From NCBI GenBank assembly GCA_020848745.1, contig JADLHM010000110.1:12688-76687 (forward strand): a DNA stretch of 64,000 nucleotides, written 5' to 3'. The DNA comes from Deltaproteobacteria bacterium. Lineage in GTDB: Bacteria; Desulfobacterota; Binatia; UTPRO1. Below are positions 1 to 64,000 of the stretch, piece by piece (position 1 is the first letter of the stretch; each line of letters opens with the position of its first letter). The notes beneath the pieces are model-generated. The model worked only from the letters and a program-made list of their open reading frames with translations, made no database searches and was not told where the DNA came from. The position numbers and the translations under genes were made by a program.

Positions 1-218
1 GATCTCATCGAGGCGGCGGCGCGGCGCGAGCCCGAAGACCCCTTCGGAGCCGTGCGCCGTGCCGTCGGGGTCACGGCTCCGTGATGCGAATGACGCCGCC
101 GACCTCCGCGACGTCGTCCTGCCCGACGGCGGCGGGACGGGCGGCGGTCGCGCGCGGTCTTGACTTGGCGGCGGCCTTGGCCGACTCAACCGGCGACATT
201 TCCGCGGGAGGTGCGAGC

Positions 219-1070
219 ATGGCGATCTCGAAGGCGGTACTCATCACGGGATGCTCGACCGGCATCGGGCGGGCGACGGCGCTCCGGCTGGCCAGGGCGG
301 GGCACACCGTCTACGCGAGCGCCCGCAAGCTCGACGCGATCCAGGATCTCGCCGCCGCGGGCTGCACGCTCCTGGCGCTCGATGTCTGCGACGAGGCCTC
401 GATTCGCGCCGCCGTCGCCCGCGTGGAGGCCGAGCAGGGCGCCGTCGGCGTGCTCGTGAACAACGCCGGCTACGGCTCGGAGGGGCCGATCGAGGAAGTG
501 CCGATGAGCGAGGTGCGCCGGCAGTTCGAGACCAATGTTTTCGGGCTCGTCCAGCTCACCAAGCTCGCGCTTCCCGGCATGCGCCGGCAGCGCTGGGGAA
601 AGGTCGTGAATCTGAGCTCGATGGGCGGGCGTCTGACGCTCCCGGGCGGCGGCTTCTACCACGCCACCAAGTACGCGGTGGAGGCGATCAGCGACGCGCT
701 CCGCTTCGAGGTGCGGGGCTTCGGCATCGACGTGGTGATCATCGAACCCGGACCCATCAAGACCGAATTCGGCGACACCGCGATCGCGCGCGTCGCCGCG
801 CTCGGCGGTCCGGCGTCGCCCTACCGGGAGTTCCTGAACGTCCTGCAACGGCAGATCCACGACGCCTACGAGGGCCCGATGGGTCGGCTCGCCGCCGACG
901 CGGATGCGGTCGCGAAGTCGATCGAGGCGGCGATCACCGCCTCGCGCCCGAAGACGCGCTACGTGATCACGGCGGCCGCGCACGTGATGATGGGCCTGCG
1001 GCGTTGGCTCGGCGACCGTGGCTGGGACGCCGTCATGCGGACGCAGTTCCCGCAACCCAAGGGCATGTGA
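219..1070 (+). CDS. SDR family NAD(P)-dependent oxidoreductase
   Basis: ORF 81..1070 trimmed to the ATG at 219 with GGGAGG 9 nt upstream. N-terminal TGCSTGIGRA Rossmann motif, NNAG, and the YxxxK catalytic pair of short-chain dehydrogenases. Confidence 0.8.
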   Translation: MAISKAVLITGCSTGIGRATALRLARAGHTVYASARKLDAIQDLAAAGCTLLALDVCDEASIRAAVARVEAEQGAVGVLVNNAGYGSEGPIEEVPMSEVRRQFETNVFGLVQLTKLALPGMRRQRWGKVVNLSSMGGRLTLPGGGFYHATKYAVEAISDALRFEVRGFGIDVVIIEPGPIKTEFGDTAIARVAALGGPASPYREFLNVLQRQIHDAYEGPMGRLAADADAVAKSIEAAITASRPKTRYVITAAAHVMMGLRRWLGDRGWDAVMRTQFPQPKGM

Positions 1071-1071
1071 C

Positions 1072-1881
1072 GTGAGCGCCGGAGTCCGTCGCTTCGACGA
1101 CCGCGTCGCCCTCGTCACCGGCGCCGCGAGCGGCATCGGGCGCGCGACCGCGGTGCTGCTCGCGCGCGAGGGCGCCAAGGTCGCGGTCGTCGACCGCGAC
1201 GCGGACGGCGCCGAAGCGACGACGCGGATCGTCCGCGCTGCCGGAGGCGTCGGCGCGCCGTTCCCGTGCGACGTCGCCAGGAGCGCGGAGGTCGACGCCA
1301 CGGTCGCCGCGATCGCCGCGGCGTTCGGCCCGGTCGACGTGCTCGTGAACGTCGCCGGCATCGGCGACACCGCCGGGCTCGACGGCGTCGCGGGCGTCGG
1401 CGACGAGCGTTGGAACGCGGTCCTCGCGGTGAATCTCAGCGGGCCGTTCTACCTGAGCCGCGCCGTGCTGCCGGCGATGGCGGCGCGCGGGAAGGGCGCG
1501 ATCGTGAACGTCTCCTCGCTCGCGGGCCGATCGAAGAGCGCCATGGGCGGCTACGCCTATTCGTCGAGCAAGGCGGGACTCCTCGGCCTCACGCGCCACC
1601 TCGCCTTCGACTACGGGCCGAAGGGGGTGCGGGTGAACGCGATCTGTCCCGGTGGCGTCGATACGCCGATGCTGCGCGCGGCGAGCGTCGCCGCCGCGCG
1701 CTCGGAGGAGGAGCAGGCCGCCCGCGCCGCCCGCATGGCGGCGTATCAGTTCTTCATGCCGATCAAGCGCGTGTCGCAGCCCGAGGAGCAAGCCGCGGCG
1801 ATCGCGTTCCTCGCGAGCGACGACGCGAGCTACGTGAACGGCGTTTCGCTCGACGTGAACGGCGGCCTGTTCATGGCCTGA
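1072..1881 (+). CDS. SDR family oxidoreductase (3-oxoacyl-ACP reductase-like)
   Basis: In-frame GTG right after the upstream stop. VTGAASGIGRA motif, NVAG, YSSSKAG active-site region. Probably co-transcribed with the first SDR. Confidence 0.8.
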   Translation: MSAGVRRFDDRVALVTGAASGIGRATAVLLAREGAKVAVVDRDADGAEATTRIVRAAGGVGAPFPCDVARSAEVDATVAAIAAAFGPVDVLVNVAGIGDTAGLDGVAGVGDERWNAVLAVNLSGPFYLSRAVLPAMAARGKGAIVNVSSLAGRSKSAMGGYAYSSSKAGLLGLTRHLAFDYGPKGVRVNAICPGGVDTPMLRAASVAAARSEEEQAARAARMAAYQFFMPIKRVSQPEEQAAAIAFLASDDASYVNGVSLDVNGGLFMA

Positions 1882-1896
1882 GCGGCGGGCGCGGCG

Positions 1897-3594
1897 TCAG
1901 GCGCGGAGGTGGGCGAGGCTCCGGAGCGCCGAGCGCCGGCCGAGCGCCCACGCCGTCGCCGTCAACGCGGTGACCGCTCCGAAGGAGATCGCGATGGCGG
2001 CGGTCTCGCCGGTGCCGATCGGCGCGGCGGCGAAGCGCGACCAGAAGAGACGCGAGACGGGCCAGGCCTCGAGGGCGATGACGGCGAAGATGAGGCCGAG
2101 GCAGGTGACCATGTAGACGAGGCCGCCGAAGCCGGTCGCGATCTGCGCGGCGTTCTGCGTGTCGACCCGCGGGTAGGCGGCGCCGAAGGCGAGGCCGAGG
2201 CTCACGATCGCCGCGATGACCAGCAGCAGGGTCGCCATGAAGACGAGCGTGAGACCGGACGTCACGCCGAGGAGCCGTCCGGTGACGACGATCAGGACCT
2301 CCCCGAGGACGGCGAGCGGCAGGAACCCGAGCCAGAACTTCCCCCACCAGATGCTGGTGAGCGGGATCGGCGCGGTGCGAATGGCCCACCACGAGCGACC
2401 CTCCAGGCTGATCGCCGGGAACACGAACCGGACGGCGACGGAGGCCGTGACGAAGGCGGCGAGCCCGAGATTCGCGAACGCGACGATCTCGCGCAGCGTG
2501 CCGGCGAGCGGACTGCCGTCGTCGATCGGCAGCGCCGAGAAGTTGTAGACGTACACCACGACGAGCGCGAGCAGCAGTAGGAGCTGCGACCATTGGCTCG
2601 CGTCGCGGAAGAAGATCGTCGCGTCCTTCACGAAGAGGAGCCCGGTCGTGTGCGGGAGGGGGCGGGCGACGACGTCGAGCCAGCGGCCGAGCATCCGGGC
2701 GCTCCGCGGGCGCTCCCGTCCCTCCTGCGCGCGCGACCAGGCCGTGAGCAGTACGCGCTCGACGAAGAGGCCGCACGCGAGGACGAGGACGGCGGCGGTG
2801 GAGGCGAGGAGCGCGAGGTGGAAGAGCGGCTCGCGCGGCTCGTCGCCGAGAAACGCGAGCAGGACGTTCGCGGCCCAGGTGGTCGGCAAGTAGGGTGACG
2901 CCGGCGCTTCGAAAGCGGCGAGGAACGCGGCGAAGCCGGCGAGCTCGGACGGGCTCGCCAGCCGCTCGGGGCGCGCCAGGCGAAGGGCGAGATAGCCGCC
3001 CGCGATGAGCGCGACGCTCAGGACGACCAGCACGTCGCGCATGCGGCGCGCCGGGAAGACGAGGACGAGCACCGTCGTCAGCGCCACGCCGAGCGCCGCC
3101 GGGATCACGAGGAAGGGAACGACGGTCGCGAGGGTCGCGACGTAGTAGAGCGGGCCGGCGTGGAAGACGACGCCGTAGGCGAGAAAGACGGGCAGCCCGA
3201 AGAGCAGGACCATCCACGACGACGCGACCAGCGTCTCGACGAAGCGCGCCTGGTGGAGGCGTCGGCGCGGGATCGGCGCGACGAGGAGGAAGCGGACGTC
3301 GGCCGAGAGGTAGTAGGTGGTGAGGGCGGTCACGACGTTCGAGATCAGCAGGATCGCGAAGAAGCTCACGAACAGCATCACGAGCAGGCGCTGGGTCAGC
3401 ACCGGCCCGAGCGCCGTGATGGTCTGGAAGAAGCGCAGCGTGTGCGCGAACAGGAAGTAGCAGCCGACCCAGAACGCCGCGGTGAGGACGGCCAACGTCC
3501 AGGCGCGGGCCGGGCGCCGACGGAGCGCGTTCCGCGTGGCGAGCACGCGTGGCGCGAGCAGCGTCGCAAGCGGAGCAGCGCCGGCGTCGTTCAC
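1897..3594 (-). CDS. ABC transporter permease, large polytopic membrane protein
   Basis: 565-aa ORF dominated by hydrophobic helices. GTG start overlaps the ATPase stop (GTGA) on the minus strand, indicating translational coupling with the ABC ATPase. Confidence 0.6.
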   Translation of the reverse strand: MNDAGAAPLATLLAPRVLATRNALRRRPARAWTLAVLTAAFWVGCYFLFAHTLRFFQTITALGPVLTQRLLVMLFVSFFAILLISNVVTALTTYYLSADVRFLLVAPIPRRRLHQARFVETLVASSWMVLLFGLPVFLAYGVVFHAGPLYYVATLATVVPFLVIPAALGVALTTVLVLVFPARRMRDVLVVLSVALIAGGYLALRLARPERLASPSELAGFAAFLAAFEAPASPYLPTTWAANVLLAFLGDEPREPLFHLALLASTAAVLVLACGLFVERVLLTAWSRAQEGRERPRSARMLGRWLDVVARPLPHTTGLLFVKDATIFFRDASQWSQLLLLLALVVVYVYNFSALPIDDGSPLAGTLREIVAFANLGLAAFVTASVAVRFVFPAISLEGRSWWAIRTAPIPLTSIWWGKFWLGFLPLAVLGEVLIVVTGRLLGVTSGLTLVFMATLLLVIAAIVSLGLAFGAAYPRVDTQNAAQIATGFGGLVYMVTCLGLIFAVIALEAWPVSRLFWSRFAAAPIGTGETAAIAISFGAVTALTATAWALGRRSALRSLAHLRA

Positions 3595-4343
3595 GCGCGG
3601 CGATCCTCGGTGCCGGTGAGCGAGAGGAACACGGATTCGAGCGAGTCGCTGCGCACGAGGTCGGGGATCTCGCTCGCGTGGGCGCGCAGCTCGGCGAGCG
3701 TGCCCTGGGCGATCAGCCGGCCGTGGTCGAGGATGCCGATGCGGTCGCAGAGCTCCTCGGCGACCGGCAGGCTGTGGGTCGAGAGGAAGATCGTCACGCC
3801 GCTCGCGGCGAGGCCGCCGAGCAGCTGGCGGAGCGCGAGCGCGCCCTGCGGGTCCATCCCGACCATGGGCTCGTCGAGGACGAGGATGCGCGGGCGGTGT
3901 ACGAGCGCGGCGGCCAGCGCCAGGCGTTGCTTCATGCCGTGCGAGTACGTCTCGATCAGCTCCTCCGCGCGGTCGACCAGCCCGAACTCCTCGAGCAGGT
4001 CGACGCTCCGATGGGCGATCTCCGCGCGGTCGACCCGGTACAGGCCGCCGATGAAGCGCAGGAGCTCCATGGCGGTCAGCTTGTCGTAGAGGAACGGCTG
4101 ATCGGGCACGTAGCCGAGGAGTGCCTTCGCGGCCTCGGGCTCGCGGGCGAGGTCGTGGCCGCCGAGCACCACCTGACCGCCGCTCGGCTCGAGCAGTCCC
4201 ACCATCATGCGGATGGTCGTCGTCTTGCCGGCGCCGTTCGGTCCGAGGAAGCCGAAAACCTCCCCGGGCGCGATCTCGAGGTCGAGGTCGTGCACGGCGA
4301 CGAGTTCACCGTACTGCTTGCGGAGCGTGATGCACTGGATCAT
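3591..4343 (-). CDS. ABC transporter ATP-binding protein
   Basis: C-terminal 250 aa of ORF 3591..6098. Walker A GPNGAGKTT, ABC signature YSHGMKQR, Walker B ILVLDEP. ATG at 4343 with GGAGG upstream. The extended ORF is a GC artefact. Confidence 0.85.
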   Translation of the reverse strand: MIQCITLRKQYGELVAVHDLDLEIAPGEVFGFLGPNGAGKTTTIRMMVGLLEPSGGQVVLGGHDLAREPEAAKALLGYVPDQPFLYDKLTAMELLRFIGGLYRVDRAEIAHRSVDLLEEFGLVDRAEELIETYSHGMKQRLALAAALVHRPRILVLDEPMVGMDPQGALALRQLLGGLAASGVTIFLSTHSLPVAEELCDRIGILDHGRLIAQGTLAELRAHASEIPDLVRSDSLESVFLSLTGTEDRRA

Positions 4344-5797
4344 TCCGGCGTCTCCTCCACCACCACGAACGCGAGCCGGCCGATCACGTTCATGAGCGTC
4401 ATCTGCCGTTCGAGTCCGCCTTCGATCAACTTCACGTGCGTGGCGTCGGCGGGCAGCTGATCGAAGACCGCGTCCGCGCTCACCCAGGCGCCGACCCACA
4501 ATTCGTTCCAGGCGTGATAGTAGAAACCGTCGTTCGCGTACACCGCTCCGGCGACCACGCGCGCGGGGATGCCCGCCGCGCGGGCGAGGGCGGCGAGCAG
4601 CACGGCGTGCTCGTTGCAGTCGCCCCGGCGGCTCGCGAGCACCTCGCGCGCGCTCGGGACGGTGACGCTCGGGGTCTTCTCGATCGCCGCGTGGACCCAA
4701 TGGAGGAGGCGCTCGGCGGCGGTGCGCGCGTCGGCCGCGTCGCCGAGCGCGTCCGCGGCGGCGGCCCGGATCGCGGGATCGTCGGCCTCGACGAAGGGGC
4801 CGGCGGCGAGCACCTCGTGTCCGAGGTCGGCGGGGACGTCCCCGAGCCGCGGCCGCGCGTCCGGGAGCGGCTCCCGTGTGATCGTGAGGAGGTCCGCCGC
4901 CCAGCGCTGGCGCGGAGGGTCGCTCGGGATCGCGGCGGCGCCCGCGCCTCGCACCCGCAGCGTCAGCCGCATGGCGGACCGCGGATCGGCGATCGCGCCG
5001 TCGAGGGGGATGGCGCTGGCGGCGACGAGGTCGAGCGGCGCCGCCTCGTCGGGCGCCGCGAGCGCGGTATCGCGCGGCTCGCGTTCGAGCGTGAATCCGA
5101 GCAGGGCCTCCTCGCGGACGACGTTGCCGTCGCCGTCGATCCAGGCGCGCGTCTTCACGCTCTGGTGCTCCTCGGCGAGCCGCAGCGTCTCGACGACGCC
5201 CGCCCGGGTGGCGAGCCGTTCGCGCGCCTCGACCATCACGACCATCGGCTCGGCGCGCGCGGTGAGCGGGTTGAAGACCGGAACCCGATAGCGGGCGCCC
5301 GGTTCCGGGCGATCGGCGAGGACGCGCGGGCGGAGCGTGCTCGGCAGCGCGATCGGCTCGCTGAGCGGCAGGACGAGGTCCGTCTCCCGGCCTTGCGGTC
5401 CATACCGGGCGCGGAGCGTGCGGTCGTCGCTGGTGCCGCTCGCGGTGAAGGTCGCGGCCGGTGTGACCAACGTGTACCCGAAGGTGCGCAGCGCGAAAGC
5501 CGGGTCGGTCTCGGCGCGGAGCGTGCTTTCGAGGCTCTGGCGCGTGCCGAGCATCGCGAGCGTGATGCGCGATTCCTCCGTGAAGACGTAGCCGGTGTCG
5601 CGGCGCGCGACCGCGCGGTGCGCCCAACCGATCTTGCGTCCGTCCTTGTAGAGGCCGAACCACTCGTCGCGGGCGGCGAGGTCGGTCAAGGGCGGCGGCG
5701 TGACGGCGGTCGGATCCGGGGCCGCGTGCTTGCGCACGAGCGTCGCGATCAGTACCACCCACGACGCCACGACGGCGAGGGCGAGCACGCGTCTCAT
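4340..5797 (-). CDS. transglutaminase-like domain protein with N-terminal signal/anchor
   Basis: 485-aa ORF with a hydrophobic N-terminus. C-terminal GDCNEHAVL...YYHAWNE Cys/His core typical of transglutaminase-like cysteine proteases. Stop overlaps the ABC ATPase start (ATGA). Confidence 0.7.
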   Translation of the reverse strand: MRRVLALAVVASWVVLIATLVRKHAAPDPTAVTPPPLTDLAARDEWFGLYKDGRKIGWAHRAVARRDTGYVFTEESRITLAMLGTRQSLESTLRAETDPAFALRTFGYTLVTPAATFTASGTSDDRTLRARYGPQGRETDLVLPLSEPIALPSTLRPRVLADRPEPGARYRVPVFNPLTARAEPMVVMVEARERLATRAGVVETLRLAEEHQSVKTRAWIDGDGNVVREEALLGFTLEREPRDTALAAPDEAAPLDLVAASAIPLDGAIADPRSAMRLTLRVRGAGAAAIPSDPPRQRWAADLLTITREPLPDARPRLGDVPADLGHEVLAAGPFVEADDPAIRAAAADALGDAADARTAAERLLHWVHAAIEKTPSVTVPSAREVLASRRGDCNEHAVLLAALARAAGIPARVVAGAVYANDGFYYHAWNELWVGAWVSADAVFDQLPADATHVKLIEGGLERQMTLMNVIGRLAFVVVEETPE

Positions 5798-5930
5798 CGA
5801 GCGACGGATCCCCGGTCGTACTGGAACTCGGGCGGCGATTCAATTCACCGTCCCCTCCGGGGAAGGCGCCGGCGCGTTGCGCGGGCGGCCGCGTTGCCGG
5901 CGCGCGCCGCGCGGGTGTAGGACACCTCGC

Positions 5931-6194
5931 ATGGCGTCCGCCGTCGACCCGAGCGGGTTCCCGATCGTGCGCTGCGCGACCTGCGTCGCCGAAGTGCTCG
6001 GGTGGCTCGACCTCGACCGCGACGACCGGACGGTCGTGCGCTGCGTCGTCTGCTCGGCGATCGCCGATGCCGCGGCGGTCCGCTTCGGCGATCTGCACGC
6101 GATCGAGGCGCTCGGGTTCGGGTTCGTGCCGCCCGAGGCGGGGTGCGGACGGCCCGACTGCGGCCGTGGCCGCTGCGGCCGCTCCGACGGCTGA
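5931..6194 (+). CDS. hypothetical small Cys-rich (zinc-ribbon-like) protein
   Basis: ATG at 5931 within ORF 5700..6194. Two CxxC pairs (CATC, CVVC) plus a C-terminal CGRPDCGRGRC. No recognisable family. Confidence 0.3.
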   Translation: MASAVDPSGFPIVRCATCVAEVLGWLDLDRDDRTVVRCVVCSAIADAAAVRFGDLHAIEALGFGFVPPEAGCGRPDCGRGRCGRSDG

Positions 6195-6644
6195 TCAGGC
6201 CAGCCCCAGCTGGCGCCGCGCTTCGTAGAGGACGATCGCGACGGCGTTCGCGAGGTTCAGGCTCCGCACGTTGGGGTTCGCGATTGGGATTGCGTAGAGC
6301 TCGGCGGCGAGCTCGTCCCGGATCGCCGCCGGGAGGCCGCGCGTCTCGCACCCGAAGACGAGGACGTCGCCGGGCGCGTACGCGACGCTCGTATATGGCC
6401 GGGTCGCGCGCGCCGAGAAGCCGAGGCGGCGCCCCGGGACCGCCGCCGTGAAGGCGGCCCAGTCGGCGTGCCGGCGCACGTCGACCCACGGCCAGTAGTC
6501 GAGGCCCGCCCGCTTCAGGTGCTTGTCGTCGATCGAGAAGCCGAGCGTGCCGATCAGGTGGAGCGGAGTGCCGGTCGCGGCGCACAGGCGCGCGATCGAG
6601 CCGGTGTTGGGCGGGATCTCGGGCTCGACGAGGGCGACGTGCAT
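6195..6644 (-). CDS. trmL: tRNA (cytidine/uridine-2'-O)-methyltransferase TrmL (SpoU family)
   Basis: 149-aa product starting MHVALVEPEIPPNTGSIARLC. SPOUT-class motifs match TrmL. Start trimmed from ORF 6195..6806. Confidence 0.8.
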   Translation of the reverse strand: MHVALVEPEIPPNTGSIARLCAATGTPLHLIGTLGFSIDDKHLKRAGLDYWPWVDVRRHADWAAFTAAVPGRRLGFSARATRPYTSVAYAPGDVLVFGCETRGLPAAIRDELAAELYAIPIANPNVRSLNLANAVAIVLYEARRQLGLA

Positions 6645-6666
6645 GGGGGCCGAATGGGGGGTGGCG

Positions 6667-7140
6667 TTACTCGCTGTCGTGCGTGGCGGACCGGATCTCG
6701 TGGTCGCGTCCGCCGGCGGCGAGCACGAAGCGGCCGTCGCGCTCCGCGATCGCCGGCGCGAGTTGGTAGTACGCGGGCCGCAAGAAGCGGCCACGGTACC
6801 GCCCATCCTTCACGCGCGTGTAGAGCACGTTGCCGTCGCCGACGGTGAGGCTCGCGGGGTCGAGCCGCTCCTCGCTGTCGTCGTTCAGACGAATCGTGAA
6901 GCCGCGCGCCGCGTCGCCGCCGACGCTCGTCACGACCCAGGGCGTGTCGTGGATCTCGACGAACGCGCGCTCGTCCGCCATCGCGATCTGCCAGCGCCCG
7001 TCGTCGGCCTGGCGCAGGCACTTGCTGAAGAGCTTGGCGATGCGCGCGTTGTTGATGGGCTCGTCGTCCGCGTACCAGCGCCCGTCGCCGCGGAAGCTGA
7101 TCGTACCCGAGGACACCGCCCAGAAGCCGGCTTGCGCCAT
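6667..7140 (-). CDS. DUF1285 family protein
   Basis: 157-aa product from the ATG at 7140 (MAQAGFWAV...). Conserved DGRW and WVVTS stretches as in the DUF1285 family. Confidence 0.55.
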   Translation of the reverse strand: MAQAGFWAVSSGTISFRGDGRWYADDEPINNARIAKLFSKCLRQADDGRWQIAMADERAFVEIHDTPWVVTSVGGDAARGFTIRLNDDSEERLDPASLTVGDGNVLYTRVKDGRYRGRFLRPAYYQLAPAIAERDGRFVLAAGGRDHEIRSATHDSE

Positions 7141-7286
7141 GGGCGGACGTGTAGCACATCCGGCGCGCCGACCGCAGGAGGCGACGCGAACGACATGACC
7201 GCCACGGATGCGGACGTCTCGGGCCATGACTTCGGCTGGGCTTCGGGCCGGCTTGAAGCGCTCCTACTACAGTAGTAGGGTTTGGT

Positions 7287-7562
7287 ATGCCTCGTGGCGC
7301 GCCCGCCGTGAAGCTCGCGATCACCGTCGATCCCGATGTCCACGCTCGCGCGGCTCGCGCGGCCCGTCAGGACAAGGTCAGTTTGTCCGCATGGATGACC
7401 GAAGCCGCGCGACGGGCCCTGCGGATTCGCGATGGGCTCGGCGCCGTGGCCGAGTGGGAGAGGCAACACGGCCCGCTGACGGAGGAAGAGCTCGTCAGCG
7501 CTCGCCGTCGCCTCCTCGGCACGCCGCCGCGGCGACCGACCCGCCGCCGGCGCTCGCGATGA
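7287..7562 (+). CDS. vapB: type II antitoxin (VapB/ribbon-helix-helix-like)
   Basis: 91-aa Arg-rich small protein immediately upstream of a PIN-domain gene. Its stop overlaps the PIN gene start (ATGA). Confidence 0.6.
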   Translation: MPRGAPAVKLAITVDPDVHARAARAARQDKVSLSAWMTEAARRALRIRDGLGAVAEWERQHGPLTEEELVSARRRLLGTPPRRPTRRRRSR

Positions 7563-7939
7563 GGCCGGTCGTCTACGACGCGGGACCGCTGATCGCCGCG
7601 GAGCGGAACGATCGCCGGGTGTGGGCGGAGCACCGGGTGCGCCTCGAGGTGGGTATCGTGCCCCTCGTGCCGGCGCCGATCGTCGCCCAGGTGAGTCGAT
7701 CTCCGCGACAGGCGCAGCTCCGGCGGATGTTGCGCGGCTGTGAGGTCGTGCCGCTCGACGAATCCGGCTCCCATCGGGCCGGAGCCCTGATGGGGTCGGC
7801 TGGGACCAGCGACCTCGCGGACGCTGCGCTGGTGAGCCTTGCCATGACCCGTGGAGCCGACGTCGTCACCAGCGATCGTGACGACATCGAACGGCTGATG
7901 GCGAAGTCGCGCCGCCCGCTACGCATCGTCGACGTCTGA
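7559..7939 (+). CDS. vapC: PIN-domain toxin VapC
   Basis: 126-aa product MRPVVYDAGPLIAAE... with the N-terminal PIN acidic-residue pattern and C-terminal TSDRDD. In frame within ORF 7208..7939. Confidence 0.7.
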   Translation: MRPVVYDAGPLIAAERNDRRVWAEHRVRLEVGIVPLVPAPIVAQVSRSPRQAQLRRMLRGCEVVPLDESGSHRAGALMGSAGTSDLADAALVSLAMTRGADVVTSDRDDIERLMAKSRRPLRIVDV

Positions 7940-8056
7940 CGCGAGCGCCGCGGCCCTGCCGATCGGGATCTGATTTCCTGTGAGCGCTTCGCGATCCGGC
8001 CCCGGAGCGGCGGCCCGCCTCGCGCCGCGCGCCGACGTCGGCTATGGTCGCGCGTC

Positions 8057-8881
8057 GTGTACCCGGTCATCTTCTCGTTCGGCCCGCTCACCGTCTACAG
8101 CTTCGGCGTCATGCTGGCGATCGCGTTCCTGGTCTCCGGCAACGTCGTGCAGCGCGAGCTCGCGCGCAAGGGTATGGACCCCGAGCTCGCGTCCTCGTTC
8201 GTCGTGTGGGCGGCGGTGGGAGGGCTCGCCGGGTCGCGCGTGCTCTCCTTCGTCGACGACTGGGCGGGATTCGTCCGCGACCCGCTCGCCTTCGTGTTCA
8301 CCGGGGCCGGCTTCGTCTTCTACGGCGGATTGATCGGAGGCTTCCTCACCGTCTCGACGGTGATCTGGCGCCGCGGCCTCCCGTACTGGCGGGTGACCGA
8401 CTGCATCGCGCCCGCGCTCGCGATCGGGCAGGCGATCGGCCGCATCGGGTGTCAGCTCGCAGGCGACGGCGACTGGGGCGTGCCGACGACGCTGCCCTGG
8501 GGCATGAGCTTCCCGAACGCGATCATCGGCTGGGAGCAATGGACGCGTGAGAACGGCTTGCCGCTCGACGTCCGGGTCCATCCCGCGCCGGTCTACGAGA
8601 CGATGCTCTACGGCCTCGTGTTCCTCGTGCTGTGGCGGCGGCGCCTGACGCCCCATCCCGACGGCTACATCCTCTGGATGTACTTCTTCCTGAGCGGCGC
8701 GGCGCGCTTCCTGGTGGAGATCGTGCGCATCAACCCGCGATTCGCCTTCGGCCTCTCGGAGGCGCAGTTCATCAGCCTCGCGCTGATGGCGATCGGGGCG
8801 GTGCAGATCTGGCGCGGCTCCGGCGCGACGATGACGGGGGCGCCGGCGGCGAATCCGTCGGAAGGGCGGCGCGCGTCGTGA
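8057..8881 (+). CDS. lgt: prolipoprotein diacylglyceryl transferase
   Basis: 274-aa polytopic protein from a GTG start. Conserved Lgt blocks (YGLVFLVLW, GRIGCQLAGDG-like region). Confidence 0.85.
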   Translation: MYPVIFSFGPLTVYSFGVMLAIAFLVSGNVVQRELARKGMDPELASSFVVWAAVGGLAGSRVLSFVDDWAGFVRDPLAFVFTGAGFVFYGGLIGGFLTVSTVIWRRGLPYWRVTDCIAPALAIGQAIGRIGCQLAGDGDWGVPTTLPWGMSFPNAIIGWEQWTRENGLPLDVRVHPAPVYETMLYGLVFLVLWRRRLTPHPDGYILWMYFFLSGAARFLVEIVRINPRFAFGLSEAQFISLALMAIGAVQIWRGSGATMTGAPAANPSEGRRAS

Positions 8882-9432
8882 GCGCGGAGGCGATCTCGCG
8901 GCGCGCGGCGCTCCGCTGGCTCGCGCGCGGCGCCGTCGCGAGCGGCTTCGCGGCGGTCGGCGTCGGCTGCAAGCAGGACGGGGCGCTCGTCGGCCGATCG
9001 GCTCCCGAGTTCTCGCTCGCCGACCTCGAGGGCAACGCGGTCCGCCTCGCGAACCTCAAGGGGCGGGTCGTCTTCGTGAACGTGTGGGCGACCTGGTGCG
9101 AGCCATGCCGGCAGGAGATGCCGTCGATGCAGGCCCTCTACGCGACGCTCGCCGGACCGGACTTCGAGATGCTGGCGGTCAACAGCGACCAGTCGGAGCG
9201 GAGCGTCGTCGAGCGGTTCGTGCAGACGTATCGCCTCACGTTTCCGGTGCTGCCCGATCCCGACCTCCAGGTGGCGAGTCGTTATCGCGTGACCGGCTAT
9301 CCCGAGACCTTCGTGATCGACCGCAACGGTACGATCGTCGCGCACGAGATCGGGCCGCGGCACTGGGACGCGCCCGACAGCGTGGCCGCCTTTCGCGGCC
9401 TGATCGAGCGCGGCCAGTGGGCGGGACTGTAG
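8878..9432 (+). CDS. TlpA/ResA-like thiol-disulfide oxidoreductase lipoprotein
   Basis: GTG start overlaps the lgt stop (GTGA). RR motif plus lipobox (VGVGC). Thioredoxin fold with WCEPC active site. Confidence 0.75.
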   Translation: MSAEAISRRAALRWLARGAVASGFAAVGVGCKQDGALVGRSAPEFSLADLEGNAVRLANLKGRVVFVNVWATWCEPCRQEMPSMQALYATLAGPDFEMLAVNSDQSERSVVERFVQTYRLTFPVLPDPDLQVASRYRVTGYPETFVIDRNGTIVAHEIGPRHWDAPDSVAAFRGLIERGQWAGL

Positions 9433-9437
9433 CGTCT

Positions 9438-9866
9438 TCAGCGTCGACGGGAGGCCCGCGCCCGCGCGCCGGCCTTCAGCGTGCGCTTCGCCTTCGCGAC
9501 GTCCGAGACGCGTAGGAACACGGTTGCGGGCCCGTGCCCGGCGGCGCGGCTCGATCCGTACATGTAGTCGATGTTGATGCGGGCGCGGCCGAGGGTGCGG
9601 GCGAGGCGCTCGATCGCTCCGGGGCGGTCGGGGAGCTCGACGGCGAGCACGTCGTGAACGATCACGAGCGTCCCCGACTCGCCGATCAGCTGCTGGGCGC
9701 CCCGCGGGTCCGACACGATCAGGCGAACGACGGCGTGATCGACGAGGTTCGCGACGCTGATCGCCTCGATGTTGAGGGCGTGCGCGGCGAGGTCGCGGCA
9801 GAGCGCCGCCAGAGATCCCGGCTTGTTGTCGATGAAGACCGACAGCTGTTTTTCCACCCGCATCAT
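9438..9866 (-). CDS. ACT domain-containing protein
   Basis: 142-aa product MMRVEKQLSVFIDNKPGSLA..., typical of ACT regulatory domains. Confidence 0.6.
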   Translation of the reverse strand: MMRVEKQLSVFIDNKPGSLAALCRDLAAHALNIEAISVANLVDHAVVRLIVSDPRGAQQLIGESGTLVIVHDVLAVELPDRPGAIERLARTLGRARINIDYMYGSSRAAGHGPATVFLRVSDVAKAKRTLKAGARARASRRR

Positions 9867-9927
9867 GCCACCTCCACGCGCGCCGTAGTAGCCACGTGCC
9901 CCCGGGGTTGCAAGATCGCGTCCGGAA

Positions 9928-9978
9928 TTGACAGGCCCGCGGACCGTATATAACGAAACTGATTATCACATTCATTCG
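9928..9978 (+). promoter_or_regulatory. putative sigma70-like promoter (TTGACA-15nt-TATAAC) followed by a Fur-box-like AT-rich element
   Basis: AT-rich island in a GC-rich genome, directly upstream of the FTR1 iron-uptake operon. TTGACA at about 9928, TATAAC at about 9949. TGATTATCACATTCATTC at about 9960-9978 matches about 10 of 14 positions of the TGATAATCATTATC half of the Fur consensus. Confidence 0.3.
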
Positions 9979-9985
9979 TGCATCG

Positions 9986-11347
9986 ATGGTCGGCTTCGTG
10001 GCGCTCGCGCTCGCGGATGGCTGCACGCCTGCTTCCCCCGATGCGCCCGCACCCGTCGTGACGCCGAGCGCGCGCGCCGCCGTCAACCGCGACCTCGCGG
10101 GCGACCTGCTCGGGGCGTTGAAGCTCGTACGGCAGGAGTACCGGAACGCCGTCGCGTCCGGCGGCGGGACCGTCACCGATGCGACCGAATATGCCGAGAC
10201 CGAGCTCTTCGCCGAGCAGGCGGAGCGGAAGGCCGTCACCTGGCGCGCCGCCGGCGGTCTCGCTGACGTTGCGCAGGCCGACGAGCTCGCGCGCCGGTTG
10301 GCCGCGATCCGCGGCGCGGTCGGACGCAAGGCTCCGCACGCGGCGGTGGTCGAGGAGACAACGGCCGTGATCGCGATCGTCCAGCAGGCGATGGCCGGCG
10401 CCGTGCCGGAGTCGATTCGCGGGGTGCTCCTCGCGACGGCCCGCGCCGATCAGGCGATCCAGGCGGAGGAGATCGCCGGCGACTACCGCATCGGCCTCGT
10501 CTCCGACCGGGCGCAGCCGATCTTCGTGCGGAGCGGCGAGTCGCTCGTGTCCGCCGCCGCGGCGCCGGCCGACGCCGCGTACGTGGCGGTCTTGCTGCGC
10601 GAGCGTCGCACCAAGCGCCCGCTCTCGGGGGCCGACGTCGATCTCGTGGTCGAAGGGCAGGGCACGCGCATCGAGGCGCGTCTCGCCGAGCTGTGGGGCG
10701 ATCTGCACCAGTACGGGGCGAACATCGCGCTCCCCGCGGATGGTGCGGTGACGATCATGGTGCGGGTCGCTCCGCCGGCGTATGCGCGCCACGGCGACAC
10801 GCTGAATGTTTTCGTCGCGCCGGAGACTGTCACGTTCCGGGGCCATGTCCGCGGCCGGGAGCTCGCCTTCGACGCGAAGGCGGTGATGCCGGTGGACCAG
10901 GACTACGGCGTCGGTGACGACATGCTGCAGGCGATCGCCGAGGCGGGCGAGCTCCACGACACCGGCGGCTACCGTGTCGGCTTGATCGTCGAGGGCCCGG
11001 AGCCGATCTGGCAATGGAAGGACGGCAAGCCGGTGCTGGAGCCGGTCCCGGCGGACGCCACGAACCACGTCGAGGTGGTGCTGGTCGACCGCGAGAGCGG
11101 CCAGCTCGTGCCGCGCGCCGGCATCGACCTCGTCTTCTTGGCGAACGGCAACGAGGTCGGCCGGGCGATCCTGACCCCGCTCCTCTCCGCGTTCTCGCAC
11201 TACGGACGCACGATCGTCGTGCCGAGGAGCGCGACCTCGGTCCGGATCCACGTGCACCCGCCCGCGATCGGCGCGCTCGGGCGACCGCGGCTGGCGGATC
11301 CGGCGGACGTCGAACTGCGGCTGCCGGCGCAACGGAAGGAATCATGA
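9986..11347 (+). CDS. periplasmic protein of an FTR1-type iron uptake operon (family unassigned)
   Basis: 453-aa ORF, first gene of an operon. Its stop overlaps the FTR1 permease start (ATGA). N-terminal hydrophobic/lipobox-like segment (ALALADGC). Confidence 0.5.
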   Translation: MVGFVALALADGCTPASPDAPAPVVTPSARAAVNRDLAGDLLGALKLVRQEYRNAVASGGGTVTDATEYAETELFAEQAERKAVTWRAAGGLADVAQADELARRLAAIRGAVGRKAPHAAVVEETTAVIAIVQQAMAGAVPESIRGVLLATARADQAIQAEEIAGDYRIGLVSDRAQPIFVRSGESLVSAAAAPADAAYVAVLLRERRTKRPLSGADVDLVVEGQGTRIEARLAELWGDLHQYGANIALPADGAVTIMVRVAPPAYARHGDTLNVFVAPETVTFRGHVRGRELAFDAKAVMPVDQDYGVGDDMLQAIAEAGELHDTGGYRVGLIVEGPEPIWQWKDGKPVLEPVPADATNHVEVVLVDRESGQLVPRAGIDLVFLANGNEVGRAILTPLLSAFSHYGRTIVVPRSATSVRIHVHPPAIGALGRPRLADPADVELRLPAQRKES

Positions 11348-12555
11348 CGCCGATCCGGCGTCGTCTCGCGGCCTTGCTCGCGGCTGCCGTGCTCGCGGTC
11401 GCGTCGCTTTCGCTCATGGCGACGGCCGCGGCCGCGGCGACGCCGCACGACCTCGCGGCGGCGATTCGCGAGGCCGCCGCGCGCTATCCCGCCGGCGATC
11501 CGCACCTCGTGGTCGGCGACGCCTTCCTCCAGTTCGAAACGTCGCCCGCAGACGCCGACCTGAAGGGGCGAAACCCGTCGCGCTATGCGGATCTCGAGGT
11601 GCGATGGCTCGGGCTCGTGGCGGCGATGAAGGCCGGCGCGCCCGCCGGCGAGGTGCGCGAGCAGGCGACGGCACTCGCCGCGATGCTCGACGATCTCGGC
11701 GGCGACGCGGCGGCGACCGGCAGCCGATCGAGTCTCTTCGTCGACGCCTTCCTGATCATCGTGCGCGAGGGCTTCGAGGCGATCCTCGTCCTTACCGCCC
11801 TCGCGGCCTATCTCGTGAAGGTCCGGCAGGGCGACAAGCGCCGGCTCCTCTATGCCGGCGCCGGTCTGGCTCTGGCCGCGAGCGCGGCGCTCGCGGCCGT
11901 GGCTCGCTTCGTGATGCCGGTCGGCGGAGACGCCCGCGAGGCGCTCGAGGGGATCACGATGCTCGTCGCGGCGGGCGTGCTTTTCACGGCGTCGTACTGG
12001 CTGATCTCGAAGTCGGAGGCGTCCCGCTGGCGGGAGTTCGTACGCACCAAGCTCGAAGGGGCGCTGAGTTCGCGCCGGCGCGGCGCGCTCTTCGCGCTGG
12101 CCTTCCTGGTCGTGTTCCGCGAAGGCTTCGAGACCGTGCTCTTCTACGGGGCCCTCCTCGCGCGCGCGCAGGCGGTGACGTCGGCATCGGCGGTGTGGAG
12201 CGGCTTCGTCGCGGGCTCGCTGCTGCTCGCGATCGTCGCCGTGCTGCTCTTTCGCTACGGCATCCGCATCCCGATCCGTCCCTTCTTCGCGGTGACCGGC
12301 GTCCTCCTCTACGTGCTCGCGTTCAAGTTCGCGGGGGGCGGCGTGCGCGAGCTCCAGGAGGCCGGCTGGATCGGTGTCACGCCGGCGCCCGTCCCGAACG
12401 TGGCCTGGCTCCGCGACTGGCTCGCGATCTATCCCTTCGCCGAGCCGCTGCTCGTGCAGGCGGCACTGATCCTCGCGGTCGTCGCCGGCGTGGGGTACGC
12501 CGCCCTGACGCGTCCGGGCTCGGAAGCGGCCGCGCCCGAAGCGCTCCGATCGTGA
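11344..12555 (+). CDS. FTR1 family high-affinity iron permease
   Basis: MTPIRRRL start within ORF 11014..12555. Two REGFE motifs (REGFEAIL, REGFETVL) diagnostic of FTR1/EfeU permeases. Multiple TM helices. Confidence 0.8.
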   Translation: MTPIRRRLAALLAAAVLAVASLSLMATAAAAATPHDLAAAIREAAARYPAGDPHLVVGDAFLQFETSPADADLKGRNPSRYADLEVRWLGLVAAMKAGAPAGEVREQATALAAMLDDLGGDAAATGSRSSLFVDAFLIIVREGFEAILVLTALAAYLVKVRQGDKRRLLYAGAGLALAASAALAAVARFVMPVGGDAREALEGITMLVAAGVLFTASYWLISKSEASRWREFVRTKLEGALSSRRRGALFALAFLVVFREGFETVLFYGALLARAQAVTSASAVWSGFVAGSLLLAIVAVLLFRYGIRIPIRPFFAVTGVLLYVLAFKFAGGGVRELQEAGWIGVTPAPVPNVAWLRDWLAIYPFAEPLLVQAALILAVVAGVGYAALTRPGSEAAAPEALRS

Positions 12556-12974
12556 GCCGGCGCGGCGTCGGACTCGTGGTCGCGCTCGGGGCGCTCACGG
12601 TCGCCGCCTGGCTCGTCGTGGCGTCGGCGCGCGTCCGCGAGGACGTGCCCGGGGAGTTTGCCGGGAAGCGCAACCCGCTCGGCGGAGCCGTGGCGGTTGC
12701 CGCCGGCGCGCGAATCTTCCACGAAAGCTGCGCGAGTTGCCACGGGGACGAGGCGGACGGCCGCGGTCCGGCGGCCGGCGGGCTCGTGCCGCCGCCCGCG
12801 AACTTCGCGAGCGGTCCGATCCTCGGCCGCCACAGCGACGCGTACCTGTACTGGCGGATCAGCGCGGGAAAGCCGGGCACCGCGATGCCGTCCTTCCACG
12901 GCGTGCTCGGCGAGACCGAGCGCTGGCAGGTGGTCGGCTATCTCCGCAGCCTCGCGGTCTCGGCGCGGCGTTGA
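12552..12974 (+). CDS. class I c-type cytochrome
   Basis: GTG start overlaps the permease stop (GTGA). Signal-anchor, single CASCH heme-binding motif, distal Met (AMPSF). Embedded in artefactual ORF 11604..12974. Confidence 0.75.
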   Translation: MSRRGVGLVVALGALTVAAWLVVASARVREDVPGEFAGKRNPLGGAVAVAAGARIFHESCASCHGDEADGRGPAAGGLVPPPANFASGPILGRHSDAYLYWRISAGKPGTAMPSFHGVLGETERWQVVGYLRSLAVSARR

Positions 12975-13060
12975 GGCGCCATCGAATAGCGCTTCTGTCT
13001 TTGCGACGCACCGTCGGTCTTGTATAGTTGCGCGACTTTCCTTCGGAACGGAGCGTAACG

Positions 13061-14434
13061 ATGCCTCGTCGGCGACGCAGTCTCACCCTTTTTCTTGCGT
13101 TCTTCGCGATGCTGGCGTTCATGTTTTCGGGTGGGAACGGCGTGCCGCGAGTGGACGCCGTCGGCAAGGACGCGGCCTACGAGAACCTCCAGACTTTCAC
13201 CAACATCCTCGCCATCGTCCAGAAGAACTACGTCGAGGAGGTCACGACCGAGCAACTCGTCGAGGGCGCGATCAACGGCATGCTGACCTCGCTGGATCCG
13301 CACAGCGCCTACCTCACGCCGGACCTTTACAAAGAGCTGCAGGTCGACACCAAGGGCAGTTTCGGCGGGCTCGGCATCGAGATCACGGTGCGCAACGGCG
13401 TCCTTACCGTCGTCGCGCCGATCGAGGACACGCCCGCCTCGCGCGCCGGCGTCAAGGCGGGCGACCAGGTCATCAAGATCGACGGCGAGTTCACCAAGGA
13501 CATGACCCTCGTCGAGGCCGTGAAGAAGATGCGCGGCCCGAAGGGCAGCAAGGTCGTCATCTCCATCAAGCGCGAAGGCGTGAACTCGATCTTCGACGTC
13601 ACGCTCGTGCGCGAGGTCATCAAGGTCCAGAGCGTCAAGTCGAAGATGCTCGACAAGGGCTACGGCTACATCCGGCTCGCGCAGTTCCAGGAGCGGAGCG
13701 CCAACGACGTCGAGCGCGCGCTCGAGCAGTGGGGTCGCGAGGGCGCGATCGAGGGCATCGTCCTCGACCTCCGCAACGATCCCGGCGGTCTCCTCACCCA
13801 GGCAGTCAAGGTTTCCGACCTCTTCCTCGACGCCGGCATGATCGTCTACACCGACGGCCGCCTCGAGAATCAGAAGCAGAAGTACTTTGCGCGTCGGCCC
13901 GGCAGCTACACCGATTTTCCGATGGTGGTGCTGGTGAACGGCGGCACCGCGAGCGCGTCGGAGATCGTCGCCGGCGCGCTGCAGGACCACAAGCGCGCCG
14001 TGATCCTCGGCACGACGACCTTCGGCAAGGGGTCGGTGCAGACGATCTTGCCGCTCGACGACAACTCGGCGCTGCGCCTGACGACGGCGCGCTACTACAC
14101 CCCGAGCGGGCGCTCGATCCAGGCGACCGGCATCGTGCCGGACATCGTCATGGAGAACGTGCTGATGGCGCGGGTCGGCGAGCCGAGCAAGCGGGCGACG
14201 GGCCTCCGCGAGGCGAACCTGCCGCGGCACTTCGAGAACAGGAAGGGCGGCGCGCCGGCGGACGGCGAGCCGGACGGCGCGTCCGAGCCTCCGGCCGACG
14301 AGCTTCCCGAGCCCGAGGAGGAAGTCGGCATCAAGGAAGGCGAGCTCGGGAAGGACCCGCAGCTCGACCACGCGCTCGAGCTCCTGAAGAGCTGGAAGGT
14401 ATTCAAGACGCTGGTCGCGAAGCGCGAAGAGTAG
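13061..14434 (+). CDS. ctpA: carboxyl-terminal processing protease (S41 family)
   Basis: ATG at 13061 (MPRRRRSLTLFLAFF signal). PDZ region, GIGIEIT, catalytic block TFGKGSVQT, conserved TASASE. Confidence 0.85.
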   Translation: MPRRRRSLTLFLAFFAMLAFMFSGGNGVPRVDAVGKDAAYENLQTFTNILAIVQKNYVEEVTTEQLVEGAINGMLTSLDPHSAYLTPDLYKELQVDTKGSFGGLGIEITVRNGVLTVVAPIEDTPASRAGVKAGDQVIKIDGEFTKDMTLVEAVKKMRGPKGSKVVISIKREGVNSIFDVTLVREVIKVQSVKSKMLDKGYGYIRLAQFQERSANDVERALEQWGREGAIEGIVLDLRNDPGGLLTQAVKVSDLFLDAGMIVYTDGRLENQKQKYFARRPGSYTDFPMVVLVNGGTASASEIVAGALQDHKRAVILGTTTFGKGSVQTILPLDDNSALRLTTARYYTPSGRSIQATGIVPDIVMENVLMARVGEPSKRATGLREANLPRHFENRKGGAPADGEPDGASEPPADELPEPEEEVGIKEGELGKDPQLDHALELLKSWKVFKTLVAKREE

Positions 14435-14493
14435 TCGGTGGGGCGGGCGCGCGCGGATGGGCGCGCGCCTCGGGCGGATGGGACGGAGGGGCG

Positions 14494-15453
14494 GTGGTGG
14501 CACCACGGCGGCAAGCGACACGGAAGCGTCGTCCGACGCGCGGCAAGCGTCGATCGGCCTTTGGCCCGCGTCTCGGCGCGGCCGCGATCGGTGTCGTCGC
14601 GCTCGCGGGCGTGGCGTTCTGGCTCCGGCCGCGCCATCTGCCGCCGCCCTCGTTGACGCCGCCGAAAATGGTGACGTCCGCCGAGCGCGTCGCGGCCGCG
14701 GCGCGGGCGAAAGCGGGAGCGAGCCCGGGTGCCGTCACGGCCGGGCCGGCGGCGACTCGGCAGGGCGAAGCGCCGGCCCCGCGCCGTGTATCGGCGCGCA
14801 TCGCCGTCGTGATCGACGATCTCGGCGACAGCCTCGAGACCGCTCGCAGGGTGCTCGCGCTCGAGCCGGCCGTGACGGTGGCGGTGATCCCGTTTCGCGA
14901 GGCCTCGGCGGCGGTCGCCGCGGCCGCCGTGTCGAACGGACGCGAGGTCATCCTGCACCTGCCGCTCGAGCCGGAGCGCGGGGCGGCGATGGCGGGAGGC
15001 GGCGGCTTCCTGCGGACGTCGATGGAGCCGCAACACCTCGAGAGCCAGCTCGAGCGCGATCTGCGCGCAGTGCCCTACATCGTCGGCGTGAACGGCCACA
15101 TGGGATCCCGTTTCACGAGCGACCCCCGCGCCATGAGGACGTTGCTCGCGGCGCTCCGCGCGCGCGGCCTCTTCTTCCTCGACAGCAAGACCAGCCCGGA
15201 GTCGCTGGCGGCCGAGCTCGCGGCGGGATTGCAGGTGCCGTTCGCCGAGCGGAGCGTCTTCCTCGATCACGACCCGTCGCCGGACGCTATCGTCCGTGCG
15301 CTCGCGGTCGCCGCCAAGACCGCGCGCCAAACCGGGCAGGCGATCGCCATTGGCCATCCGCATGCTTCGACGCTCACCGCGCTCGCGACCTGGTTGCCGG
15401 CAGCGGCGCGCGACGGCTTCGCGATCGTCCCGGTCTCCGCGCTCGTGCGGTGA
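14494..15453 (+). CDS. divergent polysaccharide deacetylase family protein (YibQ-like)
   Basis: C-terminal third of artefactual ORF 12658..15453. N-terminal TM helix then ARIAVVIDDLG...ILHLPLEP...GVNGHMGSRFT motifs of the YibQ family. Start codon (GTG near 14494) uncertain. Confidence 0.65.
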   Translation: MVAPRRQATRKRRPTRGKRRSAFGPRLGAAAIGVVALAGVAFWLRPRHLPPPSLTPPKMVTSAERVAAAARAKAGASPGAVTAGPAATRQGEAPAPRRVSARIAVVIDDLGDSLETARRVLALEPAVTVAVIPFREASAAVAAAAVSNGREVILHLPLEPERGAAMAGGGGFLRTSMEPQHLESQLERDLRAVPYIVGVNGHMGSRFTSDPRAMRTLLAALRARGLFFLDSKTSPESLAAELAAGLQVPFAERSVFLDHDPSPDAIVRALAVAAKTARQTGQAIAIGHPHASTLTALATWLPAAARDGFAIVPVSALVR

Positions 15454-15514
15454 CGGCCGGCGGCGCGGGCCGCCGCGTCGACCTGCCCCGCGATTCAGGC
15501 TAGGGTCGGCGCGC

Positions 15515-16900
15515 ATGGTCGTCGCCCGTTCTCGACGCGCGCCCGCGCCGCTCTCGGTGTCGCAGCTGACGGCGCTCGTGCGCGGCGCACTCGATCAGGA
15601 GATCGGGAACGTCCTCGTCGCCGGGGAGATCTCGAATCTCCGGCCCGCGGGCTCGGGGCACGTGTACTTCACGCTCAAGGACGACCGGAGCCAGTTGCGC
15701 TGCGTGATGTTCCGGAGCGTGGCGCAGCTGCTCGTATTCCGGCCCGAGAACGGCCAGGAGGTCGTTCTCGGGGGCCGCATCGACCTCTATCCCGCGCGTG
15801 GCGAGCTCCAGCTCTACGTCGACCGCATGGAGCCGCAAGGGCGGGGGGCGCTCCAGCTCGCCTTCGAGCAGATGAAGGCGCGGCTCGCAGCGGAGGGCCT
15901 TTTCGACGAGGACCGCAAGCGGTCGCTGCCCTTCTTCCCGTCCCGCATCGGGATCGCGACCGCGTTGAACGGCGCCGCGCTGCACGACATCCTGGTGATC
16001 CTGCGGGCGCGCTGCCCCGCGGTTCACGTGCTCGTGCGTCCGGTGCGCGTGCAGGGCGCCGGCTCCGCCGCCGACATCTGCCAGGCAATCGCGGACCTGA
16101 ACGCGCATCCCGGTCTCGAGGTGCTGATCGTCGGCCGCGGCGGCGGCTCGCTCGAGGACCTCTGGTCGTTCAACGAGGAGTCGGTTGCGCGCGCCATCGC
16201 GGCGTCGCGCGTGCCGGTCGTGTCGGCGGTCGGGCACGAGGTCGACTTCACGATCGCCGACTTCGTCGCGGATCGTCGCGCCCCGACGCCGACGGCTGCC
16301 GCCGAGATGATCGTGCCGCGCCTCGCCGATCTCCGCGCGCTGGTCGTGCGCGGCCAGGCGGGGTTGGCGGGCGCGCTGGCGCGGCGCGCCGGGCGGGAGC
16401 GGCGCCACCTCGAGCAGTTGTCGGGCCGCCTCCGCGACCCGCGGCGGCGGATCCGCGATCTCCGCGCGGCGACCGACGCCGGGGCCGCGCGCCTCGATGC
16501 GGCGATGCGGCGTCGGCTCGTCTCCGTCCGTACGCGCACCGGCGCCGGCGCGCACCGGCTCGCCATGCAGCATCCGGGTACGCGGGTCGCGGCGCTCGCG
16601 CGCGCGGTCGCGCTCTTGCGCCATCGCTTGCACCTCGACGCGCGGCGGGCGCTCGCGACCGCGCAGGACCGGGTGGGGCGCGCGGCGGCTTCGCTGGACG
16701 GTCTGAGCCCGCTCGCGGTGCTCGCGCGCGGCTACAGCCTCGTACGGCGGGTCGACGACGGCGCGATCGTACGCGCGAGCGCGGCGCTCGCGCCCGGCGA
16801 CGAGATCGACATCAGCTTCGCGGTCGGCTCCTCGCGCGCGCGCGTGCTCGCGCCCGCCCGCCGGCGCGCCGCGAAGCGTACCACCGGAGGATCCTCATGA
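15515..16900 (+). CDS. xseA: exodeoxyribonuclease VII large subunit
   Basis: ATG at 15515. OB-fold N-terminus (SVSQLTALVRGALDQEIGNVLVAGEISNL) and conserved XseA catalytic region. Confidence 0.85.
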   Translation: MVVARSRRAPAPLSVSQLTALVRGALDQEIGNVLVAGEISNLRPAGSGHVYFTLKDDRSQLRCVMFRSVAQLLVFRPENGQEVVLGGRIDLYPARGELQLYVDRMEPQGRGALQLAFEQMKARLAAEGLFDEDRKRSLPFFPSRIGIATALNGAALHDILVILRARCPAVHVLVRPVRVQGAGSAADICQAIADLNAHPGLEVLIVGRGGGSLEDLWSFNEESVARAIAASRVPVVSAVGHEVDFTIADFVADRRAPTPTAAAEMIVPRLADLRALVVRGQAGLAGALARRAGRERRHLEQLSGRLRDPRRRIRDLRAATDAGAARLDAAMRRRLVSVRTRTGAGAHRLAMQHPGTRVAALARAVALLRHRLHLDARRALATAQDRVGRAAASLDGLSPLAVLARGYSLVRRVDDGAIVRASAALAPGDEIDISFAVGSSRARVLAPARRRAAKRTTGGSS

Positions 16901-17136
16901 CCGAGACGAAACCCCAGAAGTTCGAAGACGGACTCGCCGAGCTCGAGGCGACGGTCGCACGGCTCGAATCCGGCGAGCTCTCGCTCGAAGACTCGCTCGC
17001 CGCGTTCGAGCGCGGCGTTGGGCTCGTGAAGTCCCTGAACGAGCGTCTCGGCGCGGTCGAGCAGCGCATCGAGATCCTCACGCGCGAGGGCAACGGCGCC
17101 CTCAAGGCGCGCCCGCTCGAGGCGGACCCGGAGTGA
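16897..17136 (+). CDS. xseB: exodeoxyribonuclease VII small subunit
   Basis: 79-aa product with FEDGLAELEATVARLESGELSLEDSL, the classic XseB sequence. ATGA overlap with xseA. Confidence 0.85.
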   Translation: MTETKPQKFEDGLAELEATVARLESGELSLEDSLAAFERGVGLVKSLNERLGAVEQRIEILTREGNGALKARPLEADPE

Positions 17137-18023
17137 ACGTCGAAGCCTACCTGGCCGAGCGCCGCGCGCTCGTCGACGCCGCGCTCGAACGGGCGCTCCG
17201 CCCGGGCGAAGGGACGCCGCCGCGTCTCCTCGAGGCGATGCGCTACGCCGTCCTCTCGGGGGGAAAGCGCGTACGCCCGATCCTCGCGCTCGCGGCGTGC
17301 GAGGCGGTGCCCGCCGACGGTCGGCGCGCGCTGCCGTTCGGCTGCGCGATCGAGCTGATCCACGCCTACTCGCTCGTGCACGACGATCTCCCCGCGATGG
17401 ACGACGACACGCTCCGACGCGGCCGTCCGACGGTACATGTCCGGTACGGGGAGGCCCTCGCCATCCTCGTGGGCGACGCGCTTCTCACCGAGGCGTTCCG
17501 CGTCGCGGCCGAGGGGGCGCGCACGGCCGGCGTCGGCGCCGAGCACGTTCTCACGATGGTCGCGCGCATCGCGGCCGCTGCGGGCGCCGCCGGCATGGTG
17601 GGTGGTCAGGTCGCGGACCTCGAGGCGGAAGGCGGACGTCCCGACCACGCGACGGTCGAGGCCATCCACCGCCGCAAGACCGCGGCACTGATTTCCGCCG
17701 CGATCGACGTCGGCGCGCTCGCGGGCGGGGCCGACGGCGCGTGCCGTGAGGCGCTCGCGGAGTACGGGCGCGCGCTCGGCCTCGCGTTCCAGATCGCCGA
17801 CGACATCCTCGACGCGACGGCGCCGACCGCCGTGACCGGAAAACGCGAGGGCGGTGACGTGGAGCACGGCAAGGCAACGTATCCCGCGGTGCTCGGCATC
17901 GACGGCGCACGCGCTGCCGCGCGGGAGCTCCTCGGGCGCTGTCTCGCGGCGACCGAGACCCTCGGCGAGTCCGCCGACCCGCTGCGCGCGATGGCGCGTT
18001 TCGTGGTCGAGCGCGCCAGCTGA
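17133..18023 (+). CDS. ispA: polyprenyl (farnesyl/geranylgeranyl) diphosphate synthase
   Basis: GTG start overlaps the xseB stop. First DDxxD (LVHDDLPAMDDD) and second (FQIADDILD) aspartate-rich motifs. Confidence 0.85.
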   Translation: MNVEAYLAERRALVDAALERALRPGEGTPPRLLEAMRYAVLSGGKRVRPILALAACEAVPADGRRALPFGCAIELIHAYSLVHDDLPAMDDDTLRRGRPTVHVRYGEALAILVGDALLTEAFRVAAEGARTAGVGAEHVLTMVARIAAAAGAAGMVGGQVADLEAEGGRPDHATVEAIHRRKTAALISAAIDVGALAGGADGACREALAEYGRALGLAFQIADDILDATAPTAVTGKREGGDVEHGKATYPAVLGIDGARAAARELLGRCLAATETLGESADPLRAMARFVVERAS

Positions 18024-18042
18024 CTTCCCCAGGCGCGGGGCG

Positions 18043-18792
18043 ATGGCGAAGGAGCGGGTCGACAAGCTCCTCGTCGAGCGCGGGCTCGCCCCGACGCGGG
18101 AGCATGCCCAGCGGTTGGTGATGGCGGGCCTCGTTTTCTCCGGCGACGCGGCGGTCGCGAAGCCGGGGACGCGGATGGCGGTCGGCGCGCCGCTCGACGT
18201 GCGCGGCGAGCCGCATCCGTTCGTGAGCCGCGGCGGCGCCAAGCTCGACGCCGCGCTCGGCGCGCTCGAGCTCGACGCTACGGGGCTCGTGGCACTCGAC
18301 GTCGGGGCGTCGACCGGCGGTTTCACCGATTGCCTCCTCCAGCGCGGCGCGCGGCGCGTCTACGCGATCGACGTCGGCTACGGGCAACTCGCGTGGAAGC
18401 TCCGGACGGATCCGCGCGTCGTGAGCCGCGAGCGCACCAACGTACGCGACCTCGCGTGCGGCGCCTTCGACGAACCGATCGATCTCGTCACGATCGACGC
18501 GTCGTTCATTTCGCTCCGGCTCGTGCTTCCGGCGGTGCTGCGGCTCCTCGACGCGGACCGGCGCATCGTGGCGCTCGTGAAGCCGCAGTTCGAGGTGGGT
18601 AAGGGCGAGGTCGGAAAGGGCGGCGTCGTGCGCGACGCGGCCCGCCACGCGGAGGTTCTGGCGAGGCTGCAGCGCTCCGTGGCCGAGATCGGCCTGAGGG
18701 TGGACGCCGTCCTCGCGTCGCCGCTCCTCGGTCCCGCCGGCAATCGCGAGTTCTTCCTCGCGCTCACCACGACGCGTCCGCCCGCGCCCTGA
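18043..18792 (+). CDS. tlyA: TlyA family rRNA (cytidine-2'-O)-methyltransferase
   Basis: ATG at 18043 (MAKERVDKLLVERGLA = S4 domain), then FtsJ-like MTase motif LDVGASTGGFTDCLLQRGA. Confidence 0.8.
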   Translation: MAKERVDKLLVERGLAPTREHAQRLVMAGLVFSGDAAVAKPGTRMAVGAPLDVRGEPHPFVSRGGAKLDAALGALELDATGLVALDVGASTGGFTDCLLQRGARRVYAIDVGYGQLAWKLRTDPRVVSRERTNVRDLACGAFDEPIDLVTIDASFISLRLVLPAVLRLLDADRRIVALVKPQFEVGKGEVGKGGVVRDAARHAEVLARLQRSVAEIGLRVDAVLASPLLGPAGNREFFLALTTTRPPAP

Positions 18793-18807
18793 CCCGCGCC
18801 GGGATTC

Positions 18808-19260
18808 TCAGGCGGCGTGCGGATCGGCTCGCGCCAGGAGGTCGCGCACGGTGGCGCTCATGGCGGAGGTCGTGCGGCCGAACTCCGCGAGCGCCGCGGC
18901 GGTCGCGGGGAAGTCGACGTCCCAGCGCAGCGCGAGATCGACCCAGCGACGCTTGAGCGCCTCGAGGTCGGCGAGATCGACGCTGAGGCGCTCCCAGTGG
19001 TTGCGGCCGTCGCGAGGCGAGGTCGGGTCGGCCGGGTCGGCGTTGCCGGCGAGAGCGCGCAGCTCCGCGGCGACGCGGGCCGCCTGGGCGTCCGCTCGGT
19101 CGGCGAGGCCGACGAGGGTCGGGCCGAGCCGTGGATAGGGCACCCGGCCCGCGTGCCTCCGCAGTTGGGCCGCGATACGGCGGGCGTCGAGATACCCGGC
19201 CCTGAGATCGCCCGCGAAGCGGGCCCGAAGTGCCGCGGAGCCCTCGCCCGTCGCGCCCAT
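18808..19260 (-). CDS. hypothetical protein
   Basis: 150-aa C-terminal portion (from MGATGEG) of ORF 18808..19674. The full ORF cannot be real because it overlaps rpoZ on the other strand. No family recognised. Confidence 0.3.
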   Translation of the reverse strand: MGATGEGSAALRARFAGDLRAGYLDARRIAAQLRRHAGRVPYPRLGPTLVGLADRADAQAARVAAELRALAGNADPADPTSPRDGRNHWERLSVDLADLEALKRRWVDLALRWDVDFPATAAALAEFGRTTSAMSATVRDLLARADPHAA

Positions 19261-19375
19261 GGCGGCGAGGTATCGGCGCCGTCGCGGCCTGTCAAACCGG
19301 CGGGCCCGAGTTTCCTTGCCGGACCGATTCGGGTAGAAGGGCCGGAGCCCAACCGATCGCGAGGAGACGCCGCGC

Positions 19376-19597
19376 ATGGCCAGGATCACCGTCGAAGATT
19401 GTCTCGAGAACGTCGAGAACCGTTTCCAGCTCGTGCTGCTCGCCGCCAAACGCGCGAAACAACTCCTCAAGGGGTCGCGTCCCCTGCTCGAGAGCGACAA
19501 CAAAGAGGTGGTGACGGCTCTACGCGAGATCGGCGCCGGCAAGGTCAAGATGGCGACCGAGGGCAAATCCGCGGCGGTGGCCGACCAAGCGAGCTGA
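19376..19597 (+). CDS. rpoZ: DNA-directed RNA polymerase subunit omega
   Basis: 73-aa product [30 protein letters not shown], a near-canonical RpoZ N-terminus. Confidence 0.8.
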
Positions 19598-19664
19598 CCC
19601 CGCGTTCCGCCGGGCCGACGCGTCGGCGTGAGCCGATCCCGCGTCCGACCAGGCAGTGACGTCC

Positions 19665-20780
19665 ATGGCGACACGCGATCTCTACGGTGAGCTCGGGGTC
19701 AAACGCAGCGCGACCGCGGACGAGATAAAGAAGGCCTACCGCAAGCTCGCTCGGAAGCACCATCCCGACGTCAATCCCGGGAACCGCGAGGCCGAGGAGC
19801 GCTTCAAGCGCATCTCGTTCGCGCACGATGTGCTCTCCGACGCGGAGAAGCGCAAGGTCTACGACGAGTTCGGTGAGGAGGGCCTGCAATCCGGCTTCGA
19901 TGCCGATCGCGCGCGCGAGTTCAAGCGCGCTCAGGGGTCGGGGGGCGGCGGGTTCGGCGGCAAGGGCGGCGGCGCTCGCTACTCGAGCTTCGAGGACATC
20001 TTCGGCGACATCTTCGGCGGCGGGCGCGGCGCGGCGCTTGCGGAGCAGGGAGCGGACGTCGAGACCACGCTCGACATCGACCTCCTCGACGCGATCCGCG
20101 GCACGACGGCGACGGTGCAGCTCGCCAAGCCGGGCGAGTGCGCCGTCTGTCGCGGTACCGGTGGGCAGGGGCCCGGGACGACGTGTCCCGACTGCCGCGG
20201 TCGCGGGCAGGTCAAAATGGGGGGCGGCCCGATGTCGTTCGGCCGACGCTGTGAGCGCTGCGGCGGCTCCGGTCGGATCCCGTCCGAACCGTGTCCGGCG
20301 TGCCGCGGTCGCGGCATCACCGAGAAGCTCGAAAAGCTGAACGTGAAGATCCCTGCGGGCGTCGCCGACGGATCGCGCATTCGGCTCGCCGGGAAGGGGG
20401 GCGCGGGACGCGGCGGCGCGCCTCCCGGCGACCTCTACATCGTTGCGCGGGTCCGCTCGCACCCGCGCCTCGAGCGCCGCGACCGGGACCTCTACCTGCA
20501 GGTGCCGGTCACGATCGGCGAGGCGATGCACGGCGCCACCATCGACGTCCCGACGCCGGATGCCACCGTGAAGCTCAAGATCCCTCCGGGGAGCCAGAGC
20601 GGCAGCAAGCTCCGCCTGCGCGGCAAGGGCGTGCCCGCGATGAAGGGGGGCGAGCGCGGCGATCTCTACGTCGTCCTGCAGGTGCACGTGCCGCCCGATG
20701 GCGACGAACGCACGCGCGAGGCGGTGCGTGCCCTCGAGGCGAGCTATCAGGGGAGCCCGCGCGCGGGCTTCACGTTGTGA
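19665..20780 (+). CDS. dnaJ: molecular chaperone DnaJ
   Basis: J-domain with HPD ([16 protein letters not shown]), G/F-rich linker, four CxxCxGxG zinc-finger repeats, C-terminal substrate-binding domains. Confidence 0.8.
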
Positions 20781-20782
20781 TC

Positions 20783-21118
20783 ATGTCGAGCAAGTACCTC
20801 CCGCTATCGGAAGCCGCGGCGCGCCTCGGGTGTTCCGCGGACTTCATCGAGAGCTTGGAGAGGGAAGGCCTGGTCGATCTGAAGCGAACACTCGACGACG
20901 TCGTCGTAATCTCGGCCGACGCGATCGAGCGCGTGCGCTTCATCGCGCTTCTCACCGAGGAGCTCGAGGTGAACTTGCCGGGCGCCGAGGTCATCGTGCA
21001 CATGCGCGACGACATGATCGCGATGCAGCGGCAGTTCGAGGAGATCCTCGCGAGTCTCGTCGACGAGGTGAAGCGTGGCATCGCGAGCGGCGTCCGGCGG
21101 CCGCGGGGCGGCGAATGA
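20783..21118 (+). CDS. MerR family transcriptional regulator (HspR-like heat-shock repressor candidate)
   Basis: 111-aa product from an ATG 2 nt after the dnaJ stop. MerR-type HTH (LSEAAARLGCSADFIESLEREGLV). Position between dnaJ and rpoH. Confidence 0.65.
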   Translation: MSSKYLPLSEAAARLGCSADFIESLEREGLVDLKRTLDDVVVISADAIERVRFIALLTEELEVNLPGAEVIVHMRDDMIAMQRQFEEILASLVDEVKRGIASGVRRPRGGE

Positions 21119-22218
21119 GCCCGCGGCGCGCGCGCGGTCGCGCAACCGGCGTCTCGGCGCCCGCAGCAGGGTCCCATGCCGCGACCGAGCCGGTGCGCGA
21201 TGGTGACGACGAGCGCGAGGTCGCGGTCGAGATCGTCCTCGACGACGCCCCCGACGCCGTCGAGCTGAAGTCCGATGCCGATACGCGCGGGAATGAGGGG
21301 TCCCGCAGTCCCGGGCGCGCGCCGGCGGACGCCGAGCCGGAAAGGGAAGAGCGCGGCGCGCTCGTCACGTACGATCCCCTGCAGCGCTACCTGCAGGAGA
21401 TCCGCCGCTACTCGCTCTTGAGCCGCGAAGAGGAGCACGCCCTCGCCGTGCGCTATCAGGCCGAGGGCGACGTCGAGGCCGCGTACAAGCTCGTGACCGG
21501 GAACCTGCGCCTCGTCGTCATGATCGCACGCGAGTACCAGCGCTCGTTTCGCAACCTCCTCGACCTCGTCCAGGAGGGCAACATCGGCCTCATGGAGGCG
21601 GTGAAGAACTTCGATCCGTACCGCGGCGTCCGTTTCCCGTCGTACGCGGTCTGGTGGATCCGCGCGTACATCATCCGCTACGTCATCAACAACTGGCGCA
21701 TGGTGAAGCTCGGCACCACCCAGGCGCAGCGGAAGCTCTTCTTCAACCTCCAGAAGGAGAAGGACCGGCTCGAGCGCGAGGGCTTCGTCGCCGGTCCCAA
21801 GCTCCTCGCCGACCGCCTCGGCGTGAAGGAGAAGGAGATCGTCGAGATGCAGCAACGTCTCGCCGCGAGCGATCTCTCGGTCGACACGCCGCTTCGCGAC
21901 GGCGAGGACGCGACGATGCTCGACGTCCTCCGGAGCGACGCCGATACCGCCGAAGAGGCCGTCGCCGACGCCGAGTTCCGGACCCTCGTCGGCGCGCGCA
22001 TCCGCGAGTTCGGGCAGATGCTGAAGGACAAAGATCGGGTCATCTTCGACCACCGCCTGCTCGCCGAGGACCCGATGACGCTCCAGGAGATCGGCGATCG
22101 CTACGGCATCAGCCGGGAACGAGTGCGGCAGATCGAGAACCGGGTGAAGCGGAAGCTCCGAGCGCATCTCGAGGAGCATTTTCCCGACCTGCGGGGCGTC
22201 GATCTGAGCTACGTCTGA
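21115..22218 (+). CDS. rpoH: RNA polymerase sigma-32 factor RpoH (with long N-terminal extension)
   Basis: C-terminal 290 aa carry sigma70 regions 2-4 and the RpoH box QRKLFFNLQ. ATG at 21115 overlaps the upstream stop. True start may be further downstream. Confidence 0.75.
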   Translation: MSPRRARGRATGVSAPAAGSHAATEPVRDGDDEREVAVEIVLDDAPDAVELKSDADTRGNEGSRSPGRAPADAEPEREERGALVTYDPLQRYLQEIRRYSLLSREEEHALAVRYQAEGDVEAAYKLVTGNLRLVVMIAREYQRSFRNLLDLVQEGNIGLMEAVKNFDPYRGVRFPSYAVWWIRAYIIRYVINNWRMVKLGTTQAQRKLFFNLQKEKDRLEREGFVAGPKLLADRLGVKEKEIVEMQQRLAASDLSVDTPLRDGEDATMLDVLRSDADTAEEAVADAEFRTLVGARIREFGQMLKDKDRVIFDHRLLAEDPMTLQEIGDRYGISRERVRQIENRVKRKLRAHLEEHFPDLRGVDLSYV

Positions 22219-22227
22219 ACCGCGGAT

Positions 22228-22524
22228 TCAGGCGAGGAGCGCGCGCGCCTCGTCGGACATCATCTCCGGTGCCCACGCGGGCTCGTCGACGAGGCTCACG
22301 AATACGCGGCCGATCTCGGGTATCCGGCGCGCGATCGTGCGGCTCGCGGTGTCGACCAGGTATCCCGATAGCGGGCACGTGGGCGACGTCATCGAGAGCT
22401 GCACGTGTACCGCATCCTCCTCGAGCGCGATGCCATAGACGAGTCCGAGGTCGACGACGTTCACGCCGATCTCGGGATCGATTACCAGCCGCAGCGCGTC
22501 GACCACGTCGTCAACGCGAGTCAT
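22228..22524 (-). CDS. DUF59 / MIP18-family metal-sulfur cluster assembly factor
   Basis: 98-aa product with DPEIGVNVVDLGLVY and a single TSPTCP Cys typical of SufT/PaaD-like DUF59 proteins. Confidence 0.7.
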   Translation of the reverse strand: MTRVDDVVDALRLVIDPEIGVNVVDLGLVYGIALEEDAVHVQLSMTSPTCPLSGYLVDTASRTIARRIPEIGRVFVSLVDEPAWAPEMMSDEARALLA

Positions 22525-23650
22525 GGAGCCTCCCGCGGACGACGGCGGCGATCGTGTTCGCGAAGAAGAGCGCGATCGCGGCGGCGTTCAGCAATGCGGC
22601 CCACTGGCGGATGCTCGCCGCGTCCGCGATGTCGGCGACCAGACGCGCCAGCAGCGAGGCGTGCAGCAGCGCGAGGTGGGCGTAGAAGGCGCGGTGGAAG
22701 GGGATGGCGACTCCGAGCACGGCGGGGAACACGATCGGCGCATGGCCGAAGATCATCGCGAAGACGAAGCCGAGGAAGACGGCGTGCAGCACGGCGTCGT
22801 ACTGCGGCCCCGCGACCACGGCGCCGCCGCCGACCAGGAGTATCCCGGCGGCTGCCAGCCAGGCGTAGCCCGACAGGAGGCAGACCGCCGTGAATCGCGG
22901 CAAGCCGTGCTGTCGGACGGTGCGGCGTGCCAGGTCGTACCGTCCGAGCCAGGCGGCGAGCGCCGCGAGCGCGAGCCCGGTCGCGCGCGCGGAGGTCGGG
23001 CCGCCGACGCCGCCCGCCGCGACCGAGACGAGGAGGAGCGTGGCGACGGCGACGAAGCTCTCACGGCTGCCCCGCGCGGCCGGCAACAGGCGGGTGAGCT
23101 CGAGCCGCTCGGCGGCGATGGTCAGGACAAGGAAGGTCACCCACCACGACACGTAGGCCGGGCTCGCCGCGCCACCGAGCCAGAAGAGGTTGCCCACCAT
23201 CCAGCAGGCGGCTCCGCACGTCATGACACCGAGGAAGAGCGTCGGCCGCGCCGCGACGACGCTGGTGAGCGCCGAGACGAGGACGAGGCTGCCGATCGTC
23301 GCCCCGGCCGGGGCGACGATGGCGGGCGCGCCGGCGACGTGGGCGAGGACGCCGAGGCCGCTCGCGATCGGACCGGCGTAGACCCAGGCGCGTCCGAGCG
23401 CGACCGCGCGTTCGAGCCCGATCAGGGTGCCGAGAAACCCCGCGATCATGAGCGGCCCGTGGTCGATCGGATACGCGGCGCCGGGACCGACGACCTCCCA
23501 GCCGATCCGGCGGAGGCCCGTGGCGATTCCGGCTGCGAGGGCCGCGAACGCGAGCGCGAGGACGGGAAGGCGATGCGCTTTCACGCCGGACGCGGCGAGC
23601 CCGTGCGCGGGGTGCGCGTCCGATCGCGTCGAGGCTGCGGCCCTCGCCAT
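22511..23650 (-). CDS. polytopic membrane protein (His-rich helices; NnrS-like? family uncertain)
   Basis: ORF 22511..23791 trimmed to MARAAAS at 23650. About 10 predicted TM helices with conserved His in IDHGPL, FGHAPIVFP, FHRAFYAHL. Start uncertain. Confidence 0.45.
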   Translation of the reverse strand: MARAAASTRSDAHPAHGLAASGVKAHRLPVLALAFAALAAGIATGLRRIGWEVVGPGAAYPIDHGPLMIAGFLGTLIGLERAVALGRAWVYAGPIASGLGVLAHVAGAPAIVAPAGATIGSLVLVSALTSVVAARPTLFLGVMTCGAACWMVGNLFWLGGAASPAYVSWWVTFLVLTIAAERLELTRLLPAARGSRESFVAVATLLLVSVAAGGVGGPTSARATGLALAALAAWLGRYDLARRTVRQHGLPRFTAVCLLSGYAWLAAAGILLVGGGAVVAGPQYDAVLHAVFLGFVFAMIFGHAPIVFPAVLGVAIPFHRAFYAHLALLHASLLARLVADIADAASIRQWAALLNAAAIALFFANTIAAVVRGRLHDSR

Positions 23651-23886
23651 GCGTTGACGCGGGTGCAAGTTCCACACCGCGCGTCTCGTCGGTACCGTCG
23701 CGCGACGAAGCGCGCGCGCTTTCCCACCACTGCGAGCGGCTTTCGGGGCCGCTTCGCAGCCGTGAGAAAGAGCGGGAGGCAATGGCCTCACGCGGGAGTA
23801 TCCGATCGAGAAGCTCCTGCGCGACGGCCGCGCGACGATGATCGGGGACGGTTGCTCGGAGCGGGGCCCTTGTTTTACCGGCGCCC

Positions 23887-25128
23887 GTGTGGAGTCTCTG
23901 CGGGGTGACCCGCGTCGACATCCCCGTGTCGCTCGCCGGCCTCGGTGAGCCGGCGGCGACCTCGCATCCCTTCTGGGGCCGCGCTTTCCGGCCCTTCTTC
24001 CTACTTGGCTGCGTCCAGGCCGCCTTTCTCGTGCCGCTCTGGACGGCGATGTGGCGCGGCGCGGTGCCGGCGCCCGCGTGGCTCACGCCACCGTGGTGGC
24101 ACGCGCACGAGATGCTCTTCGGCTTCGTTGCGGCCGCGATCGCGGGCTTCCTGCTCACCGCCGCGCCGGTGTGGACCGGACGCCCGGCGCTCACCGGGGC
24201 GCCGCTCGCCGCGCTCGTGGCGCTCTGGGTCGCGGGACGGGCGGCGATGCTCGCCGCCGGCGTCCTGCCGCCCGCGCTCGTCGCGCTCGTCGACGGCGCA
24301 TTCCTCCCGGCCGTGGCGCTCGTCGTCACGCGTACGGTGTGGCGTACCGGTCAGGTCCGCAACTACGGCGTCGTCGCCATGGTGATGGTCCTCGCGGCGA
24401 CGAACCTCGCTGTGCACGCGCAGGCGCTCGATCTCGCCGACGCCTCCGCCGCCCGCGGTCTGCGGTGCGCGCTCGACCTCGTGACGGCGCTCGTGGTGGT
24501 GATCGGCGGACGGATCACGCCGGCCTTCACGGCCAACGCTTTCTTGCGGGCGGGCATCGACGCGGAGGTGCGGGGGTGGCGTTGGCTGGATCGCCTCGCC
24601 GTCGCGACGGCCGTGCTCGTGGTGGTCGGCGACCTCGTGGCGCCGGGGACCGCCGCGAGCGGAGTCCTCGCGGGCGCGGCGGCGCTCGCGGTCGGCGCGC
24701 GGCTCGCTGGATGGCGGAGCCTGCGCACCTGGCGCGATCCGCTCGTATGGTCGTTGCATGCCGGCATGGCGTGGGTCGTCGTCGGCTACCTGCTGGTCGC
24801 GGCCAGCAACCTCGGGGCCGCGATTGCACCGAGCGCCGGCGTCCATGCCCTCACGGCGGGCGCGATGGGCGCGATGATCATGGCGGTCGTGACGCGTGTG
24901 AGCCTTGGCCACACGGGTCGTCCGCTCGTTCTGCCACGCGGCGCGGCGGCCGCGTACGGCCTCGTCCACGCCGGCGCCCTTCTGCGCGTGTGCGCGGCGA
25001 TCCATGCCGGCGCGGCCGGGACCCTCCTCGTCGCAGGGGGACTCGTCTGGGCGGCGGCGTTCGCCGTTTTCGTCTGGGTGTATGCTCCGATCCTCGTGAG
25101 CGCCCGCGCCGACGGGAAGCCGGGGTGA
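23887..25128 (+). CDS. NnrS family protein (NO-response haem/copper membrane protein)
   Basis: 413-aa polytopic protein with the NnrS signature WWHAHEMLFGF near the N-terminus and 12 TM-like segments. Confidence 0.75.
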   Translation: MWSLCGVTRVDIPVSLAGLGEPAATSHPFWGRAFRPFFLLGCVQAAFLVPLWTAMWRGAVPAPAWLTPPWWHAHEMLFGFVAAAIAGFLLTAAPVWTGRPALTGAPLAALVALWVAGRAAMLAAGVLPPALVALVDGAFLPAVALVVTRTVWRTGQVRNYGVVAMVMVLAATNLAVHAQALDLADASAARGLRCALDLVTALVVVIGGRITPAFTANAFLRAGIDAEVRGWRWLDRLAVATAVLVVVGDLVAPGTAASGVLAGAAALAVGARLAGWRSLRTWRDPLVWSLHAGMAWVVVGYLLVAASNLGAAIAPSAGVHALTAGAMGAMIMAVVTRVSLGHTGRPLVLPRGAAAAYGLVHAGALLRVCAAIHAGAAGTLLVAGGLVWAAAFAVFVWVYAPILVSARADGKPG

Positions 25129-25186
25129 TGTCGGTCACGTGGCGCGACCAGCGCCCCTTGCGGCGAATCCACGTGCGTGACGTCAT

Positions 25187-26221
25187 GTGCGGATGAAGAT
25201 GCCGAATCGTCCCCGCTACTGGAGCGTGATCGGTCCGATGCCCGCGGCGGAGCTGACCGCCACGTGCCGGATGCTCGAGGCCGTCGGCGTCGACGGCCTC
25301 TTCGCGCCGCAGGTGCTCGGGCCGCCGTGGATACCGCTCGCAGCGGCGGCGGCGGTGACCGAGCGCGTCCAGCTCGCGAGCGGCATCGCGATCGCGGCGG
25401 CGCGGAGCCCCTTCGAGACGGCGATGGCCGCACTCGACCTCGATCGCCTGAGCGGCGGACGGTTCGTGCTCGGGCTCGGGACGAGCGTGCTCGCGTGGAC
25501 GCGCGGCATCTTCGGGTCGCCGGTCGAAAAGCAGGTCTCGCACCTCAGGGAGACGGTGGCCGCGATCCGGCACGTCATTGCCGGTGCCCACGCGGGGCTG
25601 GCGCCGTTCGAGGGCGAGTTCTATCGCGCGGACTTCCGGGAGCTCCAGCCGACGCCGCCTCCCGTGCGTTCCACCATCCCGATCTGGATCGCGGCTCTGC
25701 GCGAGAAGATGGTGGCCCTCGCGGCCGAGGTCGGCGATGGCCTCATCGGCCACCCGATGTGGTCCATCGAGTGGACGCTCGAGCGCATGCGGCCCGCCTT
25801 CGAAGCGGCGCTCACGCACGCCGGCCGGCGGCGCGCCGACGTCGAGGTGAACCTCTGGTACTGGGCTGCCCCCGGACCGGACGAGCGCCAGGCGCTCGAC
25901 GATGCGCGGCCGACGATGGCGTTCTACGGCGGCGTCGCCCAGTACGAGCCGTTCTTCGCGGCCCACGGCTTCGCCGAGGTCGCGCAGAAGCTCCAGGCCG
26001 CCGTGCAGCGCGGCGACTACCGGAGCGCCGCGGCGCTCGTGCCCGACGACATGGTCCGGACCTTCGTCGCGGTCGGCGAGCGCGATGCGATCCGCGCGCG
26101 CTTCGCGGCGGTCGCGGAGTTTGCCGACTCCCTCTGCGTCGTGCCGCCGGTGTACGCGCTCGCGCCGGAACGGGCGATGGCGTACGGCGCCGGGATCGCC
26201 GAGGCGCTCTATGGGTCCTGA
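25187..26221 (+). CDS. LLM class (luciferase-like) flavin/F420-dependent oxidoreductase
   Basis: 344-aa TIM-barrel LLM family features (GVDGLFAPQ, LGLGTS, IPIWIAALREKM). Confidence 0.75.
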   Translation: MRMKMPNRPRYWSVIGPMPAAELTATCRMLEAVGVDGLFAPQVLGPPWIPLAAAAAVTERVQLASGIAIAAARSPFETAMAALDLDRLSGGRFVLGLGTSVLAWTRGIFGSPVEKQVSHLRETVAAIRHVIAGAHAGLAPFEGEFYRADFRELQPTPPPVRSTIPIWIAALREKMVALAAEVGDGLIGHPMWSIEWTLERMRPAFEAALTHAGRRRADVEVNLWYWAAPGPDERQALDDARPTMAFYGGVAQYEPFFAAHGFAEVAQKLQAAVQRGDYRSAAALVPDDMVRTFVAVGERDAIRARFAAVAEFADSLCVVPPVYALAPERAMAYGAGIAEALYGS

Positions 26222-27149
26222 TACGCCGGCGCCGGCCGATCTCATGCGCGCACGGCTCGGCGGATGCTATCGCGACGACGCCCCGTATCCCGCCGCCGTC
26301 GTGAACGTCACCAATCGGTGCAACCTCGCGTGCACGCACTGCTTCGTGTTCCGTGCCGGCAATCCCAACGAGGCGCCGACGTCGGTGCGCGACGAGATGA
26401 GCGACACGGCCGTCCTCGACACGCTCGTGCGCCTGCGCGACCGCCACGGGATCCGCACCATGCTCTGGATGGGGGGCGAGCCGCTCCTGCGCCGTGCGCT
26501 CCTGACGGCGGGCCTGCGACTCTTCGCGCGCAACGTCATCACCACCAATGGCACCGTGCCGCTCGTGGATTTCGGACCGGACGTCCTCTACGTCGTGAGC
26601 CTCGACGGCCCCGAGGACCTGAACGACGCGCTCCGCGGCGCCGGGACGTATCGGCGCGTCATGCGGACGCTCGACCGTCTGCCGTCCGGCTTCGCGACGC
26701 CGGTGCAGGTGCAGTGCGTGGTGACGCGCCGGAACGAGCATCGGCTCGAGGAGCTCGTGGCTGCGCTGCGTCGCACCTGCGTCCGCTGGCTCACCTTCAG
26801 TTGGTACGTCCCGCGACGCGACGACGCGAGCGGCGACGCGTGGCCGGACAACGCCGCCCGCGCCTGGTCGGTCGGCGAGGTGCAGCGGCTGAAACGCCTC
26901 CATCCCGGCTTCATCCGCAATTCCGCCGAGAGCCTTGCGCTCATGCTGCCGCCCGCGTGCGAGCGGGTGACGACCGCCTGTCCGGCGCAGGCGCACGTGC
27001 TGCCGCTCTGGATGGAGGGCGATCACTTCGCGACGCCGTACTGCTGCTACGGCAACGACGTCGACTGCGCCCGGTGCGGCGCATGGGTGGTCTTCAGCCT
27101 GGCCGCGAAACGCGCGGCCGCGGAGCGGGGCGGGGACGCGCCGGCGTGA
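26211..27149 (+). CDS. radical SAM protein with C-terminal Cys-rich (twitch/SPASM-like) region
   Basis: ATG at 26211 overlaps the LLM gene by 11 nt. CNLACTHC radical SAM CxxxCxxC motif. C-terminal cysteines (ACPAQ...PYCCYGNDVDCARCG). Embedded in artefactual ORF 25902..27149. Confidence 0.75.
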   Translation: MGPDTPAPADLMRARLGGCYRDDAPYPAAVVNVTNRCNLACTHCFVFRAGNPNEAPTSVRDEMSDTAVLDTLVRLRDRHGIRTMLWMGGEPLLRRALLTAGLRLFARNVITTNGTVPLVDFGPDVLYVVSLDGPEDLNDALRGAGTYRRVMRTLDRLPSGFATPVQVQCVVTRRNEHRLEELVAALRRTCVRWLTFSWYVPRRDDASGDAWPDNAARAWSVGEVQRLKRLHPGFIRNSAESLALMLPPACERVTTACPAQAHVLPLWMEGDHFATPYCCYGNDVDCARCGAWVVFSLAAKRAAAERGGDAPA

Positions 27150-27808
27150 AGCTGATCGAGGAGCTCCGTGCCGAGCACGAGCTGATCGAAGCCGTCGTCG
27201 GGGCGCTCCGCACGTGGGTCGAGCGGTACCTGGCCGGCGCGGCTGGCGCGGACGATGGCCTGCGCTTCGTGCGTTTCTTCCGCGTCTACGCCGCCGGGCT
27301 CCACCACGGGCGCGAGGAGGATCTGCTGTTTCGCGCGCTCGTCGGCTCGGCGTGCCTGCCCGACGCAGGTCCGATCGCCGTGTTGCGCGACGATCACCGG
27401 CGGACCGACGTCGTGCTCTCGCGGATCGAAGCGCTGGTGTCGAGCGCGTCTCCGCTCGACGAGACGCGCGCTCACGAGCTGCGGTGCCGCGCCGTCGAGT
27501 ACTCGCACGCCTTGTGGCGGCACATCGACGCCGAGAACTCGGTGTTGTTTCCCGAGAGCGAGCCGCGCCTCCGGAGGGCCGGTGTCTTCGAGCTGCCGAC
27601 TCGCCCGCCGACCGTCGAGGAGGACGAGGCGCACGACCTCGGCCGCGCGCTCGTGGCCGCCTACCCGCCGCTCCACGACCCCGAGGTCGTGCGCGGCGAC
27701 GGCTGTGTCTGCTGCCCGGCCCTCGGCGAGAGCTGTCCCGGCCTTGAGCACGCGTGGTGGAGCGACTCGGAGTGGGAGGAGCTCGACGACCACCTCGGAG
27801 AGGGGTAG
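27146..27808 (+). CDS. hemerythrin-like domain protein with Cys-rich C-terminal tail
   Basis: GTG overlaps the radical SAM stop (GTGA). HHGREEDLLF and HIDAEN hemerythrin cation-binding motifs. C-terminal GDGCVCCPALGESCPGLEH. Confidence 0.7.
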   Translation: MKLIEELRAEHELIEAVVGALRTWVERYLAGAAGADDGLRFVRFFRVYAAGLHHGREEDLLFRALVGSACLPDAGPIAVLRDDHRRTDVVLSRIEALVSSASPLDETRAHELRCRAVEYSHALWRHIDAENSVLFPESEPRLRRAGVFELPTRPPTVEEDEAHDLGRALVAAYPPLHDPEVVRGDGCVCCPALGESCPGLEHAWWSDSEWEELDDHLGEG

Positions 27809-28095
27809 CGGCCCCGCCGCTCTTCACGATCGCGAGCCTTCAGGAGCCGGACCGTTCCTGCGGGAAGACGGCTTGCCGCCTCGGCCCGGCGGATGCCGTC
27901 CCCGCCCCGGCCGAACTCCCGGAAAACACTCCGAGAATGGGAATCGACGACCTTCGTCATGATGATCGCTGACGTTGGTCATAGGTGCATCACTAGCCCG
28001 TGCGTAGAGATGCCTCTAAGTATGGAGTCGTCTCTACGATTGTCGATGCCGGGGGCTCCGGGGCCCTGGCGCTCGAATCCATCGGAGGTGTCGCA

Positions 28096-28491
28096 ATGAC
28101 CGGAGGTGCCGCAATGACGTTGAGCCGGAACGCGGAAGCGGTGGCGCCGCCAGAGGCGCGCCCGACGGTGGTCGCCACCAAGCGCCTGTCCAGCAAGGAG
28201 GAGCCGCCCGGATCGGGCGAGGCCACCGGCTCCCGCGGCGCCATGCTGATGCGGTCGACCGGACTCGGGAAGGCGGAGCTCGTCGCCGAGATCGTCGGGC
28301 TGAGCCGCCAGGGTGACTACCTGATCATGGAGCTGCAGACCACCAAGCCGGTGCGATGGAAGATCCGCGGCGGTCTGAGCCACAAGGACCTGCGCATGCT
28401 CCTGCGGGCGATGATGAAGCGCTCCGTGATGTCGTTCCTGTTCAACGTCCGTGCGTGGTTCCGGGAGCCGGTACATCCAGGGGATTTCTGA
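28096..28491 (+). CDS. hypothetical small protein, translationally coupled to the first flavoenzyme of the array
   Basis: Two tandem copies of GGAGGTG-N5-ATG (ATGs at about 28096 and 28114) in frame with ORF 28000..28491. Stop overlaps the next gene's ATG as TGATG. No family recognised. Confidence 0.4.
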   Translation: MTGGAAMTLSRNAEAVAPPEARPTVVATKRLSSKEEPPGSGEATGSRGAMLMRSTGLGKAELVAEIVGLSRQGDYLIMELQTTKPVRWKIRGGLSHKDLRMLLRAMMKRSVMSFLFNVRAWFREPVHPGDF

Positions 28492-30209
28492 TGGCGGACC
28501 TGTCGTTCGACGCCGTCATCGTCGGGGGCGGTAACAAGGCGCTTCTGCTCGCGCTCTATCTCATCAAGTACGGCGGCATGAGCGTCGGCATCTTCGAACG
28601 GCGGCACGAGATCGGCGGTTGCTTGGCTACCGAGGAGCTCGCGGCTCCCGGCTTTCGCGGGAACACGCACGCGAACATCATCCTCCCCTGGTATTACGCG
28701 CCGATCTGGCGCGATTTCCCCCAGTTCTGGGACTACGGCGCGCAATGGGAGCAGCATACGTGCAGCGACGGATTCGTCTTCAAGGACAAGCAAAACTGCC
28801 TCGCGATCTACAGCGAGAAGCACGATCCCACGTGGGAGCGCACGGCGCAGGAAATCGCCCGCTTCTCGCAGCGGGACGCTGACACCTGGCGAAAGCTCCA
28901 CGCGATCTCCGAATCCGAGGAGTACAAGCGCGTGCTCATCGACTCGCTGTTCTTGCCGGCGGAAGACCGGCTCACCGGCGCCGTCGAGGAACGCAAGATG
29001 ATGATGTTCCCTGGGCTGATGGCCGCCGGCCTGGTTCCCGATTCTTTGTCCATGAAGGCGAGCGGCCTGCGCGCGGCCCAGGAATGGTTCGACAGCCCGG
29101 AGCTGCAGTCCTGCGTGCTGCGCTTCGCCGTGTCGTCCGTCATCGACATCAACGAGCCGGGCTTGGGCATGTACACGATGGGGATGGCGCTGACCCTGCC
29201 GACGATCGGCTTCAATCGCGGCGGCACGCATCAGATCGCGCACGCTGCCCATCAGATCCTCGTCCAGAGCGGATGCCGGTTCTTCACCAACGTGGAGGTG
29301 CAGCGCGCCGTCATCGAGAACGGGACGGTGACCGGCATCCGGCTCGCCGACGGCACCGAGGTCGCCGCCCGCAAGCTCGTGGTGAGCACGCTCTCGCCGC
29401 GGCAGCTGATCTTCGAGCTGATCGGCGAACAGCATTGCGACGCCACGTTGAAGAAGCGCGTCGACCTCCTGGATGACACGTTCGGCTGCCTGATGTGGTA
29501 CAGCTTCGCGGTTCACGAGGCGCCGTCGTACGAGGCCGAGCGCTTCAACCCCGACATCCACGAATGCCAGTGGCTGGGAATGCAGCCGGATCCCGACCCC
29601 ATGCACATCGCGCGCGAGTGCATGTACCAGAAGCTCGGGAAGTTCCCTCCGCTGGAGGATTATGCGCCCACGGTCGGCTGTCACAGCCTCGTGGATCCGG
29701 CCTTCGCGCCGCCCGGGAAGCACGTGGTGTTCAACGAGCAGCTCGGTCCGCCCGCCGGCGCGCACACCGAGAAGGAGTGGTTGGAGATCAAGAAGCGCTA
29801 TGCGGACGAGCTGATCGGCCTCTGGCAGGACTACGCACCGAACATGACCTGGGACAACGTGATCGGCGTCGACACGAACACGTCGTATGACCACAGGCGA
29901 ATGCGCAACCTGGGCATCAACGGAACGATGGCCGGCATCGATCGGTCCCCGTTCCAGATCGAAGAGAACCGTCCGACGCCGGAGCTCGCCAACCATCGCA
30001 CGCCCATCAAGAACCTCTACGCCACGGGCGGCGCGTGGCACGTCGGATCCAATGCCGGCTCGACCGAGGCGTACAACTGCTACCGCGTCATCGCCAAGGA
30101 CCTCGGGCTCGGGAAGCCGTGGGAGGAACCCGGCAAGGAAGAGCCCGATTCGCTCGTCGCGCAGCTCGCGATCGTGAAGCAGCGGGTACGGGAGGCGTGC
30201 CGCCGATAG
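28491..30209 (+). CDS. phytoene desaturase (CrtI/CrtD)-family FAD-dependent oxidoreductase, paralog A
   Basis: 572 aa from MADLSFDAVIVGGGNKALLLALYL (GxGxxG FAD fold, EIGGC). C-terminal NLYATGG FAD-binding motif. Real start inside ORF 28356..30209. Confidence 0.8.
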   Translation: MADLSFDAVIVGGGNKALLLALYLIKYGGMSVGIFERRHEIGGCLATEELAAPGFRGNTHANIILPWYYAPIWRDFPQFWDYGAQWEQHTCSDGFVFKDKQNCLAIYSEKHDPTWERTAQEIARFSQRDADTWRKLHAISESEEYKRVLIDSLFLPAEDRLTGAVEERKMMMFPGLMAAGLVPDSLSMKASGLRAAQEWFDSPELQSCVLRFAVSSVIDINEPGLGMYTMGMALTLPTIGFNRGGTHQIAHAAHQILVQSGCRFFTNVEVQRAVIENGTVTGIRLADGTEVAARKLVVSTLSPRQLIFELIGEQHCDATLKKRVDLLDDTFGCLMWYSFAVHEAPSYEAERFNPDIHECQWLGMQPDPDPMHIARECMYQKLGKFPPLEDYAPTVGCHSLVDPAFAPPGKHVVFNEQLGPPAGAHTEKEWLEIKKRYADELIGLWQDYAPNMTWDNVIGVDTNTSYDHRRMRNLGINGTMAGIDRSPFQIEENRPTPELANHRTPIKNLYATGGAWHVGSNAGSTEAYNCYRVIAKDLGLGKPWEEPGKEEPDSLVAQLAIVKQRVREACRR

Positions 30210-30235
30210 GCGTCGCCGCGGCGAAGGTCCGAGAC

Positions 30236-31861
30236 ATGACGCAGACCTACGACGTCATCATCATCGGCAGCGGACCCAATGGGCTCGCGATCGCCGCCTA
30301 TCTCAGCAAGGCCGGGCAGAAGGTTCTGTTGCTGGAGAAGCGCCACGAAGCCGGCGGCGGTCTCGCGACCGAACAGGTCACGATCCCCGACTTCTACCAC
30401 AACACGCACGCCGTCTACATGATGATGGTGGACTACGCGCCGGTGTACCGGGACTTCGGCTTCGAGGAGCGCGGCGTCCGACACATCTATCCGGAGCTGC
30501 AGGTGGCGCTGTCGCTCGCCGACGGCCGCGCGCTCGCGATCTACCGCGATCTCGAGCGGACCTGCGCGTCGATCGCCGCGTTCTCGAAGCGCGACGCGGA
30601 CAGCTACCGCGACATGCAGCGCGAGCACGGCGAGCTAATGGAGAACATCCTTGCGCCGCAGACCTACGTGCCGATGGATGCCGCGCCGCTGATGGCCGCC
30701 AAAGCGGAGCTGACGGAGCTCGGCCGCGTGCTGTCCGCGTACACCGACAAGACTCCCGAGGAGATCGTCTGCGAGCGGTTCGAGGACGAGCACGTCCGGA
30801 CCCTGATGCTCTACATGGCGTGTCATTGGGGTCTCGACTACGCGCAATCCGGCGTCAGCTACATGGTGCCGATCTATCTCGATCGGATGCGCCACTACCG
30901 CCTCACGGCGGGCGGGTCGCACCGGGCGGCGAGCGTGCTGCTCAGGGCGACCTTCGAGCACGGGGGACAGATCCGGACCACCGCTCAGATCCGGCGCATC
31001 ATCGTGGAGAACGGCGCCGCCACGGGCGTAGAGCTGGAGGATGGCACGCAGTTCCTCGCGGCCAAGGCGGTGGTGAGCACCATCGACCCCCATCAGACGT
31101 TCTTGAGGTACGTCGGGGAGGACGCGCTCGATCGCGAGTTCGTCGAGATGATCAATCTGTGGCAGTGGGAAAAGTGGAGCCTCTGCGTTCAGCATCTGGC
31201 GCTGGCCGAGCCGCCGCGATTCAAGGCCGCCGAGTCCTGCCCCGATCTCGATCGCGCCTTCATCCACGTCCTCGGCTACGAGAGCCTCGCCGATCTGAAG
31301 GGACACTGGGATGCCATGAGCGCGGGAACCCTGCCGGCCCAGGCGGGATTCAACTGCTGCTTCCCGAGCGTTCACGATCCGTATCAGGCGCCGCCCGGTC
31401 GCGCGTCGGGGTTGCTCTCGCAGATGGCGCCGTTCGAGCTCTGCGACGGCGGCTCGGAACGCTGGCTGAGCCACCGGTTTCGCGAGGAGGCGGCCGAGCG
31501 GCAGATCGGCGTCCTGCAGCGCTACGCCCCCAACGTCACCAGGGACAAGGTACTCTGGACCTACCTCACGACGCCCGCGGACATCGAGAACAAGTTCGCG
31601 AACATGGTGCGCGGGAGCTACAAGCAGGGGGCCTATCACCCGCTGCAGATGGGCTACCTCAGGCCGAATCAGGAGTGCTCGCAGTATCGCACGCCCGTGG
31701 AGAACCTCTATCTCGGCGGTGCGAGCGTCGCTCCCGGGGGCATGGTGCTCTTCGGGCCCGGCTACAACTGTGCCAACGCCATCGCCGAGGATTTCGGCAT
31801 CCAGAAATGGTGGACGGAGCCGGAGTACGTCACGGCGGCAAGAGAGAACGGGTACGTCTAA
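30236..31861 (+). CDS. phytoene desaturase-family FAD-dependent oxidoreductase, paralog B
   Basis: 541 aa from MTQTYDVIIIGSGPNGLAIAAYL...EAGGGLATE. Shares HNTHAVYMMMVDYAPVYRDFG and YRTPVENLY blocks with paralog D. Confidence 0.8.
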   Translation: MTQTYDVIIIGSGPNGLAIAAYLSKAGQKVLLLEKRHEAGGGLATEQVTIPDFYHNTHAVYMMMVDYAPVYRDFGFEERGVRHIYPELQVALSLADGRALAIYRDLERTCASIAAFSKRDADSYRDMQREHGELMENILAPQTYVPMDAAPLMAAKAELTELGRVLSAYTDKTPEEIVCERFEDEHVRTLMLYMACHWGLDYAQSGVSYMVPIYLDRMRHYRLTAGGSHRAASVLLRATFEHGGQIRTTAQIRRIIVENGAATGVELEDGTQFLAAKAVVSTIDPHQTFLRYVGEDALDREFVEMINLWQWEKWSLCVQHLALAEPPRFKAAESCPDLDRAFIHVLGYESLADLKGHWDAMSAGTLPAQAGFNCCFPSVHDPYQAPPGRASGLLSQMAPFELCDGGSERWLSHRFREEAAERQIGVLQRYAPNVTRDKVLWTYLTTPADIENKFANMVRGSYKQGAYHPLQMGYLRPNQECSQYRTPVENLYLGGASVAPGGMVLFGPGYNCANAIAEDFGIQKWWTEPEYVTAARENGYV

Positions 31862-31874
31862 TGCAGGAGCGTGT

Positions 31875-33596
31875 ATGAGCAAGGACGAGCGGTTCGACAT
31901 CGTCATCATCGGCGCCGGTCCCAACGGGATGGCGACGGCCGCCTATCTCGCCAAGTGCGGCCTCAGCGTGTGCGTGCTCGAGGAACGCACGGAATGCGGC
32001 GGGGCCTGCGAAACGCAGGAGCCGATCCCCGGCGTGCGCATCTATCCGCACGCGGTGCTGATGTACGCGTCGCCGGCGCCGGGATTCGATCAGCTGGAGC
32101 TGCACAAGTACGGCTTCCGCATGACCTGGTGGCCCGGATACGGCGCCAACGAAGATACCGCCGCGCTGGCATGCACCGACGGGTGGCGGCCGATTTCCGC
32201 CCAGGACAAGATGGGATGGGCGAAGATCGGCGGACTCCTCGGCTCACCGCCGTTCACGCGGGAGCTGATGCGCGCCACTTTCTGGTGTCCGCCGCATCCT
32301 CGCGGGGTCGAGGTCACGGACGACAACGTGCCGTACATGCAGGTGTACAAGCAGCACCAGCCCGACATGTACACGCACGAGCTCCGGGAGATGACGATGC
32401 TCGATCTCCTCGACGAGCACTGCGAGACCGAGCACTTCAAGGCCGCCATGGCCTTCGCGGCGTGGGCGTCCGGAGCCGCGGGCCACTGGGAAGGCGTCGC
32501 GATTCCGGCGGCGCTGTGCGTGCAACTCCTCACGATGCCGAACACCGGGCAGAACAGCATCCCGCGGGGCGGCCTGCACGGCTATTTCCACGCCATCCAT
32601 CGCGCCGCCGTGCACAAGGGGGCGGTCGTCCGGACGTGTTGTCCGGTCGAGGAGATCATCATCGAGGACGGGCGGGCCGTCGGCGTGCGGCTGCGCGAGA
32701 CCGCGGCGTGGGGCGGACGAACGATCCGCGCCAACAAGGCCGTGATCGCGGCGATCGACGTGCACCAGGCCTTCCTCAAGATGATCGGCCCACGGCACCT
32801 GGACCCCGGGTTCATCCAGAAGATCCGGGACATCAGCCTGAAGAACCAGACCCTCTACGTGTCCGTCTTCCACACCAAGACGCAGCTGCGATTGAAGCCG
32901 ACGTGGGCCCGGGACGAACGCGTGACGGGACCCAACAAACAGCCGTTCCTCGGCATCTACCCCTGCGACTCGCGCGAGATCTACTACGAGAACGTCGCCG
33001 ACGTGGACGGCCGCAAGGGACAACCGACGGTACCTCCGGAGCGTGCGATGTGGTTCCAGGCGCCGCCGCAGAACTTCGATCCGACCGACTGCCAGGCGAA
33101 CTACCCGCCCTCACGCGGCTACATTTCGCAATCGTACGAGATGGCGGTCACGTCACCCGACTACCATCAAGAAGGGGAAGACGCGCCGGACAAGTACAAG
33201 GCCGAGATGGATGCGTACATGCGGAAGTCCTACGGCCAGATGCTGGACGGCCTCGAGGACGACAACGTCATCCACCATTGGAGTGCCACCGGTCGCGACG
33301 TGGAGTTCCGTAACTCCGGCATCATCGGCGGTACGTGGTGCGGCAGTCGCCACGACGAGGACCAGCTGTGGACGAATCGACCGATCCCCGAGTTGGCGCG
33401 CTACCGGACGCCGATCGAGGGGCTCTATCACGCGCATCAGACCTCGGGGCACCCCGGCGGGCTCTGCCTCATGGCCATTCCCTACAACCTGATGCACATC
33501 CTCATCGAGGACGGCATCGCCGAGCCTGGTGACTGGTGGTACGCGTCGCCCTGGTACATTCCGGAGCAGGGCAAGATTTCCGCGCGCCGCGGCTGA
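31875..33596 (+). CDS. phytoene desaturase-family FAD-dependent oxidoreductase, paralog C
   Basis: 573 aa from MSKDERFDIVIIGAGPNGMATAAYL with AGGAGC RBS. C-terminal YRTPIEGLY. Most divergent of the A-D group. Confidence 0.8.
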   Translation: MSKDERFDIVIIGAGPNGMATAAYLAKCGLSVCVLEERTECGGACETQEPIPGVRIYPHAVLMYASPAPGFDQLELHKYGFRMTWWPGYGANEDTAALACTDGWRPISAQDKMGWAKIGGLLGSPPFTRELMRATFWCPPHPRGVEVTDDNVPYMQVYKQHQPDMYTHELREMTMLDLLDEHCETEHFKAAMAFAAWASGAAGHWEGVAIPAALCVQLLTMPNTGQNSIPRGGLHGYFHAIHRAAVHKGAVVRTCCPVEEIIIEDGRAVGVRLRETAAWGGRTIRANKAVIAAIDVHQAFLKMIGPRHLDPGFIQKIRDISLKNQTLYVSVFHTKTQLRLKPTWARDERVTGPNKQPFLGIYPCDSREIYYENVADVDGRKGQPTVPPERAMWFQAPPQNFDPTDCQANYPPSRGYISQSYEMAVTSPDYHQEGEDAPDKYKAEMDAYMRKSYGQMLDGLEDDNVIHHWSATGRDVEFRNSGIIGGTWCGSRHDEDQLWTNRPIPELARYRTPIEGLYHAHQTSGHPGGLCLMAIPYNLMHILIEDGIAEPGDWWYASPWYIPEQGKISARRG

Positions 33597-33620
33597 CGCT
33601 CGAGAAGGACGAGGCCGACG

Positions 33621-35303
33621 ATGCCAAATTTCAAGTACACCTCCGAGTTCACCTTCGACCCGAGCAATCCCTTCGGGCACATGCAGGAAGAGTTTCCGCG
33701 GGAGAGCGAGTTCGACGTCGTAATCATCGGCGCCGGTCCCAACGGTCTCATCGCCGGCGCCTACCTCGCCCGGGCGGGCCTGAGCGTCGCCGTCTGCGAG
33801 CGTCGCTTCGAGGCGGGTGGCGGTCTGGCCACCGAGGAGAACCTCTACCCCTGCTACTCCTCCAACCCGCACGTGCTCTACCACATGATGGTGGACTACA
33901 TGCCGGCGATCCGGGACTTCGAGCTCGAAGCGCCCGCGGTGACGTGGATCAAGCCCAATCGCCAGACGGGGATGCTGTTCGAAGACGGCTCCTCCGTGCT
34001 CCTGGCCCGCATGACCCAGGACACCAAGGATTCGATCAGCAAGTATTCCTTCAAGGACGCCGGCACCTTCGGCCGGGTGATTCGCGATTGGCGGCGGATC
34101 GTCGACGACATCATCGCGCCCGCCACCTACATCCCGCCCATGGCGCCGATCGAGATCACCATGGCCATGCAACGCACCAAGGTCGGGCAGCAGATGCTGG
34201 AGCTCGGGGAGCTGAGCCCGTTGCAGCTCATCACGGAGACCTTCGAGCACGACAAGGTCCGTGCCCTGATGCTGTACGCGACCTGCATGTGGGGACTCGA
34301 CCCGCGCGAGACCGGCCTCGGCTTCATGGTTCCGCTCATGCTCGATCGCGCCATGAACAAGTGTTACTGCTACGGCGGCTCCCACAAGTTCGGGAGCGCG
34401 CTGGCGCGACAGGTCGTAAAGTACGGCGGCGTGATCCTCGACGCCGCCACCGTCGACCGGATCATCGTCGAGAACGGCCGCGCGGTCGGCGTGCACATCG
34501 TGCACGAGGATCGCGTGCTGCGAGCCAAGGCGGTGATGTCCACGCTGGACCCGCATACGACGTTCCTCGACATGGTCGGCGAGGCGGCGCTGCCGACATC
34601 GCTCCGGGACGCGGTGAAGGGGTGGGCGTGGGACAAGTGGAGCTTCAACACCCTCCACATCGCGGCCGACGAGGCGCCCAAGTACGTCACCGACGATCCG
34701 TGGATCAACGAGGCGTTCGCCACCGTCGTCGGCATCGAGGGCGTCGAAAGCCTGCTCACCCACTGGGACAACGTCACGCAGGGCAGGCTCGACCTGAACA
34801 ACTTCGGCGGCCACTCGACCTGCGAGAGCCTGTTCGATCCCACGCTGAGCGACCGTCCGGGAAAATTCGTCTCGATGTTCCAGATCCATGCGCCCTACGG
34901 GCTCGAGGGCGGCTGGGTGAATCGTCGCGACGAGATCAAGGCGGCCATGCTCGCCAAGTGGCAGAAGGCGGCGCCCAATCTCGCCGGCACGATCATCAGC
35001 ACGGCGATGGAGGACCCCGAGGAAATCGAGATCCGCTTTCCGAACATGCGGCGCGGGTCGATCAAGCACGGCGACTATCGGCCCTTGCAGATGGGGTGCT
35101 ACCGGCCCAATCAAGAGTGCTCGAGCACCGCCACGCCGATCGAAGGCCTCTACGTTTGCGGGGTCTCGACCTATCCCGGAGGCCTCGTCCTCGGTGGTCC
35201 GGGGTATCTCGGTGCCAACCGTGTGGCGGAGGATCTCGGCGTCCCGAAGTGGTGGAAGCCGACCCCGGTCATGGAACGGTACATCAAGACGTACCTCGAA
35301 TGA
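33621..35303 (+). CDS. phytoene desaturase-family FAD-dependent oxidoreductase, paralog D
   Basis: 560 aa. FDVVIIGAGPNGLIAGAYL...EAGGGLATEE. HVLYHMMVDYMPAIRDFE. C-terminal ATPIEGLYVCG. Confidence 0.8.
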   Translation: MPNFKYTSEFTFDPSNPFGHMQEEFPRESEFDVVIIGAGPNGLIAGAYLARAGLSVAVCERRFEAGGGLATEENLYPCYSSNPHVLYHMMVDYMPAIRDFELEAPAVTWIKPNRQTGMLFEDGSSVLLARMTQDTKDSISKYSFKDAGTFGRVIRDWRRIVDDIIAPATYIPPMAPIEITMAMQRTKVGQQMLELGELSPLQLITETFEHDKVRALMLYATCMWGLDPRETGLGFMVPLMLDRAMNKCYCYGGSHKFGSALARQVVKYGGVILDAATVDRIIVENGRAVGVHIVHEDRVLRAKAVMSTLDPHTTFLDMVGEAALPTSLRDAVKGWAWDKWSFNTLHIAADEAPKYVTDDPWINEAFATVVGIEGVESLLTHWDNVTQGRLDLNNFGGHSTCESLFDPTLSDRPGKFVSMFQIHAPYGLEGGWVNRRDEIKAAMLAKWQKAAPNLAGTIISTAMEDPEEIEIRFPNMRRGSIKHGDYRPLQMGCYRPNQECSSTATPIEGLYVCGVSTYPGGLVLGGPGYLGANRVAEDLGVPKWWKPTPVMERYIKTYLE

Positions 35304-35743
35304 TGGATTCCACGGAGCGGACATCCCTTGCGGCGCAATTCGAGCGCCACGCGGACGAAGAGGGGAAGATCCTGGCGGAGTATCGCGTCCTCGCCGAGAA
35401 GCTCGGAAGCGGCGCCGCGGGGAACCTCGTGAGCCACATCTTGACCGAAGAGGAGCTCCATCACCTCCTCTTGCGGACCCTGGCGACGTGGCTGCGTGCG
35501 GCCCCCGCGGAGCACGCGCGCGCGATTCCACCGGAGGCCGATCGTGCCGAGTTGCTCCGCCTGACGAAGCTCCTCCGCAAGCACGAGCTCGAGACCATCG
35601 AGGCGTGCCGCGACACCCAGGCGCGATTGGCTGGTGCCGGCGACGACGGCGCAATCGTCGGCATCTTGCTGGAGGCCATGACCATGGATAGCGAGAAGCA
35701 CCATCGGTTGCTCGGCGCCGTGGAGCGGATGCTGACGAGCTGA
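35303..35743 (+). CDS. small ferritin-like four-helix-bundle protein with duplicated E..EExHH motifs (putative diiron protein)
   Basis: 146 aa from MDSTERT. ATG overlaps the paralog D stop (TGATG). Two repeats: AEYRVLAEKL...TEEELHH and ETIEACRD...DSEKHH. C-terminal part of artefactual ORF 33536..35743. Confidence 0.55.
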   Translation: MDSTERTSLAAQFERHADEEGKILAEYRVLAEKLGSGAAGNLVSHILTEEELHHLLLRTLATWLRAAPAEHARAIPPEADRAELLRLTKLLRKHELETIEACRDTQARLAGAGDDGAIVGILLEAMTMDSEKHHRLLGAVERMLTS

Positions 35744-35755
35744 GGAGATCCGCCA

Positions 35756-37237
35756 ATGGATGCACGGCACTACGACGCGATCGTGATCGGGAGCGGCCCC
35801 GGTGGCCTTTCGTGTGCGACGCTCCTCCAGAAGCGAGGCATCGCCACCCTGTTGGTCGAGAAGAACGGCTTCCTCGGCGGCAAGATGGTGAGCGTCAAGA
35901 AGGACGGCTACGCCTACGACCTCTTTCCTCACGGGCAGGTCCCCATGCGCCAGCCCGCCTTCGAGTCGATCTTCGTAGAGCTCGGTGTCGGTGACGAGTT
36001 CCGGCCGGCGCTGCAGCCCGACGACACGCGGGACGTCATCAAGATCTGCTACCGCCGCCGGGACTGGAAGGACTACAAGCTCGCCGCGCAGTCGCAGGCG
36101 ATGACCGACGCCACCCCGTTCTTTCGGCTGTGGGAGATCGACGAAGAGGCCCAGCAAAAGGTCGTCGCGATCATGGCCGAGATCGCGACGATGCCCGACG
36201 AGCAGGTCGATACGCTCGACGGCGTCAGCATGCACGAGTTCCTGGCGCGCCGCGACACGCCGGAGGCGCTCTACAGCTACATGGCGTTTCACGCCAACGC
36301 GTCGCTTGCCGAGCCGATCGATCTCGTGGCGGCATCGGAGCAGATTCGCATCCTCAAGCAGATCATGCTGCAGGGAGGAGGCGGCCAATACAAAGGCGGC
36401 TTCGGCTTGCTCACCGACGTCATGGCGCGCGAGTTCGAAAAGAACGGCGGTGTCATCGTCCGCAGCGCCAAGGTCGAGAAGATCATCGTCGAGGACGGCG
36501 CCGTCACCGGCGTGACGACGACGAAGGGGACGTTCGCGGCACGGGTCGTGGTGAGCAGCGCCGGCATCCAGCCGACGGTCCTGAAGCTGGTCGACGCGCA
36601 GCACTTCGATCGCAGCTACCTGAACTACATCAAGGGACTGGCTCCCGGCTGGGGATTCACCAGCATCCGCTACTTCCTGAACAAGCCCGTCATGGACGTA
36701 CCCATGTACGTCGCCTACTCGGACGACAGTTGGTGGAACATGGAGCGCTTCCGGCGCGTCAAGGAGGGTCGGATTCCCGACGAGGTGATCCTCTTCATGT
36801 GCAACCACTCTTTCTACGACGAAGAGGCGGCGCCGCCCGGCAAGCAGGTCCTGGTTTCCGGGACCATCTGCTCACCCAATCCCGAAGCCGAGGAGATCGC
36901 GGGATTGTGGAAGCGCATGGACGAGCAGATGGTGAAGTTCTTTCCGGAGATCTGGAACGCGATCGAACGCAAGGAGTACGCCGGGCCGCGCGACATCAGC
37001 AAGATGACCCGCGACGGCGTGCTCCCCGGTCAGGGCGGCGAGTGCGTCGGCCTCGGGCAGATCGTCGGCCAGTGCGGCAAGATGAAGCCCGACCCGGCCG
37101 CACCCATTCGCGGCCTCTACTACGCGGGAGCCGATGCCGGTGGTGCCGGTATGGGCACGCATCAGGCGGCCTGTTCGGGGATCGAGGTGGCGCGGTTGGT
37201 CGGACACTTTCTCAACAAGCTCCACAAGACCCAGTAA
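35756..37237 (+). CDS. phytoene desaturase-family FAD-dependent oxidoreductase, paralog F
   Basis: 493 aa. MDARHYDAIVIGSGPGGLSCATLL...FLGGK. C-terminal GLGQIVGQCG...GLYYAGADAGG shared with paralog G. Confidence 0.8.
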   Translation: MDARHYDAIVIGSGPGGLSCATLLQKRGIATLLVEKNGFLGGKMVSVKKDGYAYDLFPHGQVPMRQPAFESIFVELGVGDEFRPALQPDDTRDVIKICYRRRDWKDYKLAAQSQAMTDATPFFRLWEIDEEAQQKVVAIMAEIATMPDEQVDTLDGVSMHEFLARRDTPEALYSYMAFHANASLAEPIDLVAASEQIRILKQIMLQGGGGQYKGGFGLLTDVMAREFEKNGGVIVRSAKVEKIIVEDGAVTGVTTTKGTFAARVVVSSAGIQPTVLKLVDAQHFDRSYLNYIKGLAPGWGFTSIRYFLNKPVMDVPMYVAYSDDSWWNMERFRRVKEGRIPDEVILFMCNHSFYDEEAAPPGKQVLVSGTICSPNPEAEEIAGLWKRMDEQMVKFFPEIWNAIERKEYAGPRDISKMTRDGVLPGQGGECVGLGQIVGQCGKMKPDPAAPIRGLYYAGADAGGAGMGTHQAACSGIEVARLVGHFLNKLHKTQ

Positions 37238-37271
37238 TCCCGTTCGGATTGCGAACAGAGCGAGGTGTGAG

Positions 37272-38744
37272 ATGGCAGAGACATCGTACGACGTGATCGT
37301 GATCGGAGCGGGCTTCGGCGGCAGTGCGTGCGCCGGTCTGCTGGCAAAGCGCGGGCTCCGGGTCCTCCTCGTCGAGAAGAACGCCAGGGCCGGCGGCAAG
37401 GCGATGAGCCTCAGCAAGCACGGCTTCACCTACACCGCGTGGGTCGTCATCGGCGCCCCGGTGATCGGCAACCTCTACGAGGCCGTAGCGAAGGAGCTCG
37501 GCGTGGAGGATCTCGTCCAACTGGTCACGCCCGGCGCTCCCGCGAGCCTCTACAAAACCTCGTCGGGCGCGTACACGCGGGTGCCCGACATGCCCGTCGG
37601 ACAGACCGACCCGATGCAGATCTTCGACTGGCTCGAGGTCGCGCCCGCCGATCGGGATGCGGCCCTGATGTTCTTCGCCGGACTGACGATGATGCCGCCC
37701 GAGGAGATCGCGAAACTCCACGGCGTCAGCTTCCAGGACTGGATCGAACGTCAGCACATTCCGCGTTCGCTCTACGCGTTCCTGGTGAGCAATTGCTGCG
37801 ACGGCATGTTCATGGTGCCGGTCGACCAACTGGATGCGGCGGAGGCCATCGCGAGCCTGCAGGACATGTTTCTCCGGCACGGAGGCATGTTCTGTCGAGG
37901 CGGCTTCGGCCGTGTCGCCGAGGCGTATTGCGAGGCGGTGCGCCGCTTCGGCGGCACCGTGCTGATGAAGACCAAGACCGAACGCATCCTCGTGGAGGAC
38001 GGCGCGGTCGCCGGGGTCGTCACCAGCGCCGGGACGTTCCGCGCCCCGATCGTCATCAGCAACGCCGGCCTGCAGCCGACGGTCCTGAGATTGCTCGGCG
38101 AGCGAGACTGTCCGCCCGAATACCGGGAATACGTCGAGCGTCTGGTCCCCTCGTGGTCGCTGCTCGGGTATCGCTATTTCCTGCGCCGACCGGTGATCGA
38201 TGCCGCGTTCGGCGTGGTGTTCTCGGACACCAGCCCGTGGACTCTCGATCGGCTCGAGAAGGCGCATGCCGGCCAGGCCTCACGTGAAGGCGTCGTCTAC
38301 TTCGAGGTTCCATCGAACTACGATCCGGAAGCGGCTCCCGCCGGCAAGCAGATGGTGCTGACGGGCTCCTTCTGCCCGCCGAGTCCGCAGATGACGCGCG
38401 CGGAGATCGAGGCCTGGGCCCAGGCCGGGGAGGACGTGATCTTCAAGGCGTTCCCCGCGCTGGAAGACGCCATCGAGGAGAAGGAGCTCTACACGCCGAA
38501 GGACGTCTCCAACCTCACGCGCGAGTCCGCGATCCATGGCCACGGCGGCGAGACCATCGGCCTCGGGCAGATCGTCGGCCAGTGCGGGCCGAGCAAGCCG
38601 TCCATCCAGGCTCCGGTTCGCGGCCTGTTCGTCGTCGGCTGCGACGCCGGTGGAAGTGGCGTCGGGACGCAGCAGGCGATCGCCTCGGGGAGGAACGTCG
38701 CTGAGGCCGTGTTCCGCCACCATCACGCGTCGCGGGCCGCGTGA
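37272..38744 (+). CDS. phytoene desaturase-family FAD-dependent oxidoreductase, paralog G
   Basis: 490 aa from MAETSYDVIVIGAGFGGSACAGLL (GAGGTG RBS). C-terminal GLGQIVGQCG...GLFVVGCDAGG. Start inside ORF 37134..38744. Confidence 0.8.
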   Translation: MAETSYDVIVIGAGFGGSACAGLLAKRGLRVLLVEKNARAGGKAMSLSKHGFTYTAWVVIGAPVIGNLYEAVAKELGVEDLVQLVTPGAPASLYKTSSGAYTRVPDMPVGQTDPMQIFDWLEVAPADRDAALMFFAGLTMMPPEEIAKLHGVSFQDWIERQHIPRSLYAFLVSNCCDGMFMVPVDQLDAAEAIASLQDMFLRHGGMFCRGGFGRVAEAYCEAVRRFGGTVLMKTKTERILVEDGAVAGVVTSAGTFRAPIVISNAGLQPTVLRLLGERDCPPEYREYVERLVPSWSLLGYRYFLRRPVIDAAFGVVFSDTSPWTLDRLEKAHAGQASREGVVYFEVPSNYDPEAAPAGKQMVLTGSFCPPSPQMTRAEIEAWAQAGEDVIFKAFPALEDAIEEKELYTPKDVSNLTRESAIHGHGGETIGLGQIVGQCGPSKPSIQAPVRGLFVVGCDAGGSGVGTQQAIASGRNVAEAVFRHHHASRAA

Positions 38745-38809
38745 TGGTCCGGCGCGATGGTCAATCCACCGGCACGGGCTTCGGGCTCACCGTTCTCCAG
38801 CCGCCACGT

Positions 38810-38847
38810 CAGTGCCGACGCCGCTGGTCACAGCAACGTCGGCACTG
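38810..38847. terminator. bidirectional stem-loop between convergent genes
   Basis: Perfect 11-bp inverted repeat CAGTGCCGACG-N16-CGTCGGCACTG, 65 nt after the paralog G stop, spanning the stop codon of the minus-strand secreted protein gene. Confidence 0.35.
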
Positions 38848-39745
38848 GCGGTAGCAGGTAACCGGTGCCGAAGGTCCCGAGTGCTTCGGCGAAGAAGATC
38901 AGCCGGGTCGCGCGCGGGGGAAAGACGAACGAGGTGAAGCGGATGCTGCCGCTCGAGCCGCCGACGTCGGCGCCCACGACCGTCGCGAGGTTGGTCACCA
39001 CGACGCCCGTCGCCGTGAATCCGGTGTCGGCGATCGTGGATCCGTCGGCGCCCGCGGCGAAGACGTTCCAGTCCGTCGCGCCGACCTGCGCGCGGAGCGG
39101 CAGGCCCGAGACATCCTCGAAGTTCACGAAGATGAGCTGGTCGCCCCCGAGATCCGAGGAGGCGAGATCGTCCGGGTTGTAATAGGCGGAGAGATCGAGG
39201 CCACTCGGGAGGATCGGCCGCAGCGAGACCATCTGGTTGTCGATGGTGGCGCCGAAGTCGGGAAAGCTGTCGTCGGCGTTCACGGCCGAGCGCGCCGCGG
39301 CGGGGGCGCCCCACGCCGAGCCGGTCGCGAGATTCGCGACCGTGAAGTTGCCGGTGAGGGCGGCGCTCACGATGGCCGTCCCGACCTCGTTCACGCCGGT
39401 TGCGAAGGCGGCGCCGGCCTGCGCGGGGAGACCGCTCGCGCGCAGCTCGCCGACGTCGAGCACGCGGAGCCCGAACGCGGGCAGGGTGATCGTGTGGGCG
39501 AACGGCACACCGTCGAAGCCGGGCGCGTAGAAGAGCACCGTGACCGTCAACTCGCCCGGCATGACGTTCCGCACGGTGAGAAACGTGGTGAAGTTCTCTC
39601 GCGCGTCGTAGTAGAAGACCAGCTGGTCGCCCTGGGTATCGGGCCGCTCGAGCGCCGCCGGCGCTGGAGGGATGAATGCTTCGACCTGCGAGGTCCATCC
39701 CAGGAGCCACCACGCCACGAGGGCCAACACCGTCCGTCTCCGCAT
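38828..39745 (-). CDS. secreted hypothetical protein (Gly/Ala/Thr-rich, signal peptide)
   Basis: ORF 38828..39820 trimmed to MRRRTVLALVAWWLLGWTSQVEA (signal peptide) with GGAGG RBS. No family recognised. Confidence 0.5.
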   Translation of the reverse strand: MRRRTVLALVAWWLLGWTSQVEAFIPPAPAALERPDTQGDQLVFYYDARENFTTFLTVRNVMPGELTVTVLFYAPGFDGVPFAHTITLPAFGLRVLDVGELRASGLPAQAGAAFATGVNEVGTAIVSAALTGNFTVANLATGSAWGAPAAARSAVNADDSFPDFGATIDNQMVSLRPILPSGLDLSAYYNPDDLASSDLGGDQLIFVNFEDVSGLPLRAQVGATDWNVFAAGADGSTIADTGFTATGVVVTNLATVVGADVGGSSGSIRFTSFVFPPRATRLIFFAEALGTFGTGYLLPPVPTLL

Positions 39746-40185
39746 ACCGCCTCCTCGCCGATGGAGTGTCCGTGAAGCGCCCCCGCTGCCGTCGCCGGGC
39801 GGCTGCGGACACGCCTTCACGGATCTCGAACAGCCCTAACCGAGCACGTCCCCGGCGTCTAGTGAGATGAGGTCCATCATGCTTCGGGCTGACGTTCTTC
39901 GCGATGGCGGCGATGCTCTTTCGGCTCACCCCGAGTGCGAGTAGAGCCACAAGCCAAACAAGGCCGCGCTCAGGAGCACCAAGGCCTCACAGCAAGCGAT
40001 GAAGACGATGAGGCGCTCCCCCGTCCGGGCCTTCGGTTCGTCCGGATCGAGCAGGAAGCCGCGTTCCGTACGCTCGACTCCGAACCAACGCGACCATCGG
40101 CTTCCCGCCATGCCGCGGTCCTACCCGGAGCCGCCGACGGAATCCGCGGCGCGGACGTCCACGCCGTACGTCGGCGCGAGCCGCT

Positions 40186-40740
40186 TCACCGCTGCGCGGC
40201 GGCCGACGCCTGCAGGCCCGACGCCGGCTCGTAGGCGAGCACCTCGACCAGGAGGACCCGCCGGCGGGTCGTGCCGACGGTCCGGCGATAGCGGACGAGC
40301 CGCCCCGTTTCGGGGTCGAACTCGGCGCGCAGGTCGACCGCCGGCGTGTCGCCGACCGCCTCGATGGTCGTCCAGCGGAGATCGGTCTGTAGCAGGTCGA
40401 AGATCCCCTGGACCGAGTAGTCGTCGCGCTCCCGGTCGGCGCCGCCGACCGGGTGGCCGTCGCGGGTGCGCTTCACGAGGGTGCCGCCCGCCACCTCGAT
40501 CTCCCATACCTCCACCGGAGCGCGTGGCGGCCGCACCCGCACGACCGCGCGATAGGAGCTGGAACCGTGCGCCTGCCAGCGCTGGCGGGCCGCCGCCAGC
40601 GACGCCTCGGTCAACGGCTCCATCGGGGGCGGCCCGAGCAGTGAGCAGCCGGCGAGCAGCAGCAGGACGGCTCCCCATGCCGTCCTTGCCCGCCGGCTGG
40701 TCGTCGCGTGACCAGGGCGTGCCGTGCCTGAGTCGGTCAC
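40186..40740 (-). CDS. hypothetical lipoprotein
   Basis: 184-aa ORF with signal plus LLAGCS lipobox. No family recognised. Confidence 0.45.
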   Translation of the reverse strand: MTDSGTARPGHATTSRRARTAWGAVLLLLAGCSLLGPPPMEPLTEASLAAARQRWQAHGSSSYRAVVRVRPPRAPVEVWEIEVAGGTLVKRTRDGHPVGGADRERDDYSVQGIFDLLQTDLRWTTIEAVGDTPAVDLRAEFDPETGRLVRYRRTVGTTRRRVLLVEVLAYEPASGLQASAAAQR

Positions 40741-40760
40741 GCGAACCTCCTTACTTCACT

Positions 40761-43175
40761 TCAGGACGTCAGGGCGTGCTCGATCTCTTCCTCGTGGGCG
40801 GCCCAGTCCTTCTCGTAGACCGTCCATTCGCCTTCCTCGAGCTCGAGCTCACGAACGAGCACGCGGCCCCTCGACAGGATGAACCAGAGGAGAGGCAGGA
40901 CGCCGCCGAAGAGGAAGATGACCCCTCCGATCGTGCGCAGCCAGGTCAACTTCACCCACACGGGGCCGGTCACGAAGTCGTTGGTCCGGGCGTACCAGAA
41001 CCCGTGCGTCACGACCGCCGCCATCTGATACAGACCGACGGGAAACAGATCGAGCACCATCATCAGCACGAGTCCAGCCTGGAGCGACCAGAAACTCGTC
41101 CGGAGGAGCTTCTCGTTCCAGGCGGCGCGCGGGAACAAGTGCTGGCAGCAGAACAGTACGCCAGCCAGGGCGATGTTGCCCTTCACCCCGAACATCGCGG
41201 CGTGGGCATGATTGTGCGTCAGGTACGTCCCGTGCTCGAAGTAGTTCACGATCGGAAGGTTGATCAATGAGCCGAAGACCCCCGCGCCGACGATGTTCCA
41301 GAAGTTGCATGCGAGGATGAACAGCCACACGCCTTCCATCACGAATTTCTGCTTCCCTTGGGCCCTGTGCTCGCCCGCCCGGAGCTTCTCGTTCCGCATG
41401 CGCCACGCGTCCAGCGTCATCAGCAGGAGGGGCAGCACCTGCATGGTGGAGAAGACGCTCCCGAGCGCGATGATGCCCGTCGGCTTGGCGATCCAGTAGA
41501 AGTTGTGGGAAATGCCGACGATCGCCGTGATCAGAAACATCATCACGGCCAAGAAGATGACCCGTTCCGCCATGGAGCGGTTCAACAGTCCCATCTGCAC
41601 GAGCAGATAGGCGACGATGCAGGTCGTGAACACCTCGAACGTGACCTCGACCCACATGTGCACGGTCATCCAGCGCCAGTAGTCCGTGATGGCGAAGTTC
41701 CCGCTCGGCGTCGCGCCGAGCCCGAAGAACAGGAACAACACCATGATGCCGCTGCCGTAGAACAGCCATGCTGGCACCGACCACATGTTCTGCTTCGTGA
41801 TCCACGGCCGCACGCCCCGGTAGATGATCGCGATCCAGAGTACGAACGAGGCGAGCATCAGGATGTGCCAGAAGCGGCCGAGCTCCATGAACTCCCAGCC
41901 CTGGCTCCCGAGCCAGTACGACGCGGTGTCGCTCATGTATCCCATGTGTCCGAAATAGATGCCGAACAGCGCGCCGGCGCCGACGATCACGCAGAGCGCG
42001 AACAGCAAATTGATCAAGAAGCGCTGCCCGTTCGGTACGCGCGAGAGCCGCGGCAAGAAGAAAATCGTGTAGCCGACCCAGCACATGAAGAACCAGTAGA
42101 TCTGCAGGATCGTGTGCCACGCTCTGGTCACCGTGAAGGAGAAGGGGACGCCGAGAACCTTGACGATCGCCGTCCCGGGTCCGCCGCTGACGAAGTCCTC
42201 GGCGCTCAGGATGCCGGCGAGGACCTGGGCCAGGAAGAGGATCACGGCGAACGCGAAGAACTTGTAGGTGGCGCGTTGCGTGGGTCGAACGAACTCGTAG
42301 CCGCGCTCCAGCTCCGCGGTCGTCAGCGTTCCGCCGTTGGCGCCGTTGAACGGATCGCCGGGCAACTCCTTCATCTGGCCGTAGACGTAGAGCACCAGCA
42401 TCGCCCCCGCGAACAGCACCAGGATCGACAGGAAGCTCCACATCACGGTCGGCGTGGTCGGCACGTTCCCGGCGTCGGGATCGTACGGCCAGTTGTGCGT
42501 GTAGCTGTAGGGCTCACCCGGCCGCTTGGCGCCGGAGACCCAGCCGCCCCAGAAGAAGTATGCGGAGAGCGCCCGCAGGTCGTTCGGGTCGGTGATGTAG
42601 TTCGCCAACCGGAACTTCGCCGGATACGTCGGGTCCGTGAACACCCGCGCATAGTGCGTCTGCAGATCCTGATACGCGCGGATCTGGGCGTCGTTGATGC
42701 GGATGACGCCCGCGGCCTCGTCGTAGCCGTTCTCCTTGATCTCGCGCTGCACCCGCACCGCGATCGCGTCGCGGTCGGTTTGGCTCGAGGTGCCGCCGCT
42801 CGCCGCTTGGGCCTCGTAGAACGACCGCATGGAGACGACCGTGTGGTGCAGGGCCTCGGCGGTGAAGTCCGGTCCCCGTTCCGCGCCGTCGCCCCAGAAC
42901 GATCCCCAGGACATCAGGCCGCGGATGTGGAACAGCTCCTGTCCGCGCAGGATGTCGGAGAGCGGGATCACCTCCTTGCCGGTGCTGGCCGACACGAACG
43001 GAACGCGCGGCGGAGCGCTGCCGTACGTCCAGGTGCCGAGAGCGATCAACCCGAGCAGGCTGACCGCGGTGACGATCGCGAATTGGGTCAGCCAATTCGG
43101 CTTGGCGAGCATCCATTTGCCGAGGTTCTGCCTCGTCCGGGAGTTTCGGGTGCGTGCTTTCACGTCAGTGTGCAT
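40761..43175 (-). CDS. norZ: quinol-dependent nitric oxide reductase (qNOR, NorZ-type, large single subunit)
   Basis: 804 aa. N-terminal TM plus periplasmic domain fused to a 12-helix heme-copper oxidase core. Conserved His ligands including HNHAHAAMFGVKGN and GHMGYM. Start may be the internal Met (MLAKPNW). Confidence 0.85.
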   Translation of the reverse strand: MHTDVKARTRNSRTRQNLGKWMLAKPNWLTQFAIVTAVSLLGLIALGTWTYGSAPPRVPFVSASTGKEVIPLSDILRGQELFHIRGLMSWGSFWGDGAERGPDFTAEALHHTVVSMRSFYEAQAASGGTSSQTDRDAIAVRVQREIKENGYDEAAGVIRINDAQIRAYQDLQTHYARVFTDPTYPAKFRLANYITDPNDLRALSAYFFWGGWVSGAKRPGEPYSYTHNWPYDPDAGNVPTTPTVMWSFLSILVLFAGAMLVLYVYGQMKELPGDPFNGANGGTLTTAELERGYEFVRPTQRATYKFFAFAVILFLAQVLAGILSAEDFVSGGPGTAIVKVLGVPFSFTVTRAWHTILQIYWFFMCWVGYTIFFLPRLSRVPNGQRFLINLLFALCVIVGAGALFGIYFGHMGYMSDTASYWLGSQGWEFMELGRFWHILMLASFVLWIAIIYRGVRPWITKQNMWSVPAWLFYGSGIMVLFLFFGLGATPSGNFAITDYWRWMTVHMWVEVTFEVFTTCIVAYLLVQMGLLNRSMAERVIFLAVMMFLITAIVGISHNFYWIAKPTGIIALGSVFSTMQVLPLLLMTLDAWRMRNEKLRAGEHRAQGKQKFVMEGVWLFILACNFWNIVGAGVFGSLINLPIVNYFEHGTYLTHNHAHAAMFGVKGNIALAGVLFCCQHLFPRAAWNEKLLRTSFWSLQAGLVLMMVLDLFPVGLYQMAAVVTHGFWYARTNDFVTGPVWVKLTWLRTIGGVIFLFGGVLPLLWFILSRGRVLVRELELEEGEWTVYEKDWAAHEEEIEHALTS

Positions 43176-43214
43176 GTGATGATCCTCCTCACGTGTGCGT
43201 CACTGTGGCGGGGC

Positions 43215-43667
43215 TCACGACGCGAACGCCGTGGGCACCTCGGCGGCGCCGTTGAAGAAGCGCTGCAGGCTCTGGTTGTACCGATAGAAGGCGTCTACCT
43301 CGAGTTGATCCGGTCCGCTGACGCGCATCGGATCGTCGGGGAACGTCAGGTAGTTGAGCGTGTGCGTGAGGTCGGGCCCGGCGTTGGCGCGGATGTTCTC
43401 GATCATCTCGCGCCAGGTCTCGAGCGAGGCCTCGAGCACGAAATGCTCGGACGTCGCTTCCTTCAGGTTGGCCAGCTTCCGCACCGAGGATGTCTTGAAG
43501 CCGTCGAACCCGACCTCGTAGAGCTGCGTGCCCGCGGGAGCCTCGACCTGGACCACCATCGTGCACTCGAGGGGGCCGAGTTCGCGGTACCCTGCTTCGT
43601 CCTGGTCCATGCGGCGCGCGAGCGCCTCGAACCACTGCGTCGACGGAAACAGCGTCGTGTCGGTCAT
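43215..43667 (-). CDS. hypothetical protein (SCP2/sterol-carrier-like?)
   Basis: 150-aa acidic soluble protein MTDTTLFPSTQWFEALARRMDQDE.... Between the diiron protein gene and norZ. Assignment tentative. Confidence 0.45.
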   Translation of the reverse strand: MTDTTLFPSTQWFEALARRMDQDEAGYRELGPLECTMVVQVEAPAGTQLYEVGFDGFKTSSVRKLANLKEATSEHFVLEASLETWREMIENIRANAGPDLTHTLNYLTFPDDPMRVSGPDQLEVDAFYRYNQSLQRFFNGAAEVPTAFAS

Positions 43668-43681
43668 GGGATGGTCTCCTC

Positions 43682-44785
43682 CTAGGCAGCGAGATCTTCG
43701 TACGGGATCTCTTTGGGTATGGTCAGGCGCGGCTCGCGATCGAGCCCCGCGATCTCGAGGCGACGCAGGTATTCCTTCACCTGCTTGGCGTAGATGAACG
43801 CCATGCGCTGCATGCCGAGCTCGATGTTGGCGAGCCCGCCGCCCGCGAGGATCGCGCGCGGCTCCGACGTTTGCGGTTCGAGCGTGAGCGTGAAGATCGC
43901 CTGCTCGCCGAGGTCGAGGATCTTGTGCACCTGCTCGGCGCGGTCGGGATGGCGCTCGAGGAAGTACTTGAGGTGCTTCACGCCGTAGGCGACGTGGCGC
44001 GCCTCGTCCTGCATGCAGAGGCGGAAGATCGCCTTCTCAACCTCGGTCGGGGCGAGGAACTCACCCTGGCGGAAGAGTGTGAGGACGAAGCCCTCGCCGA
44101 AGATGTGCATGAGGGCGCTCGCGGTCGTGTAGTCCGGCGCCTCGAGGATGGTCGCGAGGAGCTCCTCCTGGCCGGGCGACGCCATCAGGAGGCCGCCGCC
44201 GTTGGCGAGCGCGCGCTTGCGGAAGACGTCGAGGTGGCGCGCTTCGTCGAAGATCTGGCTCGCGAGGAAGAGTTTCACCTCGTGGAAGTCGTGGTTGATC
44301 CGGCAGAGCCACTTGGCCGGCATGTCGCCGGCGACGAACTCGACCTCGGTCAAGCCCGTGCACATCTGGCAGACGGCGCGCTCGATGTCGTCGGGGAGCT
44401 TCTGGAGCTTGTCCCACGGGACGTCGGTGACCGAGTTCCACTGCCGAACGACGGCCTCGTCGTAGAGCAGGCCGGCGTTTTCCGCCCAGACCTCGGACAT
44501 CTCGTTCATCGTGTACATGGGGAGGGACCGGGTGCCGGGCGGCACTTCGCAGCCGCGCGGTGCCATGCTGCCGTGCTCCGAGCCGTGCTCGGGCACCTGT
44601 CCGTAGTAGCCCGTCTCGATGTCGCGCATACGGAGCCCCGTGGGGCCCGCCGTGGCCTGGTGTCCCCATCCCGCGGGATTGGCCTGCATCCATTTCAGGT
44701 CGAAGTTGCCCTTCGCCATGTCTCGCATGCGGTCGAGTCCGACTTCGACGGTCGGGGTGTATTTCCCTGGGGGGTAGTTGCTCAT
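43682..44785 (-). CDS. ferritin-like diiron-carboxylate protein (putative diiron oxygenase, AurF/R2-like ligand pattern)
   Basis: 367 aa. Ligand pattern TEVEF ... FDEARH ... GEGF ... QDEARH (E, ExxH, E, ExxH) characteristic of dinuclear iron four-helix-bundle enzymes. Confidence 0.6.
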   Translation of the reverse strand: MSNYPPGKYTPTVEVGLDRMRDMAKGNFDLKWMQANPAGWGHQATAGPTGLRMRDIETGYYGQVPEHGSEHGSMAPRGCEVPPGTRSLPMYTMNEMSEVWAENAGLLYDEAVVRQWNSVTDVPWDKLQKLPDDIERAVCQMCTGLTEVEFVAGDMPAKWLCRINHDFHEVKLFLASQIFDEARHLDVFRKRALANGGGLLMASPGQEELLATILEAPDYTTASALMHIFGEGFVLTLFRQGEFLAPTEVEKAIFRLCMQDEARHVAYGVKHLKYFLERHPDRAEQVHKILDLGEQAIFTLTLEPQTSEPRAILAGGGLANIELGMQRMAFIYAKQVKEYLRRLEIAGLDREPRLTIPKEIPYEDLAA

Positions 44786-44997
44786 CGTGGCCTCCTGTTA
44801 GTGTGTGCGTTGACCGCCGCCGCGGCGCGCCGCCGCGAGAGCAGGATGTCTGCAGGGTCCAGCGTACGGATCACTGTGCAGCCTTCCTACCGGTTGGACG
44901 GCTGCGCGGGATGACGTCGGTCATGGTTCACGATGACGCATCGCCACGGGGTGGCCGACACGGGGCAAGGAGGACTCCGTGGCGGTCCGTGGTCAGG

Positions 44998-47427
44998 TCA
45001 TCCCGCCACTCCCGACGCGAACGGCGCCCCCGTGCCCCCGCCGATGCCGTGCTCGGTGCGCCGGATGATCTCGTCCTGCATCTCGGGTGTGAGGTCGCCG
45101 AAGTAGGCGCAGTAGCCAGAGATGCGGACGAGCAGGTGTGGATGCCGCTCGGGGTGGGCGCGGGCTTCACGCAGGACCGCGGTGTCGAGGACGTTCGTCT
45201 GGAGCTGCATGCCGCCGCGACGGAAGTAGGCGCCGAGCAGGGCGACGAACGCGGCGCGTCCGGTGTGACCGCGGAGCGTGTGCGGATCGAAGCGCGCGTT
45301 CAGGTTGGCGCCGTTCCGGACGCGGCCGAAGTCGATGCGGTTCACCGAGTTGAAGAGGGCCGTCGGCCCCGCGCGGTCCATGCCGTCGGCGGGTGCGATG
45401 CCCGACGCGAAGGGCGCGCCGCGACGGCGGCCATTGGCCGACGCACCCGTCCGGCTGCCGAAGTACTGGTGCGTCGTCATCGAGTAGAGCCCGGTGGTGT
45501 AGGGGCCGCCACGTGTGTTGGCGTACGCGCCGAGCGCGCGGGTGAAGGCGTCGACGACGTACGCGGTCCACGCGTCGGTCTCGGGCCGGTCGTTGCCGAA
45601 CTTCTCGAGTCGGCGGAGGTATCCGCACAGCTCGTCGTCGGGCAGGTCGCGCTTCAGCTGATCGACGAGCGCGGGCAGCCCGAGCCGCTCGTCCGCGAAG
45701 ACGGCACGCGCGATCGCGTGGAGGCTGTCGCCGGTGTCGCTGGCGCCGACGCCCTGGATGCCCGACCCGTTGTAGACGGCGCCCCCGGCCGTCGAGCACG
45801 TGCCTTGCTCGACGCACCCCGCGAGCAACATGCTGGTGAGGGGCGTCGGGTGGAACTTCCGGTGCGCGCGCTCGACGGCCTGCAGATCGCGCACCAGGCG
45901 GTCGACCTGGAAGGCGAGCTGAGTCTCGAAGGCCGCGCGCACGTCGTCCATCGTTCGCAGCCGCGACGGGTGCGGCGTGCGTGGGCCGCTGCGGCGGCGC
46001 ATGCCGAAGCGCCGCCCCTCGTTCAGCGCCAGCTCGAGGACGATCGGGAGATTGAAGAGCGCCGCGTCCGTCGAACCGAACGTGCGGCCCGGCGCGATTG
46101 GCTCGACGCACCCGCAGATCGCGTAGTCGTGGGCGTCGTCGTCGGCATAGCCGTTTGCTCGGAGCGCGGGGACGATGACGGCATCGTTGTAGAGCGCCGG
46201 AGCGTTGGCGCCGCCGCAGAGCACCTCGGCGACGCGCTCGACGTAGGCGCGTGGCGCCTCCGCGTGCAGGCGCGCGTGGAAGTTCGGTTGGCGCATGCGG
46301 AGCTCGTCGGCGAGCTCGAGGAGGACGTAGGTGAGCTCGTTGGTCGCGTCCCGTCCGGCGCGGTCGGTCCCGCCCATCGTGACGGCCTGGCCGCTCATGA
46401 GGCCGCCGTGCATGCGGGTCGCGGTCTCGGAGAACACCGGCACGACCTCGCAGAGCTTGATCGCGAACGCCGCCAGCCACTCCTTGGCGCCCTCGCGGTC
46501 GAGGACGCCGCGCGCGCGGTCGCGCAGGTAGTAGGGCATCAACAGCTGATCGAGGCGCCCCGGACTGATGCCGTTGTCGAGGCTCTCGAGGTTGAGGGCG
46601 ATCTGGGCGAACGTGATCGACTGCACGGCCTCGACGAACGACCGCGCGCCGAAGCGCGGCACGCGGCGGCAGGTCGCGGCGACGAGGCCGAGCTCTGCGC
46701 GCCGCGCCGTGTCCGTCTCGTGGGCGGCGAGCCGTTCCGCGACCGGGGCGTAGCGCTCGCCGAAGCGCGCGAGGGCGTCGGCGATGATGGCGACGCCTTC
46801 GAGGAACGCCCATTGCTCGGACGCGGGCCCGTGGAGCTGCTGGGCGGCGCGCGCCTCCTTCGCGATGCCGTCCGTGCCGATCGCGATCAGCTTCGCGTAG
46901 TCGGGCACGACGTGCGCGATGCCGGCGAGCTCGTTCAGCACGTAGTGCCGCGGCGCGAGCTGCTCGCGCAGGAAGGAGGCCTTGTTCCACGGCGAGCGGT
47001 AGACGCGGAACCCGAGCATGCGCGGCGCCCAGAACGGCATGATGCGCTGCAGGGCGGCGATCTCGTCGCGGCTCACCGCCAGCGGGTTCACGCGCCGATG
47101 GGGAAAAGTCGCGATCTCGCGCAGCATCGCCACGCCGTGCAGCTCGGGATAGATGGCGCCGCCGACGCGCTTCGACGAGAAGTTGCCGACCACGAGCTCG
47201 TCCGGGTGGATGCGGACCTGTTTTTTCGCGAGCACGTGCGCGAGCGCCTCCGCGGCCTGGATCGCGCGCGGTTTCGCCCGGTTGCCGCGGTCCGCGAAGT
47301 ATTCCGTCCAGAGGAGGGCGCGTTCGGGGCACACGGCCGGGGCGGCCTGCTGGACGGCGTCTTTCAGGCGCGCGATGCGCGACGGGGAGACGGAGGCGGG
47401 GCGGAGCTCAGTCGCAGACGACGACAT
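44998..47427 (-). CDS. glycyl radical enzyme, PFL2/glycerol-dehydratase (1,2-eliminase) clade, substrate unknown
   Basis: 809 aa from MSSSATELRPAS (ATG at 47427). Glycyl radical motif RISGYCAYFGDL near the C-terminus. Active-site loop AICGCVEPIAPG (Cys-x-Glu, typical of CutC/HypD/GDH-type eliminases rather than the PFL CC motif). Confidence 0.85.
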   Translation of the reverse strand: MSSSATELRPASVSPSRIARLKDAVQQAAPAVCPERALLWTEYFADRGNRAKPRAIQAAEALAHVLAKKQVRIHPDELVVGNFSSKRVGGAIYPELHGVAMLREIATFPHRRVNPLAVSRDEIAALQRIMPFWAPRMLGFRVYRSPWNKASFLREQLAPRHYVLNELAGIAHVVPDYAKLIAIGTDGIAKEARAAQQLHGPASEQWAFLEGVAIIADALARFGERYAPVAERLAAHETDTARRAELGLVAATCRRVPRFGARSFVEAVQSITFAQIALNLESLDNGISPGRLDQLLMPYYLRDRARGVLDREGAKEWLAAFAIKLCEVVPVFSETATRMHGGLMSGQAVTMGGTDRAGRDATNELTYVLLELADELRMRQPNFHARLHAEAPRAYVERVAEVLCGGANAPALYNDAVIVPALRANGYADDDAHDYAICGCVEPIAPGRTFGSTDAALFNLPIVLELALNEGRRFGMRRRSGPRTPHPSRLRTMDDVRAAFETQLAFQVDRLVRDLQAVERAHRKFHPTPLTSMLLAGCVEQGTCSTAGGAVYNGSGIQGVGASDTGDSLHAIARAVFADERLGLPALVDQLKRDLPDDELCGYLRRLEKFGNDRPETDAWTAYVVDAFTRALGAYANTRGGPYTTGLYSMTTHQYFGSRTGASANGRRRGAPFASGIAPADGMDRAGPTALFNSVNRIDFGRVRNGANLNARFDPHTLRGHTGRAAFVALLGAYFRRGGMQLQTNVLDTAVLREARAHPERHPHLLVRISGYCAYFGDLTPEMQDEIIRRTEHGIGGGTGAPFASGVAG

Positions 47428-48310
47428 CGATGCCTTCCTTTCCGAAATGCCGGGCGAATGGGGCGAGCGCGGCCGGGTCGAGGCGCGGACGGCCGAGCGG
47501 CGCCAGGATGGGCGCGAGGCGCGGAAGCTTGGCCTCGCCGAAGTCGTGGTACGGGAGGCAGCGCAGCGTGCGGTGTCCGTGGCGCGCAAGGAAGCGGGCC
47601 GTCGCTCGGACGTTGTCCGGGTCGTCGTTCAGCCCCGGGATCACCGGCATGCGCGGCTCGACGGCCACCTCGCTCGCGACGAGGCGCGCGAAATTGCGGA
47701 GGATGCGCTCGTTGCCCGCACCGGTCAGGCGCGCGTGCGCTGCGCTGTCCATGTGCTTCAGGTCGAACTGGACGAGGCCGACCCAAGGGAGGAGCGCCGC
47801 GACCTCGCGCCAGCGGAAGAGGCCGCAGGTCTGGAGCACGACGTGGATGCGTTCGGCCGCGAGGCGCGGCAGTAGCGCGCCGAGGTAGCCGGCGTGGATC
47901 GTCGGCTCGCCGCCCGAGAGCGTGACGCCGCCGCCCGACTCCGCGAAGTAGTCCCGGTCCTTCACGACCTCGGCGACGAGCGCGTCGACGGTGTAGCGGC
48001 GGCCGATCACCCGCAGCGCCTCGTGGCCGCACGCGTCGGCGCAGCGCCCGCACGCGTCGCAGCTCGCAAAGTCGATGCGGCGGTCTGGTCCCGACACGAT
48101 CGCGCCACGCGGGCAGGCGGCGGCGCAGCGCCGCTCGCCGGCGCAGCGGTCCGGGTGGAACGCGATTTCCGGTTCGCGCCGGATCGCTTCCGGATTGTGG
48201 CACCAGGCGCAGCGCAAGATGCAGCCCTTGAAAAAGACCGTCGTCCGGATGCCGGGGCCGTCGTGCAGCGAGAAGCGTTGGATGTCGACGACGACGGGAA
48301 GCTCGTCCAT
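47408..48310 (-). CDS. glycyl-radical enzyme activating protein (radical SAM, with two auxiliary ferredoxin-like clusters)
   Basis: 300 aa from MDELPVVVDIQRFSLHDGPGIRTTVFFKGCILRCAWCHN (CxxxCxxC) plus two extra Cys clusters (CAGERRCAAACP, CDACGRCADAC) as in activases of PFL2-type GREs. Alternative start 12 codons upstream (about 48346). Overlaps the GRE start by 20 nt. Confidence 0.8.
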   Translation of the reverse strand: MDELPVVVDIQRFSLHDGPGIRTTVFFKGCILRCAWCHNPEAIRREPEIAFHPDRCAGERRCAAACPRGAIVSGPDRRIDFASCDACGRCADACGHEALRVIGRRYTVDALVAEVVKDRDYFAESGGGVTLSGGEPTIHAGYLGALLPRLAAERIHVVLQTCGLFRWREVAALLPWVGLVQFDLKHMDSAAHARLTGAGNERILRNFARLVASEVAVEPRMPVIPGLNDDPDNVRATARFLARHGHRTLRCLPYHDFGEAKLPRLAPILAPLGRPRLDPAALAPFARHFGKEGIDVVVCD

Positions 48311-48587
48311 CCCCACCAGGCTACCGATCGGTCGGATGGGCTGCATGACGTAGGTCAGCGTGACGGCTGACGTTTGCGGGTCGCTCGGCCGGGACGAGCG
48401 ACGCCGGGACGACGGCGAACCAGTGGGCGTCGTGCGCGGTCCAGCAGCTCGCGAGGAGCACGGCGCGCTGCGTGGGTGTGGGTATCGCGTGCACGTGGGA
48501 CACCGAGACCTCCGAGATCCGTGCCTCCTCGTGCCTCGCGGCGCAAGGAGAGACGGTGACGTCGGTCGCGGCGCGGAGTGACGGTGA

Positions 48588-51500
48588 TCAGCGACAGGCG
48601 AACGTGGCGCCCGTGCTGCTCCACCGGCAGCGCGGCCGCGGCGCGCTCGCGTCGCCGAAGCGGTGCCCGGCGCATTGCCCCGGCGAGGCGCCGAAGGCGA
48701 GCCGCAGCTCGAGCGCGGCGTCGCCGGGCGCGAGCGGGCTCGATCGGCCTCGGCCGCGCAGCGCGACCTCGACGCGCCCGGCGGCCGCTCCGGGGAGGCG
48801 GATCGTCGCGGTACGGATGCCGCCGTGAGCGCCTCCCGGATCGCGATACCGCCACGTCGTCCCGTTGCGATTCCTGCTCCACCCGGCGCCGGTGAACGGA
48901 TCGCGCGCGCCGGCCGGGAGGACGATGCGCTCGCGCAGGTCGCCGGCGCCGGTGCGAAGCTCGATGCGGAGGCCGTGTGCGGACGGGTCGAGGCCTTCGC
49001 CCGGGGGGAGGGCGAGGTCTGCGGCCGCGCGCAGCGCGAGCGTGCCGCGGTTGGCCGTGCGCGCTCCGCCGAGCACGAGCCGCATCCCGGCCCGGAGCGG
49101 CGTGCCCGCGAAGGCGTGCGTGCACTGGCCGCTCGGCGTGCAGGCGTCGGTGGTGCAGGGGTCGTCGTCGTCACAGTCGCCGTCCGCGTCGCAGATCGGC
49201 GGCACGAGCGCCGTCGCGGCGCTCGCCATCGCGATCGGCGCGCCCCGGCCGGTCGCCACCCAGAGATCGTGCAGCGTCGCGCCGGTCGCATCCGTCACGT
49301 TGCCATCGCGGAGCGCCTCGATGTAGTGGCGCGGCGTGTTCTGATAGTAGAGTTCGACGTCGGCGCGTGTGGTGCCGGGGGGGATTCCGAAGCGGACGTC
49401 GTCCCAATACTGCCCGTCCGCGTAGCTCGCGCCCACCACCGGCGCGCCCGCGTCCGCGAACGCGGTGTTCGCGAAGCCGCGCGGCGGAATGCGGTTGTCC
49501 TTCTCGATCGTGTCGGCGAGCGCCATGTGCGTGGTGGGCCCGGCCGGGAGCCCCGTGAGCGCCGCCGCCTCGGCGCTCAGGCCGACGTGCATCTCGTAGA
49601 CGACGGTCGAGGCCTCGTCGAGTTCGGCCGTCGCCGCGTCGTAGCGGCCGTGCTCGGCGACGAGCGCGCCGGTTTCGTCGCGGAACGCGACGTGCAGCCA
49701 GACGCGCCGCCCCTCGATGTGGCCGGTCGGGAGCTTGTGGCCGGTCTCGTTGGTCACGCGCACGACGAGTTGCGCTCCCTCCTGGGTGAGCGCGAGCGAC
49801 GCGGCCCGCTCGAGCATGGCGACCGCGGCGTCGCGTCCGCGGGCGAGCGCGGCCTGGTCGACCGTGGGATCGAGACGCGTTGCTTCCGCGATCAGGTCGA
49901 GCACCGGCGCGGCGGCGCCGGCGAAGTCATGGAGGGCGAGGTCGCCGCGCACGGTGCCGTAGACGCACCCGCGGCCGACCGCGCGCGGCATGTGGCAGTC
50001 CTGGCAGGTCGACACCACGCCTCCGCCCACGCCGCCGAAGCGTCCGCCCGTGTCGACGCCGCCCGCGGCGAAGGCGCTGAGCTTCCATTCCGTGTAGGTG
50101 CGCTCGAGGGGGAACTGCATGCCAGGATCGTGCGTCGGGCTCGGCACCCCCATCGTGTTGTAGCGATACGTGCCGTCGGGGTCGCGCGTGACGGCGAGGT
50201 TGCCGACGTCGTGGCAGGTGCCGCAGAACTCGCCGCGCGCATGGAACGGGGAGACGATCCACGCGTGCATCGCGAGCGGATCGGCGCGCGGGCCCCGGCG
50301 CGTGCCGCTCGGGTCGAGGACGAACATGGCGTTCCCGTAGTGGGCGGGAATCGCCGAGAGGCCCGCCAGGATGTCCGCGTCCGCGTCCGGGCTCGTGCCG
50401 GGTACGAAGAGCGGGTCGACCATGCTGTGGCAGAAGTGGCAGGAGACGCCTTGGCGATCGGTCGCGTCGAGGAGCCGGCCGTCGGGTTCCTCGGCGTGAC
50501 CCGTGACGATGCTGAGGGGGACGTGGCAGCGCAGGCAGTAATAGCCGACGCTCGGCACGTCCTGGACGGCGGTCGTGAGCTGCGCGAAGAAGAGCGGATC
50601 GCGTCCGGCGTGCGCCATCAGGCTTCCCGACCAGCGCGCCACCGGATCCACCGCGGCGTCGTAGCCGCCGTGGCAGGAGGCGCACTCCGAGGGCTCGAGA
50701 AGCACGTGAGGCGGCACGTCGCCCGTCTGGGTGCCGGGGACGTGGAAGTCCTCGCAGAGCGGCGGGACGGCCGTGCAGACGCCGGCCGCGCACGCCAAGC
50801 TGCCGCCGCAGGTGCTGCCGGGACCGCACGCGGTGCCGTCGGAGAGCGGCGCGTGGCCGCAACCGTCGAGAGGGTCACAGGCGTCGTACGTGCAGGGATT
50901 GTGGTCGTCGCAGTCGAGCGCGGGGGCGCCGGTGCAGACACCGGCGAGGCATTGCGCGATCCCGTTGCAGACCGTGCCGTCGTCGCACGACGCGCCGTCG
51001 GACACCGTCGTCCGCACGCAGCCGCCGACGAGGTCGCACCGCTCGTCGGTGCACGGCTCACCGTCGTCACAGTCGAAGTCGTCGTGGCACGCGCTCACGA
51101 ACGCAGCGGTAATGGTTGCGTCGGTGGCTGGCACCGTGAGCGCGTGCGCGCGGAGCCCTCCGTCCGACCACGACGCGAAGAGCCAGTCGACGCCGTCCAG
51201 CGCCTGCGGTGCCGGCGCGTCGACGGCGAGCGCCGCACCGACGACGGCGGTGCGGACGAAGGGCGTCACCGCGGCCGCCGACTCGACCACGAGGGTGAGA
51301 CCGGGCGGCGTGGAAGCGAAGGTGAGATCGACCGTCTCCGGGTCGAGCGCAATGCTCGCGGTATGCTCGAGCCCGCCGGAGTCGGTCGCGGTCAGGTGGA
51401 GCAGGAGGCGCGCGGGGAGCTCGCCGGGATCGGGAGCGGCGAAACTCCCCGAGGCCACGCCGGTCGCCGTGGCGACGGTCTCGGTCGTGCAGGCGCCGGC

Positions 51501-53018
51501 GCAGCGTTCGAGGAGGAGCGTCCACTCGAGCGCCGCGGGCGGCAACGCGCCCTCCTCGGGATCGGTCGCCGCGCCGGCGAAGTCGATGGGCGCGCCGACG
51601 CGCCAGAGCTCGGTCGCGGCGGGCGCCGTGATCACCGCGGTCGGCGGCGTGTTGGTCGAGACCCATTGGACGCGACGCACGCTGCCGCCGCTGAAGTCGA
51701 CGTAGAAGAGATCGCCGCCGGGACCGGTCTCGAGCGCGACCGGCGAGGCGGCGCCGTCGACGAAGACCGCGCGCGTGGCCGGGTCGGGCAGACCGTCGGC
51801 GCCGGCGCGCATCGACCAGATGCAGCCGCGTGAGAAGTCGGCGAAGAAGAGCGCCCCGTCGTAGGCCGCGGGGTAGCCGCCGCCGGCGTGGAAGGCGAGG
51901 CCCGTGATCGCAGAGTTGCCGGCGCCGCACGACTCGTCGAGCGTCATGGGCTCGCCGTGCCGATACGCGAAATAGGGGGGGGTGGTCGCCGCCGGGCTCG
52001 CGTAGATGGCGTCGCACCGGGCCAGGCCGGCCGCCTCGTAGAACGGCTGGCGGTCGGCGCCTTCGTAGCAGGGCCAGCCGAAGTTCGGTGTGCCCGGGTC
52101 GGCGGCGTTCGCGATGCGGTCGATCTCCTCGATCGTGTCCCAGCCGACGTCGCCGACCCAGAGCTCCGCGGTGCCGGGCCGGAAGGCCATGCGGTACGGG
52201 TTGCGGAGCCCGAAGGCGACGACGCGGCCGTCGGCGGGTGCGAGCAGATCGACGCGCAGGATCGTGCCGTCGTAGCCGAGCGGGTCGCCGGCGCTGAGGA
52301 CGTCCTGGCTGCGGAGCGCGCCGCCCTCGGCGCCCGGCGGCGCCGGCGTCGCGCCGCCGCCCGTCGGGTCACCGCAGGGATTGAGCGGGCCGGGACCGAA
52401 CTGCCCGTAATCGACGCCGTTGAAGCTCGCGCCGTCGCCGGCGCCGACGTAGAGCGCGCCGTCGGGACCGAAGGCGAGACTCCCGAGCGAGTGGCTCGGA
52501 TACTGCTGGCACCAATCCTCGAGGAGCACCTGCTCGGGTCCCGCGAGCCCGCCGCCGTCGAGGTCGAGGCGCGCCAGCCTGCCGCCGACGACGCAGCCGG
52601 CGCCGAGCGGATCGGGGCAGCCGTCGGCGGTCGCGCCGACCCATCCCCAGCGCGGCGGTGTGCCGCCAGGCGCCGCGTCGAGCGTGTAGAGGACGAAGAT
52701 CGACGGCACGGCGGGGAAGTCGGGGTGGAGCGCCAGGCCGAGGAGGCCGCGGTCCCAGAAGTTGTGCACGTTGGTGCGGAGGTCGGCGACGATCGTCGGC
52801 GTCGGATCCGCGAGGTCGTCGAACGCCTTCACGATCCCGCTCTTTTCGGTGACGAAGACTCGACCGTCGGGCGCGAAACGTACGGCGGTCGGCTGCTCGA
52901 GCCCGCTGATCGCGATCGACTCCGCGAAGCCGGCGGGGAGCGTCGTGGCGCCGGCACGGGCGAGCGGCAGGCAGAGCAGGACGATCGACAGGAGCGCGCC
53001 GCGGCGGCGAAAGACCAT
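48588..53018 (-). CDS. secreted multidomain protein: PQQ-dependent sugar dehydrogenase-like beta-propeller fused to Cys-rich repeats and a pentaheme c-type cytochrome
   Basis: 1476 aa. Signal peptide. N-terminal sGDH/sorbosone-dehydrogenase-like propeller (NFGWPCYEG). Myxococcus-type cysteine-rich repeats (CDDGEPCTDERC..., CDDGTVCNGIAQC...). Five CxxCH motifs (CASCH, CLRCH, CHFCH, CGTCH, CQDCH). Confidence 0.75.
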   Translation of the reverse strand: MVFRRRGALLSIVLLCLPLARAGATTLPAGFAESIAISGLEQPTAVRFAPDGRVFVTEKSGIVKAFDDLADPTPTIVADLRTNVHNFWDRGLLGLALHPDFPAVPSIFVLYTLDAAPGGTPPRWGWVGATADGCPDPLGAGCVVGGRLARLDLDGGGLAGPEQVLLEDWCQQYPSHSLGSLAFGPDGALYVGAGDGASFNGVDYGQFGPGPLNPCGDPTGGGATPAPPGAEGGALRSQDVLSAGDPLGYDGTILRVDLLAPADGRVVAFGLRNPYRMAFRPGTAELWVGDVGWDTIEEIDRIANAADPGTPNFGWPCYEGADRQPFYEAAGLARCDAIYASPAATTPPYFAYRHGEPMTLDESCGAGNSAITGLAFHAGGGYPAAYDGALFFADFSRGCIWSMRAGADGLPDPATRAVFVDGAASPVALETGPGGDLFYVDFSGGSVRRVQWVSTNTPPTAVITAPAATELWRVGAPIDFAGAATDPEEGALPPAALEWTLLLERCAGACTTETVATATGVASGSFAAPDPGELPARLLLHLTATDSGGLEHTASIALDPETVDLTFASTPPGLTLVVESAAAVTPFVRTAVVGAALAVDAPAPQALDGVDWLFASWSDGGLRAHALTVPATDATITAAFVSACHDDFDCDDGEPCTDERCDLVGGCVRTTVSDGASCDDGTVCNGIAQCLAGVCTGAPALDCDDHNPCTYDACDPLDGCGHAPLSDGTACGPGSTCGGSLACAAGVCTAVPPLCEDFHVPGTQTGDVPPHVLLEPSECASCHGGYDAAVDPVARWSGSLMAHAGRDPLFFAQLTTAVQDVPSVGYYCLRCHVPLSIVTGHAEEPDGRLLDATDRQGVSCHFCHSMVDPLFVPGTSPDADADILAGLSAIPAHYGNAMFVLDPSGTRRGPRADPLAMHAWIVSPFHARGEFCGTCHDVGNLAVTRDPDGTYRYNTMGVPSPTHDPGMQFPLERTYTEWKLSAFAAGGVDTGGRFGGVGGGVVSTCQDCHMPRAVGRGCVYGTVRGDLALHDFAGAAAPVLDLIAEATRLDPTVDQAALARGRDAAVAMLERAASLALTQEGAQLVVRVTNETGHKLPTGHIEGRRVWLHVAFRDETGALVAEHGRYDAATAELDEASTVVYEMHVGLSAEAAALTGLPAGPTTHMALADTIEKDNRIPPRGFANTAFADAGAPVVGASYADGQYWDDVRFGIPPGTTRADVELYYQNTPRHYIEALRDGNVTDATGATLHDLWVATGRGAPIAMASAATALVPPICDADGDCDDDDPCTTDACTPSGQCTHAFAGTPLRAGMRLVLGGARTANRGTLALRAAADLALPPGEGLDPSAHGLRIELRTGAGDLRERIVLPAGARDPFTGAGWSRNRNGTTWRYRDPGGAHGGIRTATIRLPGAAAGRVEVALRGRGRSSPLAPGDAALELRLAFGASPGQCAGHRFGDASAPRPRCRWSSTGATFACR

Positions 53019-53314
53019 GAGACCCCTCGATCATACGGTCACGCGGTGGCCCGCGAAAGGGATGAAACGCGTCGAGATGACGTTCGTCAGCGCCATCGTT
53101 GACGCGCGCCGGACCCCCCGCGACTGCCCCCGACGCTGCGCTCTCCGGGCGGCGGGAATATCGCGTCGCGATCCGTCGCGTCGGCGGGAACGGGCGTCCG
53201 GTCCGCGCGGTCGAATCGAATGGCACTGGCTTTGCTGCTCCGAACCATGCGGCGCACGGCGGCGGTGGACGACCTTCACGTTCACCCGCGTGATCCGCCG
53301 CTCGGGAGGACGGG

Positions 53315-56794
<3,480 letters not shown>

Positions 56795-56806
56795 AGGAGG
56801 GGCGAT

Positions 56807-57932
56807 GCCCAAAGTCTACAACTGGCAGATCGGGCGCGAGATGGACTACCCCTACGAAGGGGCGCGGCCGAAGAAGCAGTTCGCGATGCTCTTCGACACC
56901 AACAAGTGCATCGCGTGTCAGACCTGCACGGTCGCCTGCAAGACGACGTGGACCCCCGGTCGCGGCCAGGAGTACATGTTCTGGAACAACGTCGAGACCA
57001 AGCCCTACGGGTACTACCCGCTCGGCTGGGATGTGAAGATCCTCGAGCAGCACGGCGTCCAGGACGTCGGCGGCCCGGTCTACAAGGGCAAGACGCTCTT
57101 CGAGTCGGCGCCGAGCGGCGAGCGCATCCTCGGCTACCTGCCCGAGGATCTCGACTACGCGCATCCGAACGTCGGCGAGGACGACTCCTTCGGCGACATG
57201 CAGCAGGGCGAGCTGCTGCAGATCCCGCACATGCAGTGGATGTATTACCTGCCGCGCATCTGCAATCACTGCACGTACCCGGCGTGCCTCGCGTCGTGCC
57301 CGCGCATGTCGATCTACAAGCGTGAGGAGGATGGCATCGTACTCCTCGACCAGACCCGCTGCCGCGGCTACCGCGAGTGTGTGAAGGGCTGCCCGTACAA
57401 GAAGACGTTCTTCAATCCGATCACGCGCGTCTCGGAAAAGTGCATTGGCTGCTATCCGGCGGTCGAGGGCGGCCGGCAGACCCAGTGCACGATCACCTGC
57501 ATCGGCAAGATCCGCCTGCAGGGTTTCATCGGCAAGCCCGACGAGATCCGCGAGGACAACCCGATCGACTACATCGTGCGCGTCGCGAAGATCGCGTGCC
57601 CGCTCTACCCGCAGTTCGGGCTGGAGCCGAATACCTACTACATCCCGCCGGTCCACGTGCCGCCGCGCTACCTCGTGCAGATGTTCGGCGCCGGCGTCGA
57701 GCGGGCGATCGCGGGGTATCGGAAGGCGGCTGACGACGAGAAGCTGCTCGGGGCGCTGCTTCTCTTCGGCGCGACCCCGATGATCATCCACCACTACAAG
57801 GTCGAGGCGGGGGTCTCGATCGGCTTCGACGAGAAGGGCGGCGAGCTCGTGCGCGTGCCGCTCAGAGAGGCGATCCACGTGCGGGCCGCCTTCGACGAAC
57901 AGCACCAGGCGTACCGCACCAACATCACGTGA
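56807..57932 (+). CDS. type II DMSO reductase-family beta subunit (four Fe-S clusters, NarH/EbdB-like)
   Basis: 375 aa. KQFAMLFDTNKCIACQTCTVACK N-terminal ferredoxin motif plus three further Cys clusters. AAGGAGG RBS. Confidence 0.85.
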
Positions 57933-57943
57933 GGGATCCACGC

Positions 57944-58798
57944 ATGTCCACCCGATGGGGAACGAGGCTCGTGCTCGCCGCCGCCTTGGCGCTCGTGGCG
58001 GGAGAGGTGGGGGCGCAGATGGCCGAGCTGCGCGTCGTGCGCGTTCGCGAGAAGGGGCCGTTTCGCGACCCCGCCGCGGCGTTCTGGAAGGACGCGCCGG
58101 CGACCCCGGTGGCGTTGCTGCCGCAGGCGATGACGCTGCCGAACAACCTCAAGCCGGCGGTCCAGTCGCTGCAGGCCAAGGCGGTCCACGACGGCAAGTG
58201 GCTCGCGCTGCTTCTCGAATGGCCGGACGCCACCAGGAGCGACCGCATCGTGGTCGACCAGTTCGGCGATCAGGTCGCGATCGAGTTCCCGGCCGAGTTC
58301 AAGAAGGACGCGCTTCCGAGCCCGATGATGGGGAACCCGGGCGGGCGCGTCGAGATCTGGCAGTGGCGCGCCGCGTTCCAGCAGGATCTCGAGCGCGGCC
58401 GGCCGCAGGTCACCAACGACCTCTATCCGAACGCGCACGCCGATGTGTACCCGGACGAGCTCCTGCGGGCGATCGACGCCCGGCCCTACATGGGCGCGGT
58501 CGGCGTCGACAACCTGATCACGCACGCCGACAAGAGCCCCGTGCTCGAGCAGCTCGCGGAGGGCTGGGGCTCGCTCACGATCCAGCCCGACGACCAGCGG
58601 GCGGACGGGAAGGGGGTGTGGGCCGACGGCACCTGGCGCGTCGTCGTCACGCATCCGCTCGCGGGCGGCGAGGGCCATGTCGGCTTCGCGCCCGGCGGCG
58701 AGTCGGCGGTCGCGTTCGCCGTCTGGGACGGCGGCAGCCGCGAGGTCGGCCCGCGCAAGGCATGGTCCACCTGGGCCGCCCTGAAGCTCGCCGAGTGA
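57944..58798 (+). CDS. type II DMSO reductase-family gamma subunit (EB_dh haem b domain, EbdC/DdhC/SerC-like)
   Basis: About 284 aa from MSTRWGTRLVLAAALALVAG (signal). Periplasmic haem-b subunit fold. Start inside ORF 57929..58798. Confidence 0.75.
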   Translation: MSTRWGTRLVLAAALALVAGEVGAQMAELRVVRVREKGPFRDPAAAFWKDAPATPVALLPQAMTLPNNLKPAVQSLQAKAVHDGKWLALLLEWPDATRSDRIVVDQFGDQVAIEFPAEFKKDALPSPMMGNPGGRVEIWQWRAAFQQDLERGRPQVTNDLYPNAHADVYPDELLRAIDARPYMGAVGVDNLITHADKSPVLEQLAEGWGSLTIQPDDQRADGKGVWADGTWRVVVTHPLAGGEGHVGFAPGGESAVAFAVWDGGSREVGPRKAWSTWAALKLAE

Positions 58799-58806
58799 GG
58801 ACGACC

Positions 58807-59556
58807 ATGACCACCGCGAACGCATTGCAGGGGATCCGACGCGACGTTGCCGGCGCGCTCACGCGCGCGGGGGTGCTGCGGGCGCTGGCGCGCGGGCTCG
58901 ACGATCCGGCGGGCGCATGGCGCGCCGAGGTCGCCGACGGTTGGCGCGCGCTGCTCCGCGGCACCGGGGAATGGCCGGACGAGGTTCGCGCCGCGCTGGC
59001 GCGAGCGCTCACGAGCCTGGAAGTCGCGACCGACGACCTGGCGTCGGAGCACGTGCGCTTGTTCGGTCCGGCCGGCCGCGCCGCGCTCACCGAGACGTCC
59101 TGGGGCGACGCGGGGCGTCTGCTCGGGAAGGCGACCGCCCTCGCCGACCTCGGCGGGTTCTATCGCGCCTTCGGCGTCCAGCCCGACGCCGCGAGCCCGC
59201 GCCCCGAGGATCATCTTGCGCTCGAGCTCGAGTTCGTGAGCGTGCTCGCGCTCAAGGAGGCGTGGGCGCGGAGCGGCGGCGAGACGGAGGCGCTCGCGGT
59301 CACGCGCGACGCGACGGCGAAGTTCCTCGCCGACCATCTCGGGACGTGGATCGACGCCTGGTGCACCGCGTTGGCCGAGCAGGGAGCTCCCGATTTCTAC
59401 GTGGCGCTCGGCGAGGCCGTCCGCTGCGCTGTCCGTGCCGAGTGCGAGCGGCTTGCCGTGATCCCGCACACGGTCGCGGCACGGCTCCCGGAGGGCGATC
59501 TCGGTGGCGAGGCGTTCACCTGTCCGCGCGCCGATGCGGCCGACGCCACGGTCTGA
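58807..59556 (+). CDS. TorD/NarJ-family redox enzyme maturation chaperone (delta subunit)
   Basis: 249 aa from MTTANALQGIRRD, all-helical. EDHLALELEFVSVLA motif typical of NarJ/TorD/DmsD chaperones. Last gene of the ABCD operon. C-terminal part of artefactual ORF 57955..59556. Confidence 0.7.
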   Translation: MTTANALQGIRRDVAGALTRAGVLRALARGLDDPAGAWRAEVADGWRALLRGTGEWPDEVRAALARALTSLEVATDDLASEHVRLFGPAGRAALTETSWGDAGRLLGKATALADLGGFYRAFGVQPDAASPRPEDHLALELEFVSVLALKEAWARSGGETEALAVTRDATAKFLADHLGTWIDAWCTALAEQGAPDFYVALGEAVRCAVRAECERLAVIPHTVAARLPEGDLGGEAFTCPRADAADATV

Positions 59557-59731
59557 CGCGCGCGCATCGCGCCGGGCGGACGGCGAGGACGTACGGCTCC
59601 CCGTGGTGACGTCGGTCAGGGCGTTCGCCCCCAAGCGGTCATCGCGACACGGCTGACGATCCCTTCAACATTGAACGATGACCCATCCCCGTCCGGCAGT
59701 TCCGGAAGCTCCGGCGAGCGCCTCCGGTCCG

Positions 59732-60331
59732 ATGCGAAGGCTTCGTCAGCGCAACCAGACCCGCGCCCGTCTCGTGGCGGCGGGGCGGCGGGTGATCGCC
59801 GCTCACGGCCTCGAGGGCGCCGCAGTCTCCGCCATCACCGACGACGCCGACGTCGGCGTCGGCTCGTTCTACAACTACTTCACCTCCAAGCGGGAGCTCC
59901 TGAACGTGATCGTCGCGGAGGCGGCGGCGCTGCTCGGCGAGGTGCTGAACGGACGCACGGGCGCGATGGCCGATCCCGCCGCGCGGGTGGCGGTGGCGGT
60001 CCGCCACGTGGTGCACCTCGCGGGGACCGATCCGACGTGGGCGTGGTTCGTGCTCCGCGCGACCGACGCCGTACCGCGGCTCGCGGCGAGCGTGACGGCG
60101 CCGATCGAGCCGCACGTCCGCGCGGGGATGGCGAGCGGGCGCTTCACGGTGGACGATCCCGAGCTCGCGGTGAACGCGGTCGGCGGGATGATGCTGCACG
60201 TGATGCGCGCCCGCCTGCTCGGTCGGGTCGGTCCGCAGGCCGACCGCATCGCCGCCGAGCACGTCCTGCGGACGCTCGGGCTCGCGCCCGCTGCAGCCCG
60301 CGCCGTCGTGCAGGAAGTCGCGTCTGGATGA
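59732..60331 (+). CDS. TetR family transcriptional regulator
   Basis: N-terminal TetR HTH (ARLVAAGRRVIAAHGLEGAAVSAITDDADVGVGSFYNYFTSKRELL). Start at MRRLRQ (59732) or upstream ATG 59678. Confidence 0.65.
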   Translation: MRRLRQRNQTRARLVAAGRRVIAAHGLEGAAVSAITDDADVGVGSFYNYFTSKRELLNVIVAEAAALLGEVLNGRTGAMADPAARVAVAVRHVVHLAGTDPTWAWFVLRATDAVPRLAASVTAPIEPHVRAGMASGRFTVDDPELAVNAVGGMMLHVMRARLLGRVGPQADRIAAEHVLRTLGLAPAAARAVVQEVASG

Positions 60332-60600
60332 CCGTCACGAGCACTCCGGCCCCGGTGCTCGCCGCCGGCGCGCGGGTCGCGCGCGATCTCGACGTGCGGC
60401 CGATCCTGGCGCGCGGCGAGGAGCCCTTCGCGGCCATCATGTGCGCGATCGACGGCCTCCGGGACGACGAGGCGTTACACCTGATCGTGCCCTTCGAGCC
60501 GCGGCCGCTCTATGACGTCATGCGAGAGCGCGGGTTCGCCGCCCACACTACGGGTGACGGGAAGACCTTTCACGTGTGGTTCTATCGGCGGGCTTCGTGA
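60328..60600 (+). CDS. DUF2249 domain-containing protein
   Basis: 90 aa from MTVTSTPAP. ATG overlaps the TetR stop (ATGA). LDVRPI...PFAAIMCAIDGL...LHLIVPFEP pattern of DUF2249, a domain recurrently linked to NO/hemerythrin loci. Confidence 0.6.
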   Translation: MTVTSTPAPVLAAGARVARDLDVRPILARGEEPFAAIMCAIDGLRDDEALHLIVPFEPRPLYDVMRERGFAAHTTGDGKTFHVWFYRRAS

Positions 60601-60705
60601 TCGCTGCGGCGCTGCGCTGAGGGCTCGGAGGGCTCGGCGGCGCGTCATTCGCCTGGATGACGTCGGTCATGGGATGCCATCCGACCGTTCGGTAGTCGGA
60701 CGTGC

Positions 60706-61374
60706 ATGCGCACCGCCATGAAACCTCGCGTCGCGGACGGCCAGCGCGCCGTCCCTCCCGCTGACGGAAGACGATTCGGTACGCGCGAGGCGATCCTCGC
60801 CGCTGCTGCGCGCTCGTTCGCCGAGCGCGGCTATCATCGCACGAGCCTCCACGAGGTGGCGGAGGATGTCGGCATCCAGAAGGCATCGATCTTCCACCAT
60901 TTCGCGAGCAAGGAAGCGCTCTATCGCGCGGTGCTCGCGGAAGGCCACGGCGAGGGCGAGGCCATCGTCCGCCGGGCGATCGCGGGTGGCGGCTCGTGGT
61001 GGGAGCGGATGCGCGCGTTGCTGGACGCGTACATCGATCTCGTCGCCGCCCGTCCCGAGCAGACCAAGATCCTGCTCCGGCAGTCGCTCGGCGACGCGCC
61101 CGAGGGCTACGACGGGGGGCCGGATTCGGACCGCCTTATTGCGCTCGTGACGTCGTTCATGGACGAAGGGCAACGCGCGGGGGCCTTCGCGCCCTGCGAC
61201 GGCCTCGGCCTGGTGCTCGGCGTGATGGGGATGGTCGTCTTCTTCTTCACGTCCGCGCCGGTCGTCGCCTCCGGGTGGAGTGCGGAGCTCTCGGCAGAAG
61301 GCGTCGAAGCCGTCCGTCACCGCGTGACCGCGATCGTCGAGCGCGTGCTCCTTCAGGCCGTCAGATTGCCGTAG
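60706..61374 (+). CDS. TetR family transcriptional regulator
   Basis: TetR HTH (REAILAAAARSFAERGYHRTSLHEVAEDVGIQKASIFHHFASKEALY). Start could be Met5 (MKPRV). Confidence 0.65.
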   Translation: MRTAMKPRVADGQRAVPPADGRRFGTREAILAAAARSFAERGYHRTSLHEVAEDVGIQKASIFHHFASKEALYRAVLAEGHGEGEAIVRRAIAGGGSWWERMRALLDAYIDLVAARPEQTKILLRQSLGDAPEGYDGGPDSDRLIALVTSFMDEGQRAGAFAPCDGLGLVLGVMGMVVFFFTSAPVVASGWSAELSAEGVEAVRHRVTAIVERVLLQAVRLP

Positions 61375-62072
61375 TGCGCGAGGCGCGTGAGGCGCTCGAG
61401 ATCGAGCACCACGACGCCCTCGTCCTCGATCGAGATCATCTTGTTGCGTTTCAGCTTCGCGAGCAGGCGGATCGCTGTCTCGGTCGAGACGCCGATCATG
61501 TCCGCGAGCTCGCGGCGTGAGTAGGTGAGGCGGATGAGGGGCGGGGCGTCGTTCGTGTCGGCGTCGTGACAGGCGCCGTCGCCGAGCCGCAGGAGGAGGT
61601 CGGCGAGGCGCGCGTCGGCCCGCTTCAGCGCGAGCTCGCCCGCCTTGCGGCGGGTCGCAGCGAGCGCCCGGCTGAGCGTCGCGACCAGCTGGATGCTCGT
61701 TTTCGGATGGCGTTCGAGGAACTTCACGAGCCGCTCGCGGGGCAGGAACGAGAGCTGCGCCTCGGTCAGCGCCTCCGCTGAGGCGGAGAAGGTGTCCTCG
61801 TCGTCGAGGCCGAGCTCGCCGAGGATCGCGCCCGGCGTCGCGACGTCGATGATGAACTCGCGACCGAAGCGGTCCGACTGATAGAGCTTCACGTTGCCGT
61901 GGCAGAGGACGTAGAAGCCTGTCGCCGGCGTGCCCTCGTGGAAGACGACCTGCCGTGGCTTGTAGAGGCCGGTCACGGCGCAGGTCTGGAAGTCGCCGAG
62001 ATCCTCGAAGGGGAGGTCCGCGATGCAGGTATGCGCCCGGACCGTGCACTGTTGACAGGAAATGCGCCTCAT
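61353..62072 (-). CDS. Crp/Fnr family transcriptional regulator with N-terminal Cys cluster (Fnr-like sensor)
   Basis: 239 aa from MRRISCQQCTVRAHTC (C-x2-C-x5-C). cNMP-binding-like beta-roll. C-terminal HTH (RRELADMIGVSTETAIRLLAKL). Trimmed from ORF 61353..62135. Confidence 0.75.
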   Translation of the reverse strand: MRRISCQQCTVRAHTCIADLPFEDLGDFQTCAVTGLYKPRQVVFHEGTPATGFYVLCHGNVKLYQSDRFGREFIIDVATPGAILGELGLDDEDTFSASAEALTEAQLSFLPRERLVKFLERHPKTSIQLVATLSRALAATRRKAGELALKRADARLADLLLRLGDGACHDADTNDAPPLIRLTYSRRELADMIGVSTETAIRLLAKLKRNKMISIEDEGVVVLDLERLTRLAHYGNLTA

Positions 62073-62312
62073 CGCGCTGTTTCCCGCGGCGCGCGGTTCG
62101 CAGGTGCGTGAATCGCGGGCGCGACCCGGCGGCATGGCTGCGAACGATGCGGTTCGGATGGACTCTGGAGTCGCGATTGCGCGTTCATGCGGGTCGTATC
62201 TCTAGCACGGCTAGCAATCGTCACGCCAATTCCGCCACTTGCCTTGCGGCCCGCGAATGGCGGGGGATATAAGTGCCGGGTCTTTGTTCCGGCACGGGGG
62301 GACCCTCACAGC

Positions 62313-63965
62313 ATGAGCCAACTGCACGGCGGGCGCATCGTCGCCAAGGCCCTCAAGAACGAGGGCGTCTCGCACATCTTCACCCTCTGCGGTGGACATG
62401 TGATGTCCATCTACGACGGCTGTCTGGACGTCGGTATCCGCGTCGTCGACGCCCGTCACGAGCAGACGGCGGCTCATGCGGCCGATGGCTGGGCGCGGGT
62501 GACGGGTGAGCCCGGCGTCGCGGTCGTGACCGCCGGTCCGGGGCTCACCGACGCGGTGACGGGTGTGGCGTCCGCGTGGCGCGCCAACATTCCGATGCTG
62601 ATCATCGGCGGGCAGGGCCCGCGGAGCCTGCAGGACATGGGCTCTTTGCAGGACATGAACCACGTCGACCTCATGCGGCCCATCACCAAGTGGTCGCATT
62701 CGATCCCCGAAGCGCGCCGGCTCGGGGAGTACGTGAGCATGGCCTTCCGCATCGCGACCACGGGCGTGCCCGGGCCGGTGTTCCTCGAAATGCCGGTCGA
62801 CTTCCTGTTCGACTCCTACAACGAGGACCAGCTGACGTTCCCGACCGGCGGGCGGACAGCCGCCGGCGCGTCTCCCGATCCCGCCTACGTCGACAAGGCG
62901 ATCGAGCTGCTCGCGAAGGCCGAGAAGCCGGTCGCGCTCGTCGGGAGCCAGCTCTTCTGGTCGAAGCGCCGCGACGCCTATCTGCCGTTCGTCGAGCGGT
63001 TCGGGCTCCCGGTCTACGTGAATGGGCAGGCGCGCGGATCGCTGCCGCCCGACCATCCGAACTTCTTCACCAAGACGCGCAAGGAAGCGCTCCGCGGCGC
63101 CGACGTGATCCTGATCTTCGGCACTCCGCTCGACTTCCGGCTCGGGTACGGGCGCGCGAGCCACTTGAATCCGGAGGCGAAGCTCATCCAGATCGACCTC
63201 GACGGCGGCGAGATCGGACGGAACCGCCACGTCGACGTCGGCATCCCGGGCGATACCGGCATGACGATGGCGGCGCTCACCGCGGCGGCGACCGGCATGG
63301 CGAAGGGCGGGAGCCCCGCGGTTCGCGAGTGGGTGAAGAGCTTGCGGGTGAAGGAATCCGAGCGCACCGAACAGATGCGCGCCGAGATGGAATCCGACGC
63401 GTCGCCGATCAACCCGCTCCGCCTCTGCAAGGAGATCGACGGCATCCTCGACGACGACACGATCGTCATCGGCGACGGCGGCGACTTCGTCGCGACGGCG
63501 GCGTCGGTGCTGCGCATCGCCAAGATCGGCCAGTGGCTCGATCCGGGGCCGCTCGGGACGCTCGGCGTCGGTCCGGGCTACGCCATGGCTGCGAAGCTCG
63601 CGAAGCCCGGCAGCAACGTCATCATCGTCTACGGCGACGGCGCCTTCGGGCTGAACGGGCTCGAATTCGAGGCGTTCGCACGGCAGAAGATCAACGTGGT
63701 GGGCGTCATCGGCAATGACGCGGCGTGGATGCAGATCCGCCGCGGCCAGGTGGAGCTCTATGGCGAGGAGCGGTCGGTCGCGACCAAGCTCGAGTTCACC
63801 CACTACGAGAAGGTGGCCGAGGCGGTCGGTGCGCACGGCGAATACGTCGAGCAGCCGAAGGACATCCGTCCCGCGCTCGAGCGTGCGCTCGGCTGCGGCA
63901 AGCCGGCGCTCGTCAACGTACGCCTCGGGGTGAGCGAGTTCCGCAAGGGCGCGATCTCGATCTGA
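62313..63965 (+). CDS. thiamine pyrophosphate-dependent enzyme (acetolactate synthase/benzoylformate decarboxylase-like)
   Basis: 550 aa from MSQLHGGRIVAKALKNEGVSHIFTLCGGHV (TPP Pyr domain) and C-terminal GDGAFGLNGLEFEAFARQKINVVGVIGNDAAW (TPP PP-domain GDG motif). Start inside ORF 62187..63965. Confidence 0.8.
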   Translation: MSQLHGGRIVAKALKNEGVSHIFTLCGGHVMSIYDGCLDVGIRVVDARHEQTAAHAADGWARVTGEPGVAVVTAGPGLTDAVTGVASAWRANIPMLIIGGQGPRSLQDMGSLQDMNHVDLMRPITKWSHSIPEARRLGEYVSMAFRIATTGVPGPVFLEMPVDFLFDSYNEDQLTFPTGGRTAAGASPDPAYVDKAIELLAKAEKPVALVGSQLFWSKRRDAYLPFVERFGLPVYVNGQARGSLPPDHPNFFTKTRKEALRGADVILIFGTPLDFRLGYGRASHLNPEAKLIQIDLDGGEIGRNRHVDVGIPGDTGMTMAALTAAATGMAKGGSPAVREWVKSLRVKESERTEQMRAEMESDASPINPLRLCKEIDGILDDDTIVIGDGGDFVATAASVLRIAKIGQWLDPGPLGTLGVGPGYAMAAKLAKPGSNVIIVYGDGAFGLNGLEFEAFARQKINVVGVIGNDAAWMQIRRGQVELYGEERSVATKLEFTHYEKVAEAVGAHGEYVEQPKDIRPALERALGCGKPALVNVRLGVSEFRKGAISI

Positions 63966-64000
63966 AACGTGGGGCGGTATGGGTGATCTGTCGGCGGGAG

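Follow-up and report, generated by a model that had tools for sequence, protein, structure and literature searches.

Two predicted heteromeric flavoenzymes of the limonene dehydrogenase/sterol delta-24-desaturase type in a conserved operon of uncultured Binatia-type bacteria

Eight co-directional genes (L, A, B, C, D, E, F and G; + strand, 28114–38744) in a 64,000-nucleotide stretch of a metagenome-assembled genome (MAG) deposited as 'Deltaproteobacteria bacterium', hereafter the window, are a single operon that is kept in uncultured Binatia-type bacteria. The array as a whole is probably best explained as a conserved operon with two heteromers of the CtmAB/delta-24-SD type that act on an isoprenoid-type or alicyclic substrate. 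The characterised relatives are limonene dehydrogenase (CtmAB) and delta-24-steroid desaturase (abbreviated delta-24-SD) (PMC4109377, PMC11061730), and the most likely function is O2-independent hydroxylation or desaturation of an allylic C–H on an isoprenoid-like substrate. The genes are:

L, 28114..28491, + strand, 125 aa, small conserved protein, translationally coupled to A
A, 28491..30209, + strand, 572 aa, alpha-type subunit of putative heteromer 1, predicted covalent flavin at His60
B, 30236..31861, + strand, 541 aa, beta-type subunit of putative heteromer 1, predicted covalent flavin at His58
C, 31875..33596, + strand, 573 aa, alpha-type subunit of putative heteromer 2, predicted covalent flavin at His59
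D, 33621..35303, + strand, 560 aa, beta-type subunit of putative heteromer 2, predicted covalent flavin at His84
E, 35300..35743, + strand, 147 aa, four-helix, probably rubrerythrin/ferritin-like di-metal protein
F, 35756..37237, + strand, 493 aa, CrtI-type flavoenzyme without the flavinylation histidine
G, 37272..38744, + strand, 490 aa, second CrtI-type flavoenzyme

The six flavoenzyme ORFs (A, B, C, D, F and G; 572, 541, 573, 560, 493 and 490 aa) lie head to tail on one strand as originally predicted, and the deposited NCBI calls (MCC6766246–MCC6766253) have the coordinates and lengths found here. The L stop shares one nucleotide with the A start (TGATG), spacers of 26, 13 and 24 nt separate A/B, B/C and C/D, D and E overlap (−4 nt), and E/F and F/G are 12 and 34 nt apart. 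Because the gaps from L to G are only −4 to +34 nt and the internal terminators predicted in the array show no excess over chance expectation, we read the genes as co-transcribed.

Both small proteins noticed in the array proved to be real, conserved genes. The coupled leader gene, L, covers 28114–28491 and not the whole open frame of 28000–28491: a GGAGG at 28102–28106 lies 7 nt ahead of the ATG at 28114, and the NCBI deposit has the same 125-aa protein (MCC6766246). L is 78% identical to 124/125-aa genes immediately upstream of the A orthologues in two related loci (loci L001 and L004), and an 82-aa homologue (55%) comes after B in locus L006. It has no match in Pfam or NCBIfam, and its single-sequence AF2 model, at a pLDDT of 58, is too poor to interpret. 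The embedded protein E (35300–35743) has four long helices with a conserved Glu/His in the middle of each, in an E...ExxH...E...ExxH-like pattern. Fold searches with E returned non-specific results, and the remote homologues reached with an E profile have Rubrerythrin and Ferritin Pfam matches (PF02915, PF00210) that are marginal, near threshold. These matches and the motif geometry suggest that E is probably a rubrerythrin/ferritin-like di-metal protein.

The best reading of A–D is as a pair of two-subunit enzymes, A+B and C+D, of the limonene dehydrogenase/sterol delta-24-desaturase family, a little-studied group that oxidises terpene-like compounds without O2. B aligns with the beta subunit of Sterolibacterium delta-24-SD at 36% identity over 520 residues (E 2e-103) and D at 37% (E 3e-99), the same level as the 38% published for the delta-24-SD beta subunit and CtmB (PMC11061730). 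The delta-24-SD alpha subunit is matched at only 26–27% identity (A, 27%, E 3e-36). In the alignment, A His60, B His58, C His59 and D His84 fall on the FMN-carrying His57/His58 of delta-24-SD. This histidine is absent from F and G, and CrtO-like and unpaired relatives have Cys, Thr or Phe in its place. The published flavinylation consensus is G-F-[LR]-x-[NS]-[TL]-H-A. The A motif, G-F-R-G-N-T-H-A, fits it at every specified position and is the sole full match among A–D; B (D-F-Y-H-N-T-H-A) agrees at five of the seven specified positions, C (G-V-R-I-Y-P-H-A) at four, and D (...S-N-P-H-V around His84) at two. All six proteins had been described as FAD enzymes; by analogy with delta-24-SD, where the cofactor is FMN, A–D probably bind flavin covalently and not as free FAD.

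The alpha-type proteins (572/573 aa) and beta-type proteins (541/560 aa) are 26–28% identical to each other, and the A-, B-, C- and D-groups each have 100% bootstrap support. In several bacterial phyla, A-group genes always adjoin B-group genes and C-like genes always adjoin D-like genes. Adjacent alpha and beta genes occur in MAGs of Chloroflexota, Thermodesulfobacteriota, Dehalococcoidia, Nitrososphaerales and others, the C-group stands next to the D-group also in Dehalococcoidia/Chloroflexota MAGs (L011, L015), and two archaeal MAGs carry delta-24-SD-like pairs side by side. Adjacency across phyla, together with the fully supported groups, indicates that the paralogs are ancient partners and not local duplicates. 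The picture of six equivalent paralogues thus gives way, for A–D, to one of two alpha/beta pairs.

Gene order is conserved as well. The arrangement L-A-B-C-D-(C'-D')-E-F-G recurs in Binatia MAGs, three Binatia-type loci keeping it with orthologues of 78–92% identity, which rules against local tandem duplication. In L001, L004 and L005, C is matched in place by orthologues at 82–92% identity; D orthologues (79–88%) likewise keep their place. F orthologues (84–86%) come after E in L001 and L004, gene-sized counterparts fill this position in L089 and L090, and in L003 a relative at 52% comes after A-B. G orthologues are 66–91% identical; one immediately follows F in the Binatia MAG locus L089, and in L090 the distance from F is 5.7 kb. 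Orthologues of B at 70–92% identity are abundant in metagenomes, and 1420 proteins among the candidates tested match B with E ≤ 1e-10.

The surroundings bear out the nitric-oxide/anaerobic setting that had been proposed: qNor and NnrS flank the array, and a glycyl-radical enzyme and Crp/Fnr are also neighbours. In several relatives, genes for Zn-alcohol dehydrogenase, SDR/3-beta-HSD and old yellow enzyme stand beside the pairs, as would be expected downstream of allylic hydroxylation. Speaking against the CtmAB/delta-24-SD reading, nothing like the ctmEF pair of ferredoxin and ferredoxin reductase occurs in the window, and genes for an alcohol or aldehyde dehydrogenase, a CoA ligase or beta-oxidation are absent near the array. 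Since the neighbours of the pairs vary between genomes, context gives no substrate.

We propose that A+B and C+D would each assemble into a heteromeric (alpha-beta)n flavoenzyme of the CtmAB/delta-24-SD family, each subunit holding its flavin covalently on the N-terminal histidine. Acting on an allylic C–H of an isoprenoid-type or alicyclic substrate, these enzymes may abstract either a hydride or a hydrogen atom; water would then be added to give an allylic alcohol, as in CtmAB, or a second hydrogen removed to give a conjugated diene, as in delta-24-SD. O2 would be used in neither route. The electron acceptor would be one of positive potential, such as limonene dehydrogenase requires (PMC12583861); this would fit a host with NO-respiration genes beside the array. 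F and G, putatively classical CrtI-type enzymes with non-covalent FAD, might modify the same carbon skeleton further, by desaturation, isomerisation or saturation. E may be a partner protein for electron transfer or for protection, for instance against peroxide, and L is possibly an assembly factor or small subunit. Oxidation of a terpenoid-like or lipid substrate, as in the original prediction, is most plausible, but the chemistry is one already described for the CtmAB and delta-24-SD relatives.

The pairs may instead be parallel isoenzymes and not steps of a sequential pathway: each pair, and each of F and G, would act on its own substrate (such as different terpenes or sterol side chains), the operon being a toolbox whose modules come and go. 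We regard this as possible though rather doubtful; it is compatible with the family assignment and differs in pathway logic only. Pair number does vary among relatives, from one (L006, L087, L088) through two (L005 and the window) and three (L001, L004, L089) to at least three (L003), a variation that favours the alternative first offered for the array, a paralogue set with graded specificity. A-B is also met alone with a Zn-alcohol dehydrogenase, the history of the A/B lineage across phyla is separate from that of C/D, and Sterolibacterium, where several isoenzymes handle related side chains of sterols (PMC11061730), sets a precedent. However, the fixed order A-B-C-D-(C'-D')-E-F-G, the translational coupling and the 78–92% identities across several genomes argue for a co-functioning unit, and E and F occur only with the multi-pair version.

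All six flavoenzymes match the Pfam Amino_oxidase and NAD_binding_8 models (Amino_oxidase in F, full-length, 8.7e-21; in G, 1.4e-14). They are strongly diverged CrtI-superfamily members, with pairwise identities of 20–41% (B-D 41%, F-G 37.5%, A-B 28%, A-C 26%, C-D 26%), and divide into the predicted sub-groups A–D and F/G. Every motif quoted for them beforehand is present: GxGxxG...GG(G)LATE, RTPI/VExLY, HNTHAVYMMMVDYAPVYRDFG in B, GLGQIVGQCG in F and G, and the ends GLYYAGADAGG and GLFVVGCDAGG. They do not fall inside a single known clade, as none of the six reaches the curated NCBIfam cut-offs for CrtI, CrtD, CrtO, CrtISO or HpnE. CrtO (NF045689) is the top-scoring curated model for A–D, at 112–221 bits against a cut-off of 1000 (A, 143 bits). 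On crtI_fam, with its cut-off of 238, A, F and G score 36, 82 and 110 bits. The closest solved structure to B is CrtI 4dgk (E 4e-11), and the best solved relatives of G are 3ka7 and 4rep (E ~1e-11).

These matches raise the prospect, which we judge improbable, of a pigment-modification cluster in which A–D are divergent CrtO-type ketolases or hydroxylases, F and G are CrtI/CrtD/CrtISO-type desaturases or isomerases, and all act together on a carotenoid whose synthesis genes lie elsewhere in the genome. JGI labels A and C orthologues 'beta-carotene ketolase (CrtO type)' and G orthologues 'prolycopene isomerase'. CrtO is of the same superfamily and similar length (~540–570 aa) and likewise oxidises an allylic carbon. 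The strong operon conservation would suit a housekeeping biosynthetic role, of which the conservation of B across many metagenomes could equally be a sign. However, the A–D scores are 5–9 fold under the CrtO cut-off, cyanobacterial CrtO-like proteins are ~29% identical to B with Cys in place of the flavinylated His, B and D stand clearly nearer to delta-24-SD beta, and CrtO is not known for obligate pairing of alpha and beta genes. In agreement with the original prediction, this is no carotenoid locus: the Pfam domains of phytoene synthase, polyprenyl synthase and lycopene cyclase are absent from the ~48 candidate ORFs across the window (Lycopene_cycl gives only sub-threshold matches, in B, C, D and F at the Rossmann N-terminus), and crtB, crtE and crtY are absent from the Pfam-annotated genes flanking related loci.

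An assembly or annotation artefact, whether from a repeat that was collapsed or duplicated or from spurious ORFs (long ones are common in all six frames of this ~70% GC window), is refuted, for the six genes share no nucleotide repeats but only short patches (25–234 nt at 68–88% identity), the called frames have a GC3 of 0.83–0.90, each protein has 66–92% orthologues on independent NCBI, JGI, ENA and Logan contigs, and our gene calls agree exactly with those deposited.

Like the window pairs, delta-24-SD is encoded by two adjacent genes, with subunits of 573/512 aa and 27% mutual identity; its beta subunit matches B and D full-length, and it performs O2-independent allylic oxidation on an isoprenoid chain in a denitrifier. 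It lies outside the A/B and C/D lineages, each of which is well supported. The window also differs in that a single operon carries two pairs (three in relatives) and adds two CrtI-type enzymes, a probable di-metal protein and a small coupled protein. We conjecture, by analogy, that the cofactor attachment and radical mechanism of delta-24-SD may carry over to A–D.

CtmAB of Castellaniella defragrans (CDM25290/CDM25289) joins two COG1233-type flavoproteins, of 565 and 549 aa with 27% mutual identity, in a heterodimer (PMC4109377). It uses water to hydroxylate an allylic methyl group, in a nitrate reducer, and both its subunits have the flavinylation motif; it is likened to A–D from its published description. 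The ctm cluster has a 2Fe-2S ferredoxin and ferredoxin reductase (ctmEF) without counterparts in the window array, and has no genes of the E, F, G or L type. CtmAB is reportedly also treated in Puentes-Cala et al. 2018, JBC 293:9520. F and G resemble CrtI/CrtD/CrtISO (TIGR02734 and equivalogs; 4dgk, 4rep) in their full-length Amino_oxidase matches and CrtI-like N- and C-terminal FAD motifs, and differ in lying far under all equivalog cut-offs and in having no genes for carotenoid synthesis close by; for B and G, the closest solved structures include CrtI and CrtD-like proteins. E, finally, shares the four-helix E...ExxH-type Glu/His pattern of rubrerythrin/ferritin-like di-iron proteins.

The array predicted from the sequence, six CrtI-family paralogues head to tail, is indeed present, and every motif quoted in that original prediction was found. 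As the window is ∼70% GC, genes were called by GC3 and homology. Eight plus-strand genes fill positions 28114–38744, with a TGATG overlap at the L/A junction, an ATGA overlap at the D/E junction and spacers of 26, 13, 24, 12 and 34 nt:

28114–28491, plus strand, L, 125 aa
28491–30209, plus strand, A, flavoenzyme, 572 aa
30236–31861, plus strand, B, flavoenzyme, 541 aa
31875–33596, plus strand, C, flavoenzyme, 573 aa
33621–35303, plus strand, D, flavoenzyme, 560 aa
35300–35743, plus strand, E, 147 aa
35756–37237, plus strand, F, flavoenzyme, 493 aa
37272–38744, plus strand, G, flavoenzyme, 490 aa

MCC6766246 to MCC6766253, deposited from a 250,562-bp contig of the NCBI MAG ‘Deltaproteobacteria bacterium’, are exactly these proteins with equal lengths, and their closest named relatives come from ‘Candidatus Binatia bacterium’ MAGs. 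Each of the six large proteins has matches to Pfam Amino_oxidase and NAD_binding_8. Pairwise identity is 41% for B–D, 37.5% for F–G, 28% for A–B and 26% for both A–C and C–D; A–D and F/G share 20–30% over partial alignments. A promoter and terminator scan of the array gave neither count above shuffle expectation. GC content falls to 0.65–0.69 over the array and the nitric oxide reductase region (28000–44000), versus 0.70–0.755 on either side, a dip that may stem from horizontal acquisition or just from protein composition.

Sequence comparison suggests that A–D are two heteromers rather than four equivalent paralogues, A and C being the longer, putatively alpha-type proteins and B and D the beta-type ones. 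In seven loci, spread over five MAG groups, each beta-type gene is adjoined by an alpha-type gene (Chloroflexota L007 and L015, Thermodesulfobacteriota L008, Dehalococcoidia L011, the Nitrososphaerales archaea L009 and L014, and the unclassified bacterium L012). Partner choice in these loci follows type: A-like genes are next to B-like ones and C-like genes next to D-like ones, and genes like the alpha subunit of the delta-24-steroid desaturase (hereafter delta-24-SD) next to genes like its beta subunit. In a neighbor-joining tree of the array proteins and their relatives, bootstrap support is 100% for each of the A-, B-, C- and D-groups, all of which include members from other phyla; the alpha and beta groups of delta-24-SD stand apart (79% and 70%), and F/G form the outgroup (100%). 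Adjacency across phyla and this group support together indicate that the pairs are ancient and diversified together. A+B and C+D represent two lineages apart from delta-24-SD, the one characterised lineage placed in the tree. Recent tandem duplication, the alternative that phylogeny was to decide, is rejected because every paralogue falls within its own orthologue group with cross-phylum members. Both the A/B and the C/D lineages occur widely in metagenomes from soil and sediment and are found in several bacterial phyla. Separately, the pairs of the two Nitrososphaerales MAGs (L009 1295–4969 and L014 2410–5721) lie nearest the delta-24-SD lineage, with 33–39% identity to its alpha and beta subunits; these archaea are unexpected hosts for an enzyme family known from the anaerobic breakdown of terpenoids and sterols.

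The original prediction held that the pathway was not described for this family, a claim that no longer holds because the enzyme family is known: the limonene dehydrogenase CtmAB and delta-24-SD are characterised relatives. CtmAB of Castellaniella defragrans uses water to hydroxylate an allylic methyl group (PMC4109377). The delta-24-SD of Sterolibacterium denitrificans, proposed to be an (alpha-beta)4 complex, carries FMN covalently bound to a His in each subunit within the motif G-F-[LR]-x-[NS]-[TL]-H-A, a consensus from four sequences only (PMC11061730). The supplement of that paper prints both delta-24-SD sequences, so these were compared with A–D directly; CtmAB was set against A–D by published figures and the published motif only. 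Over its full length, delta-24-SD beta is 36% identical to B (E-value 2e-103) and 37% to D (E-value 3e-99). The alpha subunit gives weaker matches, 26–29% to A, B, C and D overall, with 27% for A (E-value 3e-36) and 26% for C (E-value 8e-22). In an N-terminal alignment, His57 (alpha) and His58 (beta) of delta-24-SD align with His60 of A, His58 of B, His59 of C and His84 of D. F and G have no His at this column, and unpaired relatives have Cys, Thr or Phe. At the specified positions of the four-sequence consensus, A matches 7/7 (GFRGNTHA), B 5/7 (DFYHNTHA), C 4/7 (GVRIYPHA) and D 2/7 (CYSSNPHV). A contig search with a generic Rossmann pattern did not have Castellaniella or close Binatia genomes among the matches listed, and a plasmid tblastn search with B as query returned unpaired relatives only, at ∼29% identity.

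The order of the array recurs in Binatia-type loci (L001, L004/L090 and L089), as the synteny check was to establish, and parts of it occur more widely:

L001, Binatia MAG GCA_044450645: L-A-B-C-D-C'-D'-E-F, where C' and D' are extra C- and D-type copies
L004/L090, JGI 3300055024: order as in L001 at 78–92% identity, with G 5.7 kb further on
L090 4284–9999, JGI 3300055024 Ga0556608_0000176: insert between F and G with a BcrAD_BadFG ATPase, two HGD-D (2-hydroxyacyl-CoA dehydratase-like) genes, a CdhC fragment, a CbiA/ParA-like gene and CobW
L089, Binatia MAG GCA_046757585: B-C-D-C'-D'-E-F-G, contiguous
L005, GCA_029261835: A-B-C-D only, preceded by MarR, Zn-ADH and SDR genes
L002/L003, Logan and JGI contigs: C''-C'-D'-ZnADH-(160 aa)-A-B-F', where C'' is a further C-type copy
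L006, L087 and L088, JGI and ENA contigs: A-B alone, with A split into two calls in L088

This distribution suggests that A–B is the core, to which the Binatia-type version adds further pairs, E, F and G as modules; the window itself holds two alpha–beta pairs. The neighbourhoods of the pairs vary among relatives, and the solitary A–B pairs of L006, L087 and L088 adjoin Zn-ADH, TetR, Mo-oxidoreductase, HGD-D or old-yellow-enzyme genes. HGD-D genes flank the A–B pair of L087 as well as occupying the F–G gap of L090, a recurrent link with ATP-driven radical/low-potential machinery. Literature searches on the operon in Binatia/Binatota and on the A/B and C/D lineages found no describing paper. 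Although the enzyme family is already known, neither lineage has been characterised, nor has the operon of six to eight flavoenzymes together with E, F, G and L.

Two small proteins accompany the flavoenzymes. The C-terminal 82 residues of L are 55–78% conserved in relatives, where its gene always adjoins A or B. Neither L nor the small upstream ORFs of relatives gave a meaningful Pfam match at E-values up to 10; L has no family match, and its structure model from the single sequence (pLDDT 58) is unusable. E has four helices with mid-helix His/Glu clusters and was compared with Rubrerythrin/ferritin-like criteria (a four-helix bundle, E / ExxH / E / ExxH ligands, PF02915 or PF00210). E itself has no Pfam match; of 10 remote homologues, three score barely over the Rubrerythrin cut-off and six more beneath it. 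Fold searches with E were non-specific, and the best PDB sequence match is a designed di-iron protein (E-value 0.18). Several remote homologues (P0443, P0475, P0487, P0498 and P0508) form the C-terminal part of proteins with tandem universal-stress-protein domains or lie beside a hemerythrin domain, a hint that this uncharacterised rubrerythrin-like family may have a redox or stress-sensing role.

The nitric-oxide/anaerobic setting proposed for the array is borne out by NnrS, a nitric oxide reductase, a Crp/Fnr regulator and two TetR regulators around it; other genes of the region are listed with them:

23842–25128, plus strand, NnrS
25181–26221, plus strand, F420-dependent luciferase-like oxidoreductase just upstream of the array (TIGR03617-like, 208 vs 278 bits)
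∼26230–27149, plus strand, radical SAM protein (best NCBIfam models of SPASM/maturase type, all far below cut-offs)
40761–43199, minus strand, quinol-type nitric oxide reductase, qNor (NorB cytochrome-c-like domain and COX1)
44998–47628, minus strand, glycyl-radical enzyme, PFL2-3/glycerol-dehydratase group (625 bits, just below the 678 cut-off)
∼47408–48300, minus strand, adjacent activating enzyme of the glycyl-radical enzyme
53294–58798, plus strand, type II DMSO-reductase-family Mo enzyme in three genes: alpha, 4Fe-4S beta, and gamma with an ‘ethylbenzene dehydrogenase’ heme-b domain
59675–61374, plus strand, two TetR regulators
61353–62201, minus strand, Crp/Fnr regulator

The Mo enzyme scores far under curated cut-offs (alpha 283 vs 985 bits; ebdA 135 vs 2000) and could be an anaerobic hydrocarbon/sterol hydroxylase, like the Mo enzymes that partner delta-24-SD, or an oxyanion reductase. 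The glycyl-radical enzyme matched no equivalog, and its best hits are not of the fumarate-adding (benzyl-/alkylsuccinate synthase) type. A functional link of the array to either enzyme was left out, proximity (15 kb for the first; 6 kb on the opposite strand for the second) being its sole basis. The association of the luciferase-like and radical SAM genes with the array is not conserved in relatives.

We propose that A+B and C+D would each form one heteromeric enzyme with a His-linked flavin, which would oxidise an allylic C–H bond of an isoprenoid-like substrate without O2. The reaction could be water-dependent hydroxylation, as in CtmAB, or desaturation, as in delta-24-SD. Electrons would pass to an acceptor of positive potential, which limonene dehydrogenase is known to require (PMC12583861); such an acceptor fits the adjoining qNor, NnrS and Crp/Fnr genes. 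F and G, as putative CrtI-type enzymes with non-covalent FAD, would work on the same skeleton, and E may be a redox partner or peroxide scavenger. In several relatives, the pairs have Zn-ADH, SDR/3-beta-HSD and ene-reductase genes next to them, as fits onward processing of an allylic alcohol. No downstream catabolic genes lie near the array within the window and neighbourhoods vary, so the substrate cannot be deduced. This model is based on the family relationship, the flavinylation His, the alpha/beta pairing and the operon conservation; its chemistry probably extends that already demonstrated for CtmAB and delta-24-SD. A toolbox in which isoenzymes act in parallel accords with both the family assignment and the variable number of pairs, and differs from the family-based model in pathway logic alone. 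More speculatively, the operon might be a self-contained O2-independent oxidation line for an abundant isoprenoid, in which two or three covalent-flavin alpha–beta enzymes and two CrtI-type enzymes act sequentially on one skeleton and E is the electron acceptor dedicated to them, a kind of partner not known in this family; we consider this unlikely. Candidate substrates would be a carotenoid, squalene, a hopanoid, a sterol side chain or a plant terpene, and widespread uncultured Binatia would, if it were true, gain an unrecognised role in anaerobic terpenoid turnover.

A carotenoid-modifying role is disfavoured. The top-scoring NCBIfam model is indeed CrtO ketolase for A–D, and JGI annotations point the same way. 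The CrtO scores are nonetheless low (NF045689, cut-off 1000 bits: A 143, B 221, C 112, D 183, F 49, G 60), as are those for crtI_fam, the top model for F and G (TIGR02734, cut-off 238.1 bits: A 36, B 101, C 33, D 61, F 82, G 110). Against the CrtD, CrtISO, CrtID and HpnE equivalogs (cut-offs 283–640 bits), the highest score by any of the six is 87 bits. All six are therefore rejected as members of the carotenoid families on NCBIfam cut-offs. The alpha/beta pairing also speaks against such a role, as does the lack of carotenoid synthesis genes near the array, correctly noted from the sequence: among ∼48 candidate ORFs Pfam-scanned across the 64-kb window none matched SQS_PSY or polyprenyl_synt, Lycopene_cycl gave only sub-threshold matches, on the Rossmann N-terminal regions of B, C, D and F, and the flanks of related loci list no crtB, crtE or crtY. 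Moreover, CrtO-like proteins of cyanobacteria, ∼29% identical to B among the matches listed, have Cys at the column of the flavinylated His, so that the His separates A–D and delta-24-SD from CrtO. The cyanobacterial CrtO-like proteins of L016, L018, L020 and L030 conserve this Cys (GFKFNLCAIDH) exactly at the flavin-linked position, so that CrtO-type ketolases might conceivably hold their flavin through a cysteinyl link. Among solved structures, the nearest are those of CrtI (4dgk), of a gamma-carotene desaturase (4rep) and of an archaeal oxidoreductase that is uncharacterised (3ka7), at E-values of ∼1e-11; for close relatives no structure is solved. An artefact is excluded: all-against-all blastn and blastp found only short patches of nucleotide similarity between the genes, not an assembly duplication. 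The family assignment also corrects the database labels ‘beta-carotene ketolase’ and ‘prolycopene isomerase’, which would wrongly assign carotenoid functions to the hosts.

As putative heteromers of the CtmAB/delta-24-SD family, the pairs can be set beside the known enzymes. The A/B (572/541 aa) and C/D (573/560 aa) subunits compare with family sizes of ∼565–573 aa for alpha and ∼512–549 aa for beta, and alpha–beta identity (28% for A–B, 26% for C–D) with ∼27% in CtmAB and delta-24-SD; the CtmAB subunits have 565 and 549 aa and are 27% identical (PMC4109377). CtmAB and delta-24-SD subunits share 34–38% with each other, and the identity of B and D to delta-24-SD beta equals the published level between that subunit and CtmB (38%; PMC11061730). 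In the literature searched, limonene dehydrogenase and delta-24-SD are the only biochemically studied members of this flavoprotein family, and both perform hard O2-free C–H oxidations on terpenoid skeletons. The locus provides concrete expression targets, and E is a testable candidate for the missing electron acceptor, the physiological acceptor of delta-24-SD being unidentified in the literature. The multi-pair operon and its candidate di-metal partner are worth testing by specialists in anaerobic hydrocarbon and terpenoid metabolism. To the two studied enzymes the locus adds at least two ancient alpha–beta lineages, A/B and C/D, which Binatia-type bacteria combine in a conserved operon of six to eight flavoenzymes with a candidate di-metal redox partner.

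Follow-up and report, generated by a model that had tools for sequence, protein, structure and literature searches.

The heterodimeric covalent-FMN enzymes delta24-steroid desaturase (delta24-SD) and CtmAB consist of paired alpha and beta subunits that share approximately 26-27% identity and bear an N-terminal flavinylated-histidine motif (PMC11061730). Both act via a flavin semiquinone or high-potential acceptors (PMC11061730; PMC4109377), and the characterised relatives of the flavoenzymes A to D described below contain no iron (PMC11061730). The 64-kb window, i.e. the entire stretch of DNA that we analysed, contains an operon of flavoenzyme genes into which a small gene coding for a predicted ferritin-like protein, here called S, is inserted.

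The flavoenzyme operon around S

The operon lies on the plus strand and comprises u82 (28243-28491), a small conserved ORF without a family assignment, followed by the flavoenzyme genes A (28491-30209), B (30236-31861), C (31875-33596) and D (33621-35303). D codes for a beta-type subunit of 560 aa with 42% identity to B; its top NCBIfam match, a CrtO ketolase, scores 183 bits where the cutoff is 1000. Downstream of S, E (35756-37237) and F (37272-38744) code for CrtI-family flavoenzymes of 493 and 490 aa, respectively, that share 39% identity and are both devoid of the flavinylation motif. The histidine aligned with the covalent-FMN histidine of CtmAB and delta24-SD is kept in A (GFRGNTHA), B (DFYHNTHA), C (GVRIYPHA) and D (CYSSNPHV), among which only A has the full motif G-F-[LR]-x-[NS]-[TL]-H-A. 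A and B share 31% identity, as do C and D. Whereas the original prediction had labelled the array next to S as CrtI-family, the motif and the pairing of A to D, likened to those described in PMC11061730, suggest that these neighbours are closer to the CtmAB/delta24-desaturase type than to carotenoid CrtI.

CtmABEF and delta24-steroid desaturase resemble the S operon in having paired, ~30%-identical, ~60-kDa CrtI-like subunits with an N-terminal histidine motif, and in needing an external electron acceptor. Unlike the S operon, they have no ferritin-like gene, and Ctm relies on a 2Fe-2S ferredoxin together with its reductase. S-type operons in turn depart from CtmABEF by having two to five pairs, the CrtI-like E/F and u82, to which one clade adds S. 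The S operon contains no gene for a ferredoxin, an ETF or a cytochrome. We found no solved structure close to A or D, and nothing relevant to the operon in the literature.

In the window, the operon lies between genes for NnrS, a hemerythrin-domain protein (26264-27808) and qNOR, and a qNOR gene is again found near the operon at a second locus, L004. A link to nitric-oxide metabolism through these neighbours was considered and rejected, as they are seen only in this lineage.

A small conserved gene coding for a predicted four-helix bundle

S (35303-35743, plus strand) codes for a 146-aa protein of 16.1 kDa with a pI of 5.6 (MDSTERTS...ERMLTS). Translation of this ORF yields both segments singled out by the original prediction, AEYRVLAEKL...TEEELHH and ETIEACRD...DSEKHH. 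The overlap with flavoenzyme D claimed at the same time also holds: within the ATGATG at 35300-35305 (plus strand), the TGA stop of D (35301-35303) shares a nucleotide with the ATG at 35303, giving TGATG, and a second in-frame ATG at 35300 forms a classic ATGA overlap. This arrangement would allow translational coupling. The 1-nt overlap is also present in L004; coupling by overlap is not universal, since gaps of 25 to 52 nt separate D and S at the other orthologous loci. The stop of S lies 12 nt from the start of the downstream flavoenzyme gene, with GGAG preceding the start. The GC content by codon position of S (0.71/0.45/0.86) is like that of the genuine genes of the window, and the same frame upstream of S has a non-coding-like profile (0.90/0.59/0.45); codon GC thus rules out a longer reading frame of 735 aa. 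Comparison with nine orthologues gave dN/dS values of 0.15 to 0.28, indicating purifying selection. Homologues form at least 168 clusters of 143 to 155 aa, all from uncultured bacteria, and the wider family amounts to approximately 390 clusters at 50% identity, whose sources are all uncultured bacteria of soil, sediment and groundwater. S is a genuine conserved gene.

The protein was said to lack an obvious annotation, and neither Pfam nor NCBIfam returned a family model for S itself, a PadR-type C-terminal domain remaining below the Pfam threshold (E = 0.017). A phmmer search of the PDB with S gave only chance matches to RubisCO, none of them significant. Its relatives are more informative: 75 of 120 match PF02915 (Rubrerythrin) at E ≤ 0.01 (best 5e-12), three relatives examined singly exceed the Pfam gathering score of this family, and 38 of the 120 match Ferritin (PF00210). 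When compared with the PDB, the family profile found ferritin-like chains at 4e-10 to 8e-4, including the bacterioferritin 9viw (4e-10), designed diiron proteins (6e-10), EncC, other bacterioferritins and symerythrin, and some relatives are named bacterioferritin by JGI. The assignment of S to this superfamily is transitive, since S alone has no Pfam match and it is its relatives that match PF02915.

Structure prediction, which had been proposed as a check, gave a confident four-helix bundle (AlphaFold, AF2; pLDDT 94, pTM 0.82) made of long helices at residues 3-34, 38-65, 81-108 and 113-145, each of 28 to 33 residues, with a 15-residue linker between helices B and C that includes a 5-residue turn. 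Roughly half of the top 50 Foldseek matches of the model are ferritin-like, none being individually significant. The two halves of S (residues 1-72 and 76-146) are homologous according to hhalign when the 120-sequence alignment is used (probability 95%, E = 2e-8) and also, at a probability of 32% (E = 5e-4), with close homologues alone, in agreement with the internal two-fold repeat noticed earlier. Together, the predicted model and the matches of the relatives identify S as a small four-helix bundle belonging to the ferritin/rubrerythrin superfamily, as the original prediction had proposed.

An asymmetric candidate metal site

Half 1 of S (helices A and B; 35309-35497, plus strand) has the pattern of a canonical diiron half-site and is matched in alignments by the E...Y...ExxH pattern of designed diiron proteins and of one bacterioferritin. 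It comprises E20 (35360-35362), the second-shell Y27 (35381-35383) and E50-x-x-H53 (35450-35461), and among the 120 relatives E20 is conserved in 118, Y27 in 119, E50 in 118 and H53 in all. Two extra histidines, H16 (35348-35350) and H54 (35462-35464), are conserved in 114 and 115 of them, respectively. Half 2 (helices C and D; 35543-35737, plus strand), whose register was taken from hhalign, is a degenerate half-site containing E95 (35585-35587; conserved in 120 of 120), C102 (35606-35608) and D129-S130-E131-K132-H133 (35687-35701), of which D129, K132 and H133 are conserved in 119, 118 and 119 relatives. Position 130, the canonical slot of the bridging glutamate, is occupied by Ser in 79 relatives and by Thr in 38, i.e. 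in 117 of 120. A duplicated EExHH motif had been read in S; this description fits half 1, which is canonical (E20, E50, H53), but fails for half 2, where the motif is D-S-E-K-H-H rather than E-E-x-H-H, with Ser130 in the register of the ligand glutamate. In DF1-type proteins, 'DEEKH' is the aligned counterpart of 'DSeKH' in the half-2 profile; D129 and K132 correspond to second-shell positions, and H134, the second H of DSEKHH, is variable. The putative site thus departs from the classical four-Glu/two-His set because the second bridging glutamate is Ser/Thr: the first E...ExxH set is present and the second is reduced to E95 and H133. We infer from these patterns that the metal site of the family is asymmetric and half-canonical.

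The conserved residues of S fall on stripes with a spacing of 3-4 (16/20/27, 50/53/57, 91/95/98/102 and 126/130/133/137), a heptad phase suggesting that they face the core of the bundle and cluster there. H94, T98 and C102 are specific to the close subfamily of S, in which W63, H94 and C102 are invariant; these last three are absent from the broad family. Copies of S outside the operon keep H94, T98 and C102 as well.

Among known proteins, those of the rubrerythrin/erythrin type (PF02915; COG1633-like, symerythrin, sulerythrin) share with S a size of approximately 140-170 aa, four long helices derived from a duplicated helix-loop-helix, a first half with Glu, Glu-x-x-His and a second-shell Tyr, and a Glu and a His on helices 3 and 4, respectively. 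S differs from them in scoring below the Pfam threshold, in having Ser/Thr for the second bridging glutamate, in its extra His16 and His54, in the subfamily residues His94 and Cys102, and in its new genomic setting. No rubredoxin-like Cys4 or electron-donor domain was found: the chain of S terminates at residue 146, past helix D, and its sole cysteine is C102. The best residue-by-residue matches are to the designed proteins DF1/DFsc (PDB 1ec5, 2hz8 and 2lfd), which were idealised from natural diiron sites and have Glu where S has Ser130. In these alignments, E20/Y27/E50/H53 of S pair with E10/Y17/E36/H39 of DF1, and D129/K132/H133 with D35/K38/H39. Since the DF proteins are artificial, this match reflects a shared consensus, not descent. 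In the manganese catalases of Lactobacillus and Thermus, the ligands are three Glu and two His, with one carboxylate and solvent as bridges, an arrangement suited to peroxide. These enzymes resemble S in canonical ligand count only, which does not imply membership; they are about twice as long, and neither S nor any of the 120 relatives matches PF05067. Bacterioferritin and ferritin (PF00210) belong to the same superfamily as S, which differs by the absence of a fifth helix and by its ligand set; the heme-ligand Met that follows the bridging Glu in Bfr is not found, E51 following E50 in S. Hemerythrin (PF01814) gave no match in S; the hemerythrin domains encountered are separate, one in the window and the other as fusion partner of a distant relative (P0231). 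S stands as a variant ferritin-like protein, assigned by profile and model to a known superfamily, whose own family is uncharacterised.

Distribution of S and its possible role

At least 14 independent loci share the gene order u82-A-B-C-D-(C'-D')-S-E/F. Tight linkage of S to the flavoenzyme array, as originally claimed, is kept across many metagenome-assembled genomes: the check for co-occurrence elsewhere placed S in a tight operon of CtmAB/delta24-desaturase-like pairs at 14 of 20 species-level loci, to which other loci from metagenomes can be added. The same check counted against a fixed association, as a metagenome scan seeded with D revealed 17 operons in which D is followed directly by F without S, and most related operons lack S. 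An HMM search of all ORFs found no divergent S in these S-less operons, and the idea that S is universal in them was rejected on the basis of both searches. The other 6 of the 20 species-level copies are lone copies in unrelated contexts, one of them adjoining an ABC-3 metal transporter gene. The lone copies keep W63, H94 and C102, which does not support a flavoenzyme docking surface made of these residues. The view of S as partner of the array is thus weakened, although the linkage is conserved: S is an optional, lineage-restricted passenger of the operon rather than a universal partner, and any role that it plays must be dispensable for the flavoenzymes, since most related operons are without S and 6 of 20 copies lie elsewhere.

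Distant relatives are found in other surroundings: some are fusions with tandem Usp domains or, in P0231, with hemerythrin, and others adjoin genes for Usp, HSP20, hibernation factor, DksA and CBS proteins. With about two independent contexts and five fusions as its basis, the best reading of these neighbourhoods is that the parent family would be a stress- or dormancy-associated protein.

For S itself, we infer metal binding, the identity of the metal and an oxidant-handling role. The reading that we tentatively favour, and place just short of an even chance, is that of a small cytoplasmic dimetal protein of the stress type that handles O2 or peroxide and was recruited as an accessory of the operon. 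Half 1 would offer the classical Glu E20 and Glu-x-x-His (E50, H53), half 2 only E95 and H133 with Ser/Thr replacing the second bridging Glu, and H16 and H54 would flank the predicted site. Such a three-carboxylate/two-histidine site, with one carboxylate bridge and probably a solvent one too, would leave open positions on binuclear Fe or Mn that may suit small oxidants such as H2O2, O2 and perhaps NO. One subfamily would have been recruited, in one operon lineage, between the CtmAB-like covalent-flavin and the CrtI-like subunits, to act beside flavoenzymes whose reduced or radical flavins may be oxidant-sensitive or oxidant-producing. S would most likely be accessory and protective, removing peroxide or O2, or using peroxide as an electron sink. 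Against oxidant handling stand the absence from S of the electron-donor domain that rubrerythrin-type peroxidases need, its absence from most related operons, and the loss of one canonical ligand, which leaves room for a mononuclear or a non-metallic site.

S could instead be an electron acceptor dedicated to the flavoenzymes, a kind of mini terminal oxidase whose high-potential dimetal centre would pass electrons from the reduced covalent flavins of A/B and C/D to O2, H2O2 or NO; in function it would parallel the PTOX/AOX that act after phytoene desaturase in plants. Enzymes of the CtmAB/delta24-SD type have either no assigned natural acceptor or a ferredoxin, and the S operon codes for neither a ferredoxin nor an ETF or cytochrome; the overlap of S with the stop codon of D, its fixed place between D-type and E/F-type genes and the subfamily-invariant W63, H94 and C102 would all fit such a role. 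However, most related operons have neither S nor an S-like gene, so that their flavoenzymes must have another acceptor, and lone copies far from flavoenzyme genes keep the same subfamily residues. No four-helix dimetal protein of comparable size is known as an electron carrier, and on our analysis the acceptor role seems unlikely. Slightly less likely is its more specific form, in which S would be the missing physiological oxidant-coupling partner of a CtmAB/delta24-desaturase-type system, a soluble 16-kDa dimetal mini-oxidase with a 3-Glu/2-His(+2 His) site transferring electrons from covalent-flavin allylic dehydrogenases to O2, H2O2 or NO. That S stores iron, as a ferroxidase, mini-ferritin, bacterioferritin or Dps-like cage subunit, or buffers iron independently of the flavoenzymes, is quite unlikely in our estimate, even though the family profile matches bacterioferritins and encapsulated-ferritin cargo, the Pfam Ferritin matches and JGI names of relatives agree with it, and a lone copy sits beside a metal transporter. 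Ferritin ferroxidase centres are also typically asymmetric and ligand-poor. Yet the AF2 model lacks the fifth C-terminal helix of 24-mer ferritins, the iron-free nature of the characterised flavoenzyme relatives leaves no obvious local need for iron, and the context is one of stress islands and a catabolic-type operon, not of iron-uptake regulons.

A small-molecule sensor or regulator, responding to O2, NO or redox signals through its metal site as hemerythrin-type sensors do and thereby modulating the operon or a stress response, is a little less likely still. The fusions of relatives to hemerythrin (one) and to Usp domains (others), the NnrS, hemerythrin-domain and qNOR genes around the operon in the window, the qNOR near L004 and the weak PadR-type match speak for it; S nevertheless lacks any domain for DNA binding or signalling output, the PadR match is sub-threshold, and the NO-related neighbours are confined to this lineage. 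Very improbable, finally, is a non-metal structural or assembly factor of the flavoenzyme complex, such as a scaffold or an SdhE-analogous flavinylation helper. S is small and helical, its gene overlaps a subunit stop codon, and both FMN linked through a histidine and assembly into large hetero-oligomers are predicted for its neighbours (PMC11061730), but its near-invariant residues occupy exactly the ferritin-type ligand positions, it shows no similarity to SdhE-type factors, the S-less operons and the characterised CtmAB and delta24-SD do without it, and relatives occur in flavoenzyme-free contexts.

S marks one clade of a large, highly conserved limonene-dehydrogenase-like flavoenzyme operon, and an uncharacterised branch of the ferritin-like superfamily that consistently deviates from the textbook diiron motif. 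With Ser/Thr in place of a bridging glutamate and with extra histidines, this branch may show in a natural setting how the reactivity of a dimetal site changes when a ligand is lost. If S is merely protective, as our preferred reading would have it, it would be a stress protein of the ordinary kind, unusual for its location. If it couples the flavoenzymes to oxygen species, it would address the question of the acceptor for this enzyme class, and, should it be a mini-oxidase, uncultured Binatia/Myxococcota-like bacteria would gain an oxygen-tolerant version of anaerobic hydrocarbon or isoprenoid activation.

S is a gene within a flavoenzyme operon

S is a real gene under constraint. Translation of positions 35303-35743 (+) yields 146 residues that contain both sequence strings quoted in the original prediction. 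The TGA of D (35301-35303), which codes for a 560-aa flavoenzyme, overlaps the ATG of S at 35303 (TGATG); an alternative in-frame ATG upstream, at 35300, would create an ATGA overlap. E starts 12 nt past the S stop, preceded by GGAG. The codon-position GC of S (0.71/0.45/0.86) is the pattern of a real gene in a window of ~70% GC, and the same frame 5' of the ATG is non-coding in appearance. Comparison with nine orthologues gave dN/dS values of 0.15-0.28. A database search returned 168 clusters of homologues of 143-155 aa, one identical to S and none carrying a Pfam domain.

The operon holding S is tight, its genes lying -1 to 34 nt apart, and has no internal excess of promoter- or terminator-like sites. 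On the + strand it contains u82 (28243-28491), A (28491-30209, motif GFRGNTHA), B (30236-31861, DFYHNTHA), C (31875-33596, GVRIYPHA), D (33621-35303, CYSSNPHV), S, which codes for a ferritin-like protein, and the CrtI-family genes E (35756-37237, 493 aa) and F (37272-38744, 490 aa). The best model for A-D is a CrtO-type ketolase, with scores far under its cutoff; identities are 31% for A/B, 31% for C/D, 42% for B/D and 39% for E/F. Limonene dehydrogenase (CtmAB) and delta24-steroid desaturase are heterodimeric CrtI-like enzymes that bind FMN covalently on the histidine of G-F-[LR]-x-[NS]-[TL]-H-A, and their natural electron acceptor is a ferredoxin or is not known (PMC11061730, PMC4109377). 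This motif is exact in A and its histidine is retained in B, C and D; E and F, ordinary members of the CrtI family, lack the motif. The small conserved ORF u82 (82 aa), whose stop overlaps the A start (TGATG), heads the operon and adjoins A in most related loci at 51-82% identity; no Pfam or NCBIfam family matched it.

Operons of this type (28243-38744 in the window), with two to five CtmAB/delta24-desaturase-like pairs plus CrtI-like E/F, are widespread in uncultured bacteria and were also found in related loci L003-L005, L007-L011, L015-L017, L019, L025 and L027-L100. A-D are 77-93% identical between metagenome-assembled genomes labelled as different phyla, a conservation exceeding that of S. 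Across 28000-44000 GC is ~65%, compared with 70-75% in either flank. This segment, which includes the operon along with two unknown genes, a DUF6174-like gene and a qNOR gene, may have been gained as an island by horizontal transfer. NO-related genes flank the operon at 23842-27808 (+), with NnrS (23842-25128), a luciferase-like monooxygenase (25181-26221) and a 514-aa ORF (26264-27808) bearing a hemerythrin HHE domain at residues 297-430, and at 40761-43199 (-), with a single-subunit quinol-type NorB. The luciferase-like, DUF6174-like and NorB genes are likewise nearby in the close relative L004. Another ferritin-like diiron protein, larger than S, may be encoded at 43682-44797 (-): this 371-aa product has weak, sub-threshold matches to DUF455, AurF and the ribonucleotide reductase small chain, and its gene has as neighbours the qNOR gene and one for a pyruvate-formate-lyase-like glycyl radical enzyme (44998-47628).

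Fold and predicted metal site of S

Queried alone, S matched no model in Pfam or NCBIfam and no PDB sequence. An AlphaFold2 model (32-sequence alignment; pLDDT 94, pTM 0.82) predicts four helices of 28-33 residues (3-34, 38-65, 81-108 and 113-145) and a 15-residue B-C linker. Foldseek found no significant PDB match for this model, and about half of its top 50 matches are ferritin-like (MiaE, bacterioferritins, DPSL, sulerythrin, rubrerythrin). Searching 1.84 billion representatives with a profile retrieved 387 relatives, 120 of which (22-81% identical to S) were aligned. Pfam Rubrerythrin matched 75 of these 120 (best E 5e-12) and Pfam Ferritin matched 38; against the PDB, their profile hit a 306-aa bacterioferritin entry (9viw, 4e-10) and designed diiron proteins (6e-10), as well as EncC, bacterioferritins and symerythrin. 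Through this transitive homology and the predicted fold, S is assigned to the ferritin-like superfamily, as originally predicted, and its fold is not an orphan. The internal two-fold repeat was also borne out (hhalign of the two halves, probability 95%, E 2e-8).

The duplicated EExHH ligand layout, by contrast, did not hold. H53 and E95 are invariant among the 120 relatives and H16, E20, Y27, E50, H54, D129, K132 and H133 are conserved in at least 95%, on 3-4 spaced stripes whose heptad phase suggests that they face the core. The register between halves and the alignment of the C-terminal half with DF1-type designed diiron proteins, D-E-E-K-H where S has D-S-e-K-H, place the second-half ligand positions at E95 and H133; D129 and K132 fall on the second-shell Asp/Lys pair. 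Position 130, where a second bridging Glu was expected, is Ser in 79/120 and Thr in 38/120, and H134, the second H of DSEKHH, varies. As judged from the alignment, the family would thus present three carboxylates and two histidines at the canonical positions. H16 lies one core layer off and H54 beside H53. The close subfamily to which S belongs adds invariant H94, T98, C102 (the counterpart of Tyr27), E51, E131 and W63.

Two hallmarks of rubrerythrins proper, a second ExxH and a rubredoxin domain, are missing from S, as are the defining features of bacterioferritin and hemerythrin. A 3-Glu/2-His ligand count recalls manganese catalase, but the likeness ends there: the defining features of that family are absent from S, and its model matched neither S nor any of the 120 relatives.

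Linkage of S to the flavoenzymes

Taking one genome per species, we compared 20 S loci, all from metagenome-assembled genomes labelled Binatia, Myxococcales, Deltaproteobacteria, Gemmatimonadetes, Rokubacteria, Desulfurellales or Deferrimicrobiaceae. In 14, S lies inside the flavoenzyme operon, which most often reads u82-A-B-C-D-(C'-D')-S-E/F and holds as many as five flavoenzyme pairs. The other six copies have no nearby flavoenzyme, retain every subfamily-specific residue, and neighbour an ABC-3 metal transporter, an acyl-CoA dehydrogenase, a carboxylesterase with IlvD, or an IclR regulator. Seen from the flavoenzyme side, only 9 of 74 metagenome loci seeded with D contain S, which rules out a universal operon subunit. 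D runs directly into F in 17, about 20 more with enough downstream sequence have, by our reading of the classification, neither S nor this run, and an HMM of the broad family found no divergent S in the S-less loci. Because of these counts and the lone copies, S is optional; it is a clade-restricted accessory whose insertion point is always the same junction.

In L006, and in L096 with the same S sequence (58% identical to that of the window), S adjoins decayed flavoenzyme fragments and appears to have been retained after flavoenzyme loss; only C and D fragments precede the intact S (L006 8221-10432, L096 7502-9284). Two Binatia-type loci, L005 (11943-17658) and L008, carry between E and F a block of BcrAD/BadFG activator, two HGD-D (2-hydroxyacyl-CoA dehydratase-like), CdhC, CbiA and CobW genes, which hints at ATP-driven reductive chemistry tied to the same pathway.

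Possible roles of S

Relatives of ~170 aa are called 'rubrerythrin' or 'bacterioferritin' in JGI automatic annotation and 'hypothetical' or 'ferritin-like domain-containing' at NCBI. Fusions occur in five representatives: behind tandem universal stress protein (Usp) domains in four, and to a hemerythrin domain in one. On three long contigs (L102-L104, with relatives P0314, P0323 and P0304), which amount to about two independent contexts, relatives lie beside Usp, HSP20, a ribosome hibernation factor, a DksA-type zinc finger, CBS, DoxX, PFK and GAPDH, islands resembling a dormancy or hypoxia regulon; a zeta-toxin/AAA_33 kinase-like gene is also present. These fusions and neighbours suggest that the parent family acts in stress or dormancy.

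We tentatively propose, at a little short of even probability, that S is a dimetal protein that handles oxidants and protects or services the operon flavoenzymes. Its site would be dinuclear, with E50 and solvent bridging a pair of Fe or Mn ions, the Glu-to-Ser/Thr change would create open positions, and nearby H16 could be an acid-base group. Such a site might react with peroxide, oxygen or NO, and in the operon S would protect or service enzymes with reduced or semiquinone flavins that are sensitive to oxidants or generate them. That S instead serves as their dedicated electron acceptor or mini-oxidase is unlikely, and the operons lacking S count against it. Iron storage or ferroxidase activity is less likely still, a sensor or regulator slightly less so again, and a non-metal assembly factor improbable. 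The interest of S lies in its altered site and in a possible tie to the natural electron acceptor of such flavoenzymes.

What the first reader, a model, noticed from the sequence alone, without database searches (positions are those of the whole stretch)
43215..44785. Diiron-carboxylate (E, ExxH, E, ExxH) protein and SCP2-like protein between the GRE operon and qNOR
A 367-aa protein carries two ExxH motifs (DEARH twice), each preceded by a Glu-containing helix. This is the dinuclear iron site of R2, AurF, MiaE or fatty-acid-desaturase-like oxygenases, but at a size and sequence not matching the common ones from memory. It is followed by a 150-aa acidic protein resembling lipid/sterol carrier domains. 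Together with the GRE upstream they may form one unit acting on a hydrophobic substrate. Alternatively this is an NO/O2-scavenging diiron protein given norZ immediately downstream.
Basis: partly seen in the sequence, partly recalled or inferred. Interest (0 to 1): 0.55.

Follow-up and report, generated by a model that had tools for sequence, protein, structure and literature searches.

The report
Diiron oxygenase pair heading nod operon
Two real genes encode an uncharacterised but widespread iron-containing, oxygen-using enzyme and its lipid-carrier-like partner, which here share an operon not with the neighbouring glycyl-radical enzyme but with a putative oxygen-producing nitric oxide dismutase, pointing to a way of doing oxygen-dependent chemistry without external oxygen.

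Summary
Window 43682-44785(-) encodes a ferritin-like protein with a complete, invariant E/ExxH/E/ExxH site (E149, E181, H184, E231, E261, H264). Window 43215-43667(-) encodes an acidic protein with an SCP2 fold. They form an obligate pair: the partner lies directly downstream in 82 of 82 evaluable loci from Binatia, Myxococcota, Gammaproteobacteria, Actinomycetota and Chloroflexota. No curated family reaches threshold. The closest solved relative is the azoxy synthase VlmB (about 21% identity).

The proposed link to the glycyl-radical enzyme (GRE) fails: 0 of 85 genome loci, and 2 of 13 close metagenome relatives, one of them inverted.

The downstream "qNOR" carries the full nitric oxide dismutase (Nod) signature: quinol-site residues lost, His560 to Asn, Glu581 to Gln. 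The order diiron, SCP2, nod, with 14 and 39 nt gaps, recurs in 16 loci of one Binatia subclade. An FNR-type palindrome (ATGAC-N4-GTCAT) precedes it and marks six intergenic sites in the window.

In Actinomycetota and Chloroflexota a ferredoxin gene follows the pair in 21 of 21 loci.

Best reading: a ferredoxin-dependent, O2-activating diiron enzyme acts on a hydrophobic substrate presented by the SCP2 partner, and in this lineage it is wired to Nod-derived O2 under anoxia. The substrate is unknown.

The parts
44912..44923 (.). FNR-type palindrome TGACGTCGGTCA (extended form ATGAC-N4-GTCAT). Its centre lies about 130 nt upstream of the diiron start codon. Putative operator of the diiron-SCP2-nod operon.
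   Evidence: One of 6 matches in the window, against 0.73 expected; 0 of 100 shuffles reach 6. All six are intergenic or abut a start codon. The same box lies upstream of the diiron gene in L006 and L009 and in 8 of 9 nod-linked metagenome loci with an intact 5' region.
43682..44785 (-). Ferritin-like diiron-carboxylate protein, 367 aa. Putative ligands are E149, E181, H184, E231, E261 and H264. It also carries the invariant motif VFRKRALANGGGL (187-199).
   Evidence: ORF, SD and start; homologues; invariant ligands; AF2 model with pLDDT 89.5; Foldseek hits to VlmB, PaaA/C, R2, R2lox, ADO and ACP desaturase; profile against PDB finds VlmB homologue at E=9e-5.
43215..43667 (-). Obligate partner with an SCP2-like fold, 150 aa, pI 4.5. 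Its start lies 14 nt after the diiron stop.
   Evidence: Lies directly downstream on the same strand in 82 of 82 evaluable loci. AF2 pLDDT 81. Foldseek matches SCP2 and UbiJ-SCP2 with probability 0.97-1.0 and TM 0.41-0.58. Weak sequence match to T. thermophilus SCP2 2cx7.
40761..43175 (-). Putative nitric oxide dismutase (Nod; qNOR-family protein with the Nod signature), 804 aa. Its start lies 39 nt after the SCP2-like stop.
   Evidence: Pfam NorB_cytochrome_c-like plus COX1. Aligned to G. stearothermophilus qNOR 3AYF: H328->E, E332->S, F336->G, D746->G, H560->N, E581->Q, with H508, E512 and H559 kept. The same N/Q signature is found in all 44 full-length relatives. Signature as defined in PMC3413370 and PMC10286720.
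40186..40740 (-). DUF6174-like lipoprotein, 184 aa, 20 nt downstream of nod. Probable tail of the operon.
   Evidence: Weak Pfam DUF6174 hit. A homologue follows nod in L006, L086, L087, L090, L095, L096 and L116.
61353..62201 (-). Crp/Fnr-family regulator with an N-terminal C-x2-C-x6-C motif. Candidate binder of the ATGAC-N4-GTCAT boxes.
   Evidence: Pfam cNMP_binding plus HTH_Crp_2. NCBIfam Fnr, FixK and FnrL hits below cut-off. Sequence. Crp/Fnr genes also flank the pair in L009 and L017.
44998..47427 (-). Glycyl radical enzyme of the PFL2/glycerol-dehydratase type. It is a neighbour in a separate transcription unit and is not part of the conserved module.
   Evidence: Pfam PFL-like plus Gly_radical; TIGR01774 scores 625 bits, below its cut-off of 678. 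Best PDB matches are PFL2, glycerol dehydratase and diol dehydratase. Absent from 85 of 85 genome loci. Start at 47427.
47408..48310 (-). GRE-activating radical SAM enzyme, upstream of the GRE and overlapping it by 20 nt.
   Evidence: TIGR02494 at 297 bits. Start at 48310.
48346..48357 (.). Second copy of the palindrome, about 40 nt upstream of the activase start. It puts the GRE operon in the same putative regulon.
53078..53089 (.). Third copy of the palindrome, in the divergent region between the 1476-aa multihaem/GSDH protein and the nxrABC-like genes.
53294..58798 (+). NxrABC-like type II DMSO-reductase-family enzyme (alpha 1166 aa, beta, and a haem-b gamma subunit). Same putative regulon.
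   Evidence: Alpha subunit against Kuenenia NXR 7b04_B gives E=1e-256. Pfam and NCBIfam results. In L025 the diiron-SCP2 pair directly heads an nxrABC-like operon whose alpha is 51% identical.
27970..27981 (.). Fourth copy of the palindrome, upstream of six tandem FAD oxidoreductase genes (28317-38744).
59607..59618 (.). Fifth copy of the palindrome, upstream of a TetR gene (59675-60331).
60658..60669 (.). Sixth copy of the palindrome, at the start of a second TetR gene (60661-61374).

Best explanation
Genes 43682-44785 and 43215-43667 encode a two-component soluble enzyme of an uncharacterised, widespread family.

The large subunit is a ferritin-like four-helix-bundle protein. It binds a dinuclear (Fe/Fe or Mn/Fe) centre through E149, E181-x2-H184, E231 and E261-x2-H264. 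The small acidic subunit has an SCP2 fold and is proposed to hold a hydrophobic, lipid-like substrate and hand it to the catalytic subunit.

Inferred mechanism: the dimetal centre is reduced, by a dedicated 2x[4Fe-4S] ferredoxin in Actinomycetota and Chloroflexota and by a general donor elsewhere. It then activates O2 and hydroxylates, desaturates or otherwise oxidises the bound substrate.

In this genome and its Binatia relatives the pair has been placed at the head of an operon: diiron, SCP2, nod, DUF6174. The operon sits behind an FNR-type box. The O2-requiring enzyme is therefore made together with a putative NO dismutase (2 NO -> N2 + O2) when external O2 is absent, and most plausibly consumes the O2 that Nod releases.

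What is shown: the gene pair and its strict conservation, the ligand set and fold, the absence of a GRE link, the Nod signature of the downstream gene, the conserved operon order, and the palindrome.

What is inferred: metal content, O2 activation, the carrier role of the SCP2 partner, FNR control, O2 hand-over from Nod, and the (unknown) substrate.
For: Ligands and fold:
- All six ligands are invariant in 85 sequences.
- AF2 model at pLDDT 89.5.
- Foldseek returns only diiron oxygenases, oxidases and R2 proteins. The PDB profile hit is VlmB at E=9e-5, aligned over both ExxH helices.

Partner:
- Directly downstream in 82 of 82 evaluable loci across 5 phyla.
- SCP2 and UbiJ-SCP2 are the top fold matches.
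- The invariant residues of the partner are mostly hydrophobic or aromatic.

Electron donor:
- A ferredoxin gene follows the pair in all 19 Actinomycetota and 2 Chloroflexota loci, always within 1.5 kb. It matches YfhL- and FdxA-type models below their cut-offs.

Nod:
- Signature residues are shared by all 44 relatives.
- The criteria come from PMC3413370 and PMC10286720.

Operon:
- Gaps of 14 and 39 nt, each with an SD, and no terminator-like site predicted in the short gaps within the operon.
- The same order occurs in L006 and L009 plus 13 metagenome loci.

Regulation:
- The palindrome occurs 6 times in the window against 0.73 expected.
- It is present upstream of the diiron gene in 8 of 9 intact nod-linked loci.
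- It is enriched about 5-fold upstream of the pair in the genome set (10 observed, 2.0 expected).
- Crp/Fnr genes with N-terminal Cys motifs lie nearby.

Supporting context:
- In L025 the pair heads an nxrABC-like operon.
- The relative UTPRO1 (L087) lives in anoxic anammox granules, has nirK, and expresses its 'norZ'.
Against: - No biochemical data exist for any member, and the substrate is unknown.
- The SCP2 assignment rests on fold similarity with modest scores (E 2e-3, TM about 0.5). No Pfam SCP2 hit was found.
- About 80 of 85 loci have no N-oxide gene nearby, so the Nod link is lineage-specific and could simply reflect co-regulation.
- Neighbouring genes outside the pair vary (acyl-CoA dehydrogenase, luciferase-like, SDR, desaturase). 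They are not clearly enriched over what such genomes carry anyway.
- The window contains no ferredoxin gene of the actinobacterial type.
- NO dismutation by Nod has itself never been demonstrated directly. PMC3413370 calls these proteins putative.
- The nearest solved relative, VlmB, does N-N/N-O chemistry, so nitrogen-centred chemistry cannot be excluded.
- FNR binding to the palindrome is inferred from the shape of the sequence alone.
Confidence: 0.5

Rival explanations
1. Nitrogen-oxide chemistry. The diiron centre reacts with NO, nitrite or an N-containing metabolite rather than with O2 plus a lipid. Possible roles are NO buffering or reduction, making NO from nitrite for Nod, or N-oxygenation of the VlmB/AurF kind. 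The pair would then serve the N-oxide respiratory enzymes it is co-transcribed with.
For: - Operon with nod in 16 loci, and with nxrABC-like genes in L025.
- FNR-type box.
- The nearest solved homologue, VlmB, is an azoxy synthase; AurF gives a weak hit.
- No nirS or nirK in the window.
- From my own knowledge, Ralstonia eutropha has a norA-norB operon in which a diiron protein precedes qNOR.
Against: - Most loci that carry the pair have no N-oxide gene.
- This reading leaves the SCP2-type hydrophobic carrier and the ferredoxin partner unexplained.
- There is no similarity to hemerythrin-like (YtfE/NorA) or flavodiiron NO-handling proteins.
- The relative UTPRO1 has its own nirK and norBC.
- The third His ligand of the AurF class is not conserved: H227 is Q in 14 of 85 sequences, and it lies on a different helix.
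Confidence: 0.2
2. Accessory or protective factor. The pair removes O2 (for example as a quinol- or lipid-dependent oxidase akin to alternative oxidase) to protect O2-sensitive enzymes such as the GRE from Nod-derived or intruding O2. Alternatively, it supplies iron or a lipid or quinone cofactor to the membrane respiratory enzymes.
For: - Same putative regulon as an O2-sensitive GRE and an NXR-like enzyme.
- Ferritin-like fold.
- UbiJ-SCP2, which holds quinone intermediates for hydroxylases, is among the best fold matches (PMC9499169).
- FNR-type boxes occur in several lineages.
Against: - No hit to AOX, rubrerythrin, ferritin/Dps or Coq7 families.
- The family occurs in Actinomycetota and Chloroflexota, which by general knowledge use menaquinone, and no ubi or men genes lie nearby.
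- A dedicated ferredoxin points to a reductant-consuming oxygenase or desaturase rather than a substrate-driven oxidase.
- Ferritin-type ferroxidase and storage features were not seen, but this was not specifically tested.
Confidence: 0.15
3. One reading: GRE, diiron protein and SCP2-like protein form one functional unit acting on a hydrophobic substrate.
For: - They are adjacent in the window and in L086.
- Both transcription units carry the same palindrome in this window.
Against: - GRE and activase are absent from 85 of 85 genome loci and from 11 of 13 close nod-linked loci.
- In L116 they are on the opposite strand.
- A 212-nt gap with a separate operator separates the GRE from the diiron gene.
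- The GRE is most like diol and glycerol dehydratases, which act on small polar substrates.
- GREs are O2-sensitive, whereas diiron oxygenases need O2 (general knowledge).
Confidence: 0.03

Closest known systems
VlmB azoxy synthase and its Kitasatospora homologue (PDB 8wvr, 6d9f); DUF455-like ferritin-like proteins
   Same: Best sequence and fold match: profile E=9e-5 and Foldseek E=8e-5, with TM 0.5-0.6. Both ExxH helices align (DEARH and DE-V-RH). Size is similar, about 320-360 aa.
   Different: Only about 21% identity. Pfam DUF455 scores 16 bits against a cut-off of 34. This family has a conserved 130-residue N-terminal extension, the VFRKRALANGGGL motif and an obligate SCP2-like partner. 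None of the 85 loci examined showed an obvious natural-product (hydrazine/azoxy) gene cluster.
Soluble acyl-ACP desaturases (for example castor stearoyl-ACP desaturase) with ACP and ferredoxin
   Same: A soluble diiron four-helix-bundle enzyme of about 360 aa. Its hydrophobic substrate arrives on a small acidic carrier protein, and electrons come from ferredoxin. Recovered as fold matches. Ferredoxin is linked in 21 of 21 Actinomycetota and Chloroflexota loci.
   Different: No Pfam FA_desaturase_2 hit, and low TM (about 0.3). The carrier here has an SCP2 fold (non-covalent binding) rather than an ACP with phosphopantetheine.
Coq7-Coq9 and the Ubi metabolon (hydroxylases plus UbiJ/UbiT SCP2 proteins)
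   Same: A hydroxylase that depends on a lipid-binding accessory protein to present a very hydrophobic substrate. UbiJ-SCP2 is among the top fold matches of the small protein (PMC9499169 and PMC6747719).
   Different: No Coq7 (PF03232) or Ubi hit. No ubi genes nearby. The family also occurs in phyla not known to make ubiquinone.
PaaABC(E) phenylacetyl-CoA epoxidase and BoxAB
   Same: A ferritin-like catalytic subunit plus small accessory subunits. A Sulfolobus phenylacetic-acid-degradation-like protein (4mud) and PaaA are fold matches at ranks 5-8. Ligand-less paralogues exist in the wider family, as PaaC is to PaaA. Acyl-CoA genes are sometimes adjacent.
   Different: 12-14% identity and no Pfam PaaA_PaaC hit. 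The partner has a different fold from PaaB, and no reductase component is encoded.
Nod with pMMO in 'Ca. Methylomirabilis oxyfera', and Nod with alkane oxidation in strain HdN1 (intra-aerobic metabolism)
   Same: A Nod-type qNOR paralogue (Asn for His560, Gln for Glu581, no quinol site) in an organism that also encodes O2-dependent oxygenases.
   Different: In the papers I could search I found no report of nod in one operon with its presumed O2 consumer. Here the oxygenase is soluble and diiron, sits with nod in one operon behind one operator, and the host is a Binatia (UTPRO1-like) bacterium. No such association was found in the searchable literature.

Membership tests
Ferritin-like diiron-carboxylate superfamily | Ligand pattern E ... 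ExxH ... E ... ExxH, with about 30-residue spacing on four core helices | tested here: met
   E149, E181xxH184, E231 and E261xxH264, with spacings of 32 and 30 residues. Invariant in 85 sequences. The residues lie on helices 132-160, 168-194, 219-240 and 248-278 of the AF2 model.
Ferritin-like diiron-carboxylate superfamily | Four-helix-bundle fold similar to solved members | tested here: met
   The top 50 Foldseek PDB matches are all diiron-carboxylate proteins (VlmB, PaaA/C, R2, R2lox, ADO, ACP desaturase, sMMO), with probability 0.94-1.0.
Ferritin-like diiron-carboxylate superfamily | Binds two metal ions (Fe/Fe or Mn/Fe) and reacts with O2 | not testable with these tools
   Requires purified protein, metal analysis and spectroscopy.
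VlmB / DUF455 (PF04305) | Score above the Pfam gathering threshold | tested here: not met
   16.4 bits against a cut-off of 34.3. One homologue (P0059) carries a precomputed PF04305 hit. The relation is remote: 21% identity.
AurF/CmlI N-oxygenases (PF11583) | Pfam threshold, and the extra His ligand (3 His/4 carboxylate site; from my own knowledge) | tested here: not met
   13.1 bits against a cut-off of 29.6. The position 4 residues before E261 is Cys257. H227 (helix 3) is Q in 14 of 85 sequences.
R2-like ligand-binding oxidase (NF006200/NF006202) | NCBIfam equivalog cut-off | tested here: not met
   22 and 20 bits against cut-offs of 194 and 315. Fold TM is 0.45-0.62.
MiaE, Coq7, acyl-ACP desaturase, PaaA/PaaC, BMM hydroxylase, AOX, rubrerythrin (Pfam families) | Any Pfam hit at E<=0.1 | tested here: not met
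   Only DUF455 and AurF were reported at E<=0.1.
SCP2 sterol-carrier fold (PF02036 and relatives) | Sequence-family membership | tested here: not met
   No Pfam or NCBIfam hit. T. thermophilus SCP2 2cx7 matches only at E=0.08-0.27.
SCP2 sterol-carrier fold (PF02036 and relatives) | Alpha/beta fold superposable on SCP2 domains | tested here: met
   SCP2-fold proteins (insect SCP2-like proteins, UbiJ-SCP2, yeast, human and rabbit SCP2) fill ranks 1-9 and recur further down the list. Probability 0.97-1.0, TM 0.41-0.58, model pLDDT 81. Scores are modest.
SCP2 sterol-carrier fold (PF02036 and relatives) | Binds a lipid in a hydrophobic tunnel | not testable with these tools
   Only indirect evidence: the invariant residues are mainly F, W, L and M.
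Nitric oxide dismutase (Nod) - downstream gene 40761-43175 | qNOR architecture (haem-c-less cytochrome c-like domain plus the HCO core) | tested here: met
   PF22085 plus PF00115. Full-length alignment to qNOR 3AYF at E=1.8e-126.
Nitric oxide dismutase (Nod) - downstream gene 40761-43175 | Quinol-binding residues His328, Glu332, Phe336 (and Asp746) not conserved | tested here: met
   The residues are E, S, G and G respectively. Criterion from PMC3413370 and PMC10286720.
Nitric oxide dismutase (Nod) - downstream gene 40761-43175 | FeB ligand His560 replaced by Asn, and the nearby catalytic Glu replaced by Gln | tested here: met
   N558 and Q579. The same residues are present in all 44 full-length relatives. 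Those at 61-66% identity show the Thr/Arg pattern reported for the NC10 and aquifer clusters.
Nitric oxide dismutase (Nod) - downstream gene 40761-43175 | Catalyses 2 NO -> N2 + O2 | not testable with these tools
   The activity is still called putative in the literature read here.
   0 of 85 genome loci. 2 of 13 nod-linked metagenome loci, one of them inverted.

The most novel reading that the evidence does not exclude
The operon diiron, SCP2, nod is a self-contained 'oxygen from nitric oxide' oxidation module. Under anoxia an FNR-type regulator switches on a NO dismutase together with a dedicated soluble diiron oxygenase and its lipid carrier. O2 made from NO is then consumed at once to oxidise a hydrophobic substrate. 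This would be the first case where nod is genetically coupled to its O2-consuming enzyme. It would also extend intra-aerobic metabolism to Binatia and to a new oxygenase family.
Probability: 0.3. Interest if true: 0.85.

Novelty: new variant of a known kind. Interest (0 to 1): 0.62.

Why it matters
1. The pair defines a large diiron enzyme family that has no curated model and no known function. It has more than 570 species-level genome hits and 921 clusters at 50% identity. Its unusual architecture, with an obligate SCP2-fold partner and in some phyla a dedicated ferredoxin, makes it an obvious target for enzyme discovery in lipid or hydrocarbon chemistry.

2. Whether Nod really makes O2, and what uses that O2, has been open since 2010-2012. 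An operon that places nod behind the same promoter as an O2-dependent enzyme gives a compact, clonable three-gene system in which O2 transfer can be tested directly.

3. The gene called norZ in Binatia/UTPRO1-type genomes, including a transcriptionally active member of anammox granules, probably does not make N2O. That matters for N-cycle budgets inferred from metagenomes.

Tried and rejected
- GRE linkage: tested by tblastn of GRE and activase against 85 genome loci and 57 nod loci, and rejected.
- Assignment to a named diiron family: Pfam, NCBIfam and PDB sequence and profile searches gave only sub-threshold hits.
- Functional clue from conserved neighbours: all-against-all clustering of ORFs within 10 kb found no universally conserved third gene. 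Acyl-CoA dehydrogenase, enoyl-CoA hydratase, SDR, P450, luciferase-like and desaturase genes recur, but mostly within single clades or at distances no shorter than background. Only the ferredoxin is position-specific.
- Domain fusions in distant family members: only a SnoaL_2 fusion (P0307) and a probable frameshift artefact with a lycopene cyclase fragment (P0363) were found. Several long forms have lost the ligands.
- A ubiquinone (Coq7/UbiJ-like) role: considered, but no ubi genes are nearby and the family occurs in non-ubiquinone phyla.
- A metal site in the small protein (C35, H102): these residues are not conserved across phyla.
- Sigma-70 promoter scan: nothing found. This is uninformative in a genome of about 70% G+C.
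- Exact look-up of the 367-aa protein: not on record, since homologues start 5 residues later.
- Literature: no paper found links ferritin-like/diiron proteins with SCP2, or nod with Binatia or ferritin-like proteins.
Full report
**1.
On the minus strand, 43682-44785 encodes a 367-aa protein and 43215-43667 a 150-aa protein. Both have Shine-Dalgarno sequences and are 14 nt apart. The diiron ORF has coding-type GC3 of 0.92 in this roughly 70% G+C window.

The large protein has 2432 homologues at E<=1e-3 in the 5.8-billion-protein collection. Most are about 362 aa, 62-96% identical, and named at best 'ferritin-like domain-containing protein'. It has 921 cluster representatives in the 50%-identity library. 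The small protein has 369 homologues, one of them 100% identical in a 'Deltaproteobacteria bacterium' MAG.

The two DEARH motifs are D180-E-A-R-H184 and D260-E-A-R-H264, preceded by E149 and E231. All six residues are invariant in 85 sequences from five phyla down to 48% identity. An AlphaFold2 model (pLDDT 89.5, pTM 0.91) places them on four long helices.

**2. Family assignment of the large protein.**
- Pfam gives only DUF455 (16 bits, cut-off 34) and AurF (13 bits, cut-off 30).
- NCBIfam gives only R2lox fragments (about 20 bits, cut-offs 194-315).
- A profile of 62 members finds one solved relative, the VlmB homologue 6d9f/8wvr (E=9e-5), aligned across both ExxH helices.
- Foldseek agrees: VlmB at E about 1e-4, TM 0.5-0.6 and 21% identity. 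Next come PaaA/PaaC-like proteins, R2, R2lox, aldehyde-deformylating oxygenase, acyl-ACP desaturase and sMMO.

The protein is therefore a bona fide ferritin-like diiron-carboxylate protein, but a member of none of the named families. Features specific to this family are a conserved, mostly non-helical N-terminal 130 residues and the nearly invariant stretch VFRKRALANGGGL just after the first ExxH. More distant, longer relatives (P0253, P0261, P0245) have lost the ligands (DYARH, DLARQ). This recalls the relation of PaaC to PaaA.

**3. The small protein.**
It is acidic (pI 4.5) and has no Pfam or NCBIfam hit. It matches Thermus SCP2 2cx7 only weakly (E 0.08-0.27). Its model (pLDDT 81) has SCP2-fold proteins as its best PDB matches, among them mosquito SCP2-like-2, UbiJ-SCP2 and Yarrowia and rabbit SCP2. 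Probabilities are 0.97-1.0 and TM 0.41-0.58. The residues conserved across all phyla are mostly hydrophobic or aromatic, plus D125, R129 and Q135. The SCP2-like reading is supported at fold level, with modest scores.

**4. The conserved unit is the pair, not the trio.**
A scan of one genome per species returned more than 573 species with a relative. I examined the best 80 plus five other loci. The SCP2-like gene lies directly downstream on the same strand in 82 of 82 evaluable loci. The other three end at a contig edge. GRE and activase are found in 0 of 85 loci.

Everything else in the neighbourhood varies. There is one position-specific exception. In all 19 Actinomycetota and both Chloroflexota loci, a protein of about 130 aa follows the pair immediately. 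It is a 2x[4Fe-4S] ferredoxin that matches YfhL- and FdxA-type models below their cut-offs and carries a Cys-rich tail.

Lipid and acyl-CoA genes recur next to the pair in several phyla: acyl-CoA dehydrogenase, CoA transferase, acyl-CoA synthetase, wax-ester synthase, luciferase-like oxidoreductase and membrane desaturase. They are not clearly more frequent near the pair than farther away. I treat them as only a hint of a hydrophobic substrate.

**5. The downstream gene is not an ordinary qNOR.**
Gene 40761-43175 has the qNOR architecture and aligns end to end with Geobacillus qNOR 3AYF. In that alignment:
- the quinol-site residues are replaced: His328 by Glu, Glu332 by Ser, Phe336 by Gly and Asp746 by Gly;
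- the FeB ligand His560 is Asn, and Glu581 is Gln;
- His508, Glu512 and His559 are kept.

This is the signature by which putative nitric oxide dismutases are told apart from qNOR (PMC3413370 and PMC10286720). A metagenome scan gave 57 related loci. All 44 full-length proteins (61-88% identical) have Asn and Gln at these positions. The most distant show Thr328/Arg332, the pattern reported for the NC10 and aquifer nod clusters.

**6. Operon and regulon.**
The nod start lies 39 nt after the SCP2-like stop and has its own SD. No terminator-like site is predicted in the short gaps within the operon. A DUF6174-like lipoprotein gene follows nod.

The order diiron, SCP2, nod is found in L006 and L009 and in 13 metagenome loci, all with nod at least 81% identical to the window's. 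It is found in none of the more distant nod loci. It is therefore a derived arrangement of one Binatia subclade that includes 'Polyangiaceae bacterium UTPRO1', reclassified as Binatota.

The GRE and activase accompany this arrangement only in L086, and inverted in L116. In the window the GRE stop and the diiron start are 212 nt apart. That gap holds the palindrome TGACGTCGGTCA (ATGAC-N4-GTCAT).

The pattern TGAC-N4-GTCA occurs six times in the window against 0.73 expected; 0 of 100 shuffles reach six. All six are intergenic or abut a start codon. They lie upstream of:
- the diiron operon;
- the activase-GRE operon;
- the nxrABC-like genes;
- six tandem FAD oxidoreductase genes;
- two TetR genes.

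The same box precedes the diiron gene in 8 of 9 nod-linked loci with an intact 5' end. It also appears in L017, L036 and L068, and canonical TGAT-N4-ATCA boxes appear in some gammaproteobacterial loci. Overall the enrichment upstream of the pair is about five-fold (10 observed, 2.0 expected).

A Crp/Fnr regulator with an N-terminal C-x2-C-x6-C motif is encoded at 61353-62201. Similar genes flank the pair in L009 and L017. FNR-type control, meaning expression at low O2, is an inference from these sequence features.

**7. Further links to N-oxide respiration.**
The window's type II molybdoenzyme (53294-58798) matches Kuenenia nitrite oxidoreductase NxrA at E=1e-256. In L025, a different lineage, the pair directly heads an nxrABC-like operon whose alpha subunit is 51% identical. 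NnrS is also encoded in the window.

The relative UTPRO1 (L087) was recovered from anoxic anammox granules. It carries nirK, norBC, nosZ and narGHI, and it expressed its 'norZ' (UTPRO1_2015, RPKM 9.6). I did not confirm which contig carries that locus tag.

**8. Interpretation.**
Four things point to an O2-activating diiron enzyme (hydroxylase or desaturase type) whose hydrophobic substrate is presented by the SCP2-like subunit:
- the complete, invariant diiron ligand set;
- the exclusive structural kinship to O2-activating diiron enzymes;
- the strictly linked hydrophobic-carrier-like partner;
- the dedicated ferredoxin in two phyla.

The closest functional analogies are acyl-ACP desaturase with ACP and ferredoxin, and Coq7-Coq9 or the Ubi hydroxylases with UbiJ. 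The family as a whole is independent of N-oxide metabolism. In the lineage of this window it has been placed in one operon with nod under an FNR-type box. The most economical reading is that the enzyme uses O2 released by Nod during anoxic nitrate or nitrite respiration. I put this at about 0.5 for the general mechanism and 0.3 for the specific O2 hand-over.

The rivals are set out in the Rival explanations section:
- nitrogen-centred chemistry (VlmB-like, NO or nitrite handling), 0.2;
- an O2-removing or cofactor-supplying accessory role, 0.15;
- the GRE-centred unit, 0.03.

**9. Novelty and limits.**
I found no paper linking such a pair with SCP2, or nod with Binatia or with a ferritin-like neighbour. 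All functional statements rest on sequence, predicted structure and gene context. The metal content, substrate, reaction, regulator binding and Nod activity are all untested.

Noticed in passing
window 40761-43175 (-): The gene read as qNOR/norZ has the complete Nod (putative NO dismutase) signature: quinol site lost, His560->Asn, Glu581->Gln. Genome annotations and N-cycle inferences that call it norZ, for example in UTPRO1, are probably wrong.
   Followed up: yes
window 27970, 44912, 48346, 53078, 59607, 60658: Six copies of the palindrome TGACGT-NN-GTCA, against 0.73 expected. All are intergenic or at gene starts. They define a putative FNR-type regulon covering FAD oxidoreductases, the diiron-nod operon, the GRE operon, NXR-like genes and two TetR genes.
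   Followed up: partly
window 53294-58798 (+); L025 2266-7825: An NxrABC-like periplasmic-type nitrite oxidoreductase or nitrate reductase (alpha against Kuenenia NXR, E=1e-256). In L025 the diiron-SCP2 pair directly heads a homologous nxrABC-like operon.
   Followed up: partly
window 48588-53018 (-): A 1476-aa secreted protein that combines a glucose/sorbosone-dehydrogenase beta-propeller, Cys-rich repeats and five CxxCH haem-c motifs (residues 779-1009). It is an unusual multihaem fusion that shares a divergent, box-containing promoter region with the nxr-like genes.
   Followed up: no
window 28317-38744 (+): Six tandem paralogous FAD-dependent oxidoreductases of the amine-oxidase/phytoene-desaturase type, behind one of the palindromes. 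Function unknown.
   Followed up: no
window 40186-40740 (-); L006, L086, L087, L090, L095, L096, L116: A small DUF6174-like lipoprotein gene follows nod, both in loci that have the diiron pair and in loci that lack it. It is a possible Nod accessory protein.
   Followed up: partly
L096, L097, L099, L100, L104, L111, L127: A YfhL-type 2x[4Fe-4S] ferredoxin of about 125 aa lies next to nod in seven loci that lack the pair. It is 42% identical over 66 residues to the N-terminal half of the ferredoxin that follows the diiron-SCP2 pair in Actinomycetota.
   Followed up: partly
L003-L005, L018, L019 (about 6221-7648 in L003): In marine gammaproteobacterial MAGs a divergent 476-aa COX1-superfamily protein lies directly upstream of the pair, next to a cox operon. 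It has an H-x3-Y motif but only one His where helix VII normally has HH, and it gives no NCBIfam hit.
   Followed up: no
P0253, P0261, P0245, P0307 (distant family representatives): Longer relatives (448-479 aa) have lost the ExxH ligands, so they may be non-catalytic partner subunits. One representative, P0307, carries an N-terminal SnoaL_2 (NTF2-like) domain.
   Followed up: partly
L031 11603-12193; L035 11609-12169: In two Binataceae-type loci a second, small (about 190 aa) ferritin-like protein with its own ExxH motifs follows the pair directly.
   Followed up: no
window 23842-25128 (+): An NnrS (haem/copper NO-response membrane protein) gene lies about 16 kb from nod. It is followed by a luciferase-like monooxygenase gene and a radical SAM gene.
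   Followed up: no
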